DNA of 64,000 nucleotides from Hyalangium minutum. Its GTDB lineage: Bacteria; Myxococcota; Myxococcia; Myxococcales; Myxococcaceae. Under the pieces are notes generated by a model. That model ran no database searches. It saw only the letters and a program-made list of their open reading frames with translations, and had not been told where the DNA came from. This document shows, in pieces, positions 1 through 64,000 of this stretch. Position 1 is the stretch's first letter, and each line of letters begins with the position of its first letter. The translations under genes and the position numbers were made by a program. The stretch covers positions 248,001 through 312,000 of the forward strand of contig NZ_JMCB01000006.1 of the NCBI RefSeq assembly GCF_000737315.1, read 5' to 3'.

Positions 1-117
1 AACCACTGGGTGGTGAAGCCGGCCAACAGCGTGCTGTGGCACGAGACGGTGTTCAGCTGGCTGGACCAGTGGACCAAGCCGGGCGCCGCGGCTCCCTCAG
101 TCAAGGGCTCGCCTTAG
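1..117 (+). CDS. C-terminal fragment of an S9 family (prolyl oligopeptidase/acylaminoacyl) peptidase, truncated by the window edge
   Basis: Frame 1 reads NHWVVKPANSVLWHETVFSWLDQWTK...*, matching the typical S9 C-terminus around the catalytic His. Confidence 0.75.
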   Translation, partial: NHWVVKPANSVLWHETVFSWLDQWTKPGAAAPSVKGSP

Positions 118-121
118 TCCC

Positions 122-1514
122 GTGTCACGCCTGCTTTCTCTGGCATTGCTGATGCTGCTGTCCACCGCGCTGGTGGGCGGCAGTTGTGACGAGCCGGAGG
201 CGGTGGGCCTCGAAGAGCTGCAGCGGGACGTTCCTCCGCCCTTCGATTACGCGCTGTACTGCGACGTCCACGGGAAGCTCGTGGGCGATCGCTCCGCTGT
301 GCTGCTCGTGCACCGCGCCGAACACCTCGAGCGTGTGTATGCCGACGCACAGGCGGGAGACCGTCGCGCCCAGGCCCTCTTCCGCCAGCTGGAGGCCGTC
401 CTCCAGCGCACCGGAGCGGAGCTGGCGGACCGTTCGCTGGGATTCACCTGTAACTCCCTGCCAGCCTGCGTGGTGGCCTGGCACCAGCTGGACGCGTTCA
501 TGCCTTCGCGCGGCGCGGGAGGCATGCGCCTGCGGCAGGTGATGGCGGACAGCTTTGTTTGCGCGCGAGGCCAAGCTCAAGCACGTGCGCAACACCGTCA
601 TCTCCGCGGCGCTCGACGTGCTGCTGGTGGGCACGGTGCTCAAAACGGGCGCTACGGGTACGGCTGGGGTGGCGGCGGGCACGGCAGAAGCCTCGGCAGG
701 CACCGTGGAGGCGGGGAGACTGGCGCTGGCTGGGGTGGAGACACGTCTGGCGGAGGAGGAGCTGCCAGCGCTGGAAGCCCGGATGGTCGAGGCCGAGGCG
801 CTGGAGGTGGGCCCTCGATACCCCGCCCGCCTGGAAGCATTGACACGCTACCGGCCTTCGGGCGCCCAGCCACCCTCGGGAGTGGAAGCCGACCATCCCC
901 GGTGGACCAGCTACGTGGCCTACTGGGAGCGGCGCTACGAGGAGCTCGCGGGCACCCGACCTCTGTCACAGGGGCAAGTTGCGGTGAAGCCTCCTCTGAC
1001 GTGGGACGCCTATTCGTCCCTACTCGGAAGGTTCCAACGCTCGCTGGAGTTTCAGCGCAGCGCGTCGCGCATGCTTCAGCAGGCTCGCGAACCTGGCAGC
1101 CCTCGGGAGTGGGTGCCCGACATGAAGCAGCCGCTGGCCGCAGAGAACACGGGCCTGAAGCATGAAGGCAGCGACCTTGTCACCTACGCGGATGCTCTGG
1201 TCGTGGACGACGCCTCACTAGGCTCGGGCACTCGGCCGAATGTTCAAACCTTCAGCATGAAGCAGCGCGACTTCGCCGCCATGAGCGAAGGCGACGCCTT
1301 CAAGCAAGCACAGATTGATGCCTTTGAAGCACAGACGAAAGACGGGGGAACCGTCGAAGTGCGCAGGCGTGGCCATCCTCTCTTCGGAAAGAAAGTGGTC
1401 GTGACCCGAGTGCACCTCGTTTATGACGGGAAGGATCTCTCGCTCTCCATCAAGAACGCCCTCTTGAGAGGAGCGCGCAGCCAAAAGGTTGAACTCCACC
1501 TCCATGTCCCCTGA
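122..1514 (+). pseudogene. Frameshifted lipoprotein-like polymorphic toxin (about 462 aa if repaired), putative PD-(D/E)xK-like nuclease C-terminus
   Basis: ORF 122.. has a signal/lipobox-like start (LLSTALVGGSC) and turns into out-of-frame Gly-rich sequence after ADSF. ORF 555..1514 continues FAREAKLK. TTTG is duplicated at 554-561, and removing one copy fuses the frames. The C-terminus has YADAL...FSMKQR. Confidence 0.7.
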
Positions 1515-2853
1515 AGAGTGGACCCAATCTGACGATTTCGTCCTTGAACTCATCTCGCCCATTGATCCGCTGTCGCGCGGCTTTGCGGGGCTCGAGCCCC
1601 TTCTGGACGTTATTGAATCGCTGGACGAAGCGCTTCGCCCGGACACGATGCACTTCATGCGCGGGCGCCGGACTCTGCAGTACTCGCGCCAGATGCTGCG
1701 CAAGCGGTTCCAAGACACTCACGGTATTGACACGGTCAACATCCTGTTTGGCCGTTCTCGGCCTCCTGAGATCATTCTCGACCTCATGGGCAGAACCAGC
1801 GAGGAGGAGGTCACCTGCAGCTTCCATCTGGTGGTGAAGCCTTTCTCCTTCGTCTGCGAGCCCAGCCGCGCAAATCATCATGCTGAGCATTTCGTCTCCC
1901 TCGTACGCGCTTTGGCTTCCTGCATGCCTCTGTTTCACGGCGTGGCTCACAGCCGCACCGATTTCTGGCTGAGCAGCGACCCTCGCGCGAAGAACCCCCT
2001 CGCTGCACCTCGTGTCCAAGAGGCCTTCTGGCTCAACGTCTATGGTCCCCAGATGGTGGAAGAGCTTGGCCGCGAGCGCGTGCTCTCCACGCCGTGCGCT
2101 CACATAGAGGAACTTCCCCACGGCGCCGTCCTCATGCTCACGCGCCCCACCCCTGTGGACTTCGCCTCGGAAGAGGCCCGGCTCGCCCAGGCCCGTGCCC
2201 TGGTCCACCTCCGCCCGGAGCTCTCGCTGGACTCCACCCTGGCTGCCCTCCGCCAGCGCTCCCTCGAGTTCACCCCCGTCCCCATCCACTTCGATCCAGA
2301 TGTGGCCGACATCCTGCTCAAGAAGATCCATTTCGAAGGCGTGGCCGGTGGAATGCGCAAGCACGTCGAGCACTTCAACCAGTACCACCCTCCTCCTGTC
2401 TCCGAGTGGATTCCCGCCTCCCAGGCCCCAGCGCCGGACGTGGACAACGTCCCCGCTGCCATCGAGCAATACGACGGCCTCTATGCCGAGCAGCTCATGG
2501 CCCTTTTCCACGAAAAGGTCCCCGAAGTGATGGACGTCTCCCAGGAGGCGCTTCCCCTCCTCGACTGGCACCTGTGGAACTCGCGCTGGGGTAAGGACAT
2601 CACCCATGAGCAGCGGGAGATTCTCGTCCCCGCCCTGGGCGGCTGGCTCGGCCGCTACTTGGTGAACTGGCTCGGCGGACGGTGGGTCCCTCGCCGCAAG
2701 TTGGAGGAAGCCGCCGTCATCGTCGGCGACAAGGCCTGGCTGCCCTTCCTCCGCGCGCGCCACGCCCTTAACGGGCTGGATGCTCCACTCGATTACTCCT
2801 GCACCCAGTTCTTCCGCGCGGCACAGCGCAGCGCTCACCCGCAGGCGCACTGA
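1504..2853 (+). CDS. Hypothetical protein, probable immunity partner of the upstream toxin
   Basis: ATG at 1504 overlaps the toxin stop. The WLNVYGPQMVEELGRERVLSTP...ELPHGAVL motif resembles myxobacterial immunity-like proteins. A second domain carries LGGWLGRYLV..LGGRW. Confidence 0.65.
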   Translation: MSPEEWTQSDDFVLELISPIDPLSRGFAGLEPLLDVIESLDEALRPDTMHFMRGRRTLQYSRQMLRKRFQDTHGIDTVNILFGRSRPPEIILDLMGRTSEEEVTCSFHLVVKPFSFVCEPSRANHHAEHFVSLVRALASCMPLFHGVAHSRTDFWLSSDPRAKNPLAAPRVQEAFWLNVYGPQMVEELGRERVLSTPCAHIEELPHGAVLMLTRPTPVDFASEEARLAQARALVHLRPELSLDSTLAALRQRSLEFTPVPIHFDPDVADILLKKIHFEGVAGGMRKHVEHFNQYHPPPVSEWIPASQAPAPDVDNVPAAIEQYDGLYAEQLMALFHEKVPEVMDVSQEALPLLDWHLWNSRWGKDITHEQREILVPALGGWLGRYLVNWLGGRWVPRRKLEEAAVIVGDKAWLPFLRARHALNGLDAPLDYSCTQFFRAAQRSAHPQAH

Positions 2854-2889
2854 AGCACCTGCCTCCGTGAGCTCCTCCCGTGCTGGCGC

Positions 2890-5727
2890 TCACTTCGTGG
2901 GTGGAGGCGTCTCCCCAGGTGCCGTGGCCGGCGCTGCAGCCGTGGCCCCACCCGGTGCGTCCACCTTGAAGCCCGCTCGCTCCAGCATGGCCCGCATCTC
3001 GGAGCGCGCCACCGACTTGCTCAGCGCCTCGTTCGGCTCGATGACCTTCTTCTTCACCAAGTCGAGCAGCGAGTCGTTCAGCGTCACCATCCCCTGCCCG
3101 CGCGACGTCTGCATCACCGAGGGAATCTGGAACGTCTTCCCCTCGCGGATCAGGTTCGACACCGAGCCCGTGCACAGCAGCACTTCCTGCGCCGCCACCC
3201 GCCCGCCGCCGATGCGCTTGCACAACGTCTGGGCAACGACGGCCTTGAGCGACTCGGAGAGCATCATCCGGATCTGCGGCTGACGATCCGCCGGGAACTG
3301 GTCGATGATGCGGTCCACCGTGGACGCCGCCGTGTTCGTGTGCAGCGTCCCGAACACCAGGTGCCCCGTCTCCGCCGTCTCGATGGCCGTGGCGATCGTC
3401 TCCAGGTCCCGCATCTCGCCCACCAGCACCACGTCCGGATCCTCGCGCAGCGCCGCCCTCAGCGCGTTCTTGAACGAGGCCGTGTGCACCCCCACCTCGC
3501 GCTGGTGCACCAGGCAGCTCTTGTTCTTGTGGACGAACTCGATCGGGTCCTCCACCGTGATGATGTGGTCCTCACGGTGGCGGTTCACGTAGTCGATCAG
3601 CGCCGCCAGCGTCGTGGACTTGCCGCTCCCCGTCGGCCCCGTCACCAGCACCAGCCCCTTCGTCAGGAAGCACAGGTCCAGCACGTGCCGCGGCAGGCCG
3701 ATCTCCTCCGCCGTGCGGATCTTGTTGGGGATCTGCCGCAGCACCGCGGCAATGCCCCTCCGATCCTCGAAGATGTTCACGCGGAAGCGCGCCGCCGACG
3801 TCTCGTAGGCAAAGTCCGTGTCGCGCAGTTCCTCCCACTGCCTCCGGTTCTTGTCCGGAGCGATGCTGAAGAGCATCGCCTGGAGCTTCTCGTGGGTGAT
3901 GACGCCGTAGTCCTCGATGGCCACCATGTCGCCGTCGATGCGCATGTGCGGCAGCGTCTCGCTCGTCAGGTGCAGGTCCGAGGCCTCACGCTCCAGCATC
4001 TCCTTCATCAGCGCGAGCATCTGCGCCTCAGCCGCGCGCCGGTGGTCCTGGGCCTCCTCGACGGAGACGGCGGGCGCGGCGGGCGTCAGCACGGGAGCCG
4101 CTGCGGCAGCCACGGGCACCGGGGCCTGAGTCACAGGAGCCGCAGGGGCAACCTGGACAGGCGGAGTGACCGGAGTGGGCGGCACCGGAGCGACCGGTGT
4201 AGCGGGAGCCACGGGAGCCGCAGCCGGTGCGGCGGCCACAGGCACCGGAGGAAGCGTCGAAGGCGCTGCGGGAGCGGCCGGCGCCGTTGAAGCAGCAGGC
4301 GCGGAGATAGGAGCGGCTGGAAGGGGAATCGGCGGGAGGGTGGTCGGCCCCGCCGGTGCGGCGGGCGCAGCCACAGTGGCGGTGGGTGCAGGCACCGGCG
4401 CGGTGGTGACCGGTGGCGCCGGAGTGATCGGAGCGGCCGGAAGGGGAATCGGCGGGAGGGTGGTCGGCCCCGCCGAAGCAGCAGGAGCGGCCGCTGCAGG
4501 AACAGGAACCGGCGGGTGCGTCGCAGGCCCTGCATGCGCTACCGGAGCGGCCACAGCGGTGACAGGAACTGGCGAGCGCGTCTCGGGCACGGCAGCGATT
4601 GGAGCCGCCGCAGCCACAGCGGGAGCAGGAACCGGAACCGGTGGATGCGTCGCAGATCCCGCGGGAGCAACAGCAGCAGGAACCGGAACCGGCGGATGCG
4701 TCGCAGGTCCAGCAGGAGCCACCAGAGCGGCCGTGGCAGGAACCGGAACCGGCGCGTGAGTCGCAGGTCCAGCAGGAGCCACCGGAGCGGCCGTGGCAGG
4801 AACCGGAACCGGCGGATGCGTCGCAGGTCCAGCAGGAGCCACCGGAGCGGCCGTGGCGGGAACAGGGACCGACGGATGCGCTGCAGGTCCTGCGGGAGCC
4901 ACCGGAGCGGCGGCGGGAACAGGAATCGGCGCGTGAGTCGCAGGTCCCGCTGCACCAGGAGCCGCCGCAGCCGGAGCAGGAACCGGCGCGTGAGTCGCAG
5001 GCCCCGCATGCGCGATAGGCGTAGCGGGAAGAGGAATGGGCGGGAGGGTGGACGGTCCCCGCTGAGCGGCCGGAGCCGCTGGCACAGCGGCAGGCGCGGC
5101 AGCCGTCGGCACCGGAGGCATCGTGAGAGGCCGCGCGGGAGCGACACGCGCGGGAGCAGCCGCCACCACCGGAGCCGCAGGAGTCTCCGCGAAGGCATTC
5201 GAAGGAATCGGCGCGGGCGTCACCGCCACCGGAGCGGAAGATGCGGCCGCGGCGTTCGGCACCTGCGCGTAGACGACCGCGGGCGCCGGGGGCTCTAGCT
5301 CGAGCGGGGGCGTTGCCGGCGCCTCCTGCGCGATCGTTCCTGGGTCGACAGCCCGGGCCGCCAGCTCGAGCATCTCGTACGGCGAGGCCAGCTCGAACTT
5401 CTCCTCCTCCGCGGGCGCCGGAAGCTGCGTGAAGGGCACCATCGACACCTTCACATGGCCCTGCACGTGCTCCAGCGTCACCTGCACCTGGCCCGCCGGC
5501 GCGGCATACGGGAACGCGAGCGTGCCCTCCGGCGGGAAGCCGGAACGCCGCTCCGCGGGCAGCAGTTCCCCAATCGCGCTGAGTATCTGCGGAGTGGTGA
5601 GGTTCTGCTTCAGCACCGGTAGGAGCCCGTTGGGGGTGCGCATGTTCACACCGCCCCCGGTCTCGATCTGCAGTTCCTGACCGGAGTCCTTGAAGAGCTT
5701 TTCGATGATGGGGTCGAGCCTGGCCAT
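2890..5727 (-). CDS. pilT: PilT/PilU family type IV pilus ATPase paralog with an N-terminal extension and a long Pro/Ala-rich linker
   Basis: ASDLHL, Walker A GPTGSGKST, TVEDPIE, ALREDPDVVLVGEMRD, GHLVFGTLHT, SVSNLIRE. Start reassigned to MARLDPII at 5727. This is a paralog, not necessarily the main pilT. Confidence 0.88.
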   Translation of the reverse strand: MARLDPIIEKLFKDSGQELQIETGGGVNMRTPNGLLPVLKQNLTTPQILSAIGELLPAERRSGFPPEGTLAFPYAAPAGQVQVTLEHVQGHVKVSMVPFTQLPAPAEEEKFELASPYEMLELAARAVDPGTIAQEAPATPPLELEPPAPAVVYAQVPNAAAASSAPVAVTPAPIPSNAFAETPAAPVVAAAPARVAPARPLTMPPVPTAAAPAAVPAAPAAQRGPSTLPPIPLPATPIAHAGPATHAPVPAPAAAAPGAAGPATHAPIPVPAAAPVAPAGPAAHPSVPVPATAAPVAPAGPATHPPVPVPATAAPVAPAGPATHAPVPVPATAALVAPAGPATHPPVPVPAAVAPAGSATHPPVPVPAPAVAAAAPIAAVPETRSPVPVTAVAAPVAHAGPATHPPVPVPAAAAPAASAGPTTLPPIPLPAAPITPAPPVTTAPVPAPTATVAAPAAPAGPTTLPPIPLPAAPISAPAASTAPAAPAAPSTLPPVPVAAAPAAAPVAPATPVAPVPPTPVTPPVQVAPAAPVTQAPVPVAAAAAPVLTPAAPAVSVEEAQDHRRAAEAQMLALMKEMLEREASDLHLTSETLPHMRIDGDMVAIEDYGVITHEKLQAMLFSIAPDKNRRQWEELRDTDFAYETSAARFRVNIFEDRRGIAAVLRQIPNKIRTAEEIGLPRHVLDLCFLTKGLVLVTGPTGSGKSTTLAALIDYVNRHREDHIITVEDPIEFVHKNKSCLVHQREVGVHTASFKNALRAALREDPDVVLVGEMRDLETIATAIETAETGHLVFGTLHTNTAASTVDRIIDQFPADRQPQIRMMLSESLKAVVAQTLCKRIGGGRVAAQEVLLCTGSVSNLIREGKTFQIPSVMQTSRGQGMVTLNDSLLDLVKKKVIEPNEALSKSVARSEMRAMLERAGFKVDAPGGATAAAPATAPGETPPPTK
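4500..5000 (-). repeat. 60-bp (20-aa APAGPATHPPVPVPATAAPV) coding tandem repeat in the PilT linker
   Basis: Lines 4681, 4741, 4801 and 4861 are near-identical in 60-nt register, with degenerate copies on both sides. Confidence 0.9.
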
Positions 5728-5881
5728 GGCTTCGCTCGATGTAGCACGAGAGCGACAACCCCTCCCAGTCCACGCCGAGGTAGCGTCCTCCCTCCCACAC
5801 CACGAGGACACGCCAAAATTACAGACCGGTTAATCCCGGAATGCCTGCCTGCTCCCAGTCTGAAGTCCGAGCGCTCCCTGC

Positions 5882-6979
5882 TCAGCGCGACGCAGTGCGC
5901 GAGGCCAGCTCGCGCTCCACGAAGAGCCGGAGGATGTGCAGAAAGTCCTGCGCGTTGGTGACGACGCCGAAGGCCTGGTGCGTCCCGCGGTCCTTCAGCT
6001 TGCTCACCACGAATTCGGACGAGTCCACGCAAATGGTCGCCAGTTCTCTCAGCGAGCCGTCGGTCTCGGTGCAGAACGAGGGCAGCATGTTCCCCGTGGC
6101 AATCGCGTGCAGCGCCGTGGCGATCATCACCGCCATCGTCGCCTTCACCGTGTGGCGCCGCATCGCGTCCTGCGCCGCCAGGTTGTCCGTCACCACGTCC
6201 GGCAGCGGCCCGTCATCGCGAATCGAGCCCGTCAGCACGAACGGCACCCCGTGCACCACGCACGCGTGCATGATGCCGTCCTGGATGAGCCCTCGCTCCA
6301 CCGCCTTCGCGATGGAGCCCGCCCCGCGCACCTGGTTGATGGCGCGCATGTGCAGGCCGTGGCCGCCCGAGGTCGCCTCGCCCGCCCCGCTCATGCCCAG
6401 CGTGGTGCCGAAGATGGACGCTTCGATGTCATGCACCGCCACCGCATTGCCCGCCAGCAGCGCCTTCACGAACCCGTTGGCGACGAACCACGTCATGTCC
6501 GCCCGCGCCCGCGAGTGCACCAGCGCCGGCCCCGTCACCCACACCGGATAGCCCCCGCGCTCGCGCTCCTCCACCAGCAGCCGGGCCATGCGCGCGTAGT
6601 CGATGGGCTTCTCGCGCGACACCTCGCTCGTCATGAACTTGAACTCGCCCTCCGCGCCCCCCGCCAGCCACGAGGCGTGCACGTAGACGCCCTGGCTCCC
6701 GTCCTCCGCCTGCCCCATCGCCACCCGCTCGCCCTGGCGCACCCGCCGCCCCTCCCGCGTCCACAGCTCCCCGTTCGCGTCCAGCACCAGCGCGCAGTCC
6801 ATCCGAGGCTCGCGCGGCATGCGCCAGCGCCCTCCCACTCGCACGTAGGTGGGCAGGTTCGTCGTGGAGAAGAAGCCCTCGGGCAGGACACCATCGGCCG
6901 GCGCGGGCTCGAAGCGCGCGTCCGGGGCTCGCGCGAAGCGCTCGGCGCTGAAGTCAGGGTGCGGAATCGTCGTGCTCAC
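5882..6979 (-). CDS. TIGR00300-like protein (LOR/SDH-like, related to the ornithine cyclodeaminase C-terminal part of ArgZ/AgrE)
   Basis: PEGFFSTTNLPT...PRMDCAL, GPALVHS, AGNAVAVHDIE, LTGSIRDDGPLP, ATALHAIATGN motifs. Start taken as GTG 6979. Confidence 0.75.
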   Translation of the reverse strand: MSTTIPHPDFSAERFARAPDARFEPAPADGVLPEGFFSTTNLPTYVRVGGRWRMPREPRMDCALVLDANGELWTREGRRVRQGERVAMGQAEDGSQGVYVHASWLAGGAEGEFKFMTSEVSREKPIDYARMARLLVEERERGGYPVWVTGPALVHSRARADMTWFVANGFVKALLAGNAVAVHDIEASIFGTTLGMSGAGEATSGGHGLHMRAINQVRGAGSIAKAVERGLIQDGIMHACVVHGVPFVLTGSIRDDGPLPDVVTDNLAAQDAMRRHTVKATMAVMIATALHAIATGNMLPSFCTETDGSLRELATICVDSSEFVVSKLKDRGTHQAFGVVTNAQDFLHILRLFVERELASRTASR

Positions 6980-7151
6980 CCCGCCACCATGGACGGACGC
7001 CCCACCCGGTTCAAGCACACTGGCCAACCCCCGGGACTTCCAGGAGAAACTCCGCCTGGAAACTCCCGGGAAAATGGCCCCGCAACTTCCGCCCGCCGCT
7101 TGGGTTCATGAGGCCAGAGACGCTGCCGGCACCGCCGGCAAGAACCCAAGG

Positions 7152-7475
7152 ATGACAACCATGATGAAGACCTTCTCTCTGGCAGTGGCGGTGGTGGTGG
7201 GCGTGATGATGGCGGCTCCGGCCGAGGCGGCTCGCGCGGACCGGCGGCAGGTGAAGCAGCAGGCGCGCATCGTCCAGGGCGTGAACAGTGGCGAGCTGAC
7301 GAAGCGAGAGGCCGCGCGGCTCGAGGTGCAGCACCTGGCCGTGAAGCGCGAGGTCCACCAGGCCCGCGCCGATGACGGCCACATCGACGCCGCCGAGCGC
7401 GCGAAGATCGAGCGCCACCAGGACCGGCTCAACCGCCGCATCTACGTCCAGAAGCACGACGGCCAGTCGCGCTGA
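7152..7475 (+). CDS. Small secreted helical protein
   Basis: Signal peptide (KTFSLAVAVVVGVMMAAPAEA), then QGVNSGELTKREAARLE / DGHIDAAERAKI repeats. Confidence 0.75.
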   Translation: MTTMMKTFSLAVAVVVGVMMAAPAEAARADRRQVKQQARIVQGVNSGELTKREAARLEVQHLAVKREVHQARADDGHIDAAERAKIERHQDRLNRRIYVQKHDGQSR

Positions 7476-7556
7476 GCCTGCCTCGCCGACTCTCCGACAC
7501 TCCCTGGCGGGGGAGCGAGCAACGGCCGGGACCGGACGCTACAATGGGTCCTGATC

Positions 7557-8348
7557 GTGGAACGCACCCGCCAGGCCCCTCCGGCCTCCTCCGACGAGAG
7601 CGAGGCTGTCTCCCTCCCCTCTGTCGAGGGAGAGGAGGCCGCCGTCTCCCGTGCCGAGCGCCCGAGGGTCTCCGTCCCGGAGGACCTGCCACCACTGGCC
7701 ACGCTGGTGGAGGAGGTTCGCGCTCCAGGCGCTGGCCGCGCCGAGGTCGACGCGCTGCTCGCGGGCCTCTCCCAGCCGCTGCCCCCCGAGCACTCCCCGC
7801 GTGAGCGCGCCGACCTGCTCCTGTCAGTCATCGGAGACGAGGTGATCGCCACCTATACGGGCTCGGACGGCGGCACGGTGCGCGGGGCCGCGATCCAGGC
7901 ATTGATCGCGCTCGGCTATCCCTATGCCCTGGAAGTCCCTCCCGAAGCGCTGGAGGCCTTCTCCCGCGAGAAGGGAGCCCTGGACAGCCTCTCCGCCGGC
8001 ACGAGCGGGTCCGGGTTCGGGCTCGTCATCCTGGCCGCCGTGGCGCAGGCCGCCTATGTGGGCTACGCGCTCCTGGCGGAAGGGCTCCCCACATTCACGG
8101 CGGGGGCCGCCCTCGCCATCATCTTCGCCACCACGCTGCTCCCCGCCCTCCTGGCCATGGGGGGGCAGCGAACGGGCTCCAGCGGCCTCAAGAAGGTGGG
8201 CACCGTCTGGCTGAAGATCGTCTCCTGCCTCTGGGCCGCCGTCGGCCTCCTGTCCCTGGGCAGCCTGGCGTTCGCCCTGATTCCCCTCATCCTGGCGGCC
8301 CTCATCTACTGCGGTGCCCGGTTCATGGACTCGCCGGACGAGCGCTGA
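7557..8348 (+). CDS. Hypothetical membrane protein (soluble N-terminus, about 4 C-terminal TM helices)
   Basis: 263-aa ORF with hydrophobic C-terminal segments. Confidence 0.7.
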   Translation: MERTRQAPPASSDESEAVSLPSVEGEEAAVSRAERPRVSVPEDLPPLATLVEEVRAPGAGRAEVDALLAGLSQPLPPEHSPRERADLLLSVIGDEVIATYTGSDGGTVRGAAIQALIALGYPYALEVPPEALEAFSREKGALDSLSAGTSGSGFGLVILAAVAQAAYVGYALLAEGLPTFTAGAALAIIFATTLLPALLAMGGQRTGSSGLKKVGTVWLKIVSCLWAAVGLLSLGSLAFALIPLILAALIYCGARFMDSPDER

Positions 8349-8508
8349 CGCTCCCGGGACTCCATCCCACCCCCGTCTTTCCGGGCACTTCCACACCCGC
8401 ACCTCAATTCTCGGGAAATGTGGGGAAAAATAATCTGGATACGCAACTTGTGGGACTCAGGTTTCGAGAATCCTGGCAAATCTTCCAGCCGCTCTCGGAG
8501 CCCGCCCC

Positions 8509-9207
8509 ATGAACTACCGCATTCAGTCTGGCGACACCCTCTCTCGGATTGCTCGCAACTACGGCACCTCCGTCAGCGCGCTGATGAAGGCCAATCCGCA
8601 GATCCAGGACGCCAACAAGATTTACTCCGGGCGCTCGCTGAACATCCCCGGGTCGCGTGACGAGTTCATCCCCAGCAGCGGCCGTCCGGGCTCCGCGGGC
8701 CGTCCTTCCGCTCCCTCGCAGGCGGGTGGCGCCACGGGCCCCTCGGCTCCGTCGGAGGGCACGCGCGGCCCCGGTGGCAGCCCGTTCGACATCGCCCAGG
8801 CGAACCTGGGCAAGAACGCCGGCTCGCTGAAGATGGAGAAGAGCGGCGTGGGCGCGGACATGGAGGACTGGGTCCCGAACGACGTGAACTGCGCCAACTT
8901 CGTCTCCGCGTGCCTGGAGCAGGCCGGCCAGATCAAGGACAGCCAGCACAACAACTCGGTGTACGGCCTGCAGGGCAACCTGGACAAGGACCCGAACTTC
9001 AAGCGCGTCTCGCTGGCCGAGGCCAAGCCGGGCGACGTGGTGAGCATGAAGACGCCGGGCGGGCAGCATGTGGTGATGTTCGCGGGCATGAAGGATGGCA
9101 AGCCCCAGTTCATCGGTTCGAACAACGTGAACCCGGACGGCTCCCAGAAGATCACCATCTCGTCGATGAACTACCCCATCATGTCGATCCACCAGTATCG
9201 TGGCTGA
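8509..9207 (+). CDS. LysM domain + CHAP/NlpC-P60-like putative peptidoglycan hydrolase
   Basis: YRIQSGDTLSRIA...ALMKANPQIQDANKIYSGRSLNIP is LysM. NCANFVSACL, GDVV and HVVMF give a Cys-His dyad. Confidence 0.85.
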   Translation: MNYRIQSGDTLSRIARNYGTSVSALMKANPQIQDANKIYSGRSLNIPGSRDEFIPSSGRPGSAGRPSAPSQAGGATGPSAPSEGTRGPGGSPFDIAQANLGKNAGSLKMEKSGVGADMEDWVPNDVNCANFVSACLEQAGQIKDSQHNNSVYGLQGNLDKDPNFKRVSLAEAKPGDVVSMKTPGGQHVVMFAGMKDGKPQFIGSNNVNPDGSQKITISSMNYPIMSIHQYRG

Positions 9208-9313
9208 GACAGTCTGAAATATCCGGTTGGAGCCTTCATCCCCCACTTCAGCCGTCCATCACGGGGCACCCGTCTCATCCCAGCGGGCGCCCCGTGTCAT
9301 TTGCGGGGTAGGG

Positions 9314-9718
9314 CTACTGGGGCGGGGCCCAGGACAGCCCGTAGAAGCCCAGCGTCGTGTCGAGCACCGAGCGCAGTTCGCCGATACTCCACGGGCGGGC
9401 CAGGGTGAAGTGGCTCACGGAGCCTCGCCGCAGGGAGGAGGCCTGCGCCCGCTCCAGCACACTCGAGAGCAGGATGCGGGGGCCCTCGTAGGCGTGGTCC
9501 ACCAGCCGGGCCAGGAACCACGGGGCGCCGAGCGCATCGCTCAAGTCCAGATCCACGATGATGGCCGCGATCGCAGGGCGCGCCGAGAGCTGACGCACGG
9601 CGGAGGCGAAAGTGGTGGCGTTGAGCAGCTCGAAATCCCGAGCCAGCTCGCGGGCCACGGCGTTACGCACTGCGGCGGCCTCCGCGACGATGAGGACCAC
9701 GGGCAGCAGGTCCGACAC
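9314..9718 (-). CDS. Atypical (pseudo-)receiver domain protein
   Basis: VLIVAE...IIVDLDL...RILLSS...LARPW matches the CheY fold with degenerate motifs. Start uncertain. Confidence 0.6.
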   Translation of the reverse strand: MSDLLPVVLIVAEAAAVRNAVARELARDFELLNATTFASAVRQLSARPAIAAIIVDLDLSDALGAPWFLARLVDHAYEGPRILLSSVLERAQASSLRRGSVSHFTLARPWSIGELRSVLDTTLGFYGLSWAPPQ

Positions 9719-9981
9719 GGGCCGTTCGAGAGGCGTGGCGTGCGGCGAGGGTGTGCCCTGGAGCCACGGCGCGGGCAGAGCCACACTGTCCTGCACGAGC
9801 GGCCGGCGGCGGAGCGTGGGGCGCTCCGTGCTCAGGGCGTGACGGACGGCGGCTTGGAGACCAGCACTGGAGAGGGGCAGTCTGGACACGCGAGCAGGGT
9901 ACGCCTCGGCTCTTGCGTGAATCAATCGCGCGAAGCGCTTGCGTACATGCCCCGCGGGACGAGGCCTTCGTGCGGTAACGC

Positions 9982-11202
9982 CTACTCGGCCACGAGTGTC
10001 AGCTCGGTGATCTCTGGCGCAGGGCCCAGGCGCAGCGGAGGCCCCCAGTAGCCGGTGCCCCGGCTCGTGTACACGCGAACGCCAGCGATGTGCGCGAGTC
10101 CCCGGATCACGGGCTGCTGGAGCTTCACGAAGAACATGAAGGGGAACAGCTGCCCGCCGTGGGTGTGTCCGGAGAGCTGCAGATCCACTCCCAGGTTCTT
10201 GGCCAGGAAGGCCGTGCGCGGCTGGTGGGCCAGGAGCACGCGCGGCACGCCCTCGGGAGCGCCCGCCAGCGCCAAGTCCGGACGGCACGCGTGGGCCGGA
10301 TCCATCCGCCCTCCCTCATGGTCCGTCACGCCTGCGACGACGAGCCGGGCCTCCGAGCGCTCCACCACACGGTGCTCGTTGTGCAGCACGGTGAGGCCCA
10401 GCCCGGAGACCTCGGCGGCCCAGGCGGCGCCTCCGTGGTAGTACTCGTGGTTGCCGGTGACGTAGTAGACGCCGAGCGGAGCGCGCAGCTCCGAGAGGGG
10501 CTTCACCTCCTCGCGCAGCGTGCGGACGCTGCCGTCCACCAGGTCTCCCGTCACCGCGATGATGTCCGGCTGCAAGGCGTTCACCTGCTCCACGACGCGC
10601 CGCAGGAAGTGCCGGTCGAGGGTGGGGCCGATGTGGATGTCGGAGATCTGCACCACGCGGACGCCGTGCAGCCCACTGCCGAGCTTCTTCACGGGGATCT
10701 TCAGCCGCTCGATGCGAGCCCGGCCGCGCGCAGTGAGGAAGGCGAAGGCGAGCGCTGGCAGCACCACGGCAAGGATGGCCACGGCCTTGCCCCGGGCGAG
10801 CGCCAGGGCCTCGGGCGCGGAGCCGAGCAGGTTCCAGAGGCCGACGACGAGGTCCGCCACGAGCACGGAGGGGAGAAGCAGGCCGAAGGTGCCCAGCCAC
10901 AGCATGGAGGTCCAGTACAGCACCTGATTGAGCAGGGTGGGCCGGCGGCGGGACGCGATGAACCCCAGCGGGATGGAGAAGAAGAGCAGCCACAGGGCGG
11001 TCCAGCCAATCGCCGTCCACGGCTGTCCGAGGTTCGGCTCCGACAGCAGCCGGAGCCCGATGTAGCCGTGGAGGGCGCCCACGAGGCTCACGGCGAAGAG
11101 CATCGCTACGAGGCCGCGGATGACGAGCCCGATGGGAATCTGGCTCAGCGGGACTCCGTCCTGCTGCGGCTCGTGCTCCATGCGCTGGGAGGCCTGCGAC
11201 AT
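9982..11202 (-). CDS. Membrane-anchored metallophosphoesterase (YkuE/YaeI-like)
   Basis: SDIHIG, GDLVDG, GNHEYY, LAHQP and GHTHGGQ motifs after 4 TM segments. Confidence 0.92.
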   Translation of the reverse strand: MSQASQRMEHEPQQDGVPLSQIPIGLVIRGLVAMLFAVSLVGALHGYIGLRLLSEPNLGQPWTAIGWTALWLLFFSIPLGFIASRRRPTLLNQVLYWTSMLWLGTFGLLLPSVLVADLVVGLWNLLGSAPEALALARGKAVAILAVVLPALAFAFLTARGRARIERLKIPVKKLGSGLHGVRVVQISDIHIGPTLDRHFLRRVVEQVNALQPDIIAVTGDLVDGSVRTLREEVKPLSELRAPLGVYYVTGNHEYYHGGAAWAAEVSGLGLTVLHNEHRVVERSEARLVVAGVTDHEGGRMDPAHACRPDLALAGAPEGVPRVLLAHQPRTAFLAKNLGVDLQLSGHTHGGQLFPFMFFVKLQQPVIRGLAHIAGVRVYTSRGTGYWGPPLRLGPAPEITELTLVAE

Positions 11203-11385
11203 CGTTCGTTCGCTCCCCCGCGGCACCGGCTCTGCCGCTGGACTCGGAGCCCCCAGCATAACGGGCGAGCACAGGCGCCGCCCGACATCCGGCAGCCTGC
11301 TTTGGGTTCAGGCTTGCTCTCTTACCCTTCGTTTCTCCTCTGGATTCTCGCGGTAGGCTCGGGTGTTTGCTAGGAGCACACTCGT

Positions 11386-12711
11386 ATGAGCCTGGACGTC
11401 CCATTCCTGCGCAGCTTCTTTCGAGCTGTCACCGATCGGCCCATCGAGTTCGATGATGGAGAGCCGTCTACCTACGTGCGGCTCTACGACTCGCCCGCGC
11501 TGGCACCACACGATCCAGTGGAGATGTTGGCTCGGCCCATCGAGTTCGCGCTCGGAAGCAGTGTCCAGCTCTTCTCTGGCTTCCGCGGCTCGGGCAAGAG
11601 CACGGAACTGCGCCGACTCCGCCAGCGGTTGCTCCAGCAGGGTTACAAGGTCGTCCTCTGCGACATTGAGGACTACCTCAACCTCTCGCAGAATGTGGAC
11701 GTGAGCGACTTCCTCATGGCCCTGGCTGGAGCCTTTGGGGAAGGCCTGCGTGCACAAGGCTACCTGAGCGGCGATCCTGCCGAGGAGAACTACTGGGACC
11801 GGCTGGTCGTCTTCCTCAAGGACACGGAGATCCGCATTCCCGAGGTAGGCGCGGGCGGACTGCTCAAGGCCTCGCTCAAGAGCGATCCTTCATTCCGTCA
11901 GAAGCTTCAGGAGCGCATGGCAGGGCACCTGGGCGCGCTCGTTGAGAGCATCCGCACTTTTTTCTCCTCCTGCATCCAGCGCATCAAGAAGAAGTTCGGC
12001 CAAGACACCGAGGTCGTCCTCCTCGTCGACTCGATGGAGCACATCCGAGGAACCTCCACCAACGCCGTGGGCGTGCAGGACTCGGTGATCAACCTTTTCA
12101 CAAGTCACAGCGACAAGCTCCAGTTCGCCGACCTGCATGTCGTCTACACCATCCCGCCCTACCTCAAGGTCCTGTACCAGAACCTCGGGACCCTCTACGC
12201 GCCGGGTGGTGTCTTCGTGCTTCCCACCCTCAAGATCCGCAACAAGGAGGGCTCCGAGGTCTTCCAGCCGGGTCTCGACCTCATGGAAAAGCTCATCTCC
12301 CGCCGGGGCGACTGGCGCAAGCTGCTGGGCGACAACCGCCAGACGCTCGATGAGATCAGCAAGCTCTCGGGTGGGCACCTGCGTGACTTTCTCCGTCTCT
12401 TCGCCGAGATCATCCGCCGTGCGGACAAGCTACCTGTACCGGATGCCACCCTCCAGGCTGCGATTTCCCAAGTCCGCTCCGAGTTCCTCCCTATTGCGGA
12501 CAAGGACGCGATCTGGCTGTCGAAGATTGCCGCCACCCACAGCGTCGCTTTGCCTGACAACAAGGACCTGCACGATCTGGCGCGTTACCTCGATACCCAT
12601 CTGGCGCTCTGCTACCGGAACGGTGACGAGTGGTATGACGTGCATCCTCTGGTGCGCGATGTGGTGCTGAATCAGGCGAAAGCCCTGACACCGGCTCCCG
12701 CCAAGCCGTAG
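11386..12711 (+). CDS. P-loop NTPase (STAND/KAP-like AAA ATPase)
   Basis: Walker A SGFRGSGKST, Walker B VVLLVDSMEH, SGGHLRDF and C-terminal WYDVHPLV. Confidence 0.85.
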   Translation: MSLDVPFLRSFFRAVTDRPIEFDDGEPSTYVRLYDSPALAPHDPVEMLARPIEFALGSSVQLFSGFRGSGKSTELRRLRQRLLQQGYKVVLCDIEDYLNLSQNVDVSDFLMALAGAFGEGLRAQGYLSGDPAEENYWDRLVVFLKDTEIRIPEVGAGGLLKASLKSDPSFRQKLQERMAGHLGALVESIRTFFSSCIQRIKKKFGQDTEVVLLVDSMEHIRGTSTNAVGVQDSVINLFTSHSDKLQFADLHVVYTIPPYLKVLYQNLGTLYAPGGVFVLPTLKIRNKEGSEVFQPGLDLMEKLISRRGDWRKLLGDNRQTLDEISKLSGGHLRDFLRLFAEIIRRADKLPVPDATLQAAISQVRSEFLPIADKDAIWLSKIAATHSVALPDNKDLHDLARYLDTHLALCYRNGDEWYDVHPLVRDVVLNQAKALTPAPAKP

Positions 12712-12728
12712 CGAGGAGCGGAGGCAAG

Positions 12729-15700
12729 ATGAGCCCCCCGTTCGAGGACGACCTGGGTCCATCAGGCGAGTTGGAGTGGGCTCGGCTGAAGCGGCAGGTG
12801 GAACTGGCCGAGGGATTCTGGCTCGGTTTCATCTTCGCCCCGAGCGCAAGGGCCACGGCGGCACTACGTCAGAGAACGGAGCGGTTACTTCGGGGACGAA
12901 CGCGCTCGCTCAGCTACTTTGCCCCGGCAGGCTCAGACGAGTTGCCGACAGTGCTGGCTTCACTACTCTCCAAGCCCGAGCATGCATCGGCTGGCGCGTG
13001 CTGGATCGAGGCATTGCAGGAGGATCCAGGGGATGGGTCCGCTCAGCCATGGCACGACTCCTGGCTGGAGTTGGTATCACGCATGAACGAGCGCCGGGAT
13101 GCCATTCGGCGGCACCTCGGCGGCGGACTCATCCTGGTGTCGTCTCCACGGATGAAGCCGCTGTTTCGCGAAGCTGCCTCTGATCTATGGGCGATCAGGG
13201 CGCTGGTCATCGAGTTCCAGCCCGGAGAGCAGCTCGCTCATGAATCACATGAGCCCAGGCACTCACTTTGGGAGTCTCAAACGCCGCCCGAGTGGACACT
13301 GGCGACGAAGGACCTCGCTTACATCCTGGCAGAGACGGGGAGGCTTTTAGCCAAGCCACATGCACGTGAGACGCCCCAGGCGATCGATGTCCTAGTACGG
13401 AGAGCTGCTGCTTTGACCGCCGCAGGCGAGACGGGAGAGGCCCTACAAGACGCGCGGCAAGCCATGAACCTCTTGCGACGCCATCAAGGCCGTGTTTCCA
13501 CACAACAACAGGTGGCTGTGCTGGAAACGCTCGCGCGAGCCGAAAAGGCCCATGGAGACCTGGATGCCGCTGCAGATCATTTCAGCAGAGCTGCGAAGTT
13601 CCTGAAGCCAGCGAGCAACAGGCATCGACTTCTGTTGCTTGACGAAGTCGCGAGCATCTCGCGTGAGCGAGGAGATCTCAGCCTCGCGAGTGACACATAC
13701 ACCGAGGCCCTCGCCCTCAGCCGCCAGCTGCGCTCCTCCCTCGGCGATTCCCCCACTGCCTTGCGCGACCTCTCCGTCTCTCTCGAAAGGATGGGAGACG
13801 TGCGCCTCGACCTCGGCGACCTGAACGCTGCGGCTGCTGCCTACGAAGAATCCCTCGCCCTCAGACGCCAGCTGCGCTCCTCCCTCGGCGATTCCCCCAC
13901 TGCTTTGCGCGACCTCTCTGTCTCTCTCAATAAAGTGGGCGATGTGCGCCGCGACCTTAGCGACCTGAACGCTTCGGCCGCCGCCTACGAAGAATCCCTC
14001 GCCCTCAGACGCCAGTTGCGCTCCTCCCTCGGCGATTCCCCCACTGCCCTGCGCGACCTCTCCGTTTCTCTCACCAAGATGGGAGACGTGCGCCGCGACC
14101 TCGGCGACCTGAATGCTGCGGCCGCCGCTTACGAAGAATCCCTCGCCCTCTGCCGTCAACTGCGCTCCTCCCTCGGCGATTCCCCCGCTGCCCTGCGCGA
14201 CCTCTCCGTCTCTCTTACCAAGATGGGAGACGCTCGCCGCGACCTCGGCGACCTGAATGTTGCGGCCGCCGCCTACGAAGAATCCCTCGCCCTCAGTCGC
14301 CACCTGCGCTCCTCCCTCAGCGATTCCCCCACTGCTCTGCGCGATCTCTCCATCTCTCTCAATGGAGTGGGAGACGTGCGCCGCGACCTCGGCGACCTGA
14401 ACGCTGCGGCCGCCGCTTACGAAGAATCCCTCGCCCTCTGCCGCCAGCTGCGCTCCTCCCTCGGCGATTCCCCCACTGCCTTGCGCGACCTCTCCGTCTC
14501 TCTCACCAGGGTGGGAGACGTGCGCCGCGACCTCGGCGACCTGAATGCTGCGACCGCGGCCTACGAGGAATTCCTCGCCCTCTGCCGCCAGCTGCGCTCC
14601 TCCCTCGGCGATTCCCCCGCTGCCCTGCGCGACCTCTCCGTCTCTCTCGAAAAGGTGGGCGACGCGCGCCTCGACCTCGGCGACCTGAACGCTGCGGCTG
14701 CTGCCTACGAAGAATCCCTCGCCCTCAGACGCCAGCTGCGCTCCTCCCTCGGCGATTCCCCCACTGCTTTGCGCGACCTCTCTGTCTCTCTCAATAAAGT
14801 GGGCGATGTGCGCCGCGACCTTAGCGACCTGAACGCTTCGGCCGCCGCTTACGAAGAATCCCTCGCCCTCTGCCGCCAGCTGCGCTCCTCCCTCGGCGAT
14901 TCCCCCGCTGCCCTGCGCGACCTCTCCGTTTCTCTCACCAAGATGGGAGACGTGCGCCGCGACCTCGGCGACCTGAATGCTGCGGCCGCCGCTTACGAAG
15001 AATCCCTCGCCCTCTGCCGCCAACTGCGCTCCTCCCTCGGCGATTCCCCCACTGCCTTACGCAACCTCTCCGTCTCTCTCACCAAGATGGGAGACGTGCG
15101 CCGCGACCTCGGCGACCTGAACGCTGCGGCTGCTGCCTACGAAGAATCCCTCGCCCTCTGCCGCCAGTTGCGTTCCTCCCTTGGCGATTCCCCCACTGCC
15201 TTGCGCGACCTCTCTGTCTCTCTCAATAAAGTGGGCGATGTGCGCCGCGACCTTAGCGACTTGAACGCTGCGGCCGCCGCCCACGAAGAATCCCTCGCCC
15301 TCAGACGCCAGTTGCGCTCCTCCCTCGGCGATTCCCCCACTGCCTTGCGCGACCTCTCCGTTTCTCTCACCAAGATGGGAGACGTGCGCCGCGACCTCGG
15401 CGACCTGAATGCTGCGGCCGCCGCTTACGAAGAAGCCCTCGCCCTCTGCCGTCAACTGCGCTCCTCCCTCGGCGATTCCCTCGCTGTCCTGCGCGACCTC
15501 TCCGTCTCTCTTACCAAGATGGGAGACGCTCGCCGCGACCTCGGCGACCTGAATGTTGCGGCCGCCGCCTACGAAGAATCCCTCGCCCTCAGTCGCCACC
15601 TGCGCTCCTCCCTCAGCGATTCCCTCACCGCTCTGCGCGATCTCTCCATCTCTTTCAATAGAGTGGGAGACGTGCGCCGCGACCTTAGCGACCTGAACGC

Positions 15701-16043
15701 TGCGGCCGCCGCTTACGAGGAATCCCTCGCCCTCTGCCGTCAGCTGCGCTCTTCCTGCGGCAATTCTCCCACCGCTCTGCGCGACCTCTCTGTCTCTCTT
15801 AACAAGGTGGGCGACGTGCGCCTTGACCTCGGCGACCTGAGCGCTGCGACTGCGGCCTTCGAGGAATCCCTCGCCCTCTGCCGTCAGCTGCGGTCCATCA
15901 TGGGCGACACTCCGGATATGCGCCACCTGCTTATCTACGTCCTCACCCAGCTAAGTGACACGCGGCAATCGATGGGAGAGGGGGAGGCCAGTCAGGCTGC
16001 TCTCCGCGAGGCCTCCTCGCTCAGGGCGTCTTCCGAGCAGTAA
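12729..16043 (+). CDS. TPR-repeat protein with an N-terminal degenerate NTPase-like domain and 15 x 48-aa repeats
   Basis: 1104-aa ORF with RBS GGAGG, 17 bp after the ATPase stop. Repeat consensus RQLRSSLGDSPTALRDLSVSLxxxGDVRRDLGDLNAAAAAYEESLALx. Confidence 0.9.
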   Translation: MSPPFEDDLGPSGELEWARLKRQVELAEGFWLGFIFAPSARATAALRQRTERLLRGRTRSLSYFAPAGSDELPTVLASLLSKPEHASAGACWIEALQEDPGDGSAQPWHDSWLELVSRMNERRDAIRRHLGGGLILVSSPRMKPLFREAASDLWAIRALVIEFQPGEQLAHESHEPRHSLWESQTPPEWTLATKDLAYILAETGRLLAKPHARETPQAIDVLVRRAAALTAAGETGEALQDARQAMNLLRRHQGRVSTQQQVAVLETLARAEKAHGDLDAAADHFSRAAKFLKPASNRHRLLLLDEVASISRERGDLSLASDTYTEALALSRQLRSSLGDSPTALRDLSVSLERMGDVRLDLGDLNAAAAAYEESLALRRQLRSSLGDSPTALRDLSVSLNKVGDVRRDLSDLNASAAAYEESLALRRQLRSSLGDSPTALRDLSVSLTKMGDVRRDLGDLNAAAAAYEESLALCRQLRSSLGDSPAALRDLSVSLTKMGDARRDLGDLNVAAAAYEESLALSRHLRSSLSDSPTALRDLSISLNGVGDVRRDLGDLNAAAAAYEESLALCRQLRSSLGDSPTALRDLSVSLTRVGDVRRDLGDLNAATAAYEEFLALCRQLRSSLGDSPAALRDLSVSLEKVGDARLDLGDLNAAAAAYEESLALRRQLRSSLGDSPTALRDLSVSLNKVGDVRRDLSDLNASAAAYEESLALCRQLRSSLGDSPAALRDLSVSLTKMGDVRRDLGDLNAAAAAYEESLALCRQLRSSLGDSPTALRNLSVSLTKMGDVRRDLGDLNAAAAAYEESLALCRQLRSSLGDSPTALRDLSVSLNKVGDVRRDLSDLNAAAAAHEESLALRRQLRSSLGDSPTALRDLSVSLTKMGDVRRDLGDLNAAAAAYEEALALCRQLRSSLGDSLAVLRDLSVSLTKMGDARRDLGDLNVAAAAYEESLALSRHLRSSLSDSLTALRDLSISFNRVGDVRRDLSDLNAAAAAYEESLALCRQLRSSCGNSPTALRDLSVSLNKVGDVRLDLGDLSAATAAFEESLALCRQLRSIMGDTPDMRHLLIYVLTQLSDTRQSMGEGEASQAALREASSLRASSEQ
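13722..15881 (+). repeat. 15 x 144-bp in-frame tandem repeat
   Basis: 15 units counted in the translation. 15 x 144 = 2160 bp, matching the span 13722-15881. Confidence 0.95.
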
Positions 16044-16122
16044 TTCTCGCTCGCCCTGCCACTCGCTTGAGCAAAAATGTGGGGTAAATCGCTAGGGTCT
16101 CCTCAAATCGCCTTAACCCGCC

Positions 16123-17862
16123 CTACTCTTGGCGGCGGCGGCGCGCAGCGCCCAGGACCAGCACCAGCGTCAAGGCGCCTACTCCTGCCCCGGGCGAAGC
16201 TCCGCACCCGCAGCCCACCTCGAACACCGAAGGTGACGTCACTCCGCCGGTTGAGGACGCTGTCACATCGAAGCGGTTGGGCGTGGACTGTAGGCTGTAG
16301 GACCCCAGTTCCTCCGCCGAGGCCCACAGTTCATGTGCACCTTCGGCGAGATCCGCGGGCACGTCGTACACAAAGGCCCCCGTGCTGTCCGCTGTCACCT
16401 GCGCATACTCCGTCCCCTCCAGGAACAGATGAACGGAGACTCCCGGTTGCGCAGTGCCTTCGATGCGAGGCTTCCGCGCCACGCCCGTGGCACCATTCGC
16501 GGGCTGGGTCAGCACGGGCGCCGAGGGCACTCGGAAAGGCTGTGAGTACGTGGTCTCGGAACCGTAGGCGGCACCGGAATCGATCGTGCTCGGGCCCGCC
16601 CCAAAGGGGCCACCGGCCGCCGTCGACTGGCCGGGATAGCCCGCGACCACCGAGACCTTGCACGCGATGAACTCGCCCTGCAGCAGGACGACGCCACCGC
16701 CACCGCCTCCGCCAGGCCCCGATTCATTCGTCACGTTGCGGGTGTCTCCGCCCGCTCCGCCCGAGGCCTGCACGAGACCACACGTCAGCGTCCGCTCGGC
16801 GCGCAGGGAGATGGCACCGCCCGCACCTCCACCTCCCGCACCGTCATCGCCCGCGGAGGCTACATAGTCCGCGGAGGCGCCCATGGCGCTGAACCGGCCT
16901 GTCCCCACCACATCTCTCGCACGGATGAGAACCACCCCACCGCCCGCCGCCCCTGGAGTGCCTACATCCACATGGCCGCTTCCGCCCCCGCCTCCGCCTC
17001 CAAAGACGAGGCGCTCGTAGGGCAGATAGACCAGGGGAGCACCTCCCAGCCCTCCCACGTCATCCGGCTGCGGCAGCCGTCCGAGAGAGTACCCTCCCTG
17101 GCCTCCCGCCCCCGAGTGGCCTCCGCCTCCTCCGCCCGAGCTGTGGCAGTTGCCCGCCCCGCCCGCGTTGGCCAGGTTCCCCCGTCCCCCCGCGATACCG
17201 AAGCGCCCAGCCACCAGCCCCTCTCCTTTATAGGAGCTGCCCACCCCCGGAGCCTCATCGAGCGCCGTGCAACCTTCGCCTGCCAGGTGGTTGATGAACG
17301 CGCCGCCACGGAAGCCCGCGCCATCGGCGCCGATGAGCCCTCCATTGGTCAGCGTGCCCGTGGCCATCAGCGCCAGGATGCCACCCGCGCTCCCATTCCA
17401 GGGCACTGCCTTCAGCGAGCCGTCCTCGACCACCAAAACATCCGTGTACTCGGGCACGTTCACCACTTGGGCCGCGCTGGCCGCATAGCTCCTCTGCAGC
17501 GGCGCGGTCAGCCGCAGCGAGGCCTCTGTCGCCGCCTCCACCCGTGCGTATTCGAACCGTCCCACCGGACTGGCTTCGAGCGGGATGGCCGCTGCATCTC
17601 CCGAGGCCGGTGCGGGCAGCAGGCCCGTGGACTGATGCACGAGCACCAGCTCGCCCGCCTTGAAGGCTCCCGCGTTGGAGATCGTCAGCTCCTTCGTTCC
17701 AGCCGCCGCGTTCGCGGTGAGCGCTCCCACGTGGTTGATGACCCTGTTCGGGCTCAACACCTGCAACACGCCATCCCGGCCGGTACCGAGCCCGAAGGTG
17801 TCCGGCTCGGCCAGCGCACCACCCGCAAGGAGCCATCCAGCCAAGAAAAGGGGGATTCGCAT
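16123..17862 (-). CDS. AgmC-like secreted Gly-rich protein with an Ig-like domain and a MYXO-CTERM-type sorting tail
   Basis: Signal peptide then EPDTFGLGTGRDG. The C-terminus is GCGCGASPG-hydrophobic-RRRRQE. Start at MRIPLF. Confidence 0.75.
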   Translation of the reverse strand: MRIPLFLAGWLLAGGALAEPDTFGLGTGRDGVLQVLSPNRVINHVGALTANAAAGTKELTISNAGAFKAGELVLVHQSTGLLPAPASGDAAAIPLEASPVGRFEYARVEAATEASLRLTAPLQRSYAASAAQVVNVPEYTDVLVVEDGSLKAVPWNGSAGGILALMATGTLTNGGLIGADGAGFRGGAFINHLAGEGCTALDEAPGVGSSYKGEGLVAGRFGIAGGRGNLANAGGAGNCHSSGGGGGGHSGAGGQGGYSLGRLPQPDDVGGLGGAPLVYLPYERLVFGGGGGGGSGHVDVGTPGAAGGGVVLIRARDVVGTGRFSAMGASADYVASAGDDGAGGGGAGGAISLRAERTLTCGLVQASGGAGGDTRNVTNESGPGGGGGGGVVLLQGEFIACKVSVVAGYPGQSTAAGGPFGAGPSTIDSGAAYGSETTYSQPFRVPSAPVLTQPANGATGVARKPRIEGTAQPGVSVHLFLEGTEYAQVTADSTGAFVYDVPADLAEGAHELWASAEELGSYSLQSTPNRFDVTASSTGGVTSPSVFEVGCGCGASPGAGVGALTLVLVLGAARRRRQE

Positions 17863-17906
17863 GAGGCGATGGTGCCTCAGCGCACCGAGACCGGTCGAGT
17901 CTCTGC

Positions 17907-18443
17907 TCAGCCGACGCGCCGCACGATGAACTCGCAGTAGGGGGCCCCGTCGTGCATACACTGCTTCTCCTTCACGTCCGCGCGTTGCCCCAGCGCAAGA
18001 GCCAGCCCTCGCACGAGGCCGATGCCCATCCCGCACATCTTCCGGGGCGAGGCGTACACGACACGCACTGTGGAGGCATCCACGCGGTGGCAATCCAATC
18101 GGGACGGCTGGGCGTGCGGATCCTTGCGTACCTTCTCGTGGATGCGCTCGACGTTCTCGACCACTTCGAGGATGCCCCACCCGGGCTGGATGACTCCCCG
18201 GTAGATCTTCATGAGCCCGGGGACGATGAACTCACCGAAGTCCTCGAGTAGGAACCTCACGGAGCGCCCCATCACCCGCGAGGCCGCGTGGACGAGCGCT
18301 CCCACCTCTTCATCCGGGTAGCTCTGGAAGGCCAAGTAGATCCGCGAGGGGAGCTTCGCCTCTTTGACGAGCGTCTCCCAGCCCTGCTCGCCCATGCGCT
18401 CCTGCGCATAGGTGCGGAGCTGGTTGAAGATGATGCCGTGCAT
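17907..18443 (-). CDS. H-NOX (heme NO-binding) domain protein
   Basis: MHGIIF start, YPDEE, FGEF, a candidate proximal His (ERIHEK), a YxSxR motif (YASPR) and C-terminal CMHDGAPYCEF. Confidence 0.82.
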   Translation of the reverse strand: MHGIIFNQLRTYAQERMGEQGWETLVKEAKLPSRIYLAFQSYPDEEVGALVHAASRVMGRSVRFLLEDFGEFIVPGLMKIYRGVIQPGWGILEVVENVERIHEKVRKDPHAQPSRLDCHRVDASTVRVVYASPRKMCGMGIGLVRGLALALGQRADVKEKQCMHDGAPYCEFIVRRVG

Positions 18444-18531
18444 ATGCCTGCCTTGTTCGACCCCGCAGGGTTCGAGGCGCGCCCTACCCGCTCACGCCTG
18501 CCCCATCTTCCCACGGGGCTCGGAGCAGCCG

Positions 18532-19032
18532 TCAGGCACTCTCTGTGAGGCTCTGGAGGGACCGCGCGTTCATAGGAGCGAAGAAGGGCTGGCGCAGCAG
18601 CCGGGACACCGAGCGCTTGTCCACGCACAGCAACTGGAGCGAGTCCGCCCACTCGCCGAGCACGGCGATGGCGCGCACGTCCGGCGCCTCGCGGTAGAGA
18701 TCATTCAGGTTGTGCACCAGCGCGCTCAGGTCCTCCACCTCCCAGCGCTCGGTGAGTTCGCCCACCAGCACGTGCAGTTCCAGCGTGCCGCGCTCGCGGA
18801 CATCCACGAGCTTGAAGCTCCGGGCCGCGCCGCCCATGGCCAGCGTGAGTGGACCGACGAGCTCATCCGGGCGGACGCCCAACGCCACCGAGAGGCCTCC
18901 GTGAAGCAGGCCCGCGTCACACAGGCGCAGGAGCGCCACGTGCGGAGGCTCGCCTGGGACGATGACCTCGGCGGCGGCCGAGCGGTCCTTCAAGAGGCGC
19001 TCTCGGGCGAGTGTGTCGATCTGGGAGGCCAT
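18532..19032 (-). CDS. Hypothetical protein (166 aa)
   Basis: ORF from MASQIDTLARERLL with typical GC-rich codon bias. Confidence 0.65.
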   Translation of the reverse strand: MASQIDTLARERLLKDRSAAAEVIVPGEPPHVALLRLCDAGLLHGGLSVALGVRPDELVGPLTLAMGGAARSFKLVDVRERGTLELHVLVGELTERWEVEDLSALVHNLNDLYREAPDVRAIAVLGEWADSLQLLCVDKRSVSRLLRQPFFAPMNARSLQSLTESA

Positions 19033-19210
19033 GGCACGCACCCTACCGCTCTCGCGCTCACAAGGGGGGCGCGACGAGCGTAGGAGCCTCCAGCAGCCGA
19101 CACACCCTGGCGGCGCAGGGCTCCGTGCTGCTCCAGGAATCCACCTCGGGGGTTCATCTCGACAGTTCATCGAGTCGAGTCGAGAATCCCTCCCAAGGAG
19201 CACTGAGGAC

Positions 19211-20512
19211 ATGGTGAAGCGGAGAGATGGCCGTTCTCAATCTCGATTCAGCGATCGACATGAGGATCTGCTGACAGCCGCCGAAGCGGCGGAGCTGCTG
19301 GGGGTGAAGCGGGCAACGCTCTACACCTATGTGAGCCGTGGGCTCGTGCGCTGTGTCCCCGAAGCGGGCACCAAGGAGAACCGCTACGTCCGCATGGACC
19401 TGGAGCGGCTGAAGACCCGGCATGATGCACGGGCGGGCCATGCGGCAGTGGCCTCGGCAGCCCTGCGCTGGGGTGAGCCGGTGATCGACTCCTCCATCTC
19501 CCGCATCAGCCCGGAGGGGCTGGAGTACCGCAAGCACCTGGCGGTGGAGCTGGCGGTGCAGGGATGTTCCTTCGAGCAGGTGGCGGAGCTGCTGTGGACG
19601 GGTGAGCTGCCCTCCGCACCCGTCCGCTGGCCCGCGCTGGAGCTGCCCTTCCCCCCTTCTTCGATCTTGGGGCTGCTGCCACGGGACGCTCCACCCCTCA
19701 CGGCCTTGTCAGCCCTGGTGCCACTGCTGGGAGCTTCGGACGCGGCGCGCTTCGCCTCACCCCCCGAGCAGGAGCGGCTGCGAGCCCGGCGTCTCTTGCG
19801 CCATCTGGGAGCCTGGGTGGGCGGAGTCCGAGGCGCCTCGCGAGTCGCCCAGGCGTTGAAGGAAGACACTGTGGCGGCCTCTCTGGCACGCGCGTGGGGC
19901 GTGGAGGTGAAGAAGGCAGCGGGGCCGCTGGACCGGGCGCTGGTGCTGTGCGCGGACCACGAGCTGAACGTGTCGGCCTTCACGGCGCGCGTGGTGGCCT
20001 CCTCGGGCGCGGACCTGTACGCATGCGTGGGCGCGGCGCTGGCGGCATTGTCAGGCCCACGGCATGGAGGCTCCTGCGATCGCATCGAGGCGCTGATGCA
20101 GGAGGCCGGCCACCCCGAGCGCGCTGCCACGGTGGTGCGCGAGCGGCTGCGCCGAGGCGAGTCCGTGCCGGGCTTTGGCCACCCGCTCTATCCGAAGGGT
20201 GATCCCCGCACGCCTCCCCTGTTGGAGGCAGCCTGGGCTGTGCGTCCGGAGCCTGCGGCGGTGCGGGTGGTGCGAGCCGTCGCCGAGGCCATGGGCGAGG
20301 CCGGGCACCCTCTGCCCACCATCGACTTCGGGCTGGTGGCGCTGTCCGCGGCACTGGGGCTGCCACCGGGAGCAGCGGCCGCAGTGTTCGCAGTGGGACG
20401 CGGCGCGGGCTGGGTGGCCCACGTCCTGGAGCAGCGTGAGCAGGGCCACCTCCTGCGCCCCCGCGCGAGGTACGTGGAGCCTCCTCCCCGAGGTGTCGCA
20501 CCCGAGCCGTAG
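19211..20512 (+). CDS. HTH (excisionase/MerR-like) - citrate synthase family fusion protein
   Basis: LLTAAEAAELLGVKRATLYTYVSRG is the HTH. DHELN, GPRHGG, GFGHPLY and IDF are citrate synthase motifs. RBS AGGA before ATG 19211. Confidence 0.88.
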   Translation: MVKRRDGRSQSRFSDRHEDLLTAAEAAELLGVKRATLYTYVSRGLVRCVPEAGTKENRYVRMDLERLKTRHDARAGHAAVASAALRWGEPVIDSSISRISPEGLEYRKHLAVELAVQGCSFEQVAELLWTGELPSAPVRWPALELPFPPSSILGLLPRDAPPLTALSALVPLLGASDAARFASPPEQERLRARRLLRHLGAWVGGVRGASRVAQALKEDTVAASLARAWGVEVKKAAGPLDRALVLCADHELNVSAFTARVVASSGADLYACVGAALAALSGPRHGGSCDRIEALMQEAGHPERAATVVRERLRRGESVPGFGHPLYPKGDPRTPPLLEAAWAVRPEPAAVRVVRAVAEAMGEAGHPLPTIDFGLVALSAALGLPPGAAAAVFAVGRGAGWVAHVLEQREQGHLLRPRARYVEPPPRGVAPEP

Positions 20513-20646
20513 CGCTCACGGCCTCACGCAGCGAGCGTTCACGGATGGTCACGAAGCGGCGGACATCGAGCGGTGGCGGACACTCGCGGGCAGCGTTAAA
20601 CGGCGCTCCCTCCCCTCTTGGTGCCCTGACAGGAAGATTCGCCTCC

Positions 20647-21411
20647 ATGTTCCGCGTCCCTCGTCTGAACTCCCTCCCGTTGGTGCTGGTGCTGCTGGGC
20701 GCTCCGCTCGCCTGCTTGGACACGATCGAGCCAGGCGAGGGCGTGGAGCCCCTCCCCGAGAATGACAGTGGCCGCCGCGACCTGACCTTCGCGTTCGACC
20801 CTGATCAGTCCAACTGGACCGGGGGCTATTCAGACTTCGCGGCCGGCCAGGACCCGCAGAACATCCACTTCATCCTCCGGCGAGACACGACCCCCGTGGG
20901 GACGGACCGGCAGAGCGGCGCGATGTTCGTCTCGAGCACGAACGTGAGCGATGACCTGTTCACGTTCATCACGCAGCAGGTGAGCCGGCTGAAGCCGAAC
21001 ACGCCCTACGCGCTCACCTTCGAGGTGGAGCTGGCCAGCAACGCCCCTCGCCGCTGCCCGAGCGTGAACGGCTCACCGGGCGAGGACGTGTTCCTCAAGG
21101 TGGGCGCCTCGCTCGTGCAGCCCGCTGCCGTGACGGACACGAACACGCAGCAGGTCCGCCTCAACGTGGACAAGGGCAACCAGTCGGTGGGCGGCGAGAA
21201 CGCGCAGACCCTGGGGGACATCGCCACCGACTCGGAGCAGTGCTTCAACACACCGTATCGGATCATCACCCGCGACAACGTGGGCAACCCGCTCCGCATC
21301 ACCACGGACGCCAATGGCCGGCTGTGGCTGTTCGTGGGCACGGACTCGGAATACTTCGGAACCACCGAGCTCTACTACGACGTCATCCACGTGGTGCTGG
21401 AGCCCTCCTGA
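20647..21411 (+). CDS. Putative lipoprotein of unknown function (paralog 1)
   Basis: Lipobox PLAC. Shares SDDLF, VDKGNQ and LWLFVGTDS with the next gene. Confidence 0.75.
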   Translation: MFRVPRLNSLPLVLVLLGAPLACLDTIEPGEGVEPLPENDSGRRDLTFAFDPDQSNWTGGYSDFAAGQDPQNIHFILRRDTTPVGTDRQSGAMFVSSTNVSDDLFTFITQQVSRLKPNTPYALTFEVELASNAPRRCPSVNGSPGEDVFLKVGASLVQPAAVTDTNTQQVRLNVDKGNQSVGGENAQTLGDIATDSEQCFNTPYRIITRDNVGNPLRITTDANGRLWLFVGTDSEYFGTTELYYDVIHVVLEPS

Positions 21412-21423
21412 ATTCGAGCGGGC

Positions 21424-22215
21424 TTGGCCCGTCCAAGGAGACGAAATCGGGCTCGCCCGCTCTGGAGGATTCTCTTGGCTGCTCTCTCCCTCCGCTCCCT
21501 CATGCTCGCCAGCTTGCTCCTGGGCCTGTCGTCCGGCTGCTCGGGTGCGCTCGACGAGCCAGACGATGGCACCGGCCGCCGCGACCTGCTCTTCACCTTC
21601 GACTCGGGCACGCAGGACTGGACCGGCAACTTCACGGACCTCGCGTCGAGCCAGGTCAATGACGTTGGCTTCCTGGTCGAGCGCAGAGCGCTCCCCACCG
21701 AGACCGGCCTCCCAGGCGGCGCGCTCTTCGTCTCGGGGAGGAACCCGAGCGATGACCTGTTCATGTTCATCACCACCCCCGTCACGGGGCTGCTCCCGAG
21801 CACCCCCTACGCCGTCACCTTCGAGCTGGAGCTGGTCAGCAACGGGCCCACGGGCTGCGTGGGCGTGGGCGGCTCGCCGGGTGAGAGCGTCTTCGTGAAG
21901 GCCGGCGCGGCCCCGGTCCAGCCGGACCGGGTCCTGGACTCCCGCGGCCACTACGCGCTCAACGTGGACAAGGGAAACCAGGCGAGCGAGGGAGCCAACG
22001 CCGTCATGGTGGGAGACATCGCCAACGGCTCGACGGACTGCACGAACCCGCCCTACCGCCCCATCACCCGCGACAACCGGAGCCGACCGCTCCGCGTCAC
22101 CAGCGACGCCCAGGGAACACTCTGGCTGTTCGTGGGCACGGACTCTGGTTACGAGAGCACGACCTCGCTCTATTACGACACGATTCGCGTCGTCCTCGAG
22201 CCCGCCGCGCAATAG
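21424..22215 (+). CDS. Putative lipoprotein of unknown function (paralog 2)
   Basis: Lipobox SSGC and the same motifs as paralog 1. Start uncertain (TTG 21424 or ATG 21502). Confidence 0.75.
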   Translation: MARPRRRNRARPLWRILLAALSLRSLMLASLLLGLSSGCSGALDEPDDGTGRRDLLFTFDSGTQDWTGNFTDLASSQVNDVGFLVERRALPTETGLPGGALFVSGRNPSDDLFMFITTPVTGLLPSTPYAVTFELELVSNGPTGCVGVGGSPGESVFVKAGAAPVQPDRVLDSRGHYALNVDKGNQASEGANAVMVGDIANGSTDCTNPPYRPITRDNRSRPLRVTSDAQGTLWLFVGTDSGYESTTSLYYDTIRVVLEPAAQ

Positions 22216-22224
22216 GGTGGGGCC

Positions 22225-22521
22225 ATGGAAGAGAGGCGCTTTTACCCCCCCTGGCTGCTCATCTTGCGGATGCTCGGCACCGCGGCCCTGCTCGGCGCGG
22301 TGGTGACCCTGGCGCGAAAGAGCGTGGGCCCACCGTGGCTCGGGTTCGCGCTCATCGGCGCGTTCTTCATCCTGCGGCTGGTGGCCGAGTGGACGCTCGC
22401 GGTGCGCTTCCCGGATCCCGAGGGGCGGCACAAGCGCTCCGCCATCCTCAACACCTTCATCACCATCGCCGTCACCGCGTTCTGGTTCTACCTCCAGAAG
22501 CGCGGCATCCGGCTGGGGTGA
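22225..22521 (+). CDS. Small membrane protein (3 TM)
   Basis: 98-aa hydrophobic ORF directly after the lipoproteins. Confidence 0.65.
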   Translation: MEERRFYPPWLLILRMLGTAALLGAVVTLARKSVGPPWLGFALIGAFFILRLVAEWTLAVRFPDPEGRHKRSAILNTFITIAVTAFWFYLQKRGIRLG

Positions 22522-22527
22522 GCGGCG

Positions 22528-23637
22528 CTACACGTTGAAGCGGAAGTGCATGCAGTCGCCGTCCTGGACGACGTACTCCTTGCCTTCCACGCGCAGCAGG
22601 CCCTTCTCCTTCACGGCCGCCTCGCTGCCGAGCTTGATCAGGTCCTCGTAGCGCATCACCTCGGCCTTGATGAAGCCGCGCTCGAAGTCCGTGTGGATGA
22701 CGCCCGCGGCCTGCGGGGCCTTGAAGCCCTTGTGAATCGTCCAGGCCCGGCACTCCTGCTCGCCCACCGTGAAGTACGTCCACAGGCCCAAGAGCTTGTA
22801 GCCCGCGCGCACCACCCGGTGCAGACCCGGCTCCTTCAGCCCGGCGCTCTCCAGGAAGCCCGAACGCTCCTCCTCGGGCAGCTGCTGGATCTCCGCCTCC
22901 ATGGCCGCGGCCAGCACCACCACCTCCGCGCCCTCCTTCGCCGCCATCTCCTTCACCGCGCGCACGTGCGGCGACTCATCTTCCTTGCCGATCTGGTTCT
23001 CGGCGATGTTCGCCACGTACAGCACCGGCTTGTCCGTCAGCAGGAACAGCTCGCGGATGGCCGCGTGCTCCTCCTCGTTGAGCTTCTGCCCGCGAACGGT
23101 GATGGCGTTGTCCAGCCCGGCCTTGATCTTGTCCAGCAGCGCCAGCTCCGCCTTGGCCTCATCACCGGCCTTGCCGCCCATCTTCGCGTTGCGCTGGGCG
23201 CGCTCGCGGCGCTTCTCCACCGTCTCCAGGTCCTTGAGGCACAGCTCCGTGTCCACCACGTCCCGGTCCCGCACCGGGCTCACGCCGCCTTCCACGTGGG
23301 TGACGTTCTCGTCCTCGAAGCAGCGCAGCACGTGCAGCACCGCGTCCACCTGGCGGATGTTGGCCAGGAACTGGTTGCCCAGGCCCTCGCCCTTGGAGGC
23401 GCCGCGCACCAGGCCGGCGATGTCCACGAACTCCAGCGAGGTGGGCACCTTCTTCAGCGGCTTGATGAGGGCCGACAGCTTGTCCAGCCGCTCGTCCGGC
23501 ACGGGGACCACGCCCACGTTCGGCTCGATGGTGCAGAACGGGTAGTTGGCCGCCTGCGCGCCGGCGGCGGACAGGGCGTTGAAGAGGGTGGACTTGCCCA
23601 CGTTGGGCAGCCCGACGATACCAATGGAGAGACCCAT
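22528..23637 (-). CDS. ychF: Redox-regulated ATPase YchF
   Basis: GIVGLPNVGKSTLFNAL, NYPFCTIEPN, DIAGLV, IHTDFERGFIKAEV, YVVQDGD. Confidence 0.97.
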   Translation of the reverse strand: MGLSIGIVGLPNVGKSTLFNALSAAGAQAANYPFCTIEPNVGVVPVPDERLDKLSALIKPLKKVPTSLEFVDIAGLVRGASKGEGLGNQFLANIRQVDAVLHVLRCFEDENVTHVEGGVSPVRDRDVVDTELCLKDLETVEKRRERAQRNAKMGGKAGDEAKAELALLDKIKAGLDNAITVRGQKLNEEEHAAIRELFLLTDKPVLYVANIAENQIGKEDESPHVRAVKEMAAKEGAEVVVLAAAMEAEIQQLPEEERSGFLESAGLKEPGLHRVVRAGYKLLGLWTYFTVGEQECRAWTIHKGFKAPQAAGVIHTDFERGFIKAEVMRYEDLIKLGSEAAVKEKGLLRVEGKEYVVQDGDCMHFRFNV

Positions 23638-23688
23638 GACGGTTCCTTGGAACAGCGCGGGCGGCGGGCCGCTTCCCGGCGAGCCGGA

Positions 23689-24234
23689 CTAGGCGCGCGT
23701 GGAGGGGTTGCTGGCGGGCGCCGGCAGGCCCTTGACGAACTGCTCGGCCAGCGCGCGGTGCTTGGCGTCATCCATCCGCTCGGAGATGAGCTTGCCCGCC
23801 ACCTCCATGGCCAGGTCCACCGCCATGGAGCGGACCTCGGCAATCGCCTTGGCCTTCTGGTCCTCAATCTCGCGGCGAGCCTGGGCCTTGAACTCCTCGG
23901 CCTCCTTGCGGCTCTTGGCCATCAGCTCCTCGCGGTACTTCTCCACGTCCTGCTGGTTCTTGCGCATCATCTCCGCGGCCTCACGGCGGGCCTCGGCGAT
24001 GGCCGTCTTCTGGTCCGCCAGGAGCTTCTCGGCCTCGGCGCGCTCCTTCTTGGCGCTCTCGATGGCGTTGGCGATCTGCTTCTCGCGCTCCTCGACCAGG
24101 GAGAGGATGGGGCCCCAGGCCTTCCAGCGCAGCACGAAGAACACGAGGGCGAAGGTGATGAGGGTCCAGAAGATGAGGCCCGGGCGGACCTCCAGGAAGC
24201 TGGCGGCGAGGAGGAGGGTGTTCATCGGGTTCAT
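23689..24234 (-). CDS. atpF: F0F1 ATP synthase subunit b
   Basis: N-terminal TM (PGLIFWTLITF...AWGPI) followed by a long coiled coil, in the atp operon. Confidence 0.93.
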   Translation of the reverse strand: MNPMNTLLLAASFLEVRPGLIFWTLITFALVFFVLRWKAWGPILSLVEEREKQIANAIESAKKERAEAEKLLADQKTAIAEARREAAEMMRKNQQDVEKYREELMAKSRKEAEEFKAQARREIEDQKAKAIAEVRSMAVDLAMEVAGKLISERMDDAKHRALAEQFVKGLPAPASNPSTRA

Positions 24235-24369
24235 CCTTCGCGAGAAGGAAAGGAGGGGACTGCGAGAGGACTGCTGACTTCAACCTGCTGAAGGCCGAGG
24301 CTCCCGAAGCGGAGCGGGCCTGAGGCACGGCGCCCGCGGGGTGCGAGCGCCGGCCGGGGAGAATCCTGC

Positions 24370-24600
24370 TTAGGTCTTGGTGGCCAGCAGGATGCAGATC
24401 ACCAGCGCGAACAGCGTGGCGCCTTCGATGAGGGCCGCGGCGATGATCATGGAGGTGCGGATGTCGCCACCGGCGGCGGGCTGACGGCCCGTGGCCTCCA
24501 TGGCGGCGGCGGCGAGCTTACCGATGCCGAGGGCGGCGCCGATGATGGAGAGGCCAGCGCCGATACCGGCGGCCAGGAACGCGAGAGCAAGGTTGGTCAT
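24370..24600 (-). CDS. atpE: F0F1 ATP synthase subunit c
   Basis: GIGAGL..., RQP loop, AALIEG with the conserved Glu. Confidence 0.96.
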   Translation of the reverse strand: MTNLALAFLAAGIGAGLSIIGAALGIGKLAAAAMEATGRQPAAGGDIRTSMIIAAALIEGATLFALVICILLATKT

Positions 24601-24742
24601 GGAAGCACTTCTTCTTTCGTGAGGTAGGACCCTCTTAGTGGGGGGGTCGTGATTCCCTTTTGGACTACCTCCGGCGGCCTTTCGAACCGCCGGGTTCTGA
24701 CCGGGGCCCCGTGGCTACCGGGTGCCCCGCTAACTGGGGTGA

Positions 24743-25807
24743 CTAGCCGTGAGCGCGGCCGTGGTCGTGGTTGTGAGCGCCCTCGGGGTGCTCTTCGCCG
24801 TGCGCGTGGTCATGCTGGTGGCCCTGCGCCACGCCCATGCCGATGAAGAGGGCCGAGAGCATGGTGAACACGTAGGCCTGCACGAAGGCGACGAAGAGCT
24901 CCAGGAAGTAGATGCCCATGGCGAAGGGCACGGCCACCAGGCCCACCGCCGCGCTGCCCATCAGGAAGATGAGGCCCAGCAGGAAGAAGATGACGATGTG
25001 GCCCGCCAGCATGTTGGCGAAGAGACGCATCGTGAGGGCGAAGGGCTTGGTGAACAGGCCCAGGATTTCCACCGGAATCATGATGGGCCACAGCCACCAG
25101 GCCACGCCGCCCGTCAGGTGGGCCAGGTACCCGCCAATGCCCGCCGCGCGGATGGCGGCCGCCTGGGTGACGATGAAGGTGAGCAGGGCCAGGGCGCAGG
25201 TGACGGCGATGTTGCCCGTGGCCGTCGCCATCCAGGGGAACAGGCCCAGCAGGTTCATGAAGAGGATGAAGAAGAACGCCGTGAGCAGGTAGGGCACGTA
25301 GCGCGGGCCCTCCTTCTCACCAATGTTCTTGATGGCCAGCTCGTCCCGGACGAACACCACCAGCATCTCGAAGAGGTTGGCGCCCGCCCCGCGCGGCACC
25401 AGCTTGGTCTTGTCGCGGTTGCTCCAGATGAGGATGGAGCCCACCAGCAGCGCCGCCGACAGGAACATCATCAACGTGTGCTTGGTGATGGAGAGGTCCA
25501 GGCAGCCCTGGCTCAGGCCCGGGTGCGCCGCTCCATGGCCCTCGGAGGGCACATCGCCGTGCTCGGCGCCCGGCACCGTGCAGGCCCCCTCCTTCAGGGG
25601 GATGAGGATCTGCGGCAGGTGGATGACCTTGTGGTGATCGCTCAGGGGGATTTCGAACTCGTACTCGGGCGAGTCCGACACGTGGTGGAGGATGTACTCC
25701 GCCACGTTCGGCTTCTCGTGCTCCGCGCCGCCCTCGGCAGGCTCCGCCCCGGAGGCGAACACCGCGCCCGCGAACAGACTGGCGATCAGGACCATTGCCT
25801 TGCGCAT
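24743..25807 (-). CDS. atpB: F0F1 ATP synthase subunit a, with an N-terminal extension
   Basis: [29 protein letters not shown]. Start at MRKAMVL. Confidence 0.95.
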
Positions 25808-26205
25808 CACTTGTCTCCGCCCGCCGCATCCTTGGACGCGGCGATCAGGTAACTGAACTCCACCACCTGCAGCACCAGGTAGACGCCGAAGAATCCGGCG
25901 ACGAACCCCCACGGCCCCATTCCCCGCGACACCATCGCGTACAGCCCCGCCGCCACCGCCACCGCCCGGAGCGCGAACACCAGGCCCACCACCTTCAACG
26001 CCGCCGAGAGGCTGCGTTGCACCGCCCGCCGCTTGAACACCAGGGACACCGCCCCGGTCACCGACGCCAACACCGTGCCCACCAGCGCTGGCCACCGGTT
26101 CTCCGGCGTCTGCGGCAGCGCCGCCGCCAGCGCGATTCCCACCACCGCCACCCCTACCGCCACCGCCGCGTGGTTCTGGAAGGTCTCCCCAGCCCCGTCC
26201 TTCAC
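25807..26205 (-). CDS. ATP synthase protein I-like membrane protein
   Basis: 4-TM ORF coupled to atpB (TGATG overlap) and to the upstream gene (GTGA overlap). Confidence 0.75.
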
Positions 26206-26471
26206 TTCTTCTTCCCCAGCCGGTTCATCTCACGGAGGAACCCATAGAAGCCCACCGAGATCCCCACCACGCTCAACACCACCAGCAGCCAGGGCTTCGT
26301 CCCCAGCCACCGGTCCAGCAACAGCCCGCCCAGCACGCCCACCACCGCCCCGCCCACCATCTTCCAGACCGCGGAGATGTAGGGCATCGCCTCCTGCATC
26401 TGCCGGGCGGTCGAGCCCAGTTCCTGGTCCCTCTGGCCCTTCTGACCCGGCTTCCGGGGCTCCTCTGCCAT
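26202..26471 (-). CDS. AtpZ/AtpI family protein
   Basis: [17 protein letters not shown] motif, first gene of the atp F0 operon. Confidence 0.85.
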
Positions 26472-26624
26472 CGGCCGCCTCACCAACTCCCGGGAAAACC
26501 TCAGGTTTCCACCCCCACGCCCCGCCCACCGATCCACGCGCGCGCGCCGCTTAGCACTGAAGGCGCGGCGTGTGCAATCGCTACCGCTCGGTAGGGGCCA
26601 AACCGGCACCAGCCAGGGTTGGGG

Positions 26625-28043
26625 CTACTGGAAGCCCAGCTTGATGAAGTTGACGTCAAACGAAACGTTCGGGGTGCCCGCATCGCTGGGCTCGATGAGG
26701 ATCTCCACCCGCTTGACGTGCCGCAGGTCCAAGGCATTGCTGCGCTCGATCCACCCCCCCGCGCTACCCCGGCCGATGGGGAGCACGGTGTTCACCTCGA
26801 CGCCGGCATAGGGAAGCAGGGGGTTGGTGCCCCCATCCATGGCCGGCACGTAGCGGGCAAATCCGCTCTCACTGCACAGGATGATCACCGGCTGGCGGTG
26901 GGGAGACCAGGGAGGGTTCCCGTTGCCGGCCATGCGGTGATCGAACCGGACGGCCAGGTTGTTGTTGGCGCGCGTCAGGTCCCAGGTGCCGGGCGCCTCG
27001 AACCAGGCCGCATGCGAGGTGGGGCGCGAGCCGCTCCACACATTGCTGGCGGAGAAGGACTCAGGCAGGCCCCCATCCCAGAACCGGAGGCAGCTGGGGT
27101 TCAGGCCGCTGAAGTTGGCGCGGGTGTCCACCGCGCCGCGAGCGCCCGTGGAGGCCAGCAGCAGCAGATCCGCGGGGCCGCCACAGTCCGGGCGCTCATC
27201 CACCCCGCTCCTGCAGTTGTTGTCCACGCCGTCGCACACGTCCAACGCGTCCGGGTTGTTCAGGGCGTTGAGGTCGTCACAGTCGGCGGAGTTGGCGACA
27301 TAGCCAGGGGGTTGCACGCACGCCTGCTGCCTCATGTCCTGGCGGCCGAAGCCGTCACCGTCCGCGTCGCGGTACCACGTCTCCGTGACTCCCTCGTCGG
27401 CGTAGCTGTCGCAGTCGTCGTCGGCGTTGTTGCACTCTTCCGGAGCTCCTGGATAGACGCGAGGGTTGAGCGGCTGGCAGTCGTCCGGAGCGGCCACGTA
27501 GCCCGCGGAGGGCCTGCACAGGATGCGCGGCTGGGCCGTGTCGCCATAGCCGTCATTGTCCTCGTCGCGGTAGTAGACGCCTCCGTCGAAGCCCTCGTCG
27601 AACTGGCCATCGCAGTCGTTGTCGAGGCCATCGCACTGCTCGGGCGCGCCGGGGAAGAAGAGGCTGCCACCGGCCGCGGGGTTGTCGTTGCAGTCGTCCG
27701 AGTTGGTGACGACGCGGATGGACTCGGGCAGAGCGCAGCGGAGGGTGGGCTGGGTGAGGTTGCCGTAGCCGTCCTCGTCCTCATCCCGGAAGTAGCGGGT
27801 GGCGGTGCCACCGTCGGCACAGGTACCGCCATCCAGCACCCGGGCGAGGCAGAGCGGAGTGCCCCGCTCGGAGCAGCAGACGCCGTCATCACAGACGAGG
27901 CCGCCCTCCCCACACTCGGAGTCATCCGAGCAGCGGTAGTAGCCGTCCTGCCGAGGCGCCTCATAGCAGGCGCCCGCGAGCGCGAGGCTCACGCCGAGGA
28001 CGAAGAGCGCGAAGCGGGCAAGGCGTTGCGGAGAGGTGGACAT
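26625..28043 (-). CDS. Cys/Asp-rich secreted lipoprotein with putative metal-binding (MopE-like) repeats
   Basis: Lipobox LAGAC. Repeated Y.D.D.DGYG...DC.D...PGA.E.C.G.DNDCD units. Confidence 0.85.
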   Translation of the reverse strand: MSTSPQRLARFALFVLGVSLALAGACYEAPRQDGYYRCSDDSECGEGGLVCDDGVCCSERGTPLCLARVLDGGTCADGGTATRYFRDEDEDGYGNLTQPTLRCALPESIRVVTNSDDCNDNPAAGGSLFFPGAPEQCDGLDNDCDGQFDEGFDGGVYYRDEDNDGYGDTAQPRILCRPSAGYVAAPDDCQPLNPRVYPGAPEECNNADDDCDSYADEGVTETWYRDADGDGFGRQDMRQQACVQPPGYVANSADCDDLNALNNPDALDVCDGVDNNCRSGVDERPDCGGPADLLLLASTGARGAVDTRANFSGLNPSCLRFWDGGLPESFSASNVWSGSRPTSHAAWFEAPGTWDLTRANNNLAVRFDHRMAGNGNPPWSPHRQPVIILCSESGFARYVPAMDGGTNPLLPYAGVEVNTVLPIGRGSAGGWIERSNALDLRHVKRVEILIEPSDAGTPNVSFDVNFIKLGFQ

Positions 28044-28097
28044 GGGCGCCGGAGACTCCTGTGGGGGCGCCCATGGTACCCGACTTGAGGTGTCCCC

Positions 28098-29036
28098 TTA
28101 ATCGTCCGAGGACACCAGGTCGAAGACGAAGAGGCCCACGCCCACGGCGCTCAGCCCCCCGCCCGCGCCGAGCAGCACATTGCCCGTGCGCGCGTAGCGG
28201 TCTGACTTGTCATACGCCGCCTGCGCCTCCGGAAACCGGGAGCACATCCGGCCCGCGTCCATGCACGGCTCCACTCCTTTGATTGCATTGCGCGACAGCC
28301 CCCCCGCCACCAACGAGCCCGCCAGCGCCACCGCCCCCACGCTGAACGTCACATAGGAGGCCACCCGCAGCCCCTTGCCCCGAGCCGCTGTGCCCATCAC
28401 GCCCCCTGCCGTCTGCCCGGGAGGCGTCAGGCGCAGCCGGGCGCCCTCGGGCACCCACTCACGCGACAGAGCCGCCTCGCCCGACGGCAACAACAGATCC
28501 ACCTCGTGCGGCCCCGCCGTCACCGGCACCACCGGCCCCGAGGAAGTCTGCGCCCGTCCATCCACCCGCAGGCGCGCGGCGTCCGCCTCCACCACCAGCC
28601 CGCCCCACCCCTTGCGCACGAACCCGGGCACCAGCGCCGCCACCCCTGGCCTCAGGGCTCCCTTCAGATCCGCCGTCGACGCCCCCGGCACCCGGCGCCG
28701 CACTGCCGCGCCCCCTGCCCCATCCACCCACGTGGCCTCCACGTCGACCGTGCCCTTCCGCGCGGGCGTCACCGTCAGGAACAGGCCCTGCTCGGCCTTC
28801 ACCTCCGAGAGCATCGCGCGCAGGCAGGCTTCATCTCCGCACTTCCGGGACAGGCCCGACACCGGACTCACCGTGAGGGCCGTCAGCTCGCGGGCCAGCT
28901 CCGCCCCCGCGCCCAGCACGAGCTGCGCCTCCGTGGAACCCAGCCCGCCCCCATCGAGGACTCGCACCGCAAGCCGCTCGGCGGCGGATACAGGCAAGGC
29001 AACCAGCAGCGGAAGCAGGCGCAGGAGCGTCTTCAC
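28098..29036 (-). CDS. Secreted/outer-membrane hypothetical protein (PEGA-like domain, hydrophobic C-terminus)
   Basis: Signal peptide, ARLRVDG...PVTAGPHEV segment, C-terminal amphipathic helices. Confidence 0.65.
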   Translation of the reverse strand: MKTLLRLLPLLVALPVSAAERLAVRVLDGGGLGSTEAQLVLGAGAELARELTALTVSPVSGLSRKCGDEACLRAMLSEVKAEQGLFLTVTPARKGTVDVEATWVDGAGGAAVRRRVPGASTADLKGALRPGVAALVPGFVRKGWGGLVVEADAARLRVDGRAQTSSGPVVPVTAGPHEVDLLLPSGEAALSREWVPEGARLRLTPPGQTAGGVMGTAARGKGLRVASYVTFSVGAVALAGSLVAGGLSRNAIKGVEPCMDAGRMCSRFPEAQAAYDKSDRYARTGNVLLGAGGGLSAVGVGLFVFDLVSSDD

Positions 29037-29151
29037 GGGGCCTGACTCTAGACCAACGGCGCGAGCCCTCGCCTCTCTCCTCCAAGAGTCGCCACCACCC
29101 CCGTCCCATCGCCAGCTTCACCCTGGACGCTTGCGCACGAAGGAGGACTCC

Positions 29152-29649
29152 ATGGCGAAGCCGCTCCACCTCACCTCACCCCGCTTCCGGGATGGCGACC
29201 CCATCCCCATCGCCTTCACCGCCGAGGGAGAGGACAAGGCCCCGCCCCTGAACTGGGGCGAAGTCCCACCCGGCACCCGCAGCCTGGCCCTCATGGTCGA
29301 GGACCCGGATGCCCCCGACCCTCGGCACCCCCAGCGCACCTGGTGCCACTGGATCCTCTACAATCTCCCACCTGGCACCCGAGGCCTCCCGGAGGGCGCC
29401 AGCCCGGACACCCTCCCCCCCGGCTCCCATGAGGGCCTCAATGACTGGCAGCGGCCGGGCTACGGAGGGCCCTGTCCCCCCATCGGCCGTCATCGCTATT
29501 TTTACCGCCTGTATGCGTTGGATACCGTGCTGGCAGACCTGGGCTCGCCCACCCGCGCCCAGTTCCTGGCCGCCATCCGGGGCCACGTGCTCGCCGAGGC
29601 AGAGCTGATCGGCACCTACGAGAAGACCCACCCCCACGTCAGCGCCTGA
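29152..29649 (+). CDS. YbhB/YbcL family PEBP (Raf kinase inhibitor-like) protein
   Basis: DPDAP, WCHWILYN, GYGGPCPP and HRYFYRLYALD. RBS GGAGG before ATG 29152. Confidence 0.93.
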   Translation: MAKPLHLTSPRFRDGDPIPIAFTAEGEDKAPPLNWGEVPPGTRSLALMVEDPDAPDPRHPQRTWCHWILYNLPPGTRGLPEGASPDTLPPGSHEGLNDWQRPGYGGPCPPIGRHRYFYRLYALDTVLADLGSPTRAQFLAAIRGHVLAEAELIGTYEKTHPHVSA

Positions 29650-29691
29650 TCCACCGCCGCCTTCCCTCCCGGCCAGCATCCGGGAGGGCGG

Positions 29692-32361
<2,670 letters not shown>

Positions 32362-32501
32362 CGCATCAGGACAAAACAACCATCGACTCAATGCGTCGTC
32401 ATCACAGCTGCGATGCAGTTGATGTTTGATTCAGTTTTCAAGTGATCATTTTTCACGCGGAGTCTACCTTGCTCGCCCTCCCCCACAAGAAGAGAGGGCT
32501 C

Positions 32502-35411
32502 ATGCGCAAGCAGCGTCTTGGAAGTCTCGCCTGCGGACTCCTGGTTTTGTCTGTCTTTGGATGCGAAGCCATGGCTCCGGCCGACGCGCCGCTGGAAGAA
32601 GCACCCGAGGTGGCGCAGGTCCAGAGCCGGCTCACGGCGGTGACTGGCTTCGGCACCAACCCGGGCGCGCTGAGGATGTACAAGTACGTGCCCGCGAACA
32701 TGCCGGCCAACGCGCCGCTGGTGGTCGCCATGCACGGCTGTACACAGACGGCGGCGGCGTATGAGGCCACCGGGTGGACGGCGCTGGCCGACATCCTCAA
32801 GTTCTACGTCGTCTACCCGGAGCAGGTGAGCAGCAACAACCAGAACGCCTGCTTCAACTGGTTCGAGCCGGGCGACATCACCCGGGGCCAGGGCGAGGCG
32901 CTCTCCATCAAGCAGATGGTGGACGCCATGAAGGCGGCGCACTCCATCGACGCCAGCCGCGTCTTCGTCACCGGCCTGTCCGCTGGCGCCGCCATGACGC
33001 ACGTGATGGCCGCCACCTACCCGGACGTCTTCTCCGCCGGCGCGGTGATGGCGGGCATCCCGTACAAGTGCGCCACCTCCATGACGGACGCCTTCACCTG
33101 CATGAGCCCAGGCGTGGACAAGACGCCCACGGCCTGGAGGGATTTGGTGAAGGGCGCCTACTCTGGCTACACGGGCAGCTATCCGCGCATGTCCCTCTGG
33201 CACGGCACCTCCGACTACGTGGTGAAGAACACCAACCAGACGGAGGGGGTGGAGCAGTGGACGGCGGTCCACGGCATCGACATGACGGCGGACGTCAGCG
33301 ACACCGTCGCCGGCTACCCCCACAAGGTCTACCAGGACGCGGCCGGCAAGGCCCTGGTGGAGACGTACGCCATCACCGGCATGGGCCACGGCACCGCCAT
33401 TGATCCGGCCACCAAGTTCCCCGGCACCAGTGTGGCGTGCGGCACCGCGGGCGCCTACGTGCTCGACACGGACATCTGCTCTACGTGGCAGGTGGCGAAG
33501 TTCTTCGGGCTCGACAACTCCGACACGGCCGCGCCCTCCGTCAGCCTCACCGCACCCGCCAATAACGCCAGCGTGAGTGGCACCGTGCAGGTGACGGCCA
33601 GCGCCTCGGACAACGTGGGCGTCTCCAAAGTGGAGTTCTTCATCGACAACACCCTGGTGGGAACCGACACGGCCTCGCCCTACGCCTACGCGTGGAACAG
33701 CGCCGCCGCCACCAACGGCACCCACGTGCTGGTGGCCAAGGCCCATGACGCGGCCGGAAACACCGCCACCTCCGCCTCCATCTCCGTCAACGTCTCCGGC
33801 GGCATCTCCGACACCACCGCCCCCACCGTGAGCATCACCTTCCCCACCCACGGCTCCACCGTCGCGGGCGCGGTGGACATCACCGCCACCGCCTCGGATG
33901 ACACCGGTGTGACGAAGGTCGAGTTCCTCATCGACGGCACCGTTGTAGGCCAGGGCGTCTCCGCACAGCAGGCAGGCCCCTATGTCTTCAGCTGGAACAC
34001 CACCTCGTATGCCGCCGGCAGCCACTCGCTCACCGCGCGGGCCTATGACGCGGCGGGCAACAGCGCCACCGCCCCCTCGGTGACGGTGACGGTGGATCAG
34101 AACTCGGTGAACTTCGTCGAGCGCTTCTCCAACAACGGCCCGGACAAGGCCGGATGGACCCTGACGGAGTGGGCGCTGGACGCCAGCGACCAGACGGGCA
34201 CCACCGGCAGCAAGTCCATCCTCGGCTCGGCCGTGCCTGCCTTCAACACCGTTACCAAGACGGCCACCGTCAGCCTCACCCTGAGCTCCAACCCGCGCCT
34301 CACCTACTGGCGCAAGCTGGACCTGTACGGCGCCAACATCTCCGCCTCGGCCAGCTTCAGGGTCGTCCTCAATGATGGCACCGACCATGTGGTGGACTCC
34401 GCCACCAAGAGCGGCCTGGGCGCCCTCGCCGAGTCCACCTGGACGCAGCGCGCGAACATCGACTTGTCCGCGTACGCGGGCCGCGCCGTGACGCTGAAGT
34501 TCATCGTCACCGCCACGGACACCGGCTCTACCACCAGCCGCGCCAAGGCCTGGGTGGACAGCATCACCGTGGGCCCGCCCTCCACGGCGCTCGACGTGAG
34601 CGCCCCCACCGTGAACGTGACGGCCCCCGCCGCCAGCGCCACCCTCAGCGGCACGGTGGACGTGACGGCCAGCGCCTCGGACAGCTCCGGCATCAGCAAG
34701 GTGGAGTTCTACGTGGACGGCGCGCTGGCGGAGACCGACACCGCCTCGCCCTTCGTCTTCACCTGGAACACCGCCCTCGTGGCCAATGGCACCCACACAC
34801 TCATGGCCAAGGCCTACGACGCGGCCAACAACATCAGCACCGACAACGACACCTCCATCACCGTGAGCAACGCCGCCGGAGGCACCACCACCGCCACCTT
34901 CGCCAGCATCGCGGCGGAGGATGGCTACGTGAAGGCCAACGCGGACGGCTCCTCCGCTGCGGTGGGCACCTTCTCCACCCCGGCCCTCGGCAAGGGCGCC
35001 GACGCGCTGCTCAACCGCGCCTTCTTCTCCTTCGACACCTCCGCGCTCCCGGACACGGCCACGATTGTCCGGGCCTCACTGAAGGTGACGCTGTCCTCGG
35101 CCTCGGGAGACCCCTGGGCGGACCCCACGGGCAACACCCTCACCCTTGATCTGAAGAACGGCACCTTCGGCGCAGCCACCACCGAGACGTCGGACTTCAC
35201 CGCCACCGCCACCGCCACCGACGTGGCCGACATGGTCAAGTTCACCACCGGCGCTCAGAGCTCCACGGACTTCAACACCTCGGGCCTGGCCGCCATCAAC
35301 AAGACCGGCAAGACGCAGGCCCGGCTCCGCTTCTCGCTGAACCCCACCGGCACCCGCTACCTCTTCCTCACCGAGGGCTCCGGCGCCGTCCTCACCGTGG
35401 AGTACAAGTAG
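32502..35411 (+). CDS. PHB-depolymerase-family (LpqC-like) esterase lipoprotein with 3 Ig-like domains and an extra C-terminal domain
   Basis: Lipobox VFGC, VVAMHGCTQ, CFNWF, TGLSAGAAM (GxSxG), WHGTSD, GMGH. Three repeated SASD..GVSKVEF.ID Ig-like modules. Confidence 0.88.
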   Translation: MRKQRLGSLACGLLVLSVFGCEAMAPADAPLEEAPEVAQVQSRLTAVTGFGTNPGALRMYKYVPANMPANAPLVVAMHGCTQTAAAYEATGWTALADILKFYVVYPEQVSSNNQNACFNWFEPGDITRGQGEALSIKQMVDAMKAAHSIDASRVFVTGLSAGAAMTHVMAATYPDVFSAGAVMAGIPYKCATSMTDAFTCMSPGVDKTPTAWRDLVKGAYSGYTGSYPRMSLWHGTSDYVVKNTNQTEGVEQWTAVHGIDMTADVSDTVAGYPHKVYQDAAGKALVETYAITGMGHGTAIDPATKFPGTSVACGTAGAYVLDTDICSTWQVAKFFGLDNSDTAAPSVSLTAPANNASVSGTVQVTASASDNVGVSKVEFFIDNTLVGTDTASPYAYAWNSAAATNGTHVLVAKAHDAAGNTATSASISVNVSGGISDTTAPTVSITFPTHGSTVAGAVDITATASDDTGVTKVEFLIDGTVVGQGVSAQQAGPYVFSWNTTSYAAGSHSLTARAYDAAGNSATAPSVTVTVDQNSVNFVERFSNNGPDKAGWTLTEWALDASDQTGTTGSKSILGSAVPAFNTVTKTATVSLTLSSNPRLTYWRKLDLYGANISASASFRVVLNDGTDHVVDSATKSGLGALAESTWTQRANIDLSAYAGRAVTLKFIVTATDTGSTTSRAKAWVDSITVGPPSTALDVSAPTVNVTAPAASATLSGTVDVTASASDSSGISKVEFYVDGALAETDTASPFVFTWNTALVANGTHTLMAKAYDAANNISTDNDTSITVSNAAGGTTTATFASIAAEDGYVKANADGSSAAVGTFSTPALGKGADALLNRAFFSFDTSALPDTATIVRASLKVTLSSASGDPWADPTGNTLTLDLKNGTFGAATTETSDFTATATATDVADMVKFTTGAQSSTDFNTSGLAAINKTGKTQARLRFSLNPTGTRYLFLTEGSGAVLTVEYK

Positions 35412-35451
35412 CCCCCGCACTGTCTGATCAGCGTCTGATCCCAAACGGATT

Positions 35452-35482
35452 CCGGCCCTGTCCGAAAACAGGACAGGGCTGG
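35452..35482 (+). terminator. Stem-loop downstream of the esterase gene
   Basis: CCGGCCCTGTCC-gaaaaca-GGACAGGGCTGG, a 12-bp stem with one G-T pair. No strong U-tract. Confidence 0.55.
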
Positions 35483-35705
35483 AGCGTGGATTATCCACTG
35501 TTCAAGGTTTTCTCGATTCGGTCGTAAGTTCTTGTTTTCACGAGGGAATTTCGAGGCTCACCGGATTCAGGGGGGTAGACTTACATTCTCTCTAAAACGC
35601 GGTGGAGCAGCCGTGTCTCGTGGCCAAAAAACCTACATGGGGCTTAACGCGTTGTGAGAATGAGTCGTTTCAGCTGTTTGCGGGGGGATTCTCGGAGACC
35701 GAGAG

Positions 35706-35723
35706 TTGGCATGAGGGGTGCTT
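35706..35723 (+). promoter_or_regulatory. Putative sigma-54 promoter (-24/-12)
   Basis: TTGGCATGAGGGGTGCTT has GG-N10-GC spacing and lies about 50 nt upstream of ATG 35772. Confidence 0.55.
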
Positions 35724-35771
35724 AAGGGAGACACGAGCCCCACTCGCCCCCGTTGGGGAGGAGAGACCCCC

Positions 35772-36920
35772 ATGATGAACCCGTTCACGCTGAAGCGCCT
35801 GCAGGCAATGACTCTGAGCTCCTTCATGATGCTGGCTGCCGCCGGCTGTGGGGGCGAGACAGCTCCGGACGAGCAGCCGGTCATCGATGATGAGACCACG
35901 ACGGACGAGACGTGGGATGCGGAGCAGCAGGCGACGCTGGGCAGCACGGTGCTCGGCGCGTACCTGTTCACCAAGGAGACCTTCAACGGCAACGGCCGCA
36001 CCTGCGCCACCTGCCACACGCTGGCCAACGGCGGCCTGACGCCCGCGCAGGCGCAGGCCATCTACGCCAAGAACAAGAAGGACCCCCTGTTCCGCCCCAT
36101 CGACAGCGATGACGGCACGGGCGCCAGCTACAAGCAGCTGCTCACCCACGCGACGGTGACGGTGGACATCGACCTGCCGGCGAACGTGCGGCTGGCTGAC
36201 AACCCCACGGCGCGCACCGTGAAGCTGCGCCGCGCCATCCCCAGCACGTTCGACAGCCCGCGGTTCGACCCGGCCATCATGTGGGACGGCCGTGAGCCGA
36301 CGCTGCAGCTGCAGGCCCAGCACGCCATCGCGGGCCACGCCCAGGCCAAGCGGGCGCCCAACCAGACGGAGCTGAACGCCCTGGTGGACTTCGAGAAGGC
36401 GCTGTTCTCCTCGAAGCAGACGTTTGACTACGCGCTGACCGGCAAGGCGCCGGCGCTGCCCACGGGCAAGACCGAGTCCGAGAAGCGCGGCAAGGCGTTC
36501 TTCGCCGAGACGGGCCTGTGCGGTGGCTGCCACTTCGGCGCGCTGCTCAACGAGACCTCGCAGTTCAACCCCATGGGCCTGCCGGCGGGCTTCCACTTCG
36601 GCAGCGCGCTGGTGTCCGAGCTCAACGTGGCGCAGAACCCCGTGCGCGAGTACATCGTCAAGAATCCGGACGGCACCGAGGCCCACGTGATGTCGCCTGA
36701 CCCGGGCCAGATGCTGGTGACGGGCGTGCCGCAGATGGCCGGCCTGTTCAAGATGGTGTCGCTGCGCAACCTGAAGAACAGCGCGCCGTACTTCCACGAC
36801 AACTCCGCGAAGACCATCGAGCAGATCACCCAGCAGTACAAGATGCTGATGGACGTGGCCGGCATCCCCTACACGCAGCAGGATCTGACCGACATCACGG
36901 CTTACATGAAGCTGCTCTAG
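35772..36920 (+). CDS. Di-heme cytochrome c (peroxidase/MauG-like) lipoprotein
   Basis: Two CxxCH motifs (CATCH, CGGCH), MWDGRE, SLRNLKNSAPYFHD. Lipobox AAGC. Confidence 0.85.
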   Translation: MMNPFTLKRLQAMTLSSFMMLAAAGCGGETAPDEQPVIDDETTTDETWDAEQQATLGSTVLGAYLFTKETFNGNGRTCATCHTLANGGLTPAQAQAIYAKNKKDPLFRPIDSDDGTGASYKQLLTHATVTVDIDLPANVRLADNPTARTVKLRRAIPSTFDSPRFDPAIMWDGREPTLQLQAQHAIAGHAQAKRAPNQTELNALVDFEKALFSSKQTFDYALTGKAPALPTGKTESEKRGKAFFAETGLCGGCHFGALLNETSQFNPMGLPAGFHFGSALVSELNVAQNPVREYIVKNPDGTEAHVMSPDPGQMLVTGVPQMAGLFKMVSLRNLKNSAPYFHDNSAKTIEQITQQYKMLMDVAGIPYTQQDLTDITAYMKLL

Positions 36921-36937
36921 TCCCCGAACGTCGGGCC

Positions 36938-37885
36938 TCAGCGCGTCCCCCCCGCGCAGGCCCACAGGACGCTCCTCGCGGCCCGGCGCATGAACTCCAT
37001 GCGCCGGGCCGTTGTGTTTTCAGCCCCCGCCGGCTCGCGCCAGTCGAAGTCCCGGAGCCGGGCCAAGAACCCCTGCTCCACGCACCCCTCCAGGCTGAAC
37101 ACGTGCAGGTCCGCGCACAGGCGCCGCGCCCGCCGCAGGTCGCCGGAGAGCTCCTCCCAGGACAACGGTGGCGCCGCGCCCGCGCCCGGCAGCTCCACTC
37201 CGCCGCCGGTGCTGCCCACGCCGATGGAGCGGGCCTGAGCGCCGTAGCTCTCCAGCAGGCCCGCGCCATGCGGGCGCACGAAGCTGGAGTAGAGCATCAG
37301 CACCTCGCGATCCGCGGACAGGTCCACCACGCCGAGCAGCCGCTGCAGCAGGGTGGAGCCCGCCTCGCGCTCGTCGACGATGAGCGGGAGCTGGTACGTG
37401 TCCACCCGGTAGCCATCCGCCCGGATGCGCGCCACCAGTCCCTGGTAAGCCTCGCGAGCCTGGCGCAGCTGCTCGCCTCGCCGCAGTCTCCGGAAGAGCA
37501 CTGGCACGTAGCGCCAGCGCTGGGCGAGCAGCCGCCGCAGCTCCGCCAGATCCGGCTCGATGTCCAAGCCCACTCCGTCCCACTGCAGGCCGTGCTCTGC
37601 CGTCCACTGGCGGAAGGCCTCGTAGCGCGCGAGGCCCTGGGGCGCGTTGTCCAGGTTGAACCAGTAGCCCTGCTCGGTGGGCAGCAACTGCCAGGCGATG
37701 ACGGGCACCCCCGCAGTGTGGAGCCGCCGCACCACGGCCGCCCGCTCCTCCCTCAGGTCCAGCAGGCCCAGGCTCACGGAGGCCCCCAGCGCCACGAGGT
37801 GCTCGAGTACGGCCGGGTCCGCGAAGAGGGCCTGCAAGGGCTCGGCTCCCAGCTCGCAGAAGAAGGTGAGGCGCGGAGGGTTCAT
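36938..37885 (-). CDS. Hypothetical protein (possible TIM-barrel fold)
   Basis: Coding-like ORF from MNPPRLTFFCE containing VGLDIEPD. Fold call is inference. Confidence 0.65.
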   Translation of the reverse strand: MNPPRLTFFCELGAEPLQALFADPAVLEHLVALGASVSLGLLDLREERAAVVRRLHTAGVPVIAWQLLPTEQGYWFNLDNAPQGLARYEAFRQWTAEHGLQWDGVGLDIEPDLAELRRLLAQRWRYVPVLFRRLRRGEQLRQAREAYQGLVARIRADGYRVDTYQLPLIVDEREAGSTLLQRLLGVVDLSADREVLMLYSSFVRPHGAGLLESYGAQARSIGVGSTGGGVELPGAGAAPPLSWEELSGDLRRARRLCADLHVFSLEGCVEQGFLARLRDFDWREPAGAENTTARRMEFMRRAARSVLWACAGGTR

Positions 37886-37969
37886 GTGGGCCCTGTCTCG
37901 TATCACCCATGGGCGCCCAAGCCTGCTATCCGTTCGCGGACACGCAGGGACTCTCTCAATGCGAGCGCG

Positions 37970-38653
37970 ATGAACACGATAGCCCCCCGGAACGCGATCT
38001 TCTTCGACCTGGACGGGACGCTCACCGACCCGTTCGAGGGCATCACCGCATGCTTCCAACATGCCCTCTCGAAGCTCGGACGGCCGGTGCCGCCCGCGGC
38101 CGAGCTGGCGCCGTTCATCGGCCCGCCGCTGCGTGAGGGGTTCGCCACGCTGCTCGCGACACAGGATCAGCTCCTCATCGAGCAGGGGGTGTCGCTCTTC
38201 CGGGAGCGCTACGCCACCGAGGGTGCCTTCGAGAACCAGGTCTACGCCGAAGTGCCGGGCATGTTGCGAGCGCTCGGGGAGGAGAGCCGGCGGCTCTTCG
38301 TGGCGACGTCCAAGGCCCGCGTCTACGCCGAGCGCATCATCGAGCACTTCGGCCTGAGCCCCTTCTTCTCCCACGTGTATGGCGCCGAGCTGGATGGGCG
38401 CTTCGACAACAAGGCGGAGCTGCTCGAGCACGCGCTGAAGCAAGAGGGGCTCGATGCGGCCTCATGCATCATGGTGGGGGATCGAGCCCAGGACGTCCGC
38501 GCCGCCCGGAAGAATGGGCTCGTGCCAGTGGGAGTGGCTTACGGGTACGGCTCTCGGGAAGAGCTGCTCGACGCGGGCGCCGCCGTGGTCTGCGCCAGCC
38601 CCGCGGAGTTCGTGAGCTGGCTGCGCGCGCACCCGCCCGCGGCTTCCTTTTGA
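37970..38653 (+). CDS. HAD family hydrolase (phosphoglycolate phosphatase/nucleotidase-like)
   Basis: FFDLDGTLTD, VATSK, MVGDRAQD. Confidence 0.92.
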   Translation: MNTIAPRNAIFFDLDGTLTDPFEGITACFQHALSKLGRPVPPAAELAPFIGPPLREGFATLLATQDQLLIEQGVSLFRERYATEGAFENQVYAEVPGMLRALGEESRRLFVATSKARVYAERIIEHFGLSPFFSHVYGAELDGRFDNKAELLEHALKQEGLDAASCIMVGDRAQDVRAARKNGLVPVGVAYGYGSREELLDAGAAVVCASPAEFVSWLRAHPPAASF

Positions 38654-38669
38654 TGGACTGGATGCAGAT

Positions 38670-39536
38670 CTACTGAGCCACGGCGTCCGGGGGCTTGCCC
38701 TGCGAGCCCTCGGGTGAGGCTCCACTGGAGCCGCCTCGTGCAAACGCGGCGACGCGATCCACGAGCGCGGGCCACGTCTGCTCCAGCAAGTCGTTGTGGT
38801 GCGCGCCGGGGATGGTCTCCATCGTCGCCTGGGGGAACAGACGCCCCAGCCGCTGGCCCATCTCCACGGGGATGATCTCGTCCTGGTCCCCGTGAAGGAT
38901 GAGCACCGGAATGCGGATGCCGGGCGCCTTCGCCGCGTTGTCGAAGCGATCCCTCACCAGCAGCCGGGTGGGGAGGAACGGGAAGGCCCGGTTCGCCATG
39001 TCCACCACCGAGGTGAACGGCGCCAGCAGCACCATCCGCGCTCCGTGGCCACGCTTGGCCATCTCCACCGCCACGCCACCGCCCACGCTGCGGCTGCTCA
39101 GCACCGTGGACTCAGGGCCCACGCCCGAGGCGCGCAGGTCCGCCAGCGCCACCTCGGCGGCCTGGTACAGGCCCTGCTCGGTGGGCGTGCCCGGATTGGT
39201 CGCGTAGCCCGGGTACTCCACGGCCAGGAAGCCCAGGCCGTGCGCATGCAGTGCCTCGCCCAGCTCCACCAGGTGAGAGATCTGCTCCCCATTGCCATGG
39301 AAGTGCACCATCGTCGGCTGCCCCTGTGCCGCAGGCAGGTGCAGCACGTCCACCACGGGGCCACCCGGCGGCGACAACCTTCGGAAACCGAGCCGCTGGG
39401 GTGGCTCCTGCAGCGCACTGCGCGGCGCCGGGAAGAGGATGGACCGCTGAACGGCAAAGGCCAGCCCCATCAACCCGAGGTAGCCCAGCGCCACAATCGC
39501 AAGGAAGGTCATCAGCACGCGCTTGATCCGGATCAT
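38670..39536 (-). CDS. Alpha/beta hydrolase
   Basis: HFHGNGE, EYPGY, SRSVGG nucleophile elbow, HGDQDE, GAHHND. Confidence 0.88.
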   Translation of the reverse strand: MIRIKRVLMTFLAIVALGYLGLMGLAFAVQRSILFPAPRSALQEPPQRLGFRRLSPPGGPVVDVLHLPAAQGQPTMVHFHGNGEQISHLVELGEALHAHGLGFLAVEYPGYATNPGTPTEQGLYQAAEVALADLRASGVGPESTVLSSRSVGGGVAVEMAKRGHGARMVLLAPFTSVVDMANRAFPFLPTRLLVRDRFDNAAKAPGIRIPVLILHGDQDEIIPVEMGQRLGRLFPQATMETIPGAHHNDLLEQTWPALVDRVAAFARGGSSGASPEGSQGKPPDAVAQ

Positions 39537-39548
39537 CTGAGTCCTGCT

Positions 39549-40937
39549 CTAGGAATGGGCGAGCAGCCACACCACGCCGAAGCCCACGGCGCAGGCCCCC
39601 AGGAACAGGACCACCGCCAGCCACCCCATCCGCCTATAGTCCGTCTCACCGGTCTCGGGTTCGGGGAGCAGGCCCTCGTCATCGCCCTCGATGTCGCGCA
39701 ACAGTGACGGCCGCGAGGCCTCCACCATGCCCACCTTGGACTCGTCCGCGACGTCCAGGCCAAAGCTGACGCGGGCCTCGCGGGTCTCGTTGCGGGACTG
39801 GGGCTGCGCCTTTCTGCGAGCCAGCGAGATCGACGCGTCCTCTCCGGGGACGTAGTCCTCGGGGGCCTCCAAGCCGCTGTGCTCGAACGCGAGTGCGGTG
39901 GGCGGTGCGAGCTTGGCGGGGACGAGCTGCTTGGTGCGCGCTCGCGAGGGCTCCTTCTCCAGCAGCTCAGCGAGCACCGCGTCCTCCTGCGTCTTCTCCT
40001 CGGCGAAGGCCTCGCGCATCAGCCGCGCCACGTCCGCGTCGCCCACCTGAGGCGCCAGCTTCTCCTTGAGCCGCTTCAGCTCCACCCCGAGCGCCGCTGC
40101 GTCGGGGAAGCGCTGCCCAGGCTCGGTGGCGAGCGCCTTCATCAGCACCGCATCCACGGACAGCGGCACGCTCGGGCGCACGACGCTGGGCGCGTCCCAC
40201 TTGGGGTAGGCCGCCTTGCGCCAGCGCTCCAGCGGATCGCCCTTCTGCGGCAGGAACCTCCAGGTGATCAGCTCCCACAGCACCACGCCCGCCGAGTACA
40301 CATCCGCGCGCCGATCCACGAACTTCTTCCGCGCCTGCTCCGGGGACATGTACGTCAGGTTGCCGATGACCACCCGCGGCGCCGTCTGCTGCTCCTTCAG
40401 CGTGGACTGCGAGGCGCCGAAGTCGATGATCTTCAGCTCCCCGTCATAGGAGAGGCAGATGTTGGCGGGGGACAGATCCCGGTGCACCAGGTGCAGCGGC
40501 TGGCCCGAGCCATCCTTCGCATCGTGCGCGTAGGCGAGCCCCTCGCAGAGCCGGATGCCGATCTGCAGGATGGCGCCCAGCGGGATGGCCTTGCCGCGCT
40601 GGCGCATGCGGTAGGCGAGCCGGCTGAGCGTCTTGCCCTGCACGTACTCCATGGCCAGGTAGGCCTGCCCGTCAGCCTCGCCCATGGCGTAGACCCGGGC
40701 GATGTTGGGGTGCTGCAGGTGCACCACCACCCGCGCCTCGTCCCGGAAGCGGCCGAGGAACTGCTTGTTCTCCATCAGCCTCGGCAGCACCTTCTTCACC
40801 ACGCACGCGCGGCGCGGCGAGTCCTCGCGAGCCAGGTACACCTCTCCCATACCCCCCGCGCCGATGCGGCGCGACAGGGTGTAGGGACCGAAGCGGATGG
40901 GCCCGTCCAGGGCCTCCGGCTCGTGCGGACTAGCCAA
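39549..40937 (-). CDS. Ser/Thr protein kinase with a C-terminal TM anchor
   Basis: GAGGMGEVY, VVKK, HRDLSPAN, DFG, YMSPE. Confidence 0.92.
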   Translation of the reverse strand: MASPHEPEALDGPIRFGPYTLSRRIGAGGMGEVYLAREDSPRRACVVKKVLPRLMENKQFLGRFRDEARVVVHLQHPNIARVYAMGEADGQAYLAMEYVQGKTLSRLAYRMRQRGKAIPLGAILQIGIRLCEGLAYAHDAKDGSGQPLHLVHRDLSPANICLSYDGELKIIDFGASQSTLKEQQTAPRVVIGNLTYMSPEQARKKFVDRRADVYSAGVVLWELITWRFLPQKGDPLERWRKAAYPKWDAPSVVRPSVPLSVDAVLMKALATEPGQRFPDAAALGVELKRLKEKLAPQVGDADVARLMREAFAEEKTQEDAVLAELLEKEPSRARTKQLVPAKLAPPTALAFEHSGLEAPEDYVPGEDASISLARRKAQPQSRNETREARVSFGLDVADESKVGMVEASRPSLLRDIEGDDEGLLPEPETGETDYRRMGWLAVVLFLGACAVGFGVVWLLAHS

Positions 40938-42216
40938 GAGTGCGGAAGGCCTTCTTCGCCGCGCCGAGGATGTGCGCCACCTCCGGCTCGCCGATGGCCA
41001 GCGAGACGAAGGCCGCCTCGAACTGGCTCGGCGGCAGGTAGACGCCCTCGTGCAGCATGGCGTGGAAGAACTTGGAGAAGCGTGCCGTGTCCGCCTTCTT
41101 CGCGCTGGCGTAGTCGTACACCGGGCTGTCCGTGAAGAAGACGGTGAACATGCTGCCCACGCGGTTGAGGGTGACAGGCACCCCGGCCGCCTTCGCCTCG
41201 GCCACGAACCCCTCCTCCAACATGGCGCTGATCTGCTCCAGCCGCTTGTAGGTGCCCGGCGCCGCCAGCGCCTTGAGGCACGCCAGACCCGCAGCCACCG
41301 CCACCGGGTTCCCCGACAGCGTGCCGGACTGGTACACGGGGCCCTCGGGCGCGATCTTCGCCATGATGTCGCGTCGCCCGCCGTACGCGCCCAGCGGCAT
41401 GCCGCCGCCCGCCACCTTCGCGAACGTCGAGAGGTCCGGCTTCAGCCCGTACAGCTCCTGCGCCCCTCCGCGCGCGAGCCGGAAGCCCGTCATCACCTCG
41501 TCCAGCACCAGCAGCACGCCGTGCTTGCGGCACAGCTCCTGGAGGTCCTTCAGGTAGTTCAGCTTGGGGATGAGCACGCCCATGTTGCCCACCACCGGCT
41601 CGATGATGGCGCAGGCGATCTCCTTGCCCTTCTCCGCGAAGATGCGCTCCACCGCCGCCAGGTCATTGAAGGGCGCGGTGAGGGTGAGCTTCGCCAGCGC
41701 GGACGGCACGCCCGGCGAGTCCGGCAGCCCCAGCGTCTCCACACCGCTGCCCGCCTTCACCAGGAACGGATCGCCCGCGCCGTGGAAGCAGCCCTCGAAC
41801 TTGAGGATGAAGTCGCGGCCGGTAAAGCCGCGCGCCAGGCGAATGGCCGCCACGGTGGCCTCGGTGCCGCTGGAGACCAGGCGCACCTTCTCCACGCTGG
41901 GCACGGTGGCGCAGATGAGCTCCGCCAGTTCCACCTCGCCCGGAGAGGGGGCGCCATAGGAGGTGCCACGGCGGGCCGCATCGATGATCGCCTCCACCAC
42001 GGGCGGGTAGGCGTGCCCCAGGATGAGCGGACCCCAGCTGCCCACGAGATCCACATAGCGGTTGCCATCCACATCCGTCATCCACGCGCCCTGGGCCTCG
42101 CGGAAGAAGACGGGGTCGCCTCCCACGCCTCGGAAGGCGCGCACGGGCGAGTTCACTCCGCCGGGGATGCGCTCCTGCGCGCGGGTAAAGAGAGCCTTGC
42201 TCTGGGAGTGGTTCAT
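40930..42216 (-). CDS. hemL: Glutamate-1-semialdehyde 2,1-aminomutase
   Basis: IPGGVNSPVRAF, SSGTEAT, FEGCFHG, DEVMTGFR, YQSGTLSGNP. Alternative start at 42228. Confidence 0.96.
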   Translation of the reverse strand: MNHSQSKALFTRAQERIPGGVNSPVRAFRGVGGDPVFFREAQGAWMTDVDGNRYVDLVGSWGPLILGHAYPPVVEAIIDAARRGTSYGAPSPGEVELAELICATVPSVEKVRLVSSGTEATVAAIRLARGFTGRDFILKFEGCFHGAGDPFLVKAGSGVETLGLPDSPGVPSALAKLTLTAPFNDLAAVERIFAEKGKEIACAIIEPVVGNMGVLIPKLNYLKDLQELCRKHGVLLVLDEVMTGFRLARGGAQELYGLKPDLSTFAKVAGGGMPLGAYGGRRDIMAKIAPEGPVYQSGTLSGNPVAVAAGLACLKALAAPGTYKRLEQISAMLEEGFVAEAKAAGVPVTLNRVGSMFTVFFTDSPVYDYASAKKADTARFSKFFHAMLHEGVYLPPSQFEAAFVSLAIGEPEVAHILGAAKKAFRTLG

Positions 42217-42385
42217 GTCGCGCTGCATACCACACGCGAAGGAACCGGAAGAAATGCCAGTGCTTCGTCAAGAGGCGGCTGTAACTCTTCCCGTTGAGTT
42301 GCCCTGTGGACGCACCCAAACGTCCGCTTCTCCTCACATTCGAAGATGGCGCGCCGCTTGCTCTCTGCTCCTCAGAACCTTCTTC

Positions 42386-42643
42386 ATGCTGCGTCCCATC
42401 CACAGAGTCGCGGGGTCCTACCGCGTCACCTTCTCGCCCGAAGCATGGAGGTTGATCGGCAGCATGCCGTCCGCGACCTTCCAGAGCCTGCAACGTGCGC
42501 TGGAGCGCATCGCGTACGCACCCGGCCGCGCAGCCGCGGAGGCCTCTCTGAGTGCGACCCTGGACGGCCTCACCGTCATCTATGAGCTGAATGACGCGGA
42601 GCGGAGCCTCACGGTGGTGAACATCCTGCGGACAGGGCACTGA
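42386..42643 (+). CDS. Small RelE/ParE-fold-like protein
   Basis: YRVTFSPEAWRLI...LTVIYELNDAERSLTVVNI pattern. Confidence 0.5.
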   Translation: MLRPIHRVAGSYRVTFSPEAWRLIGSMPSATFQSLQRALERIAYAPGRAAAEASLSATLDGLTVIYELNDAERSLTVVNILRTGH

Positions 42644-42701
42644 TGCCCTTCAGGACATCTCCGTTGTCCGAGCCCCCGGGTTCGACGGATGATACCTCCA
42701 C

Positions 42702-45700
42702 ATGCAGCTGGGAGATCTCATAGCCGGGCGCTTCGAGCTCAAGAGGCGTGCAGGGACCGGCGGAATGGGCGAGGTCTTCCAGGCGCTCGACGCGGAGACG
42801 GGCCGCCTCGTCGCAATCAAGGTCCTCCACGACGCCAACGATCGCGACCGGTTCGAGCAGGAGGCCCGCGCGCTCAGTGAGCTCTACCACCCGGCCATCG
42901 TCCGCCCCGTGGCCTATGGGGCGACTTCGGGGGGCGCTCCTTACCTCGCCATGGAGTGGCTGGAGGGGGAAGACCTCGCCTCGCTCTTGCGGCGGCGGCG
43001 GCTCGGCGCGGACGAAGCCATCCGGCTCACGTGCCGCATCGCCAGCGCGCTCGGAGAGGCGCACAGCCGAGGGCTGATCCACCGGGACATCAAACCCGCC
43101 AACCTCTTCATCGAGCGCGACGACGTGAGCCAGGCGCGGCTGCTGGACTTCGGCATCGCCCGGTTCCAGGGGCAGGCGCGGCTGACGCGGACGAACGCCC
43201 CCCTGGGGACACCCGGCTACATGGCTCCCGAGCAGGCCCGGGGCGATCCGGAGCTGACGCCCGCGATGGACATCTTCTCGCTCGGCTGCGTGCTCTTCGA
43301 GGTGCTCGCGGGCAGGCCCGCCTTCGAGGGCCAGCACATGATGGCCATCCTGGCCAAGCTCATCTTCATGGAGGCGCCTCCGCTCGAGGCCTCGCGCCCC
43401 GACCTTGCCCCCGAGCTCGCCTCGCTCGTGGCGAGGATGCTCGCGAAGGAGCCCGCCTCGCGCCCTCAGGATGGCATGGCGCTGCTCGTGGAGCTCACGG
43501 CGCTCGAAGCGCTGCTGGCCCCTGGCATGGCTCAGGAGCGGACGCCGGTCCCGGTGCCGCCCCCGGGCTCTCTCACCGAGCACGAGCAGCGCATGGTCTC
43601 GGTGGTGATGATGGGCCCTGGCAAGCCGGGAGGGCAGGACGCGGAGGCCTGGACTCTCCCCCCCGAGGTGTGGCGCATCGCCCAGGAGGCAGGCGGCAAC
43701 CAGGAGCGCCTCGCGGACGGCTCCATCACCGTGACGTTTGGCGGCCCAGGCATCGTCAAGGATCAGGTGACGCTCGCCTCGCGGTTCGCGCTCGCGCTGC
43801 GCGGGCACGACCCGGAGGTACCCATCGCGCTCGCCACGGGCCGGGGGGCCACACGCAAGGACTCGGCCCTCGGCGAGGCCCTCGAGCGGGCGGCTCAGCG
43901 TATTGCCCTGCATGACGCCCACGGCCCGGGCCCGTTCCCCGTGGCCATCGACAGCACGACCGCGGCGCTGCTGGATCCGCGCTTCGAGTGGAGGGAGGGC
44001 ACGCAGGGGCCGGAGCTCTGGGGCGAGCGGGATCAGCCTGGAACGGCGAGGACGCTGCTCGGAAAGCCCACGCCCTATGTGGGCCGGGACATCGAACTGC
44101 GGATGTTCGAGCAGGCCTTCGACACCTGCGTGGAGGAGCCCTCGGCGCAGGTGTTCCTCGTCACGGCCCCAGCGGGGATGGGGAAGTCCCGCTTGGCTCG
44201 CGAGTTCATCAACTTCATCCGAGGACGGGCTCCAGAGGCCGCCATCTGGCAGGGACGGGCGGACTCCTCGCGCGCGGGCTCTTCGCTGCACCTGCTCGGC
44301 CACGCGCTGCGGGGCGCGCTCGGGCTCCACGGCAGCACCTCCCTGGAGGTCCAGCGGGAGAAGCTGCGAGCCCGCTTCGGCGGGCCCCAGGCCCCCCCGG
44401 ACACGCTGCGGCTGTGTGAGTTCCTCGGAGAGCTGGTGGGCGTGCCCTTCCTGGAGCCGAGCAGCCCTCAGCTCGCCGCCGCGAGGCAGGATCCCCAGCT
44501 CATGGCCGAGCAGCTCCAGCGCACCTTCGAGGAGTTCCTGCTGGCCGAGTGCGCGACGCGCCCCGTGGTGCTCATCTTCGATGATCTGCACTGGGGAGAT
44601 GCCGCGAGCTTGCGCTTCGTGGATCAGGCGCTGCAGCAGGCCCGGCTCCGGCCCGTGTTCGTGCTGGGCCTGGCGAGGCCGGAGGTCCACTCGCGCTTCC
44701 CCCGGCTCTGGAGCAGGCACAGCCCTCAGGAGATCCGCCTGCGCTCCCTGTCGGCCCGGGCGAGCCAGCGGCTGGTCCGGTCTGTCCTGGGCGAAGCGCT
44801 CACAGAGCCGGAGCTCGAACGGCTGGTGGCCCGATCCGAGGGCAACGCCTTCTACCTGGAGGAACTGATCCGCGCGGTGGCCGAGGGTCAGAGTGCACTG
44901 CCGGACACGGTGGTGGGCATGGTGCAGTCGCGGCTCGCGGCGCTCGAGCCCGATGCGCGGCGGGTGCTCCGGGCCGCGAGCGTCTATGGTGAGGTCTTCT
45001 GGAGGAGCGCCACCGTGGCCCTGCTGGGGGGCATGCGCACGAACCAGGCCCTGGACTGGCTCCTGCTGCTGGTTCAGCGTGAGGTGCTCGTGCGCCGCCC
45101 GGAGAGCCGCTTCCCCGGTGAGGAGGAGTTCTCCTTCCGGCACGCCCTGCTGCGGGAGGGAGCCTATGCGCTGCTGACCGAGGAGGATCGCGTGCTGGGG
45201 CACCGCCTCGCGGGCGAGTGGCTGGAGCAGCATGGCGAGGGCGACGCGCTGGCGCTCGCGGAGCACTTCGAGAAGGGCAAGGAGCTGGAGCGTGCCGCCT
45301 GGCTCTATGTGCGGGCCGTAGATCGCGCCGCCGAGGCCGATGACTCCGAGGCCATCCTGTTCTGCACGGAGCGAGGCCTTCACTGCTGCAACTCCCACGG
45401 CGAGCAACGGGGTGCCTTGCTGAGCCTGAAGGCCAGTGTGCACGTGGCGCGGGCGCAGTACACGGAGGCCATCGCGCTCAGCTCCGAGGCGCTGGACCTG
45501 CTGCCCGCGGGGAGCAGGCGTTGGTACATGACGTTCCACCACCTCCTTCCCGCCGTCGCCTTCACCCAGCCGGCGGCCTTCATGGACTGCGCACGGCGCT
45601 TCCTGGACGTGCCGCCCAACCCCGAGGCACGGGTCGAGTACATCCGGGCAGGCTCGTGGCTGTTCGCCATGCTCGAAGTCACCGGCGCCAAGGACATCGC

Positions 45701-46604
45701 CCACAGCCTGTACTTGCGGATCCAGCAGGAGAGCACCCACCTGGATCCGAATGACTCCAGCGCGTGGGCTTACGTCTGGGGGTGCAATGCCAGCCACTGG
45801 CACCTCGCGGAGAACGCCCCCTGGAGATGCATGCAGTCCAACGCGGAGGCCGTACACCGGTACGAGCGGTCCGAGCTCTGGCGGCAGCGGATCATCGTCG
45901 GCGCCCATCAGGGCAAGGCGCTCACGGACCTCGGGGACTCCGCTGGCGCCGAGGCCGTCCTGAGAGAGAACCTGCAGGTGGCCGAGCGGCGGGGCGAGGC
46001 AATGCCGCTTACCTACGCGCGGACTTACCTGGCGCGGAATCAGGCCATCGCCTTGCCAGTCGATCGGCTCGGTGAGGCGGAGGAGCTCGCACGTGCGGCA
46101 ATCGCCGGAGAGAACCAGTCGCTGCTGGGCCCCGCCCATGGCGCGCTGGCCACCATCGCGCTCCGGCGCGGCGAGCTCGAGGCTGCCGAAGCCGAGGCTC
46201 GCACCGCCTGCGAGTGGGTGAAGCCCTTCCCGACCTATTCCTGGGATCTCGTCGCGCTCCGAGCCCGGATCCTGCTCTCGATGGGGCGTGTCCAGGAGGC
46301 GCTGTCTCTCAGCGAGGAGACGCTGCGGCAGTTCGAGCACATCGGGATGACGGGCCAGGGGGAGATTGACCTGCGACTGGCCGTCGCGGAGGCCCGCGAG
46401 GCCGCCGGCCAATCCGAGGCCGCACGGGAGATGCTCCAGCTCACCCTGCCCCGGCTCCGGGTGCGGATGGAGGACATTCCCAGCGCCGAGGCGCGTGCGC
46501 GCTACCTCACCCAGGTCCGGGCCCATGCGCGGCTGCTCGAGCTGGCGCGGGAAAAGCTGGGCCGCGAGGCCGTGCGCGCCGAGGGATTGGAAATCGCGGA
46601 CTGA
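42702..46604 (+). CDS. Ser/Thr kinase - degenerate cyclase-like domain - STAND ATPase - TPR-like protein
   Basis: HRDIKPAN/DFG kinase; YVGRDIE, APAGMGKS, LIFDDLHW, SEGNAFYLEEL, FRHALLREGAY; helical C-terminus. Confidence 0.9.
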   Translation: MQLGDLIAGRFELKRRAGTGGMGEVFQALDAETGRLVAIKVLHDANDRDRFEQEARALSELYHPAIVRPVAYGATSGGAPYLAMEWLEGEDLASLLRRRRLGADEAIRLTCRIASALGEAHSRGLIHRDIKPANLFIERDDVSQARLLDFGIARFQGQARLTRTNAPLGTPGYMAPEQARGDPELTPAMDIFSLGCVLFEVLAGRPAFEGQHMMAILAKLIFMEAPPLEASRPDLAPELASLVARMLAKEPASRPQDGMALLVELTALEALLAPGMAQERTPVPVPPPGSLTEHEQRMVSVVMMGPGKPGGQDAEAWTLPPEVWRIAQEAGGNQERLADGSITVTFGGPGIVKDQVTLASRFALALRGHDPEVPIALATGRGATRKDSALGEALERAAQRIALHDAHGPGPFPVAIDSTTAALLDPRFEWREGTQGPELWGERDQPGTARTLLGKPTPYVGRDIELRMFEQAFDTCVEEPSAQVFLVTAPAGMGKSRLAREFINFIRGRAPEAAIWQGRADSSRAGSSLHLLGHALRGALGLHGSTSLEVQREKLRARFGGPQAPPDTLRLCEFLGELVGVPFLEPSSPQLAAARQDPQLMAEQLQRTFEEFLLAECATRPVVLIFDDLHWGDAASLRFVDQALQQARLRPVFVLGLARPEVHSRFPRLWSRHSPQEIRLRSLSARASQRLVRSVLGEALTEPELERLVARSEGNAFYLEELIRAVAEGQSALPDTVVGMVQSRLAALEPDARRVLRAASVYGEVFWRSATVALLGGMRTNQALDWLLLLVQREVLVRRPESRFPGEEEFSFRHALLREGAYALLTEEDRVLGHRLAGEWLEQHGEGDALALAEHFEKGKELERAAWLYVRAVDRAAEADDSEAILFCTERGLHCCNSHGEQRGALLSLKASVHVARAQYTEAIALSSEALDLLPAGSRRWYMTFHHLLPAVAFTQPAAFMDCARRFLDVPPNPEARVEYIRAGSWLFAMLEVTGAKDIAHSLYLRIQQESTHLDPNDSSAWAYVWGCNASHWHLAENAPWRCMQSNAEAVHRYERSELWRQRIIVGAHQGKALTDLGDSAGAEAVLRENLQVAERRGEAMPLTYARTYLARNQAIALPVDRLGEAEELARAAIAGENQSLLGPAHGALATIALRRGELEAAEAEARTACEWVKPFPTYSWDLVALRARILLSMGRVQEALSLSEETLRQFEHIGMTGQGEIDLRLAVAEAREAAGQSEAAREMLQLTLPRLRVRMEDIPSAEARARYLTQVRAHARLLELAREKLGREAVRAEGLEIAD

Positions 46605-46623
46605 GCCGCAGAGAATCGGCGCC

Positions 46624-47562
46624 ATGATTCGCACCACTCAGCGGCGGACCCTCACGCTGGAGGCGCCGGAGCAGCCCGGGCGCCCCGCACATGTCTCGGC
46701 GGCCAGCGGCCTCGTGGCGGTGGGCCCGTGGCTCTATGTCGTCGCGGATGATGCGCTCCACCTCGCCGTCTTCCCGCGTGAGGGCACAGCCCCCGGGAGA
46801 AGCGTCCGCCTCTTCCCGGGCGAGCTGCCCCTGGAGCACCGGGAGCGCAAGGCGGCCAAGCCGGACCTGGAGGCGCTCTGCCTGCTGGCGCCCTTCGAGG
46901 GCTGCCCTCATGGAGCGCTGCTGGCGATGCCCTCGGGCTCCACGGCGGAGCGGCAGCGCGGCGCGCTCCTTCCGCTGGCGGCAGATGGAACGCTGGCGGG
47001 CGGGGCGCGCCTGCTGGACTTCACGGCGCTGTACTCCCAGCTGGCGCGGGAGCTGGGGCCATTGAACGTGGAGGGTGCGGCGGTGTCGGGGGCCCGGCTG
47101 CGGCTGCTCCAGCGCGGCAACGGAGACCAGGGAACGGACGCGCTGGTGGACCTGGACCATGAGCGGATCATCCGCGCGCTGGTGACGGGACGGGACCCGG
47201 GCCCCGAGACGGTGCGAACCGTGAAGCGCTGGGAGCTGGGCCGAGCCGGTGGAGTGCGGCTGTCCTTCACCGACGCCTCGCCGCTGCCGGATGGGCGCAT
47301 CATCTTCACCGCCGCCGCCGAGGACACGCGAGACACCTACGCCGATGGCCAGGTCACCGGCTCGGCGGTGGGAGTACTGGCGCCGGATGGCGCGCCGCTG
47401 TTCCTGGACGGGGTGGACGCGAAGGTAAAGCTGGAGGGCGTGAGCGCGCGCGTGGAGGGTGGACGCGTACACCTGCTGCTGGTCGCGGACGCGGATGATC
47501 CGGCCGTGCCGGCCCCCCTGCTGGAAGCGGTGCTGGAGGGCGTGCCCGCCTCCCTCCGCTGA
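46624..47562 (+). CDS. Hypothetical beta-propeller-like protein (DUF6929/DUF3616-like)
   Basis: SAASGL...YVVADD, KPDLEAL, LNVEGA and KLEGV motifs. Confidence 0.65.
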   Translation: MIRTTQRRTLTLEAPEQPGRPAHVSAASGLVAVGPWLYVVADDALHLAVFPREGTAPGRSVRLFPGELPLEHRERKAAKPDLEALCLLAPFEGCPHGALLAMPSGSTAERQRGALLPLAADGTLAGGARLLDFTALYSQLARELGPLNVEGAAVSGARLRLLQRGNGDQGTDALVDLDHERIIRALVTGRDPGPETVRTVKRWELGRAGGVRLSFTDASPLPDGRIIFTAAAEDTRDTYADGQVTGSAVGVLAPDGAPLFLDGVDAKVKLEGVSARVEGGRVHLLLVADADDPAVPAPLLEAVLEGVPASLR

Positions 47563-47593
47563 AGGGGACGACGCAGTGTGTTAAACAAGGGGC

Positions 47594-48790
47594 ATGCGCC
47601 TGGTCTCTCGCAGCCTCCTCCTCGTCCTCACGCTGTCCTCGGTCATCGCCTGCAAGAGTCAGAAGGAGGAGCCTCCCGCCCCTGCCAAGGCTCCCGCCGC
47701 CGCGGCCGCTGCCCCCGCCACGGAGAAGCTGCGCATCGGGCTGGTCCTCGGACTGGGCGGACGCGGGGATCAGTCCTTCAATGACTCGGCGTTGCGAGGC
47801 CTGGAGCTCTGGGCCGCGGGCGTGAAGTACGAGGGGAACACATATAAGGAGGCCTCGCCGGAGGAGCTCCGCGCCTCGCTCGCCCCGGAGCTGACGCGGC
47901 ACGAGCCGCCCATCACCCCGCTGGGCATCACCCCCTCCATCCTGCAGAGCCGCGTCCAAGAGGACTATGAGCCCAACCTTCAGCTCATGGTGGATCAGGA
48001 CCCGGCGCTGATCATCGGCGTGGGCTTCATGCTGGAGAACGCGGTGGAGGTGGTGGCCCAGCGCAACCCGGGCAAGCAGTTCCTCCTCGTCGACACCCCG
48101 CTGTTCAACGCGCAGAACGAGCCGTACACCCTGCCCAACGTGCGCACGGTGACGTACCGGGCCGAGGAGGGCTGCTACCTGGCGGGGGCGATGGCGGGGC
48201 TCGCCACGAAGGGGAACAAGATTGGCTTCGTGGGGGGCATGCAGATCCCCCTGGTGAAGCAGTACGAGGCGGGCTTCCGCGCGGGCGTGGCCGCCACCAA
48301 TCCTCAGGCGACCGTGGTGTCCAACTACACGGGCAGCTTCACCAATTTCGCCCTCGGCAAGCAGGTGGGGCAGGACCTGGTGGCCAAGGGCATGGACGTC
48401 ATCTTCGCGGCGGCCGGCGTGGACGGGCTCGGCGCCATCCAGGCCGTCAAGGAGGCGCGGGAGGCAGGCAAGTCCCTCTTCGTCATCGGCGTGGACTCGG
48501 ACCAGTTCCACCTGGCTCCCCAGGCGATGCTCACCACGGTGCTGAAGCGGGTGGACTTGACGGTCTACGAGTCCGTGCGCGACCGGGTCCAGGGCCGCTT
48601 CCAGGGCGGCGCGCGGACGCTGGGCTTGAAGGAGGGAGGCATCGCGCTGGCTCCGGTGCGCCTGGACTTCCCGGGCAAAGAGGAGGCGCTGCGCAGAATC
48701 GAGGAGCTGAAGGCGAAGCTCATCGCCGGAGAGATCCGCATCCCCGCGGACCCCAGTGAGCTTCCGCCGGCAGGCAAGCCCGCTCCCTGA
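47594..48790 (+). CDS. BMP family (PnrA/TmpC-like) substrate-binding lipoprotein
   Basis: Lipobox VIAC, GGRGDQSFN, FVGGM, IGVDSDQ, LKRVD. Confidence 0.9.
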   Translation: MRLVSRSLLLVLTLSSVIACKSQKEEPPAPAKAPAAAAAAPATEKLRIGLVLGLGGRGDQSFNDSALRGLELWAAGVKYEGNTYKEASPEELRASLAPELTRHEPPITPLGITPSILQSRVQEDYEPNLQLMVDQDPALIIGVGFMLENAVEVVAQRNPGKQFLLVDTPLFNAQNEPYTLPNVRTVTYRAEEGCYLAGAMAGLATKGNKIGFVGGMQIPLVKQYEAGFRAGVAATNPQATVVSNYTGSFTNFALGKQVGQDLVAKGMDVIFAAAGVDGLGAIQAVKEAREAGKSLFVIGVDSDQFHLAPQAMLTTVLKRVDLTVYESVRDRVQGRFQGGARTLGLKEGGIALAPVRLDFPGKEEALRRIEELKAKLIAGEIRIPADPSELPPAGKPAP

Positions 48791-48805
48791 GGAGGGAGCC
48801 GCGCC

Positions 48806-49729
48806 TCAGTCGCCGTGGTCGCGCGCGGCCTCGTCGGCGCTGCCGCCCACGGCCTCCACCGAGTTGCGCGGAGGACGGGCGGGCGCCTTGCCGTGGTCGA
48901 AGGCGACGGCCTTCTGGCCCACGGCCTCGGGAGTAGTCTCGGTGATGCGCCGGCGGGCGCGGGAGATGTAGTCCTGCACCAGGTTGGGGTCCGGGTGCGT
49001 CTTGAGGGCCTCGACCCACAGCTCGATGGCCTTCTCGTTCTCACCCGCTTCGGCGCGGATCTTCCCCATCTCCACCAAGGCGTGTGGGGCCAGCTCCGAA
49101 TCCGGGAAGCGCGAGCGCAGGTCCGCGTAGATGCGCGAGGCCTCCTGGCGCCGGCCCTCCATCATGTGGACAGCCTGGGCCTGGAGGAACACGGCGTCAT
49201 CCACGAAGGCGCTGGTGGCGAAGCGCTCACCCAGCTTGCGGGCCTCCAGCTCGCACTGCGCGTAGTCGCCCAGCTCGAAGTAGAGCTTGGCCACCTGGTA
49301 CTGGAGCTCGGCGCCCTGGGGCGGGTTGCGCTGGAGCGCGGCGGCGAGCTGATCAATGGCGCCGCGCAGGTCGCGGTAATGCATGCGCAGCAGCTCCGCG
49401 AGGATGATGCGGGCCTCGAGCGCCTCGGGAGACTCGGGGCACTGCTGGACGAGCTCCTTGTAGACGCTGACGGCCTCCTTCACCTTGCGCTGCTCCAGCC
49501 AGTACACGTCGCCGGCGCCCTTGAGGGCGCGGGCGCGCAGCACCAGCGCGGGGGCGGACTCATCCCGCCGCAGCAAGTCAAAGGCCTTGCGGTACTCGAC
49601 GAGCGCCTCGTCCGGGCGCTTCTCGAAGACGGCATCCCGGGCGCGCTGGAGATGGTCGGCAGGCGTCTCGCGGCACCCCACCCAGAAGCCCATCAGGGCG
49701 CACAGGAGGAGCAGCCGGCTCAATTGCAC
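48806..49729 (-). CDS. TPR-containing lipoprotein (BamD/CpoB-like repeats)
   Basis: RBS GGAGG before GTG 49729, lipobox WVGC, repeated helical ...YPES.EA... units. Confidence 0.75.
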   Translation of the reverse strand: MQLSRLLLLCALMGFWVGCRETPADHLQRARDAVFEKRPDEALVEYRKAFDLLRRDESAPALVLRARALKGAGDVYWLEQRKVKEAVSVYKELVQQCPESPEALEARIILAELLRMHYRDLRGAIDQLAAALQRNPPQGAELQYQVAKLYFELGDYAQCELEARKLGERFATSAFVDDAVFLQAQAVHMMEGRRQEASRIYADLRSRFPDSELAPHALVEMGKIRAEAGENEKAIELWVEALKTHPDPNLVQDYISRARRRITETTPEAVGQKAVAFDHGKAPARPPRNSVEAVGGSADEAARDHGD

Positions 49730-49977
49730 GCCTCCGGGATGACCTTGGTGCAGATGGTCTCCTCGCACTTGACGCACTCCTGCTGGGGAGAGACGTCGGT
49801 GACACACACCGAGACACGGGAGGAGCGCGGGCAATCCTCGGCGGTGGAGCACCGATAGTTGCCGCCATCCGCGCCCAGGGGTGTCTCCTGACGCGAGCCG
49901 CACACCTCGATGTCGTTGCATCCCGAGAGCGCTGTCGCCACCACGGCGGCGAGCGCCCCCTGCCAGAGGAGTCGCAC
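49720..49977 (-). CDS. Small Cys-rich lipoprotein
   Basis: Lipobox LSGC plus 8 further Cys in 85 aa. Overlaps the downstream gene start. Confidence 0.75.
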   Translation of the reverse strand: MRLLWQGALAAVVATALSGCNDIEVCGSRQETPLGADGGNYRCSTAEDCPRSSRVSVCVTDVSPQQECVKCEETICTKVIPEACN

Positions 49978-50082
49978 AGGTCCCTTCTAGCCGGATTTGG
50001 GAGCCGCGTCACGGTTCGGACGGCCTGCCCGGCAGCCCCCCATCCGAGGGCGGGGGCTGGGGTGACGCGGCGTCCCTGGAAC

Positions 50083-51003
50083 TCACGAAGACCGGGACCG
50101 CTTGGGGACCTCCACCCGGTCCAAGTCCTTCACGGCCACCACGTCCGCCACCCGGGTCTTCGCCTCGGCGACGAAGGCAGAGGTGTCCTCGTAGCGCTGC
50201 GAGAAGTGGGTGAGGACGAGCTGGCGGGCCTGAGCGTTCTGCGCCAGCTCGGCGGCCTGGAGCGCGGTCATGTGGAAGTGGTCGTGGGCCTCCTGACGCT
50301 CGGTGTCGAGGTAGGTCGACTCGCAGACGAGCAGGTCCACGCCCTGCGCGAGCACCGCGGCGTTCGGGCACGGCCGCGTGTCCATGACGAAGGCGAAGGC
50401 CTGACCCGGGCGCGTCTCCCCCACCTCCGCGAGGCGGACGATGCGGCCATTCACCATCATGGAGCCCTTGCGCTGGAGCTCACCGACGAGCGGACCCGAG
50501 AGGCCCAGCTCCTTGAGGCGGCCGGGGTTGAGCTGCACGCGGGAGCGCTCCTCGAGGCGGAAGCCGTAGGTGTCCACCGCGTGCTCCAGGCGCGCCGCGG
50601 AGAGCTTCCACGCCTGGGTCTCGGCGAGCACACCATCCTTGGAGATGGGCCGAGGGACGATGGTCGCCTTGTCCATGAAGATGGTGGCGTGGCGGAGCCG
50701 CTCGAAGAAGGCCTGCCCCGAGGCGGGGTAGTAGATCTCCACGGAGTGCGTGGCGCGGTCCAGCGAGAGCCGCTGGATGATGCCGGGCAGCCCGAGCGCG
50801 TGGTCCCCGTGGAAGTGGGTGATGCAGATGCGAGTGACCTGGGTGGCGGACAGCCCGGCCAGGGTCATCTGGCGTTGAGTGCCCTCGCCGGGGTCGAAGA
50901 GGATGCCCTCGTCATCCCAGCGGAGAAAGTACGCGTTGTGGTTGCGGTGCCGGGTGGGAACCTGGCTGGCAGAACCGAGGACGATGAGCTCGCGATTGGA
51001 CAT
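50083..51003 (-). CDS. rnz: Ribonuclease Z
   Basis: VLGSASQVPT, FDPGEGTQRQ, THFHGDH, LEH, MDTRP, ESTY, HMTA, LTHFSQRY. Confidence 0.93.
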   Translation of the reverse strand: MSNRELIVLGSASQVPTRHRNHNAYFLRWDDEGILFDPGEGTQRQMTLAGLSATQVTRICITHFHGDHALGLPGIIQRLSLDRATHSVEIYYPASGQAFFERLRHATIFMDKATIVPRPISKDGVLAETQAWKLSAARLEHAVDTYGFRLEERSRVQLNPGRLKELGLSGPLVGELQRKGSMMVNGRIVRLAEVGETRPGQAFAFVMDTRPCPNAAVLAQGVDLLVCESTYLDTERQEAHDHFHMTALQAAELAQNAQARQLVLTHFSQRYEDTSAFVAEAKTRVADVVAVKDLDRVEVPKRSRSS

Positions 51004-51094
51004 GGGGCTCCTCCGGGATGACCCGCGGCCCCCGACGGTACCCCGCAGCCCTTCCTGATATCCCCACGGCCCACCCACGCGCTGGAGGCGGCGC

Positions 51095-51478
51095 TCAGTT
51101 CTGGCTGCTCTCCACGGCATTGCCCGAGGTGAGCACCGCCGAGTCCACCGAGGCCACGTGGCGCCGCCGCAGCCGGCGTGCCTTCTCTTCCTGCCGCTCC
51201 TCGTGCTCGATGATGGCCTCGACGTTGCCGTGCGCGTGCTTGCAGTGCACCGCGGACACTTGCTGGTGCCGCTCGGCCAGCTCCTGCCACAGGTGCGTCC
51301 GCGCCTGATTGCCCAGGAGCCGCTCCTCCACGTTGTCGAGGGCCTCATCCATCTTCTGGCCCTCGGCCTCCAGCTCGGCCAGCCGGGCCTCGGCATCCGG
51401 CGGCGGCTGGGCACAACCCGCCGATAGCACCAGCGCCATCAGCCCCACGCCCCGTGCCCAACCCCGCTTCCCGGCCAT
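51095..51478 (-). CDS. Small coiled-coil lipoprotein
   Basis: Lipobox SAGC followed by a coiled-coil. Confidence 0.7.
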   Translation of the reverse strand: MAGKRGWARGVGLMALVLSAGCAQPPPDAEARLAELEAEGQKMDEALDNVEERLLGNQARTHLWQELAERHQQVSAVHCKHAHGNVEAIIEHEERQEEKARRLRRRHVASVDSAVLTSGNAVESSQN

Positions 51479-51628
51479 CGCCTACCTCGTGTCTCGCGCC
51501 GTGAGAAAGCCCCGCGCGGCAACGCCAAGGTAGGAAGCACTTCCCAGACCGACAACCCGAGCCCCCATCCAACCGGGTCGGGTTTCCAACACCCAACGGT
51601 TCGCGGTGGGTTCCCCGCCCCGGAGGGC

Positions 51629-52138
51629 TCAGCCCTTCTGACGGTGACGAAGAATGAACTCGCACACTTCGCGCGCCGCGCCGAACCCCGCCGGCTTCTG
51701 CGCGACATAGTGCACTTGTGCACGGACCTCGTCCGGGGCCTCCGGAGGCGCCGCAGAGAACCCCACCGCCTTCAACAGCGGCAGGTCCACCACCTCGTCC
51801 CCCATGTAACCACACCGGTCCGCTGACACCTTCAGCAGCTCCAGCAGCTTCTCGAAGTGCGCCACCTTGTCCTGGCTGCCGAAGTGCACGTGCCGCAGCC
51901 CCAGCGACTGCATCCGCATCTGCGCCGACAGGCTGTCGCCGCCGGAGATGGCCGCCACCTCGATGCCTACTTCCTGCAGCCGCTTGATGCCCATGCCGTC
52001 GCGCACGCTGTACATCTGCGTCCAGCCGGAGTTCGGCACCCAGAAGATGCGCCCGTCCGTCAGCGTCCCGTCGATGTCGAAGATCATCACCGACAGGTGA
52101 CGCACCCGGGCCTTGAGCGACTCGAGGTCCTGGTTCAT
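51629..52138 (-). CDS. kdsC: KdsC family phosphatase (KDO 8-phosphate phosphatase)
   Basis: IFDIDGTLTDG, RDGMGI, YMGDEVVDLP, GAAREVCE. Confidence 0.88.
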   Translation of the reverse strand: MNQDLESLKARVRHLSVMIFDIDGTLTDGRIFWVPNSGWTQMYSVRDGMGIKRLQEVGIEVAAISGGDSLSAQMRMQSLGLRHVHFGSQDKVAHFEKLLELLKVSADRCGYMGDEVVDLPLLKAVGFSAAPPEAPDEVRAQVHYVAQKPAGFGAAREVCEFILRHRQKG

Positions 52139-52145
52139 CCGCCGC

Positions 52146-53534
52146 CTACTTCGGCACGGCCTTCAGCGTGGCCTTGCCGTCCTTGATGACGACCTTGAAC
52201 TCCACCGACTTGGCGTTGTGCTGCTTGAGCAGCTCCGGCACCTGCTTGCGCAGGTTCGCCGCCACCGACTCGTAGTTCATCTTCGAGGTGTCCTCCTGGT
52301 TGCGGCGCTTCGCGGTGACGTAAGCGTCGTAGACCGCCTTGAGCTTCTCGTCGCTCAGCCCCGCCCCGCCGCCGCCACCCGCCGCAGGCTTGGGCGGCTG
52401 AGAAGGCTGAGAGGCGGGCTTGGCCGCCGCGGGCATCCCCGGCTTGGAGCCCGCCGAGGACGGAGCCCCCGGACGCGCTCCCGCGGAAGGAGGAGGACGC
52501 GAGGCGCTGGGCGCCGAGGGCTTGGCGCCCAACGGCTCGTCCGCGAGGCTCTCCAGGGCTGCGGCGATGCCGGACGAGCCCTGCGAGGGCGCGCCGAACG
52601 CGGGCACTCCGCGCGCGGGCGGGCTCGAGCTGCCCGAGGTACCCCGTGCCGGCGTACCGCCCGGGGGCACCGAGGCCGTCCCCTTCGAGGGCGTGGCGAC
52701 GGGAGGAATCGCGGGGGTGCCCTTCGAGGGCGTGGCACCCGGAGGAATCGTAGGGGCGCCCTTCGCCTGAACTCCCGGGGGCGAGCCCGTGCCCTTCGCC
52801 GGAGACGTCATCGCGGGAATGGACGGCAGGGGTGCCACCGAGGGCGTACCGCGGAACGGTGTGCCGCCCGTGGCCATGGGCGCCACCGTGGGCGCCACCG
52901 CGGGGACCATCGGCCCCACCGCGGGCACCGTGGCCACCGAGGGCACGGGCCGGAACGGCACGGCGGCGGGCCCGGGCTCCACCGGCCGAGGGATGAACCG
53001 CTGAGGCTCCGCGACCGGCTTCGGCTCGTTGGGGACGATGTCGAGCACTTCCTCCAAATCGTCCTCGGAGATCTCCTCCGTGAGGTTGTGGGCCTCGCCC
53101 TTGCGCTTGTCCGCGTCTCCGGACTTATTCGCGCGGCGCTTGGCCTTGTACATGTCCCGCTTGTACGTGCCCGATTCGATTTCCTGGAGCGTGCGCTGCC
53201 ACAGGCGCTCGTAGGTGAGGAACTTGTTGTAGAGCGAGGAGATGCGGAACTTCACCGCGGTGTTGCGCACCAGGCCCGTCTTCAGCTTGTTCAGCCGTTT
53301 CCTGAAGGTGTCGTGAGCCAGAGTCGGCGGCAGCCGCTCATTGCCCATGAAGTACTGCTCGTACGTCACCTTGAGGACCATGAGCTCTTCTTCGAGCTCC
53401 GCGCACTCCTCGATGGCTCTCTCACTCGTGGACTTCTTCGACGCGTCGTCTCCCCCCAGCGCCTTCAGATTGGCGGAGGACTTGCCGGGTGAGGACTTGG
53501 CGGCAGATGTAGGCTTTCCGATCTCCGGCGGCAT
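52146..53534 (-). CDS. Myxobacterial conserved protein (MXAN_5187 C-terminal-domain-like) with a Pro-rich linker
   Basis: N-terminal helical domain (YEQYFMGNERLPP), low-complexity middle, C-terminal VYDAYVTAK...VEFKVVIKDGKATLKA. Family name from recall. Confidence 0.65.
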   Translation of the reverse strand: MPPEIGKPTSAAKSSPGKSSANLKALGGDDASKKSTSERAIEECAELEEELMVLKVTYEQYFMGNERLPPTLAHDTFRKRLNKLKTGLVRNTAVKFRISSLYNKFLTYERLWQRTLQEIESGTYKRDMYKAKRRANKSGDADKRKGEAHNLTEEISEDDLEEVLDIVPNEPKPVAEPQRFIPRPVEPGPAAVPFRPVPSVATVPAVGPMVPAVAPTVAPMATGGTPFRGTPSVAPLPSIPAMTSPAKGTGSPPGVQAKGAPTIPPGATPSKGTPAIPPVATPSKGTASVPPGGTPARGTSGSSSPPARGVPAFGAPSQGSSGIAAALESLADEPLGAKPSAPSASRPPPSAGARPGAPSSAGSKPGMPAAAKPASQPSQPPKPAAGGGGGAGLSDEKLKAVYDAYVTAKRRNQEDTSKMNYESVAANLRKQVPELLKQHNAKSVEFKVVIKDGKATLKAVPK

Positions 53535-53575
53535 GCAACCTCAGAGTGTCCCCAAGACTCGCCTCAGGATCAACC

Positions 53576-54874
53576 TCATGCCGGACTGGGAGTAGCGCCC
53601 AGGCCTGCCGCCCCGCCCAGCCGGCGGGCGCGTTGGTACATGAGGGTGGCCCCAAAGGTGAACATACACAGGGAGATGAACTGGCTGGTGGAGATGTTGT
53701 ACCAGGCTTCCAGGGGAACCCACTTCGCCAGGGAAGGGGCGCTGGAAGTCAACAGGCCGTGCAGCGTGCCGCGCTCGGCGTCCCCGCGGAACAGCTCCAC
53801 CGTGGAGCGCAGCACCGCGTAGGCCATGAGCCACAGGGAGAAAATCTGCCCGTGGAAGCGCCGGGAGCGGCGCAGGTAGAGCAGGCTGGCGAAGATGGCC
53901 GCCTGGCCCAGGGACTCGAAGAGCTGCGTGGGGTGCACCGGCAGCGTGGTGCCGTGCTGCGACACCCACTCAGAGATGCGCACCGCGCCTGGAACGGCCT
54001 GGGGAAACACCTCGCCGGTGGCCTCGAGGACGTAGCGCGGGTCCATCGCCTGGGAGCTGTAGGCCGTGCTGCCCGCGCCGGTGAGGTGGCCGAAGAGGTC
54101 TCTCGCCAGCCCCGCGCCTGGGAAACGCACGGCCAGCGCCGAGTGACTCCCGGCCGGCCCACCCCAGCAGCAGCCCGCGGAGAAGCAGCCCAGCCGCCCC
54201 AGCGCCTGCCCGAGCGACACGGTGGGGATGGCCAGGTCCGCCAGGCGCAGGAACTCCATGCCATTCACCCGGGCGAAGGCGTAGGCCGCCACCGCCGCGC
54301 CAATGAGGCCGCCGTAGAAGACGAGGCCGCCGCCCAACGAGAAGATGCTGCCCAGGTTCTTCGCGTAGTCCTGCCAGTTGACGATGATGAAGAGCACGCG
54401 GCTGCCCACCAGCCCGCCCACGAGCACCCAGAAGCCCAAATCCAGCACCTGCTCGCGGCGCCGAGGGCCCTCGGTGTCCACCCAGCCCTGCCCCTCCACC
54501 CACTCCACCTTGCGCCACTCGTCCTGGGCCAGCCGTGCCGCCACGTTCGCCGCGCAGAAGAAGCCGGCGGCCAGCAGCACACCGTAGGTGTGCACCGGAA
54601 TGCCCTCGCCCTTGCCACCCGGGAAGGCGCTGGCGGGCATCGCGTACTGCAGGCCAAACCACGCCAGCACCGCGCCACCTCCGCCGTAGAGCAGCGCGCG
54701 CTGCACCTTGTCCGCGCGCTTCACCTCGGTCCGCGTGCCCTGCTTCGTCAGCTCGCCCTGCGCGCCCATCCAGCCGTTGCGCGCGATGGAGGCCACCACG
54801 GCCAGCGCCACCGCGTACAGCAGCAACTGCGACCACAGGGACTCGAAGGTGAGGCGGATGAGGATGGGAAGCAT
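53576..54874 (-). CDS. lgt: Prolipoprotein diacylglyceryl transferase
   Basis: GSRVLF, LVFYGGLIG, LGRLGCFSAGCCWG, HPTQLFE, STSQFIS. Confidence 0.92.
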   Translation of the reverse strand: MLPILIRLTFESLWSQLLLYAVALAVVASIARNGWMGAQGELTKQGTRTEVKRADKVQRALLYGGGGAVLAWFGLQYAMPASAFPGGKGEGIPVHTYGVLLAAGFFCAANVAARLAQDEWRKVEWVEGQGWVDTEGPRRREQVLDLGFWVLVGGLVGSRVLFIIVNWQDYAKNLGSIFSLGGGLVFYGGLIGAAVAAYAFARVNGMEFLRLADLAIPTVSLGQALGRLGCFSAGCCWGGPAGSHSALAVRFPGAGLARDLFGHLTGAGSTAYSSQAMDPRYVLEATGEVFPQAVPGAVRISEWVSQHGTTLPVHPTQLFESLGQAAIFASLLYLRRSRRFHGQIFSLWLMAYAVLRSTVELFRGDAERGTLHGLLTSSAPSLAKWVPLEAWYNISTSQFISLCMFTFGATLMYQRARRLGGAAGLGATPSPA

Positions 54875-54988
54875 GGGGCCCTGCCAGGAGGAGACGGCAG
54901 CACGAAGACTACCCGTTCACGCGGCCGGAGGACGTCACCAGAAGTGGAAGGAGGCCGCCTGACTGCTCCCTGCGGAGGCGCTCGGGCG

Positions 54989-55594
54989 TCAGGCGCGAGC
55001 CCCTGGCTGAGGGTCCTTCCGCACGAAGGCGTCGAGGATGAGCATCCCCACGCCCACGCAGATGGCCATGTCCGCCACGTTGAACGAGGGCCAGTAGGCC
55101 TGGTCCTTCCAGTGCGCCTGGACGAAGTCCACCACGAAGCCCCGGGCCACCCGGTCGATGTAGTTGCCCAGCGCGCCGCCGAGCACCAGCGACAGGCCCC
55201 ACAGCGCCCAGCGCTCCTTGGGGTCCTTCCCGGAGAGCTTGGTGAAGTAATAGCCGATCAGAATCACGGCGCCGATGCTCACCACGTGGAACAGGGGCCC
55301 GCGCACCTCGCGCGGCAGGGTGCGGAACATGCCCCACGCGGCGCCCGGGTTCTCCTCGTAGCGCAGGCGCAGGAAGGACTCGAGGACCTCCACCGAGCGC
55401 TTGGCGCGGAAGTGGCGGCCATCCACGCCGGGGGGCGGCACATCGCTGCCGTACATCGCCTTCAGGCGCTCACCGGTGGTTTCCAGGCCGTCGAAGCGCG
55501 TGGTGAGGCTGCCCACGACGTCGTACTTGGTCCACTGGTCGAGCGCGACAGCGCCCAGGGTGATGACGAGGAGGATGAGATATTTGCGCGGCAC
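54989..55594 (-). CDS. lspA: Signal peptidase II (copy 2)
   Basis: DQWTK, NPGAAWG, GNYIDR, VVDF, FNVADMAI. Confidence 0.95.
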   Translation of the reverse strand: MPRKYLILLVITLGAVALDQWTKYDVVGSLTTRFDGLETTGERLKAMYGSDVPPPGVDGRHFRAKRSVEVLESFLRLRYEENPGAAWGMFRTLPREVRGPLFHVVSIGAVILIGYYFTKLSGKDPKERWALWGLSLVLGGALGNYIDRVARGFVVDFVQAHWKDQAYWPSFNVADMAICVGVGMLILDAFVRKDPQPGARA

Positions 55595-55625
55595 GGGGGC
55601 GGCTTACACCAAACGCCCCCACCCG

Positions 55626-56249
55626 TCACGGATTGGGGCTCTCAGCGAGCGGCGGGGTGACCGGCTCGCTCCGGCGCAGGCGCAGCGAATCCAGCAGCAT
55701 CAGCGCCACGCCGACACAGATGGCGGCGTCCGCCACATTGAAGGTGGGCCAGCGCATACCGGGCTGGTTGCGCCAGTGCCAATCGATGAAGTCGATGACG
55801 TAGCCGCGCACCAGCCGGTCCATGAAGTTGCCCAGCGCCCCGCCCGCCACCAGCGCCAGCGCCCCGCGCACCAGGTGCTGCCCGGGCTCCAGCCGCGTGT
55901 ACATGGTGAAGATGAAGGCCAGGGCCGCCAGGCTCACCACGTGGAAGAAGGCGCGGCGCACGCCGTCGGGCAGGTTGGAGAACAGGCCCCAGGCGGCGCC
56001 CGGGTTCTCCACATAGCGGAAGTGCCAGTAGTCCTCGATGAAGCGGTAAGGCCGGGTGGCGCGGTAGCGGCCGCCCTCGGCCGGCGGCGAGTTGTCCAGG
56101 TTCTGCTCGGAGAAGTACCCCTGCAGCCGGGCCAAGCCCGTGCGCCCATCCAGCGCGTCCGTGAGGTTCGCCACCGCCAGGTACTTGGTTACCTGATCGA
56201 CAGCCAGGGTGCTGAGGGCCACGAGGATGAGGAGGCGGAGGTTCTTCAT
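55626..56249 (-). CDS. lspA: Signal peptidase II (copy 1)
   Basis: DQVTK, NPGAAWG, GNFMDR, VIDF, FNVADAAI. Start at MKNLRLL. Confidence 0.95.
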   Translation of the reverse strand: MKNLRLLILVALSTLAVDQVTKYLAVANLTDALDGRTGLARLQGYFSEQNLDNSPPAEGGRYRATRPYRFIEDYWHFRYVENPGAAWGLFSNLPDGVRRAFFHVVSLAALAFIFTMYTRLEPGQHLVRGALALVAGGALGNFMDRLVRGYVIDFIDWHWRNQPGMRWPTFNVADAAICVGVALMLLDSLRLRRSEPVTPPLAESPNP

Positions 56250-56361
56250 CACTTGCAGTCCTAACCTGCTCTCCCGAGCCCTGACAACCGGCTGTGAGGG
56301 TCGTCTGCGTGCCCGCTTGCCTTCATTTCCCGCCAGCGGGCATTTCGGGCATGGTGGGGCC

Positions 56362-56754
56362 ATGCCGCCTGTTGACCCCCCTGTGGAAAAGCCCACTTCG
56401 ACCGACACCGTTCCGACGCAGGGCCCGGCCCAGGCCCAGACCAAGCCTCCACTGAAGGAGCGCCTCAAGGTGCTCATGACGGAGTACGGCTTCCTGGCCG
56501 TGCTCGTCTACCTGAGCACCTCCGTGGTGAGCATCACGGTGTTCACCGTGCTCATCCAGACGGCGGATCTGAAGGCGCTGGGCGACAGGTTCGGCGTCCA
56601 GCTCGAGGGCACCAGCGGCCTGCTGGGCACGCTGGGGGCGGCCTGGGTGCTGACCAAGCTCATCCAGGTGCCGCGCATCTTCGCCACGCTGGCGCTCACC
56701 CCCCTCATCGGGCGCATCCCCTTCGTGGCGCGGCAGCTCAAGCGCCTCGAGTGA
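56362..56754 (+). CDS. Small membrane protein (DUF1279/FAM210-like)
   Basis: LKVLMTEYG..AVLVY...AWVLTKLIQVPRIFATLALTP. Confidence 0.65.
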   Translation: MPPVDPPVEKPTSTDTVPTQGPAQAQTKPPLKERLKVLMTEYGFLAVLVYLSTSVVSITVFTVLIQTADLKALGDRFGVQLEGTSGLLGTLGAAWVLTKLIQVPRIFATLALTPLIGRIPFVARQLKRLE

Positions 56755-56770
56755 GAGGGGCGAAGAGGGA

Positions 56771-57601
56771 TTAGTTATTGGCCAGGGCCACCAGGAGGGC
56801 CTGCCACTCTGGAAAGAGCGCCACGGCATCCTGAGGGCGGTCCTGAATCCACCTGCTGAGCTGTCGACGGAACACCTTGGGATTGGCTTCTGGGCGCGTT
56901 GCGATGAGGGGGCTGAGCGCCGCGAGCAGATCCTTCCCGGAATACCAGATGAGCACATCGTCGATAGCAGTGAGGCCCGACAGCCTCTGCATGCGCTCGT
57001 TCAACGAGGCCTGAAGCACCGTGCCATCCAGAGTGGCCTCCACCTGCTGCCGGAATGCTCCAACGTGCTGCTGTACCCAGGCGAAGCAGGCCACCTGCGA
57101 GCAGTCCGGTGGAAGCTGAATCTCGTTGGTCAGCTCCGAAGGCCGAGTCGGCAGCTCCGTAAAAGGGGGCAGGCTCCGGCGCGCGATGCCCACAGCCCAG
57201 CGAGCGGCGGTGTAGGGCAGGAGGCGCTGAGCGGCGGCGAGCAGCTCCTTGGAGTAGTCCGCCGCGCTCCACCCGGTAGCAGCTTCCACGAGGCGGGGTT
57301 CCAGCAGGTAGCTCTCCAGCTCATGCCGGCACCACCGCCAGCCCAGGACGACGCCAGTCTCTAACTGAGCATCCACCACAGGCAGGGCTGCACTGGCCGG
57401 CGGGTCGAAGTCGAAATCCCGGTCACGCAGGTAGCACGCCACGACACCGGCAGACCCCTGACGCCTGTCGCGCGCCTTGGGCTTGAGCGAGCTCTTCGAA
57501 CCGCCCGTTTCCAGCGTGAGGCGCACAGGCGCCAAGCCCAGGACCGGGTTCAGAACCTCCGCGTCCAGCTTCCCCTCGACCAGCAGGACACTTACAGGCA
57601 C
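56771..57601 (-). CDS. TOPRIM/DUF4435-like protein (AriB-like putative nuclease)
   Basis: LLVEGKLD, RDRDFD (DxD) and HELESYLL. Overlaps the ATPase stop. Confidence 0.75.
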   Translation of the reverse strand: MPVSVLLVEGKLDAEVLNPVLGLAPVRLTLETGGSKSSLKPKARDRRQGSAGVVACYLRDRDFDFDPPASAALPVVDAQLETGVVLGWRWCRHELESYLLEPRLVEAATGWSAADYSKELLAAAQRLLPYTAARWAVGIARRSLPPFTELPTRPSELTNEIQLPPDCSQVACFAWVQQHVGAFRQQVEATLDGTVLQASLNERMQRLSGLTAIDDVLIWYSGKDLLAALSPLIATRPEANPKVFRRQLSRWIQDRPQDAVALFPEWQALLVALANN

Positions 57602-58638
57602 CGCTGGCCTCCGGGGAGCCGGATCTCCGCATCATCGGGGACGATGGTCTCCAGGTATGGCGAGTGGCTCGTGACGATGAACTGGCAGTCCGGGCCGATT
57701 CGGCGCAGAGCATTGAGGAGCGCCTGCTGCTGGGGAGGATGCAGGTGCAGTTCCAGCTCGTCGATAAGCACCACCGAGCGCGTAATGTCCTGTCGAACGA
57801 ACTCGTAGAGCAGGGGGAAAATGGCCTGCTCTCCCGAGGACATTTCCGCCAAGTCATAGACGCGCTCGCCGCGCTTCAGCAGGAAGTAGAAGTCAGCGGC
57901 GCTGGGAGCGCTGTCGACACTGCGTGGCTCGATGCCGACGAAGGATGTTCCGGGGAAGATCTCCGCGAACCGCTTCTCCAGCCGACCAAGATAGTCAGAG
58001 GCTTCGGTCCGACGCTGCGACGTATGAAACCCCCACCACCCCACGAGAAACTCTCGGAGTTGCCCAACGCCTCGTTGCCCGTCTCGCCCCAGTGAAGTCA
58101 GGTTCCTGTTCTGGTCGAACCAGAAAACGTCTCCGATCCGCTCGTAGTAACTCCTCCATTGGCTCTGAGTCCGTAGCAACTGACGGATGAGGTGCCGCCC
58201 CTCGAAAACGCCCTTCGCCCTTCGGTAATCCCTCTGGTCAAGCCGTCCATTCTCGTAGGTGAGCAGATACTCCGTGCGTTCGAAATAGAGTTCCCCACGA
58301 GGACGGTGGTTGGTGTGTTCCCATCCGTCAGAGACGTTTTCAATTGCCCTCAGCTCGTCTGGCTCGAAGCGCACTCCTAGTTCAACGCGCGTGCTCCCAA
58401 GGCTGGAGACCCGTTCCGCCATGAAGCCGGGCCAATCAAAACCAGCAGGCTCCTCGGTCTTCCGCGTTGCCAGAGACAACACGAGAGCGATGGCTTGAAG
58501 AACCGTCGTCTTGCCTGAGCCGTTATCCCCCAACAGCATCGTCAGCGGGCGTGGCCGGTTCGTTCCCTCCTCCAAAAAGGAGAGTTCGAGCCGCTCGATG
58601 CCCTTGAAGTTCTCGATGAGCAGTCGGGTGATCTGCAT
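57592..58638 (-). CDS. ABC-type (AAA_15/AAA_21) ATPase (AriA-like)
   Basis: IENFKGI, GDNGSGKT, MSSGEQ, VVLIDELELHLHP, TSHSP. Confidence 0.88.
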   Translation of the reverse strand: MQITRLLIENFKGIERLELSFLEEGTNRPRPLTMLLGDNGSGKTTVLQAIALVLSLATRKTEEPAGFDWPGFMAERVSSLGSTRVELGVRFEPDELRAIENVSDGWEHTNHRPRGELYFERTEYLLTYENGRLDQRDYRRAKGVFEGRHLIRQLLRTQSQWRSYYERIGDVFWFDQNRNLTSLGRDGQRGVGQLREFLVGWWGFHTSQRRTEASDYLGRLEKRFAEIFPGTSFVGIEPRSVDSAPSAADFYFLLKRGERVYDLAEMSSGEQAIFPLLYEFVRQDITRSVVLIDELELHLHPPQQQALLNALRRIGPDCQFIVTSHSPYLETIVPDDAEIRLPGGQRCL

Positions 58639-58776
58639 CCACCTTCTCCCTGAGGCTGCGAACGCGGCACTGTAGCCGACACCACCTCCGTGTCGACCTT
58701 CCCGTGACCGCCCTCAGGAAGCCTTCCGTGGAATGAAGGCCAGAGAACCTTCACCTCACGCCTTCGTCATCACGCC

Positions 58777-61200
58777 CTAGAAGGGGCTCCCGTTCACGCG
58801 GACGCCCGGCGAGGACTGGCTGGACGACAGCGAGGTGTGCAGGACGAAGGTGGCCGTGTTGACGCCGTCCGGGCTCCGATTGGCCGACACGCCGTCCGTT
58901 CCGGTGAGCGTCGTGCCGAACGTGGCCGAGTCCACCGTCACTCCCCCGCTCTTCACCGTCACCGTATCGCCGCTGTTGGACAGATTGAGGCCTCCGGTCG
59001 AGGCGGCCACCGCGTTGGTGAGCCCGCCCGGAATCCCCGCAGGGCCGCCGAAGACCACGATGGCCCGGCCCGCGCCCAGCACCGTGCCGCTGGCGAAGAC
59101 GTGCCGCACGCTCACCGCGTCCGAGATCGTCCACCCGGAGATGTCCACCGCCGCACCACCCGAGTTCACCAACTCCACGAACTCGTACGCCTCCGCGCCC
59201 GCGCCACCAGGCTCATTGATGAGCACCTCGTTAAGGAACACGAGGCCATCGCCCGTGCCGGTGCCGCCGTCCGCCACGCCACCGTCCGCACCGCCCGACA
59301 CGGTGATGGTGAAGGACGCATTGCTCGTGTCGTTGAGAGCAGAGTTGGAGGCATCGCTCACCCGGACCTTGGCGGCACTGGTGGCCACGTTCGGCACCGT
59401 CCACGTGTAGCTGCCCGAGGAGGCCGTGCTCGAGGTGATGGTCGTCCAGGCGCTGCCATCCAGCGTGTACTCCAGCTTCGCGTTCACCACGCCCGAGGAG
59501 GTCCAGGTGATGGCGTGGCTGCTGCCGCCCACCCAGCTCTCACCGCCGTTGGGCGAGTTCACCGTGATGCTCGCGGTGGTGGTGCCGCCGGGGATGAGGA
59601 AGTCCTTGATGATGGCCATGTGCTGCATGTTGGTGGAGCCACTGTCGCCCGACTGCGCGGGGGAGATCTCCGAGATCGGCGAGTACACGCGCGTGTCCAC
59701 CACCAAGCCTGCGGGGAACGTGCTGGAGCCAATCACCGTGGCCACCTGGTACTGGCGCAGGTCCGCGTCCACCAGCACGTGGTCATACGGCTTGGAGCGG
59801 CCCGCGTTGGTGTTGTTGTTGCCGTTGCGGTCGGCCGGGTACGGGCTGCTCGTCGTCACCACCGAGGAGAAGGTGCTGAAGCACGACTCGCTGCGGTTGT
59901 CGGTGTTGAAGTCACCGCCGATGGCCAGGTAGTCGCCCTGGGGGACGTTGGCGTTGATGAAGTTGACCAGATTGCCGGCCTCGGTGTTGCGCACGCCCGC
60001 GCCCGAGGTCAGCAGGTGCACGCTCACCACCCAGAGGTCCCTCGGCCCCGGCACATCGATGCGCGCCCACGCGAAGTCGCGGTTGCTCACCTGGGTGTCG
60101 GTCCACTCGCCCGCGGCGATGATCGGGTAGCGGCTGATCACCCCGTTGGGGATCTGCGCACCCGTCTCGCGGTAGTAATAGAAGTTGGGACCGAACGTGG
60201 TGTCCACGAAGCCCCGGATGTCCGCGGACGAGTTGCTCCCGTAGTTGAACTCCTGGATCATCACCACGTCCGGCTTGGTGCCCTGCATGATGCGGATGCC
60301 GTGCCCCGGATCGTAGCTCTGCAGGTTGCCGCTGGAGATGTTGGCCGCCATGAGGCGGATGAGCGTGGAGCTCGGCGGCGGCGTGCCGCCATCCGTGCCC
60401 GTGCCACCGTCCGTGCCCGTGCCACCGTCCGTGCCCGTGCCCGCATCGCCCGGGAAGCCCGCGTCCACCGGACCGGCATCCGGGGTCGGCTCAGGACCCG
60501 CATCAACGACTGGACCGGCGTCCGGGGTCGGCTCAGGACCCGCATCAACGACTGGACCGGCATCCGGGGTCGGCTCAGGACCCGCATCAACGACTGGACC
60601 GGCGTCCGGGGTCGGCTCAGGGCCCGCATCAACAACTGGACCGGCGTCCGGGGTCGGCTCAGGGCCCGCATCAACGACTGGACCGGCATCCGGGGTTGGC
60701 TGCGTTCCAGCATCCACCGGAGGCTGGGTACCGGCGTCCGTCTGAGGCTCCGTGCCTGCGTCCACCGGAGGCTGGGTGCCCGCGTCCACGCCCCCATCCA
60801 CCCCATCGGAGCCCGCATCGCTGGAGCCGGTGCCTCCGTCGTTCCCCGTCCCGCCGTCACGGCCCGGGCCCGCGTCCGTCCTCAGCCAGTCACACTGATC
60901 CTTGGGCTGGCAGTACCCACCGGCGCCGCCATCCTCACCGCCGCCGCAGCACTCGACTCCCTCGTCTCCACACTGAGCCAAGGCATCGCAGGGGCGCAGG
61001 CACAGGTAGCGCTCATAGACATCCACGTACCGGCACTGCTCGCCGGGAGCGCACGCGCCCGCATCCAGCTCGGAGCACTCGACCCACGCGCCACCGTCCG
61101 GCAGAGGCGGCACCTCCGGAATCGGGTCCGGGTTGCACGCCTGCATCACCACTACGAGCGCCAGCCCCGCCCCCAGGAGGCTCGAGATCGTCTTCTTCAT
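58777..61200 (-). CDS. Secreted lipoprotein with an endonuclease/exonuclease/phosphatase domain, an Ig-like domain and a lamin-tail domain
   Basis: MAANIS, MIQEFN, SVHLL, GGDFN, YDHVL and QHMA give the EEP domain. NEVLINEP...EFVELVN..VDISGWTISD is LTD. Cys-rich N-terminus. Confidence 0.87.
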   Translation of the reverse strand: MKKTISSLLGAGLALVVVMQACNPDPIPEVPPLPDGGAWVECSELDAGACAPGEQCRYVDVYERYLCLRPCDALAQCGDEGVECCGGGEDGGAGGYCQPKDQCDWLRTDAGPGRDGGTGNDGGTGSSDAGSDGVDGGVDAGTQPPVDAGTEPQTDAGTQPPVDAGTQPTPDAGPVVDAGPEPTPDAGPVVDAGPEPTPDAGPVVDAGPEPTPDAGPVVDAGPEPTPDAGPVVDAGPEPTPDAGPVDAGFPGDAGTGTDGGTGTDGGTGTDGGTPPPSSTLIRLMAANISSGNLQSYDPGHGIRIMQGTKPDVVMIQEFNYGSNSSADIRGFVDTTFGPNFYYYRETGAQIPNGVISRYPIIAAGEWTDTQVSNRDFAWARIDVPGPRDLWVVSVHLLTSGAGVRNTEAGNLVNFINANVPQGDYLAIGGDFNTDNRSESCFSTFSSVVTTSSPYPADRNGNNNTNAGRSKPYDHVLVDADLRQYQVATVIGSSTFPAGLVVDTRVYSPISEISPAQSGDSGSTNMQHMAIIKDFLIPGGTTTASITVNSPNGGESWVGGSSHAITWTSSGVVNAKLEYTLDGSAWTTITSSTASSGSYTWTVPNVATSAAKVRVSDASNSALNDTSNASFTITVSGGADGGVADGGTGTGDGLVFLNEVLINEPGGAGAEAYEFVELVNSGGAAVDISGWTISDAVSVRHVFASGTVLGAGRAIVVFGGPAGIPGGLTNAVAASTGGLNLSNSGDTVTVKSGGVTVDSATFGTTLTGTDGVSANRSPDGVNTATFVLHTSLSSSQSSPGVRVNGSPF
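60457..60699 (-). repeat. 42-bp (PTPDAGPVVDAGPE) coding tandem repeat, 5 full copies plus a partial one
   Basis: Read directly in DNA and protein. Confidence 0.9.
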
Positions 61201-61459
61201 GTATCAACCGCTTTCTAGAAACCGGTGGAGGCGAACATCGGTCGGCGCCGGCACGCGAACGACACGCGAGAGTATACGGTGAAGTCAGCCGGGGCCGCGC
61301 GGGTCTCGGAGGAGAAAATGTGGCCGCCTGCTTCCTCTGACACTCCGTGAAACAACGTTTTGCGCCACCCTGATCTTTGGTGAAGGTGGACAACCTCCCG
61401 GGGCGCGGACGTAGCGTGCACCGCGTGAGACTTCCGGTAGGTGTAGGAGCCTGGCAACG

Positions 61460-62218
61460 ATGAAGCCAAAGCAGGTGCGGGTGCGCCTCTATGGAGCGCT
61501 GAACGACTTCCTCCCGCCCGAGCGCCGGGGCACTGAGTTCCTCCACACCTTCGCGGGAACACCCTCGGTGAAGGACCTGCTGGAGTCGCTCGGGCCGCCG
61601 CACCCCGAGGTGGATGTCATCCTCGTGGACGACGCGGCGGTGGACTTCTCTCACCGCGTCGAGGACGGCGCGCGCGTGGCGGCCTACCCCGCGTTCCACT
61701 CGCTCGACGTGACGCCCATGACCCGGGTGGGACTGCCACTGCCCGAGGAGCCGCGCTTCGCGCTCGATGTAGGCCTGGGGCGGCTGGCGGGCTTCCTGCG
61801 GATGCTCGGCTTCGACACCCTGTGGCGCAACGACTTTGCAGATGACGAGCTTTCTCGGCTCTCAAGAGACGAGGAGCGCGTGGTGCTGACGAGAGACTTG
61901 GGGCTGCTCAAGCGCGCCGAGGTGCGCCACGGCTACTACCCGCGCAACACGGACCCCGCGCACCAGTTGGTGGAGGTGGTGCGCCGCTACCAGCTCGCCT
62001 CGCGCATGAAGCCCTTCACCCGCTGCCTGGCGTGCAACGCGCCGCTGGAGGTGGCCGGGAAGGACGAAGTGCTCGACCGCATCCCCGAGGGCGTGGCCGC
62101 CACGCACTCGCGCTTCCAGCAGTGCCACGAGTGCAAGCGCGTCTACTGGCCCGGCACGCACCACCAGCGCATGCAAGCCCTGGTGGACAAGCTGCGCGAG
62201 CTCGAGCACGAGGCCTGA
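61460..62218 (+). CDS. Ubiquitin-like + Mut7-C RNase domain protein
   Basis: LNDFLP...SVKDLLESLGPPHPEVD, LDVGLGRLAGFLRMLGFDT, LTRD, RCLACN...CHECKRVYWPGTH. Confidence 0.9.
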   Translation: MKPKQVRVRLYGALNDFLPPERRGTEFLHTFAGTPSVKDLLESLGPPHPEVDVILVDDAAVDFSHRVEDGARVAAYPAFHSLDVTPMTRVGLPLPEEPRFALDVGLGRLAGFLRMLGFDTLWRNDFADDELSRLSRDEERVVLTRDLGLLKRAEVRHGYYPRNTDPAHQLVEVVRRYQLASRMKPFTRCLACNAPLEVAGKDEVLDRIPEGVAATHSRFQQCHECKRVYWPGTHHQRMQALVDKLRELEHEA

Positions 62219-62225
62219 AGGCCGC

Positions 62226-63170
62226 TCACCGCACCGGCTGCCCCAGCCGCTCCCATCGCACGTGCCAGTCCGGGCCGAGAGAGAAGTGCACGGAGACGGC
62301 CACGCCCTTCACGCTGAGCTCAGGCACTCCACCCCAGAAGCGGGAGTCGTAACTGTTCGTGCGGTTGTCCCCGAGCACGAAGAGCTGCCCCACGGGCACG
62401 GCACATCCGCCATCCTTCGGCTCCAGGCCCTGGGGGCAGCGTCCGTCCTCCGCGGGGAAGCGGCCCTCATGCGCGAAGGCCAGGTCGTGCCTCACACGGT
62501 AGCGGCGCGAACCGAGGACTTCTTCGTACTCCTCGCAGTCTCCTCCCTCCGTGGGCCCCTCGGCCGACTCGCAGGAGCCCACCAACTTCCGCTCCAAGGG
62601 CTGCCCGTTGAGGAGGACCACGCCGTTGCGTATCGCCACGGTGTCTCCGCCTCGGGCGACCACGCGCTTCACGAAGTCCTGCTCCGGCTTCTGGGGATCG
62701 GGAAAGACGATGATCGAGCCACGCTCAATGGGCTGCCACTGCCAGGGGGTGCGCACCGTGCGATCCGCCACGAACTGATCCCCTTGAAGCAGGGTCGGCT
62801 CCATGCTCGAGCCCGGCACCCAGAAGGGCTCGGCAATGAACCTGCGGTTGAGCCTCGCGGCGGCCTGGCCCGAGAGCAGGAACGCCACGGCCAGCACGGC
62901 GGCCCGCCCCGTGCTCGGGAGACCTCGGGAGGAAGGGCGTAACAGCGCCGCATCGATGATGGAGCCCAGCTGCAGCACCACGATGAGCACCGCCCCCGCC
63001 ACGCCCGTGAACAGCAGCGAGGCCTGCAACAGGAGCAGCGCGAGAAACCATGCCAGCCCCCGCTGCCACCGGCCCAGCACCCCGTGACCCGCTCCCGCCG
63101 GAGTACATAGCGCCACGAGCACTGCCACCGTCCGGCGCCGCCAGCCCACCTTTCCTTCTTCACCCACCAT
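62226..63170 (-). CDS. lepB: Signal peptidase I
   Basis: GSSMEPTL, FVKRV, LGDNRTNSYDSR, with N-terminal TM segments. Confidence 0.92.
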   Translation of the reverse strand: MVGEEGKVGWRRRTVAVLVALCTPAGAGHGVLGRWQRGLAWFLALLLLQASLLFTGVAGAVLIVVLQLGSIIDAALLRPSSRGLPSTGRAAVLAVAFLLSGQAAARLNRRFIAEPFWVPGSSMEPTLLQGDQFVADRTVRTPWQWQPIERGSIIVFPDPQKPEQDFVKRVVARGGDTVAIRNGVVLLNGQPLERKLVGSCESAEGPTEGGDCEEYEEVLGSRRYRVRHDLAFAHEGRFPAEDGRCPQGLEPKDGGCAVPVGQLFVLGDNRTNSYDSRFWGGVPELSVKGVAVSVHFSLGPDWHVRWERLGQPVR

Positions 63171-63197
63171 GGCCCAGCTCTCTCACGGCCCGAGTGC

Positions 63198-64000
63198 TCA
63201 GCTCAAGGCCTCACTGCACCGGGGGCACACCTCGCTCTCCTGCTCCACCTCTTCCGCGAACCCGCCGCAGCGCGGGCACTTCGCGCCCCAGGCAGGCAGC
63301 ACCTCGGCCGCCAGCTCCGCGCCGTTCCATGCCTGGGCCAGCGCGAGCGGCCGCGCCTTCGGCCCAGGCTCATCCACCAGCTCCACCTGGCTCACCCGGA
63401 ACAGCGCGGGCAGCTCTTCGATGTGCGCGAGGAGAAAGGCTTTCGCCTCACCGGCCGCCGCGAGCACCACCCGTGCATTCAGAGAGGAGCCGAGCCGCTC
63501 CTCTCGCAGTGTCTCCTCGATGAGAACCCGCACCGCGCTGCGCATGGCCAGGAGCCGCGCGTACCGCTCCGCCAGCTCCGGGTCCATGGGCCCCACGGGC
63601 TGGGGCAGGTCCGTCAGAAAGACACTCTCCGCAGACCGGCCCGGGAGCTGCTGCCAGGCCTCCTCGGCCGTGAAGCTCAGGATGGGCGCCAGCAGCCGCA
63701 GCAGCGAGGAAGCCACCTCGAACAGCACAGTCTGCGCGCTCCGCCGCTCCCGCCCCGAGGCACTCGCCGTGAGGAGCCGATCCTCGATGATGGCGAAGTA
63801 CGTCGCGGACAGCTCCGCCGCGCAGAAGTCCATCACATCCGAGTGCACGCGGTGAAGCGCGTGAGCCTCATAGGCCTCGCGCACGCGCGCCACCATCTCC
63901 GACAGCCGTCCCCGCGCCCACGCATCCAGCGGGAGCAACTGCGAGGCGGGCACGGAGTCCCTCGCGGGCTCGAAGCCGGAGAGGTGGCCCAGCGCGAAGG
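63198..64000 (-). CDS. C-terminal (anticodon-binding + Zn finger) part of an isoleucyl-tRNA synthetase or IleRS-like protein, 5' truncated by the window
   Basis: The frame stays open to the window edge (FALGHLSGFEPARDSVPASQ...). RRSAQTVL, LAPILSFTAEEAW and CPRC...CPRC are present. Confidence 0.8.
   Translation of the reverse strand, partial: FALGHLSGFEPARDSVPASQLLPLDAWARGRLSEMVARVREAYEAHALHRVHSDVMDFCAAELSATYFAIIEDRLLTASASGRERRSAQTVLFEVASSLLRLLAPILSFTAEEAWQQLPGRSAESVFLTDLPQPVGPMDPELAERYARLLAMRSAVRVLIEETLREERLGSSLNARVVLAAAGEAKAFLLAHIEELPALFRVSQVELVDEPGPKARPLALAQAWNGAELAAEVLPAWGAKCPRCGGFAEEVEQESEVCPRCSEALS

Follow-up and report, generated by a model that had tools for sequence, protein, structure and literature searches.

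Two adjacent genes of Hyalangium minutum raise the question of whether a STAND/NLR-like receptor can be divided over two polypeptides and, if it can, whether such a receptor serves immunity. They lie in a window of 64,000 nucleotides, the whole stretch of DNA analysed here, in which a preliminary description made from the letters had proposed a candidate split NLR-like sensor system that pairs an intact ATPase with a degenerate NTPase carrying a repeat array.

An ATPase and its partner protein

ORF calling places gene A (441 aa) at positions 11386–12711 and gene B (1104 aa) at 12729–16043, both on the forward strand like the parts of A and B described below, in exact agreement with the preliminary description. 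The 17-bp gap between them (12712–12728, CGAGGAGCGGAGGCAAG) reads as a spacer with a Shine-Dalgarno sequence, GAGGAG/GGAGG, immediately 5' of the gene B ATG; in homologous loci the gap measures 16–19 bp or is replaced by a 4-bp overlap. Judging from their translations, the flanking genes are unrelated to the module, as had been suggested: on the upstream side there is a membrane metallophosphoesterase, and on the downstream side an H-NOX-like protein and a secreted protein rich in Gly. The GC content of the module is 0.62–0.65, with 0.675 at 14001–15000, against ~0.69 for the whole window, and GC3 is 0.81 in gene A, 0.67 in the N-terminal part of gene B and 0.77 in its repeats. The earlier impression of less GC-biased codon usage holds against three nearby genes (GC3 0.88–0.91), but two others have values of 0.72 and 0.79, so that the contrast with the surroundings is moderate. 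A promoter and terminator scan of the locus was uninformative. An assembly artefact or a pseudogene is ruled out by the intact 1104-aa frame, the purifying selection on the repeats and the presence of homologous arrays elsewhere.

The reading frame of gene A, its homologues and its AF2 model (pLDDT 90.9) point to an active P-loop ATPase of the ORC/Cdc6–STAND type, in which a 55-aa N-terminal extension is followed by an NTPase core, a helical lid and a C-terminal winged helix. Both Walker motifs attributed to it are present, with their catalytic residues invariant in an alignment of 60 sequences. Walker A, GFRGSGKST (residues 65–73, 11578–11604), has G65, G68, G70, K71 and T73 invariant, and the pattern G..G.GK[ST] is kept in 120/120 of the homologues listed; in the Walker B region, VVLLVDSMEH (residues 210–219, 12013–12042), the invariant residues are V211, D215, S216 and E218, joined shortly past it by R221 and G222. 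Between the two motifs, the secondary structure of the AF2 model reveals a helical insertion of ~108 aa (residues 97–204, 11674–11997), with helices at 106–204 between the beta2 strand (88–93) and the Walker B strand (210–215); this insertion is soluble, without a transmembrane segment. The lid and winged-helix region (residues 294–434, 12265–12687) is modelled as helices at 294–403 and a beta-hairpin at 407–419, contains a sensor-2-like SGGHLRD motif at residues 328–334 and overlaps a weak Pfam ORC-CDC6-like match at 322–368. Its invariant residues in the same alignment are G329, G330, R333, D334, W416, D418, H420 and P421.

A Foldseek search with the model of A returned DNA-bound Orc1/Cdc6 (2qby_A, E 2.6e-7) as the top match, followed among others by 2qen, 2fna, Apaf-1, CED-4, mS29, BrxC and TnsC. 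The matches to Apaf-1 (1z6t_B, 3shf) and CED-4 (4m9s, 2a5y) have E values of ~1e-5 and are slightly outscored by Orc1/Cdc6 and the PF01637 archaeal ATPases, while Orc1/Cdc6 and STAND proteins both rank above TnsC. In the predicted fold, A carries a NOD module, that is, an NTPase domain, a helical domain and a winged helix. A Pfam scan of A brought no STAND family to its gathering score (the best matches, all below threshold, were AAA_22 with 26 bits where 27 are required, AAA_16, nSTAND_NTPase5 at 15.9 bits against 34, and nSTAND6), and A is therefore STAND-like by fold and not a demonstrated member of a recognised STAND clade such as NACHT, NB-ARC, MalT/MNS, SWACOS or nSTAND1-6. More than 1380 homologues with 53–84% identity were found in several phyla; identity between phyla is 53–58%, and the length is 434–477 aa in nearly all of the best 120 matches. 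Such cross-phylum conservation is unusually high for an immune sensor.

The N-domain of B (residues 1–165, 12729–13223) matches no Pfam family even at E<=10. Its AF2 model (pLDDT 92.4) has alternating strands and helices with five strands, and Foldseek aligns it with NSF-D2, Hda, DnaC, Rif2, DnaA, clamp-loader delta and IstB (E 5e-5 to 1e-3), with 42 PDB matches at E<=1e-3, of which those listed are all AAA+; Rif2, clamp-loader delta and Hda are inactive or regulatory AAA+ proteins. The absence of a Walker A motif, reported earlier for this N-terminus, extends to the family, in which GxxxxGK[ST] occurs in 0/140 members. The beta1–alpha1 loop is only ~3 residues long (APS), and the domain consists of the AAA+ core alone, without lid or winged helix. 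R49, W108, N120, R123, D152 and W154 are invariant in a 35-sequence alignment, and K143, R147 and R157 are at least 90% conserved. By its modelled fold, the N-domain is an AAA+-like core that has lost its P-loop; since profile–profile comparison detects no sequence relationship to A, the basis of this pseudo-AAA+ label is the predicted fold, at TM ~0.5. The same comparison (hhalign probability 0.4) led us to reject the idea that the N-domain is a recent duplicate of A.

A near-identical repeat array in gene B

Domain scans of the gene B product place a divergent, MalT-sensor-like TPR region at residues ~200–326 (13326–13706), where PF17874 TPR_MalT scores 107.2 bits (cut-off 45), with its best stretch at 221–383. 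It is followed by a 16-unit array of 48 aa (residues 327–1094, 13707–16010), in which unit alignment distinguishes 15 near-identical TPR-like hairpins, the number given in the preliminary description, and one degenerate capping unit. Tandem Repeats Finder (TRF) delimits the repeat at 13708–15896, with a period of 144 bp, 15.2 copies and 87% matches, and Pfam TPR_12 scores 154.1 bits over 16 stretches (cut-off 30.1). The unit of 48 aa compares with 34 or 42 for TPR families, and a 48-aa period recurs in 57 of 150 representatives of the N-domain family, making it a family hallmark.

Nucleotide identity among the units is 79–99%, and recent block duplications relate units 2–5 to 11–14 and units 2–3 to 8–9. 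Array length differs among strains: in three strains of Cystobacter fuscus, B has 670, 814 and 862 aa, each difference being a whole number of 48-aa units. Selection on the repeats is purifying (pN/pS 0.31), with mild variation at unit positions 5, 17, 27, 29 and 37 and no clear hypervariability; positive selection on them is unsupported overall.

A linked pair with interchangeable C-termini

An exhaustive profile search recovered 1156 cluster representatives of the N-domain family; a word-indexed homology search with the same domain had returned 2 proteins, a sensitivity artefact. A scan of a genome collection with the single A sequence gave 9 loci and, its patterns being too specific, provides no census. 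In 19/19 distinct loci inspected (21 locus identifiers, two short contigs duplicating longer ones), an N-domain protein is encoded directly downstream of A. These loci cover Myxococcota, Acidobacteriota, Verrucomicrobiota and one alphaproteobacterium, plus 4 cyanobacterial plasmid loci. The same order holds for every inspected homologue of A, the most distant at 26% identity, and when B variants are taken as the starting point, the gene directly upstream is A-like. The two genes, a separate ORF each in every locus inspected, were in no case found apart, and the pair passes the co-occurrence check set in the preliminary description. When the ORFs of 20 loci and the window were compared all-against-all, only A, B and antisense shadows recurred, without a third conserved gene or effector, and the flanking genes differed at every locus. 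Divergence of A tracks that of the N-domain (r = 0.95 over 55 locus pairs), so that A and B have been inherited together, a correlation that says nothing on protein binding. Across these phyla, the sequences indicate that A and B are strictly linked.

The C-terminus of B is mostly the 48-aa repeat array, and TPR_12 is matched by 73 of 93 N-domain family members. Cyanobacterial plasmid copies carry a giant WD40 array, giving TPR and WD40 proteins of 1830–2059 aa, and rare C-termini comprise NA-iREase3–NACHT–pentapeptide or a Ser/Thr kinase. Across these sequences, the N-domain thus behaves as a constant module, paired with A and placed ahead of interchangeable C-terminal modules. The earlier reading of this domain as a degenerate NTPase is borne out for its dead AAA+ core, while its part as a constant module is somewhat unlike that of a degenerate switch.

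Close homologues (>=40% identity) are situated among metabolic and transport genes with only scattered toxin–antitoxin pairs nearby; their sampled neighbourhoods contain no defence island, and none of the loci with close homologues has a conserved transposase or integrase beside the pair. Distant copies occur on cyanobacterial and Acidisarcina plasmids near HicAB, RelE/ParE, integrase, IS, NACHT and CHAT genes, and one Nostoc strain has at least 5 copies over three plasmids. For cyanobacterial proteins, the N-domain matches have E values of 1e-5 to 1e-6 computed over only a few sequences, and they are convincing only because they are collinear and syntenic. The differing flanks, together with GC3 below that of several nearby genes, point to horizontal mobility. 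In phages, tblastn against GenBank gave no match, and IMG/VR yielded no confirmed match.

Known systems and the function of the pair

The preliminary description could name no characterised system with this architecture, and our searches agree. PADLOC-DB v2 gave no convincing match: for A, only a partial mad8 match in the P-loop region 62–179 (E 8.3e-5), and for B, generic TPR matches and weak coiled-coil matches, with no Avs or NLR match. Searching PDB sequences with both profiles produced P-loop-level matches or noise only. As had also been noted earlier, no effector domain is visible in A or B with Pfam, PADLOC or NCBIfam. Six family accession numbers are absent from the searchable papers, although A may still fall within the 589 clades of a 2026 STAND survey, and a largely overlapping accession set is absent from the searched supplements of PMC8195603 and PMC7159879. 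For the large family, spanning several phyla, of which the pair is a member, we could find no description.

The closest precedents, active-plus-inactive STAND pairs (nSTAND2) and iSTAND sensors, were predicted computationally (PMC8195603, PMC7159879). nSTAND2 is a mobile two-gene operon for an active STAND-type NTPase and a partner with eroded NTP-binding motifs (Kaur, Iyer, Burroughs & Aravind 2021, PMC8195603). It is related to mS29/DAP3-like NTPases, and a hetero-oligomer is predicted for it (PMC8195603). The A–B operon pairs an active with an inactive module, and mS29 is among the fold matches of A. However, nSTAND2 has full STAND modules in both proteins, whereas the inactive partner here is a ~165-aa AAA+ core with no detectable sequence similarity to A; and while the inactive nSTAND2 protein is fused to GT4 or HEPN, B is fused to TPR or WD40 repeats, with no effector. 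This distinction is drawn from the described architecture. Neither GT4 nor HEPN appears among the 25 most frequent domain families of 93 N-domain members, beyond which lie 22 rarer families. iSTAND and iSTAND2 occur in MoxR–vWA ternary conflict systems and are enriched in myxobacteria and cyanobacteria (PMC7159879, PMC8195603). As in those systems, an inactive STAND-like module would be the constant sensor part working with a separate active AAA+ ATPase; unlike in them, the partner ATPase is Orc1/Cdc6-like and not MoxR, EADs (effector-associated domains) and effectors are absent, and the gene tables of the sampled A–B loci contain no MoxR or vWA genes.

With single-chain STAND/NLR receptors (Avs/AVAST, bNACHT, MalT, AfsR), the pair shares the order of NTPase, lid, winged helix and TPR/WD40 sensor as well as near-identical repeats, the likeness to MalT lying in the TPR region of B and that to Apaf-1/CED-4 in the fold of A. 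Unlike them, it has the NTPase and the repeat sensor on two proteins, adds a pseudo-AAA+ domain in B, and lacks both an N-terminal effector and a C-terminal DNA-binding output. Although Orc1/Cdc6 proteins (2qby_A, 1w5s, 1fnn) are the best fold matches of A, and Hda, clamp-loader delta, Rif2 and DnaC are among those of the N-domain, sequence identity to these matches is only ~10–17%. ORC, the clamp-loader delta/delta' subunits, Hda–DnaA and Rif2 are earlier cases in which a dead AAA+ subunit regulates an active one beside it; the A–B genes, in contrast, lie in no replication context, and repeat arrays are fused to the inactive partner. The helical insertion that separates the two Walker motifs of A also recalls the KAP family of P-loop NTPases, which carry an insert at that position and have transmembrane helices inserted in the NTPase domain, and NPHP3, which joins such an NTPase to TPR_12 repeats. 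Cyanobacterial relatives of A pass the thresholds for KAP_NTPase (26.2 bits against 20) and NPHP3_N (27.5 against 24.8), but A of the window has no KAP_NTPase match and reaches NPHP3_N only at E 0.17, far under the cut-off. KAP and NPHP3 proteins are, moreover, single-chain, unlike the two-protein A–B, and the insertion in A is free of transmembrane helices.

We favour the reading that A and B form a self-contained, operonic, ATP-driven sensor switch, STAND/NLR-like and split over two polypeptides, with foreign or non-self protein surveillance, as in a conflict or immune system, as its task, and give this reading about an even chance. The nucleotide switch is A, an active ATPase whose AAA+ core, lid and winged helix are of the Orc1/Cdc6–Apaf-1 type, and B joins a pseudo-AAA+ N-domain without a P-loop to a superhelical TPR-like array. 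By analogy, the pseudo-AAA+ domain may dock onto A through the canonical AAA+ inter-subunit interface, and a conserved basic patch (R123, K143, R147, R157) would then face the ATP site of A. Inactive subunits of clamp loaders and ORC dock in this manner on active ones, as Hda does with DnaA. The TPR solenoid would bind a protein ligand, whose occupancy would alter how the pseudo-AAA+ domain engages A and so control the ATP state and oligomerisation of A. The output might be nucleic-acid binding through the winged helix and helical insert of A, trapping of the ligand by the repeats of B, or an unlinked effector. A variable C-terminal module, near-identical repeats with block duplications, length differences among strains, lower GC3 and plasmid copies are NLR-like traits that speak for this reading, as do the folds of A and the N-domain, the catalytic motifs kept in A and missing from the N-domains, the linkage of the genes and the predicted nSTAND2 and iSTAND precedents.

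A split-NLR architecture, as the preliminary description had it, is supported by the fold of A, the dead AAA+ core of B, the MalT-like TPR region and the array, with the reservation that A stays below every Pfam STAND gathering score. A defence role is plausible but, like one in kin recognition, not established, since no effector is visible, close homologues sit amid metabolic genes outside any defence island, phage or viral carriage was not detected, the repeats evolve under purifying selection and A is unusually conserved. Non-immune signalling is a serious alternative: A–B could be a housekeeping or accessory STAND-like regulatory switch, comparable to MalT, AfsR, NPHP3 or ORC, whose TPR array senses the state of an endogenous protein or metabolite and whose A winged helix binds DNA or another partner in transcription, replication or development. 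This would fit the 53–58% identity and near-constant length of A across phyla, the metabolic neighbourhoods without a defence island, the absence of an effector domain and of the family from the phage and viral contigs searched, the DNA-bound Orc1/Cdc6 as the best fold match, the MalT-like region (107 bits) and the purifying selection on the repeats; in a recent survey, too, STAND clades outside defence lay scattered among those with a defence role (PMC13581612). Yet the pair has no dedicated HTH or output domain, its flanks and GC3 suggest horizontal mobility, its repeat number varies among strains, some variants are fused to NACHT–pentapeptide or a kinase, and cyanobacterial paralogues are expanded on plasmids near toxin–antitoxin and integrase genes. 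We regard such a switch as possible, though less likely than not.

The remaining explanations fare less well. TPR arrays are classic protein–protein contact scaffolds, B has one, and NSF D2 is among the top fold matches of the N-domain, all of which would suit an assembly or chaperone machine in which A remodels a client delivered by B as TPR co-chaperone or scaffold. The fold of A, however, is that of initiator/STAND switch and loader ATPases and not of the classical unfoldase clade, no client gene is conserved nearby, and B variants with a kinase, NACHT or WD40 are ill-suited to a dedicated co-chaperone, which makes this reading quite improbable. A mobile-element remnant or accessory, with A as a TnsC/TniB/IstB-like transposition regulator and B as target selector, seems more remote still: TnsC and IstB are among the fold matches of A and the N-domain, flanks differ at every locus and some plasmid copies lie near IS or integrase genes, but no transposase or integrase is conserved beside the pair in loci with close homologues, and Orc1/Cdc6 and STAND proteins outrank TnsC.

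Beyond the split-receptor reading of this pair, we advance only tentatively the broader proposal that it typifies a large class of two-component NLR-like receptors, apparently undescribed so far, in which a pseudo-AAA+ adaptor (~165 aa) couples interchangeable sensor or output modules to a dedicated Orc1/Cdc6-like ATPase. Such receptors would carry out immune or non-self surveillance with no conventional enzymatic effector, for instance through nucleic-acid binding by the ATPase or target sequestration. The class would number at least 1156 cluster representatives for the N-domain and over 1380 homologues for the ATPase; it would span Myxococcota, Acidobacteriota, Verrucomicrobiota and Alphaproteobacteria and have distant versions in Cyanobacteriota. 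If the pair works as proposed, it would represent a new prokaryotic NLR-like design, with switch and sensor on separate proteins joined by a dead AAA+ domain and no recognisable effector. It would widen the known range of STAND architectures, provide a simple two-protein model for a pseudo-ATPase subunit gating an active one, and give a function to more than 1000 proteins annotated as 'hypothetical protein' or 'tetratricopeptide repeat protein' in bacteria of soil and freshwater, some of which belong to lineages with multicellular habits. Arrays of near-identical units whose copy number varies among strains also offer a convenient natural example of how a sensor is rapidly remodelled. Should the pair prove to be a non-immune regulator, it would still be a widespread, conserved and as yet unnamed signalling module.

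Genomic setting of the pair

The pair comprises an ATPase gene (gene A, 441 aa, window 11386–12711, forward strand) and a gene for a 1104-aa partner protein (gene B, 12729–16043, forward strand), separated by a 17-bp spacer (CGAGGAGCGGAGGCAAG) that provides a Shine-Dalgarno site for B; ORF coordinates and spacer agree with the preliminary description of this DNA. There is no further copy of either gene within the window. Translations of the flanking genes, read by eye, are unrelated to the pair, as had been proposed: upstream lie a membrane metallophosphoesterase (425 aa, 9982–11259, opposite strand to A) and a receiver-domain protein, downstream a Gly-rich secreted protein and an H-NOX-like protein. 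The Gly-rich protein (685 aa, 16123–18180, reverse strand) ends in ...GCGCGASPGAGVGALTLVLVLGAARRRRQE, a tail that we take to resemble a MYXO-CTERM sorting signal and that speaks for a myxobacterial origin of the window; the neighbouring 178-aa ORF (17907–18443, reverse strand, starting MHGIIFNQL...) is presumably an H-NOX (haem NO/O2-binding) domain protein. As listed, the two ORFs overlap at the 5' end of the Gly-rich one. A metallophosphoesterase sits directly upstream of A at only one other site, the homologous locus L017, where a 150-aa Metallophos_2 protein is encoded on the same strand as A and 66 bp upstream of it (4116–4568, forward strand); the recurrence is probably a coincidence.

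GC content in the module is mostly 0.62–0.65 (0.675 in 14001–15000), against ~0.69 for the window overall. At third codon positions, GC is 0.81 in A, 0.67 in the N-terminal part of B and 0.77 in its repeats, so that the less GC-biased codon usage noted by eye is borne out as a moderate contrast, with values of 0.88–0.91 in three nearby genes and of 0.72 and 0.79 in two others. Four other dips in the window (0.60–0.64; 1001–2000, 35001–36000, 53001–54000 and 58001–59000) are as deep as the module's or deeper, and the genes there may be horizontally acquired.

Fold of the two proteins

The Walker A (GFRGSGKST, residues 65–73) and Walker B (VVLLVDSMEH, residues 210–219) motifs of A are intact and invariant in 60 homologues, as is a sensor-2-like motif (SGGHLRD, residues 328–334), which bears out the earlier reading of both Walker motifs. 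Pfam matches (AAA_22, AAA_16, nSTAND5, ORC-CDC6-like) were all sub-threshold, an NCBIfam scan gave nothing useful, the sole PADLOC match was a partial one to mad8 covering only the P-loop, and a profile search of PDB sequences found similarity at P-loop level only. In a confident AlphaFold2 model (pLDDT 90.9, pTM 0.90), an N-terminal extension precedes a P-loop core, in which a ~108-aa helical insertion separates beta2 from Walker B; a helical lid and, at the C-terminus, a winged helix follow. A Foldseek search of the PDB placed Orc1/Cdc6 first (2qby_A, E 2.6e-7), followed by the archaeal PF01637 ATPases 2qen and 2fna, with Apaf-1, CED-4, mS29/DAP3, BrxC, TnsC and RdrA ranking lower. On this ranking of Orc1/Cdc6, PF01637 and Apaf-1/CED-4, A is, judged by its modelled fold, an ORC/Cdc6-STAND-type ATPase; membership of any named STAND clade is not demonstrable. 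Its family exceeds 1380 proteins (E<=1e-3, from 8000 candidates examined), all with hypothetical or generic annotations; the closest named homologues are in Cystobacter, Archangium and Melittangium, which together with the GC content and the MYXO-CTERM-like tail points to a myxobacterium, probably of the Archangiaceae, as the source; identity is still 53–58% in Acidobacteria, Verrucomicrobiales, Binatia and Polyangiales.

Residues 1–165 of B (the N-domain) have no Pfam match even at E<=10 and no detectable sequence relationship to A. An exhaustive profile search recovered 1156 cluster representatives at E<=1e-3 (634 at E<=1e-10), in which the domain is N-terminal apart from a few truncated or chimeric entries. 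Its AlphaFold2 model (pLDDT 92.4) is an alpha/beta fold of alternating strands and helices with five strands, and the PDB structures that it matches are AAA+ cores (NSF D2, Hda, DnaC, Rif2, DnaA, clamp-loader delta and IstB; E 5e-5 to 1e-3, TM ~0.5). The loop at the expected Walker A site has only three residues, and GxxxxGK[ST] occurs in none of 140 family members. These fold neighbours and the missing Walker A therefore support the proposal of an inactive NTPase-like domain. Conserved residues, including R49, W108, N120, R123, K143, R147, D152, W154 and R157, are found for the most part on helices alpha3 and alpha4 and on strand beta5, a side that, from the order of secondary-structure elements, would correspond to the arginine-finger side of AAA+ proteins.

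Behind the N-domain, a linker leads into a divergent MalT-like TPR region (PF17874, 107 bits). The array, described previously as 15 units, has 15 near-identical 48-aa units and ends in a degenerate 16th. Nucleotide identity among units is 79–99%, with block duplications (units 2–5 resemble 11–14, and 2–3 resemble 8–9); the repeats have a pN/pS of 0.31 and are under purifying selection. The array also gives rise to numerous spurious Pfam and NCBIfam sub-domain matches in B (window 12729–16040), among them Baculo_P15, PRKG1_interact, DUF2688, exodeoxyribonuclease VII small subunit and HaaT RiPP TPR protein; these are low-complexity or repeat artefacts rather than domains. The 48-aa period is a hallmark of the B family. 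Few members exceed the present B in length, and its array is the most uniform, with a self-identity of 0.70 on a shift of 48 as against <=0.60 in 150 representatives. Three Cystobacter fuscus strains with 88–96% identical A proteins encode B proteins of 670, 814 and 862 aa; the differences are all whole multiples of 48 aa, which shows turnover in the number of repeats.

Linkage and modularity across the family

The two genes are strictly linked as an operon, and the C-terminus of B is modular. Co-occurrence in other genomes, suggested earlier as a check on the pair, was followed by tblastn and HMM searches, and an N-domain ORF lies directly 3' of A in every locus examined (L001–L014 and L022–L024, including homologues of 31–47% identity and one Aliidongia contig). 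Starting in reverse from two unusual B proteins, an A-like gene was found immediately upstream of each. All-against-all ORF comparison found nothing conserved besides A and B, the flanks being different at each locus. Pairwise identities of A and the N-domain correlate closely (r = 0.95, 55 locus pairs), which at the level of sequence shows joint inheritance of the genes, not protein binding; the N-domain evolves somewhat faster (mean identity 44% versus 53% for A).

TPR_12 is present in 73 of 93 scanned B-family proteins. Elsewhere NA-iREase3, NACHT and pentapeptide repeats (protein P0210) or a Ser/Thr kinase (P0228) come after the N-domain. Plasmids from Acidisarcina, Acaryochloris, Nostoc and Calothrix carry distant A homologues (26–34% identity, full length), with at least five copies in one Nostoc strain, and the plasmid copies adjoin HicAB, RelE/ParE, integrase, IS, NACHT or CHAT genes. 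At three of four cyanobacterial loci examined, the gene 3' of A encodes a 1830–2059-aa protein whose N-terminus is collinear with the N-domain (E 1e-5 to 1e-6 by HMM against a tiny database); in the two that were scanned, helical repeats and at least 14 WD40 repeats come next. With such varied C-termini behind a constant N-domain, the invariant core of the system, as read from sequence, is A plus the N-domain, and the C-terminus of B is a swappable module.

Several loci depart from the basic layout. In a Nannocystaceae locus of three genes (L012, 4719–8461), an active A and the B downstream of it (N-domain HMM E 2e-14) are preceded by a paralogue, 29% identical to A, whose Walker A is degenerate (GAGLTT); this layout may represent an intermediate or elaborated version. 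At L015 (8058–13592), a NACHT-pentapeptide B is followed on the same strand by four ORFs of 429, 498, 216 and 664 aa, with little space between the first three. They are possibly additional parts of this variant; the three scanned had no significant Pfam match. On Calothrix plasmid4 (L026, 8195–14340), the gene after the A-like ATPase starts with a second intact P-loop (GYSGCGKS) and no N-domain, and a separate 1300-aa WD40 protein comes next, a layout unlike that of the Nostoc and Acaryochloris plasmids. The B homologue at L009 (2063–4276) carries a Cys-rich, zinc-ribbon-like tail (CPRCAF...CRCGH...CPSC...CRFCGC) absent from other members. The metagenomic protein P0237 (709 aa) is a chimera in which residues 8–235 match A residues 161–390 and join directly to an N-domain from approximately profile position 42, with TPRs behind it; the protein arose either naturally, by an in-frame A–B deletion fusion, or as an assembly artefact.

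Possible role of the pair

The pair thus combines an active Orc1/Cdc6-STAND-like ATPase with a P-loop-less AAA+ partner fused to a repeat solenoid. The closest concepts are found in PMC8195603 and PMC7159879, which describe a computationally predicted nSTAND2 two-gene operon, with two STAND modules, one active and one inactive, and GT4 or HEPN effectors, and iSTAND and iSTAND2 as components of MoxR-vWA ternary systems. In contrast to these, the A–B pair has no effector and no MoxR or vWA gene, and its inactive module is much smaller, with no relationship in sequence. STANDs made as a single chain (Avs, bNACHT, MalT-type) have the same module order without the split. Family accession numbers had no match in the searchable literature or the searchable supplements of PMC8195603 and PMC7159879, a scope outside which lie the tables of 589 STAND clades in a 2026 survey; PADLOC likewise gave no match to the architecture, in keeping with the preliminary description, which named no characterised system.

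That description proposed a split NLR-like sensor. Its structural part is upheld by fold, linkage and modular C-terminus, and we consider it very probable that the pair is a two-component, STAND-like switch whose adaptor is a pseudo-AAA+ domain. For a defence role, points can be named on either side. A role in conflict or immunity is favoured by the NLR-like organisation, by repeat dynamics and swappable modules, and by the patchy, mobile distribution and the setting in which the plasmid copies occur. Against it speak the lack of an effector, the ordinary genes around close homologues, the high conservation of A, the purifying selection on the repeats and the absence of the pair family from phages and viral contigs. 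A switch regulating some non-immune process, to which these latter points would lend themselves, seems to us less likely, though a serious alternative; the full proposal, in which the structural model also serves surveillance or conflict, stands at about even chances.

In a two-component switch of this kind, the pseudo-AAA+ domain would dock on A at the interface that AAA+ subunits form with one another and, by analogy with inactive ORC and clamp-loader subunits or Hda with DnaA, might modulate its ATP cycle or oligomerisation. The solenoid would bind a protein ligand and so gate this contact, and output could arise from the winged helix and insert of A acting on nucleic acid, from ligand sequestration, or through an unlinked effector.

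Follow-up and report, generated by a model that had tools for sequence, protein, structure and literature searches.

In fungal NLRs, highly internally conserved (HIC) repeat arrays carrying a few diversifying residues are thought to be a route to rapid new recognition specificities. The HIC TPR arrays of fungal NB-ARC NLRs, such as Podospora anserina Pa_2_10340, are built of 42-residue repeats (Dyrka et al. 2014, PMC4986451; Marold et al. 2015; Ament-Velasquez & Saupe 2026, PMC13449251), in which three sites of the concave side are under positive selection and the number of repeats is polymorphic (PMC4986451). HIC repeats have also been reported in bacterial NLRs, where they have so far been noted only in passing. 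Bacterial STAND/NLR-like antiviral receptors (Avs, bNLR; PMC13581612) combine an AAA+/STAND-like NTPase with a C-terminal alpha-helical repeat sensor, whose evolution outpaces that of the NTPase. In Avs, one polypeptide carries all parts, with the effector at its N-terminus, and the TPR-like sensor is irregular and non-HIC.

The window, that is, the whole 64-kb stretch of DNA analysed here, contains a repeat array that in our best reading comes closest to the HIC sensor arrays of fungal NLRs, of which it would be a split 48-residue bacterial variant. It is probably the variable recognition array of a two-gene ATPase/TPR module, combining HIC-type evolution, a ligand-binding surface and a split STAND/NLR-like switch. 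Like the fungal arrays, it consists of near-identical tandem TPR-like hairpins longer than 34 aa, with a handful of positively selected positions in an otherwise conserved unit, a repeat number and order that are polymorphic between close relatives, and an associated ATPase that is probably of STAND-like type. An earlier note on this DNA had drawn a parallel with the TPR and WD repeats of fungal NLRs, and the parallel stands, as repeat-number polymorphism and dN/dS above 1 are both present here. The differences lie in the period (48 instead of 42 aa, with helices of 20 and 22 residues), in the absence of a recognizable N-terminal death or effector domain, in the placement of one of the two selected positions on helix B, and in the ATPase, which is separate, much shorter and Orc/Cdc6-like, and is not NB-ARC or NACHT by sequence. 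Moreover, the module is bacterial and occurs in at least five phyla. With Avs and bNLR receptors it shares the pairing of NTPase and repeat sensor and the faster evolution of the latter, whereas it differs from Avs in having two genes and a perfectly periodic array, and in having no effector, no PADLOC match and no defence island. The classic STAND/NLR layout, one polypeptide with an N-terminal effector, was rejected, since the ATPase and the TPR protein are encoded by separate genes 17 nt apart. This bacterial two-gene ATPase/repeat-protein module is undescribed, and its family offers a clean bacterial case of an HIC array.

All features described below are on the + strand. The TPR protein is encoded by a listed open reading frame at 12729..16043 (1104 aa, an N-terminal domain followed by a TPR-like region), and this gene is also called in the public record GCA_000737315.1 (JMCB01000006.1). 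Its N-terminal alpha/beta domain, with five strands in the AF2 model, spans aa 1-162 (12729..13214). A predicted disordered linker follows at aa 166-194 (13224..13310), with pLDDT below 50 and weak conservation in alignments A1 and A2. Degenerate, non-repetitive TPR-like helices at aa 196-331 (13314..13721; AF2 helices H196-338) precede and cap the array, and the Pfam model TPR_MalT matches aa 221-383. Downstream of the regular units, the gene ends (15882..16043) with a degenerate 16th unit that forms a C-terminal cap (15882-16025), a short tail and the stop codon. The cap scores 14.7 bits against the unit HMM, compared with about 100 bits for regular units, and homologues carry an equivalent C-terminal cap. 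The partner gene, a listed open reading frame at 11386..12711, encodes a 441-aa P-loop ATPase. The 17-nt intergenic spacer (12712..12728) contains a GGAGG Shine-Dalgarno motif, and the operon junction reads TAG cgaggagcggaggcaag ATG; a search between the two genes gave neither a promoter-like site nor a + strand terminator-like one. Because the ATPase has a gene of its own, the putative sensor and switch could be produced and altered one without the other.

TRF retrieved a single array at 13708-15896 (period 144, 15.2 copies, 87% matches, score 3214). Translation in 144-nt steps from 13722 confirmed the 15 in-frame units of 144 nt (48 aa) that the earlier note had reported at 13722..15881, unit i starting at 13722+144*i. 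The period, longer than the 34 aa of canonical TPRs, is strict in every family member examined. Positions 22-24 read, in order, ERM, NKV, TKM, TKM, NGV, TRV, EKV, NKV, TKM, TKM, NKV, TKM, TKM, NRV and NKV, exactly as first listed, and the minor variants are also those given before (position 29, R12/L3; position 32, G11/S4; position 48, C9/R4/S2). Further variable positions in the window array are 12 (T/A), 27 (V/A), 2, 8, 11, 19, 36-38, 41 and 44. The units had been described as nearly identical: their mean identity is 85.9% in amino acids (71-98%) and 88.1% in nucleotides (79-99%), which passes the threshold of about 80-85% between units that is used for HIC arrays. Nor is the array, previously called homogenised, freshly so, given a synonymous-site difference between units of about 22% (piS 0.223). 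Considering this synonymous diversity, the conserved protein sequence elsewhere in the units also reflects purifying selection. Two internal duplications are apparent. A five-unit block (units 0-4, 13722..14441) is copied at offset 9 as units 9-13 (15018-15737), with 10, 7, 2, 2 and 7 nt mismatches per unit, and units 0-2 have a second copy at offset 6 as units 6-8 (14586-15017), with 6, 3 and 2 mismatches; the remaining unit pairs differ by 10-30 nt. The 15 tri-residues are therefore not independent readings.

Array turnover is also seen among relatives. Across the family, arrays contain 2-16 units, always with a period of 48 aa. Repeat number and order change between close relatives, as in HIC arrays: in Cystobacter, loci whose ATPases share 94-97.5% identity carry arrays of 5, 10 and 11 units, which have their end units in common and differ by expansion of the interior. 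Two loci with identical flanking genes (L001 and L035) differ in a 28-nt patch spanning codons 22 and 23. Mean nucleotide identity between units is 82-89% in ten other arrays of 6-15 units and 68-75% in three arrays of 6 units. In the mechanism that we propose, recombination between near-identical units would duplicate, delete and patch-convert them. The window comes from a draft assembly, so its unit number and order could contain assembly errors, and related short-read contigs break at the array start. Codons 22 and 23 are also A-rich (AAT, AAA, AAG, ACC, GAA), as might be expected if a diversity-generating retroelement acted on them. It is nevertheless very improbable that the variation stems from repeat mis-assembly or from such targeted mutagenesis, as 48-aa arrays with the same hotspots are present in complete chromosomes and single-chromosome MAGs (NZ_CP043491.1, OZ/OY records), and the variation runs across 15 units instead of being confined to one variable region. 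In the 64-kb window, searches found neither a unit-like template copy outside the array nor a long open reading frame with a Y-x-D-D reverse-transcriptase motif.

Non-synonymous variation is strongly focused and not evenly spread along the unit, as had been predicted. In the window array, against a background piN of 0.050, piN reaches 0.408 at codon 22 and 0.362 at codon 48 (codons 22 and 23 lie at +63..+68 of each unit and codon 48 at +141..+143). On the tree of window units, codons 22, 23, 24 and 48 take 16 of the 45 non-synonymous changes (binomial P=2e-6), and codons 22-24 take nine of them (P=0.004). The same hotspot positions recur in 13 other arrays, from other taxa. Codon statistics were computed on these and the window array, 14 arrays from different bacteria, several of which come from related MAGs and are hence partly non-independent. 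Tree-based dN/dS across the 14 arrays was 2.22 at position 48 (P=2e-10), 1.47 at position 22 (P=0.003), 1.09 at position 23 and 0.29 at position 24, with a background of 0.31; values above 1 rely on the background dS, which codon-usage selection could depress, and recombination between units inflates tree-based counts, but pairwise estimates agree nonetheless. The ratio of piN at position 48 to background piS exceeds 1 in all 14 arrays, and that of piN at positions 22 and 23 does so in 12. Within arrays, positions 22 and 48 have the highest mean entropy (1.64 bits), followed by position 23 (1.28), and no other position exceeds 0.84. On these codon statistics, positions 22 and 48 are truly hypervariable and appear to be under diversifying selection, a small number of positions per unit as in HIC arrays, and most other positions appear to be under purifying selection.

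This distribution redraws the hypervariable site, which had been placed at residues 22-24. The per-codon dN/dS check suggested for these residues found an excess at codon 22 and a value near 1 at codon 23. Position 24 is at background level and varies conservatively among the hydrophobic residues V, M, L and I, and it does not belong to the site. Among the 129 units, 103 have K or R at position 23 and 13 more have N, and only position 22 is chemically diverse among the three. Position 48, by contrast, had been classed as a lesser variant and proved to be the most variable and the most strongly selected position, on helix B and not on helix A.

Alternatively, the array could be a structural scaffold or spacer in which 22, 23 and 48 are surface positions free of packing or salt-bridge constraint, and in which relaxed constraint and unit shuffling generate the variation. 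The dN/dS near 1 and the conservative K/R variation at position 23 are consistent with this, as is the modest excess at position 22, and the GC3-biased codon usage of the array (GC3 0.76) could depress dS; neither a ligand nor a defence context was found. However, the high dN/dS at position 48, together with its ratio of piN to background piS above 1 in every array, makes this explanation rather unlikely. Other periodicity-exposed positions (12, 13, 29, 30, 38, 39 and 46) stay at a dN/dS of 0.4-0.8. Independently expanded arrays of different phyla have the same two hotspots with a small recurrent residue alphabet (NK, DR, GR, ER, IK, RK), and position 22 maps onto a known ligand-contact position. 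If the variation were neutral, the finding would shrink to an unusual TPR length variant.

In the AF2 model of the TPR protein (pLDDT 87.9 overall, exceeding 90 for the repeats), two kinds of helix, 20 and 22 residues long, alternate and are joined by 3-residue turns. Helix A corresponds to unit positions 11-30, and helix B to positions 34-48 together with positions 1-7 of the next unit. The Pfam model TPR_12 matches the protein with E=1.1e-45 (154 bits, cut-off 30.1), and TPR_2, TPR_8, TPR_1 and TPR_10 are likewise above their cut-offs. The best Foldseek matches are the peptide-binding TPR superhelices of Pins/LGN, OGT, CTPR and KLC1. The array is thus modelled as a TPR superhelix of 48-residue helical hairpins. 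As its period is strictly 48 residues and not the canonical 34, it is a TPR length variant ('48PR'), like the 42PR class. Such a long, idealised hairpin also lends itself naturally to repeat-protein engineering as a scaffold.

Pins/LGN (GPSM2) is the best match in the PDB, both in structure (Foldseek E ~2e-9, target TM 0.74-0.78) and in sequence. Both proteins form TPR superhelices, and phmmer aligned residues M/V24-G25-D26 of the unit to the L-G-N triplet of Pins. LGN differs in being a eukaryotic protein whose 40-residue repeats have diverged from one another and show neither hypervariability nor HIC behaviour, and its groove Asn is replaced here by a conserved Asp. The TPR groove is lined by helices A (PMC5642895), TPR positions 2, 5, 6, 9, 12 and 13 make ligand contacts on the concave face (PMC1261162), and the Asn of L-G-N triplets hydrogen-bonds the ligand backbone in the inner groove (PMC3438535). 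In the Pins/LGN alignment, positions 22 and 23 of the unit, in the middle of helix A, correspond to TPR positions 5 and 6 and precede the groove-lining Asn by one turn. This mapping by homology, together with helical periodicity, suggests that both face the groove, and the same periodicity would place position 24 on the buried face of helix A. The location of position 22 near the groove Asn, proposed earlier, is thus supported as regards helix A and, by homology, TPR position 5, but the groove site itself is held by the conserved D26. The strongest signal, position 48, corresponds to TPR position 31 and lies on helix B, which in TPRs classically faces the convex side or the core; this counts against our reading.

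We propose that the most likely function of the array is that of a ligand-binding surface, in which position 22 would be exposed on helix A, next to the conserved D26, which occupies the LGN groove-Asn position. Purifying selection would hold most positions and diversifying selection would act on 22 and 48, and specificity could be reset through substitutions at these two positions together with the number and order of unit types. A bound ligand would be signalled to the partner ATPase, the two polypeptides together working like a divided STAND/NLR switch, and the module might in this way take part in non-self recognition. If the array is a sensor, the modularity of its specificity is directly testable by unit swaps.

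TALE repeats read DNA bases through variable residues of the loop between their helices, and the basic surface of PPR proteins reads RNA with a code at positions 5 and 35. The array resembles both in being a helical-hairpin array with variation at two positions per unit and a variable repeat number, a resemblance to these codes that is formal only. A TALE-type repeat was rejected: the variable residues sit in the middle of helices A and B, a unit has 48 aa instead of 33-35, and the consensus unit is slightly acidic (net charge -1). Nothing points to nucleic-acid binding. A true modular code would have each unit read one element of a linear polymer (peptide or nucleic acid) via positions 22 and 48, with unit order spelling the target for the ORC-like ATPase. 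The two diverse positions, one at TPR position 5 and the other near the unit boundary, do recall the 5/35 code of PPR proteins, and the recurrent alphabet across lineages, the freely variable array length and the Orc/Cdc6-type fold with winged helix of the partner fit such a code as well. A translationally coupled gene for a Type III-like DNA methyltransferase follows downstream in one gammaproteobacterial clade, which could be taken in the same sense, but the link is limited to that clade and decayed in three of seven loci. The code is also quite unlikely because the exposed face of helix A is not basic (the charges of the periodicity-exposed R15, D16, K23, D26, R29 and D30 balance), because the mid-helix residues differ from the loop-borne ones of TALEs, and because the closest relatives in structure, which bind peptides, use no one-repeat-one-residue code. 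We would likewise consider it unlikely that the array is a re-writable modular device, with one 'letter' per unit set by positions 22 and 48, that reads an extended polymer (peptide, possibly nucleic acid) through its ORC/STAND-like ATPase and whose target is re-programmed by unit shuffling, duplication and patch conversion; the module would then be an NLR-like bacterial receptor in two parts, with a repeat code that could be deciphered.

In about 29 of the 31 related loci, which belong to five phyla and have unrelated neighbourhoods, the TPR gene is immediately preceded by the ATPase gene. Conservation decreases from the ATPase to the N-terminal domain and then to the array. The Walker A (G65..G68xG70K71xT73) and Walker B (D215) motifs of the ATPase are invariant. 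Pfam gave only weak AAA_22 and AAA_16 matches and no NB-ARC or NACHT match for this protein. Its AF2 model (pLDDT 88, pTM 0.88) has top Foldseek matches to 2qen, 2fna, Orc1/Cdc6, Apaf-1 and CED-4, with E-values of 1e-7 to 1e-4 and a query TM of just 0.3-0.4, and the predicted fold resembles an Orc/Cdc6-STAND-like AAA+ with a C-terminal winged helix. Residues 1-58 form only two short helices in the model. With about 55% identity across phyla, the ATPase appears unusually conserved for a conflict system, which counts against an immune-type reading. Neither protein scored above noise in PADLOC-DB v2.0.0, where the best match of the ATPase was mad8 (E=8e-5, 20 bits), the N-terminal domain had no match and the full-length TPR protein matched only a generic TPR model. 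In 15 loci, the 91 proteins encoded on the flanks included almost none of defence systems, which places the module outside defence islands.

The N-terminal domain of the TPR protein has the invariant residues W17, W31, W92, W108, W154, N120 and R123. It has no sequence match in Pfam, NCBIfam, PADLOC or PDB and, judged by these searches, appears to belong to no described family. We retrieved at least 927 matches among representatives of clusters at 50% identity, always at the protein N-terminus, and the domain defines a family of at least that many clusters for which Pfam, NCBIfam and PADLOC have no model. Where members are named in their source, they are called only 'tetratricopeptide repeat protein' or 'hypothetical protein'.

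The window belongs to contig JMCB01000006.1 of GCA_000737315.1. The TPR protein comprises 1104 aa and is encoded by the ORF at 12729-16043 (+). Tandem Repeats Finder reported a single array at 13708-15896 (period 144, 15.2 copies, 87% matches, score 3214). Translation from 13722 in 144-nt steps yields the 15 in-frame 48-aa units described in the earlier note, whose list of residues at unit positions 22-24 agrees with the translation in all 15 units, as does the minor variation recorded at positions 29 (R in 12 units, L in 3), 32 (G in 11, S in 4) and 48 (C in 9, R in 4, S in 2). A degenerate 16th unit, the cap, follows directly at 15882-16025. Pairwise identity between the units of the array averages 85.9% in protein and 88.1% in DNA. 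By DNA, the units (numbered 0-14) form the groups {0,6}, {1,7,10}, {2,8,11}, {3,12} and {4,13}, with 5, 9 and 14 standing alone. Self-comparison at unit offsets revealed two block duplications: units 9-13 match units 0-4 (10, 7, 2, 2 and 7 differences per unit), and units 6-8 match units 0-2 (6, 3 and 2 differences), the remaining unit pairs being 10-30 nt apart. Both duplications are recent, and the 15 units are not independent samples. Two antisense ORFs, at 13443-15023 (-; 526 aa) and 15057-15926 (-; 289 aa), lie almost wholly inside the array and were rejected as genes; most likely, they are by-products of a stop-free GC-rich repeat.

Diversity among the window units was estimated by the Nei-Gojobori method, with 44 codons as background. 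Background piS was 0.223 and background piN 0.050 (piN/piS 0.22). Because this synonymous divergence is appreciable, the protein sequence of the unit must be kept by purifying selection and not by recent homogenisation alone. At codon 22 piN was 0.408, at codons 23 and 24 it was 0.216 each, and at codon 48 it was 0.362. In a neighbour-joining tree built from the units, these four codons take 16 of the 45 inferred non-synonymous changes (binomial P=2e-6); codons 22-24, at which an excess had been proposed, take nine (P=0.004). Between recently duplicated unit pairs, six of the 20 non-synonymous codon changes fall at positions 22, 23 or 48.

Per-codon diversity was also computed in 14 arrays with 6-15 regular units each, some of which, being from related MAGs, are only partly independent of one another. 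The ratio of piN at positions 22 and 23 to background piS exceeded 1 in 12 of these arrays (range 0.73-2.66), and the same ratio for position 48 did so in all 14 (1.01-4.53), with background omega between 0.22 and 0.50. Selection on GC3 could lower dS, while NG86, which ignores transition bias, acts in the opposite direction. Mean within-array entropy was highest at positions 22 and 48 (1.64 bits each) and 23 (1.28), followed by position 13 (0.84), and was just 0.44 at position 24. Pooled over the unit trees of the 14 arrays, codon-parsimony counts, which are inflated by recombination and with which pairwise estimates are concordant, gave a background dN/dS of 0.31. The values were 1.47 at position 22 (P=0.003 versus neutral), 1.09 at position 23 (not significant), 0.29 at position 24, 2.22 at position 48 (P=2e-10), and at most 0.80 at every other position.

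The 'tri-residue' site of the earlier note thus holds in part. Position 22 is truly diverse (N, D, G, I, E, T, R, S, V), while position 23 is a basic/Asn toggle (K/R in 103 of 129 units, N in 13) and position 24 is a conservative hydrophobic one. Position 48, whose variation had been ranked as lesser, carries the strongest signal of all, its residues being R, A, D, T, S, C, H, V and I, plus a single Q. Variation confined to neutral 'holes' in the scaffold is a possible account of position 23, and fits positions 22 and 48 poorly. Units group by array, a sign of concerted evolution or independent expansion. Despite this grouping, the di-residues NK, DR, GR, ER, IK and RK recur across lineages.

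An AlphaFold2 model of aa 1-571, built with 15 homologues, had a mean pLDDT of 87.9, with values above 90 throughout the repeats. It places a five-stranded alpha/beta domain at the N-terminus (aa 1-162; 12729-13214), followed by a disordered linker (aa 166-194) and a helical solenoid. Each modelled unit consists of helix A (positions 11-30, 20 residues), a turn (31-33) and helix B (34-48 plus 1-7 of the following unit, 22 residues). Under the nPR nomenclature such a unit would be a '48PR'; the helices of 42PR repeats exceed those of 34PR repeats by 3-4 residues (PMC5642895). Foldseek searches against the PDB retrieved the superhelices of Pins/LGN, OGT, consensus TPR and KLC1 (E ~2e-9, target TM up to 0.8). 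In phmmer alignments, the Leu-Gly-Asn triplet of Pins is matched by V/M24-G25-D26, and the eight extra residues of the unit lie within the N-terminal portion of helix A.

This alignment equates unit positions 22, 23, 26 and 48 with TPR positions 5, 6, 9 and 31, respectively. The TPR groove is lined by helices A (PMC5642895), and in LGN Asn residues of the inner groove hydrogen-bond the ligand backbone (PMC3438535). Variability in TPRs is greatest at positions 2, 5, 9, 12, 13, 33 and 34, which face the concave side, and HOP contacts its ligands through positions 2, 5, 6, 9, 12 and 13 (PMC1261162). In the alternative register (22 as position 12, 23 as position 13), both residues would also be concave, since the residues buried on helix A (14, 17/18, 21, 24/25, 28, 31) follow a heptad-like spacing. 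Judging from the alignment and from helical periodicity, positions 22 and 23 probably line the groove. They share their helical face with R15/D16 and D26, which are conserved, and with R29/D30, which vary moderately. Position 48 falls midway along helix B, by periodicity on the side facing the A-helix layer, and yet in ~47% of units it is R, D or H. The residue may extend to the floor of the groove between neighbouring A helices, or it may sit elsewhere.

Homologues of the N-terminal 331 aa were found in Cystobacter, Archangium and metagenomes, all with the 48-aa unit in just 2-5 copies. With each species represented by one genome, 31 loci were retrieved, from Myxococcota, Gammaproteobacteria MAGs, Acidobacteriota, Actinomycetota and Binatia; in all of them the period is exactly 48 residues, with 2-16 units. 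Arrays with the same hotspot pattern are also found in complete chromosomes and in single-chromosome MAG records, which an assembly artefact cannot explain. A diversity-generating retroelement was likewise rejected, as the window contains neither a template copy of the unit nor an ORF with RT motifs.

Array length and order differ between relatives. In Cystobacter, arrays have 5, 10 or 11 units despite ATPases that are 94-97.5% identical; the TPR proteins are 83-87% identical over their N-terminal 329 aa. Two of these loci, L002 and L004, share two units at either end of the array and differ by an interior block. Such polymorphism in repeat number and order is as expected of the high internal conservation (HIC) arrays of fungal NLRs (PMC4986451, PMC13449251). 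The closest syntenic orthologue of the window module (L001/L036) has Metallophos, ATPase, TPR, Big_13 and HNOB genes in common with it, and is 93% identical in the ATPase and 73% in the N-terminal region; its array consists of just three units and the cap. Two metagenomic versions of this orthologue, L001 (3316-4899) and L035 (6021-7604), have identical ATPase and Metallophos genes. Their TPR genes are set apart by six substitutions, confined to a 28-nt tract of unit 3 (gene nt 1344-1371), which alter positions 22 and 23 (EK versus DN) as well as four synonymous sites. A short conversion patch would explain the tract, as would the collapse of a longer array in assembly. Contigs of two further loci, L037 (7344-8360) and L038 (7341-8438), stop 8 and 35 codons into the array, where short reads meet a long repeat; their ATPases are, respectively, in the same 90%-identity cluster as that of the window and 83% identical to it. 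Since short-read assemblies break at the array, public array lengths, possibly short ones too, may be unreliable.

An ATPase homologue is encoded directly upstream of the TPR gene in ~29 of the 31 loci, in otherwise unrelated neighbourhoods, and is more conserved than the TPR protein. In the window, 17 nt containing GGAGG separate the end of the ATPase gene (11386-12711, +) from the ATG of the TPR gene. ATPase homologues number at least 1377 matches, of which the best 120 are at least 53% identical to the query. One of them, P0041 of Archangium violaceum, is annotated as longer (687 aa), with additional SMC/AAA_15/AAA_23-type domains, which could reflect a fusion or a gene-call artefact. The AlphaFold2 model of the ATPase (pLDDT 88, pTM 0.88) combines a P-loop core with a helical domain and, at the terminus, a winged helix, and its best Foldseek matches were the archaeal ATPases 2qen and 2fna, Orc1/Cdc6, Apaf-1, CED-4 and RdrA (E 1e-7 to 1e-4, modest TM). 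Given this modelled fold and the upstream pairing, the ATPase and TPR protein look like a candidate STAND/NLR-type switch split into NTPase and sensor. The module proteins matched no NB-ARC or NACHT profile and contain no recognisable effector domain. Repeat-only searches for NB-ARC/NACHT fusions retrieved just TPR proteins of 106-333 aa that lack NTPase domains and were uninformative.

The N-terminal domain matched 927 cluster representatives (50% identity) at E ≤1e-3 in an exhaustive HMMER search, always at the protein N-terminus. The best 150 of these matches span 142-1125 aa, which places the window protein among the longest. Invariant W17, W31, W92, W108 and W154 and an N-E-R-R-D-A-L-R motif characterise the domain. 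None of 21 N-domains matched Pfam, and neither NCBIfam nor PDB sequence searches gave a match; in the PDB search, the ATPase profile gave P-loop-only matches and the N-domain profile none. On its sequence, the domain is a candidate new family. Its origin as a degenerate ATPase paralogue was rejected (hhalign probability 0.3%).

With few selected positions and polymorphism in repeat number and order, the HIC repeats of fungal NLRs, the main analogy of the earlier note, prove to be the right one. A literal TALE- or PPR-like code is unlikely; what speaks for it is the formal resemblance of the array, the ORC-like partner ATPase and a clade-restricted methyltransferase neighbour, and the acidic-to-neutral character of the unit speaks against nucleic-acid binding. 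HIC-type array evolution is already known in kind. What is new here is the strict 48-residue hairpin, the split architecture of an ATPase and a protein whose sensor role we infer, with its unclassified N-domain, the wide bacterial distribution and the second selected position, on helix B. We found no description of a 48-residue TPR-like repeat in the literature, and Kaur et al. 2020 (PMC7159879) do not describe position-specific TPR hypervariability. The interest of the array is moderate, and would be high if modular specificity were shown.

PADLOC and NCBIfam scans of both module proteins gave noise-level matches only, and a known defence system was rejected; PADLOC detected essentially no defence genes near the module among 91 flanking proteins from 15 loci. 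In one Gammaproteobacteria MAG clade, a Type III-like DNA methyltransferase of ~1100 aa (PADLOC MTase_III, E=6e-189; Pfam N6_N4_Mtase) begins 4 nt ahead of the TPR stop codon, at 8472-11951 in L017, 9039-12326 in L019, 8319-11570 in L021 and 9183-12536 in L032. It is present as fragments only in L016, L018 and L020 and is absent from the window. Since it is limited to this clade, in which three of seven loci hold a decayed copy, it was rejected as a universal third component. Both GC and GC3 are lower in the module than in neighbouring genes: the module (11386-16043) has a GC content of 61-68% and a GC3 of 0.67-0.81, against a GC3 of 0.88-0.91 in the flanking Metallophos and H-NOX genes, which suggests lateral acquisition or different codon selection. 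Three neighbours in the window are also kept in the closest syntenic orthologue loci (L001/L036 and L035): a secreted Gly-rich protein that faintly matches Big_13 (16123-18180, -), an H-NOX (HNOB)/V4R protein of 178 aa (17907-18443, -) and an ORF combining an HTH_17-like N-terminus with a citrate-synthase domain (18962-20512, +).
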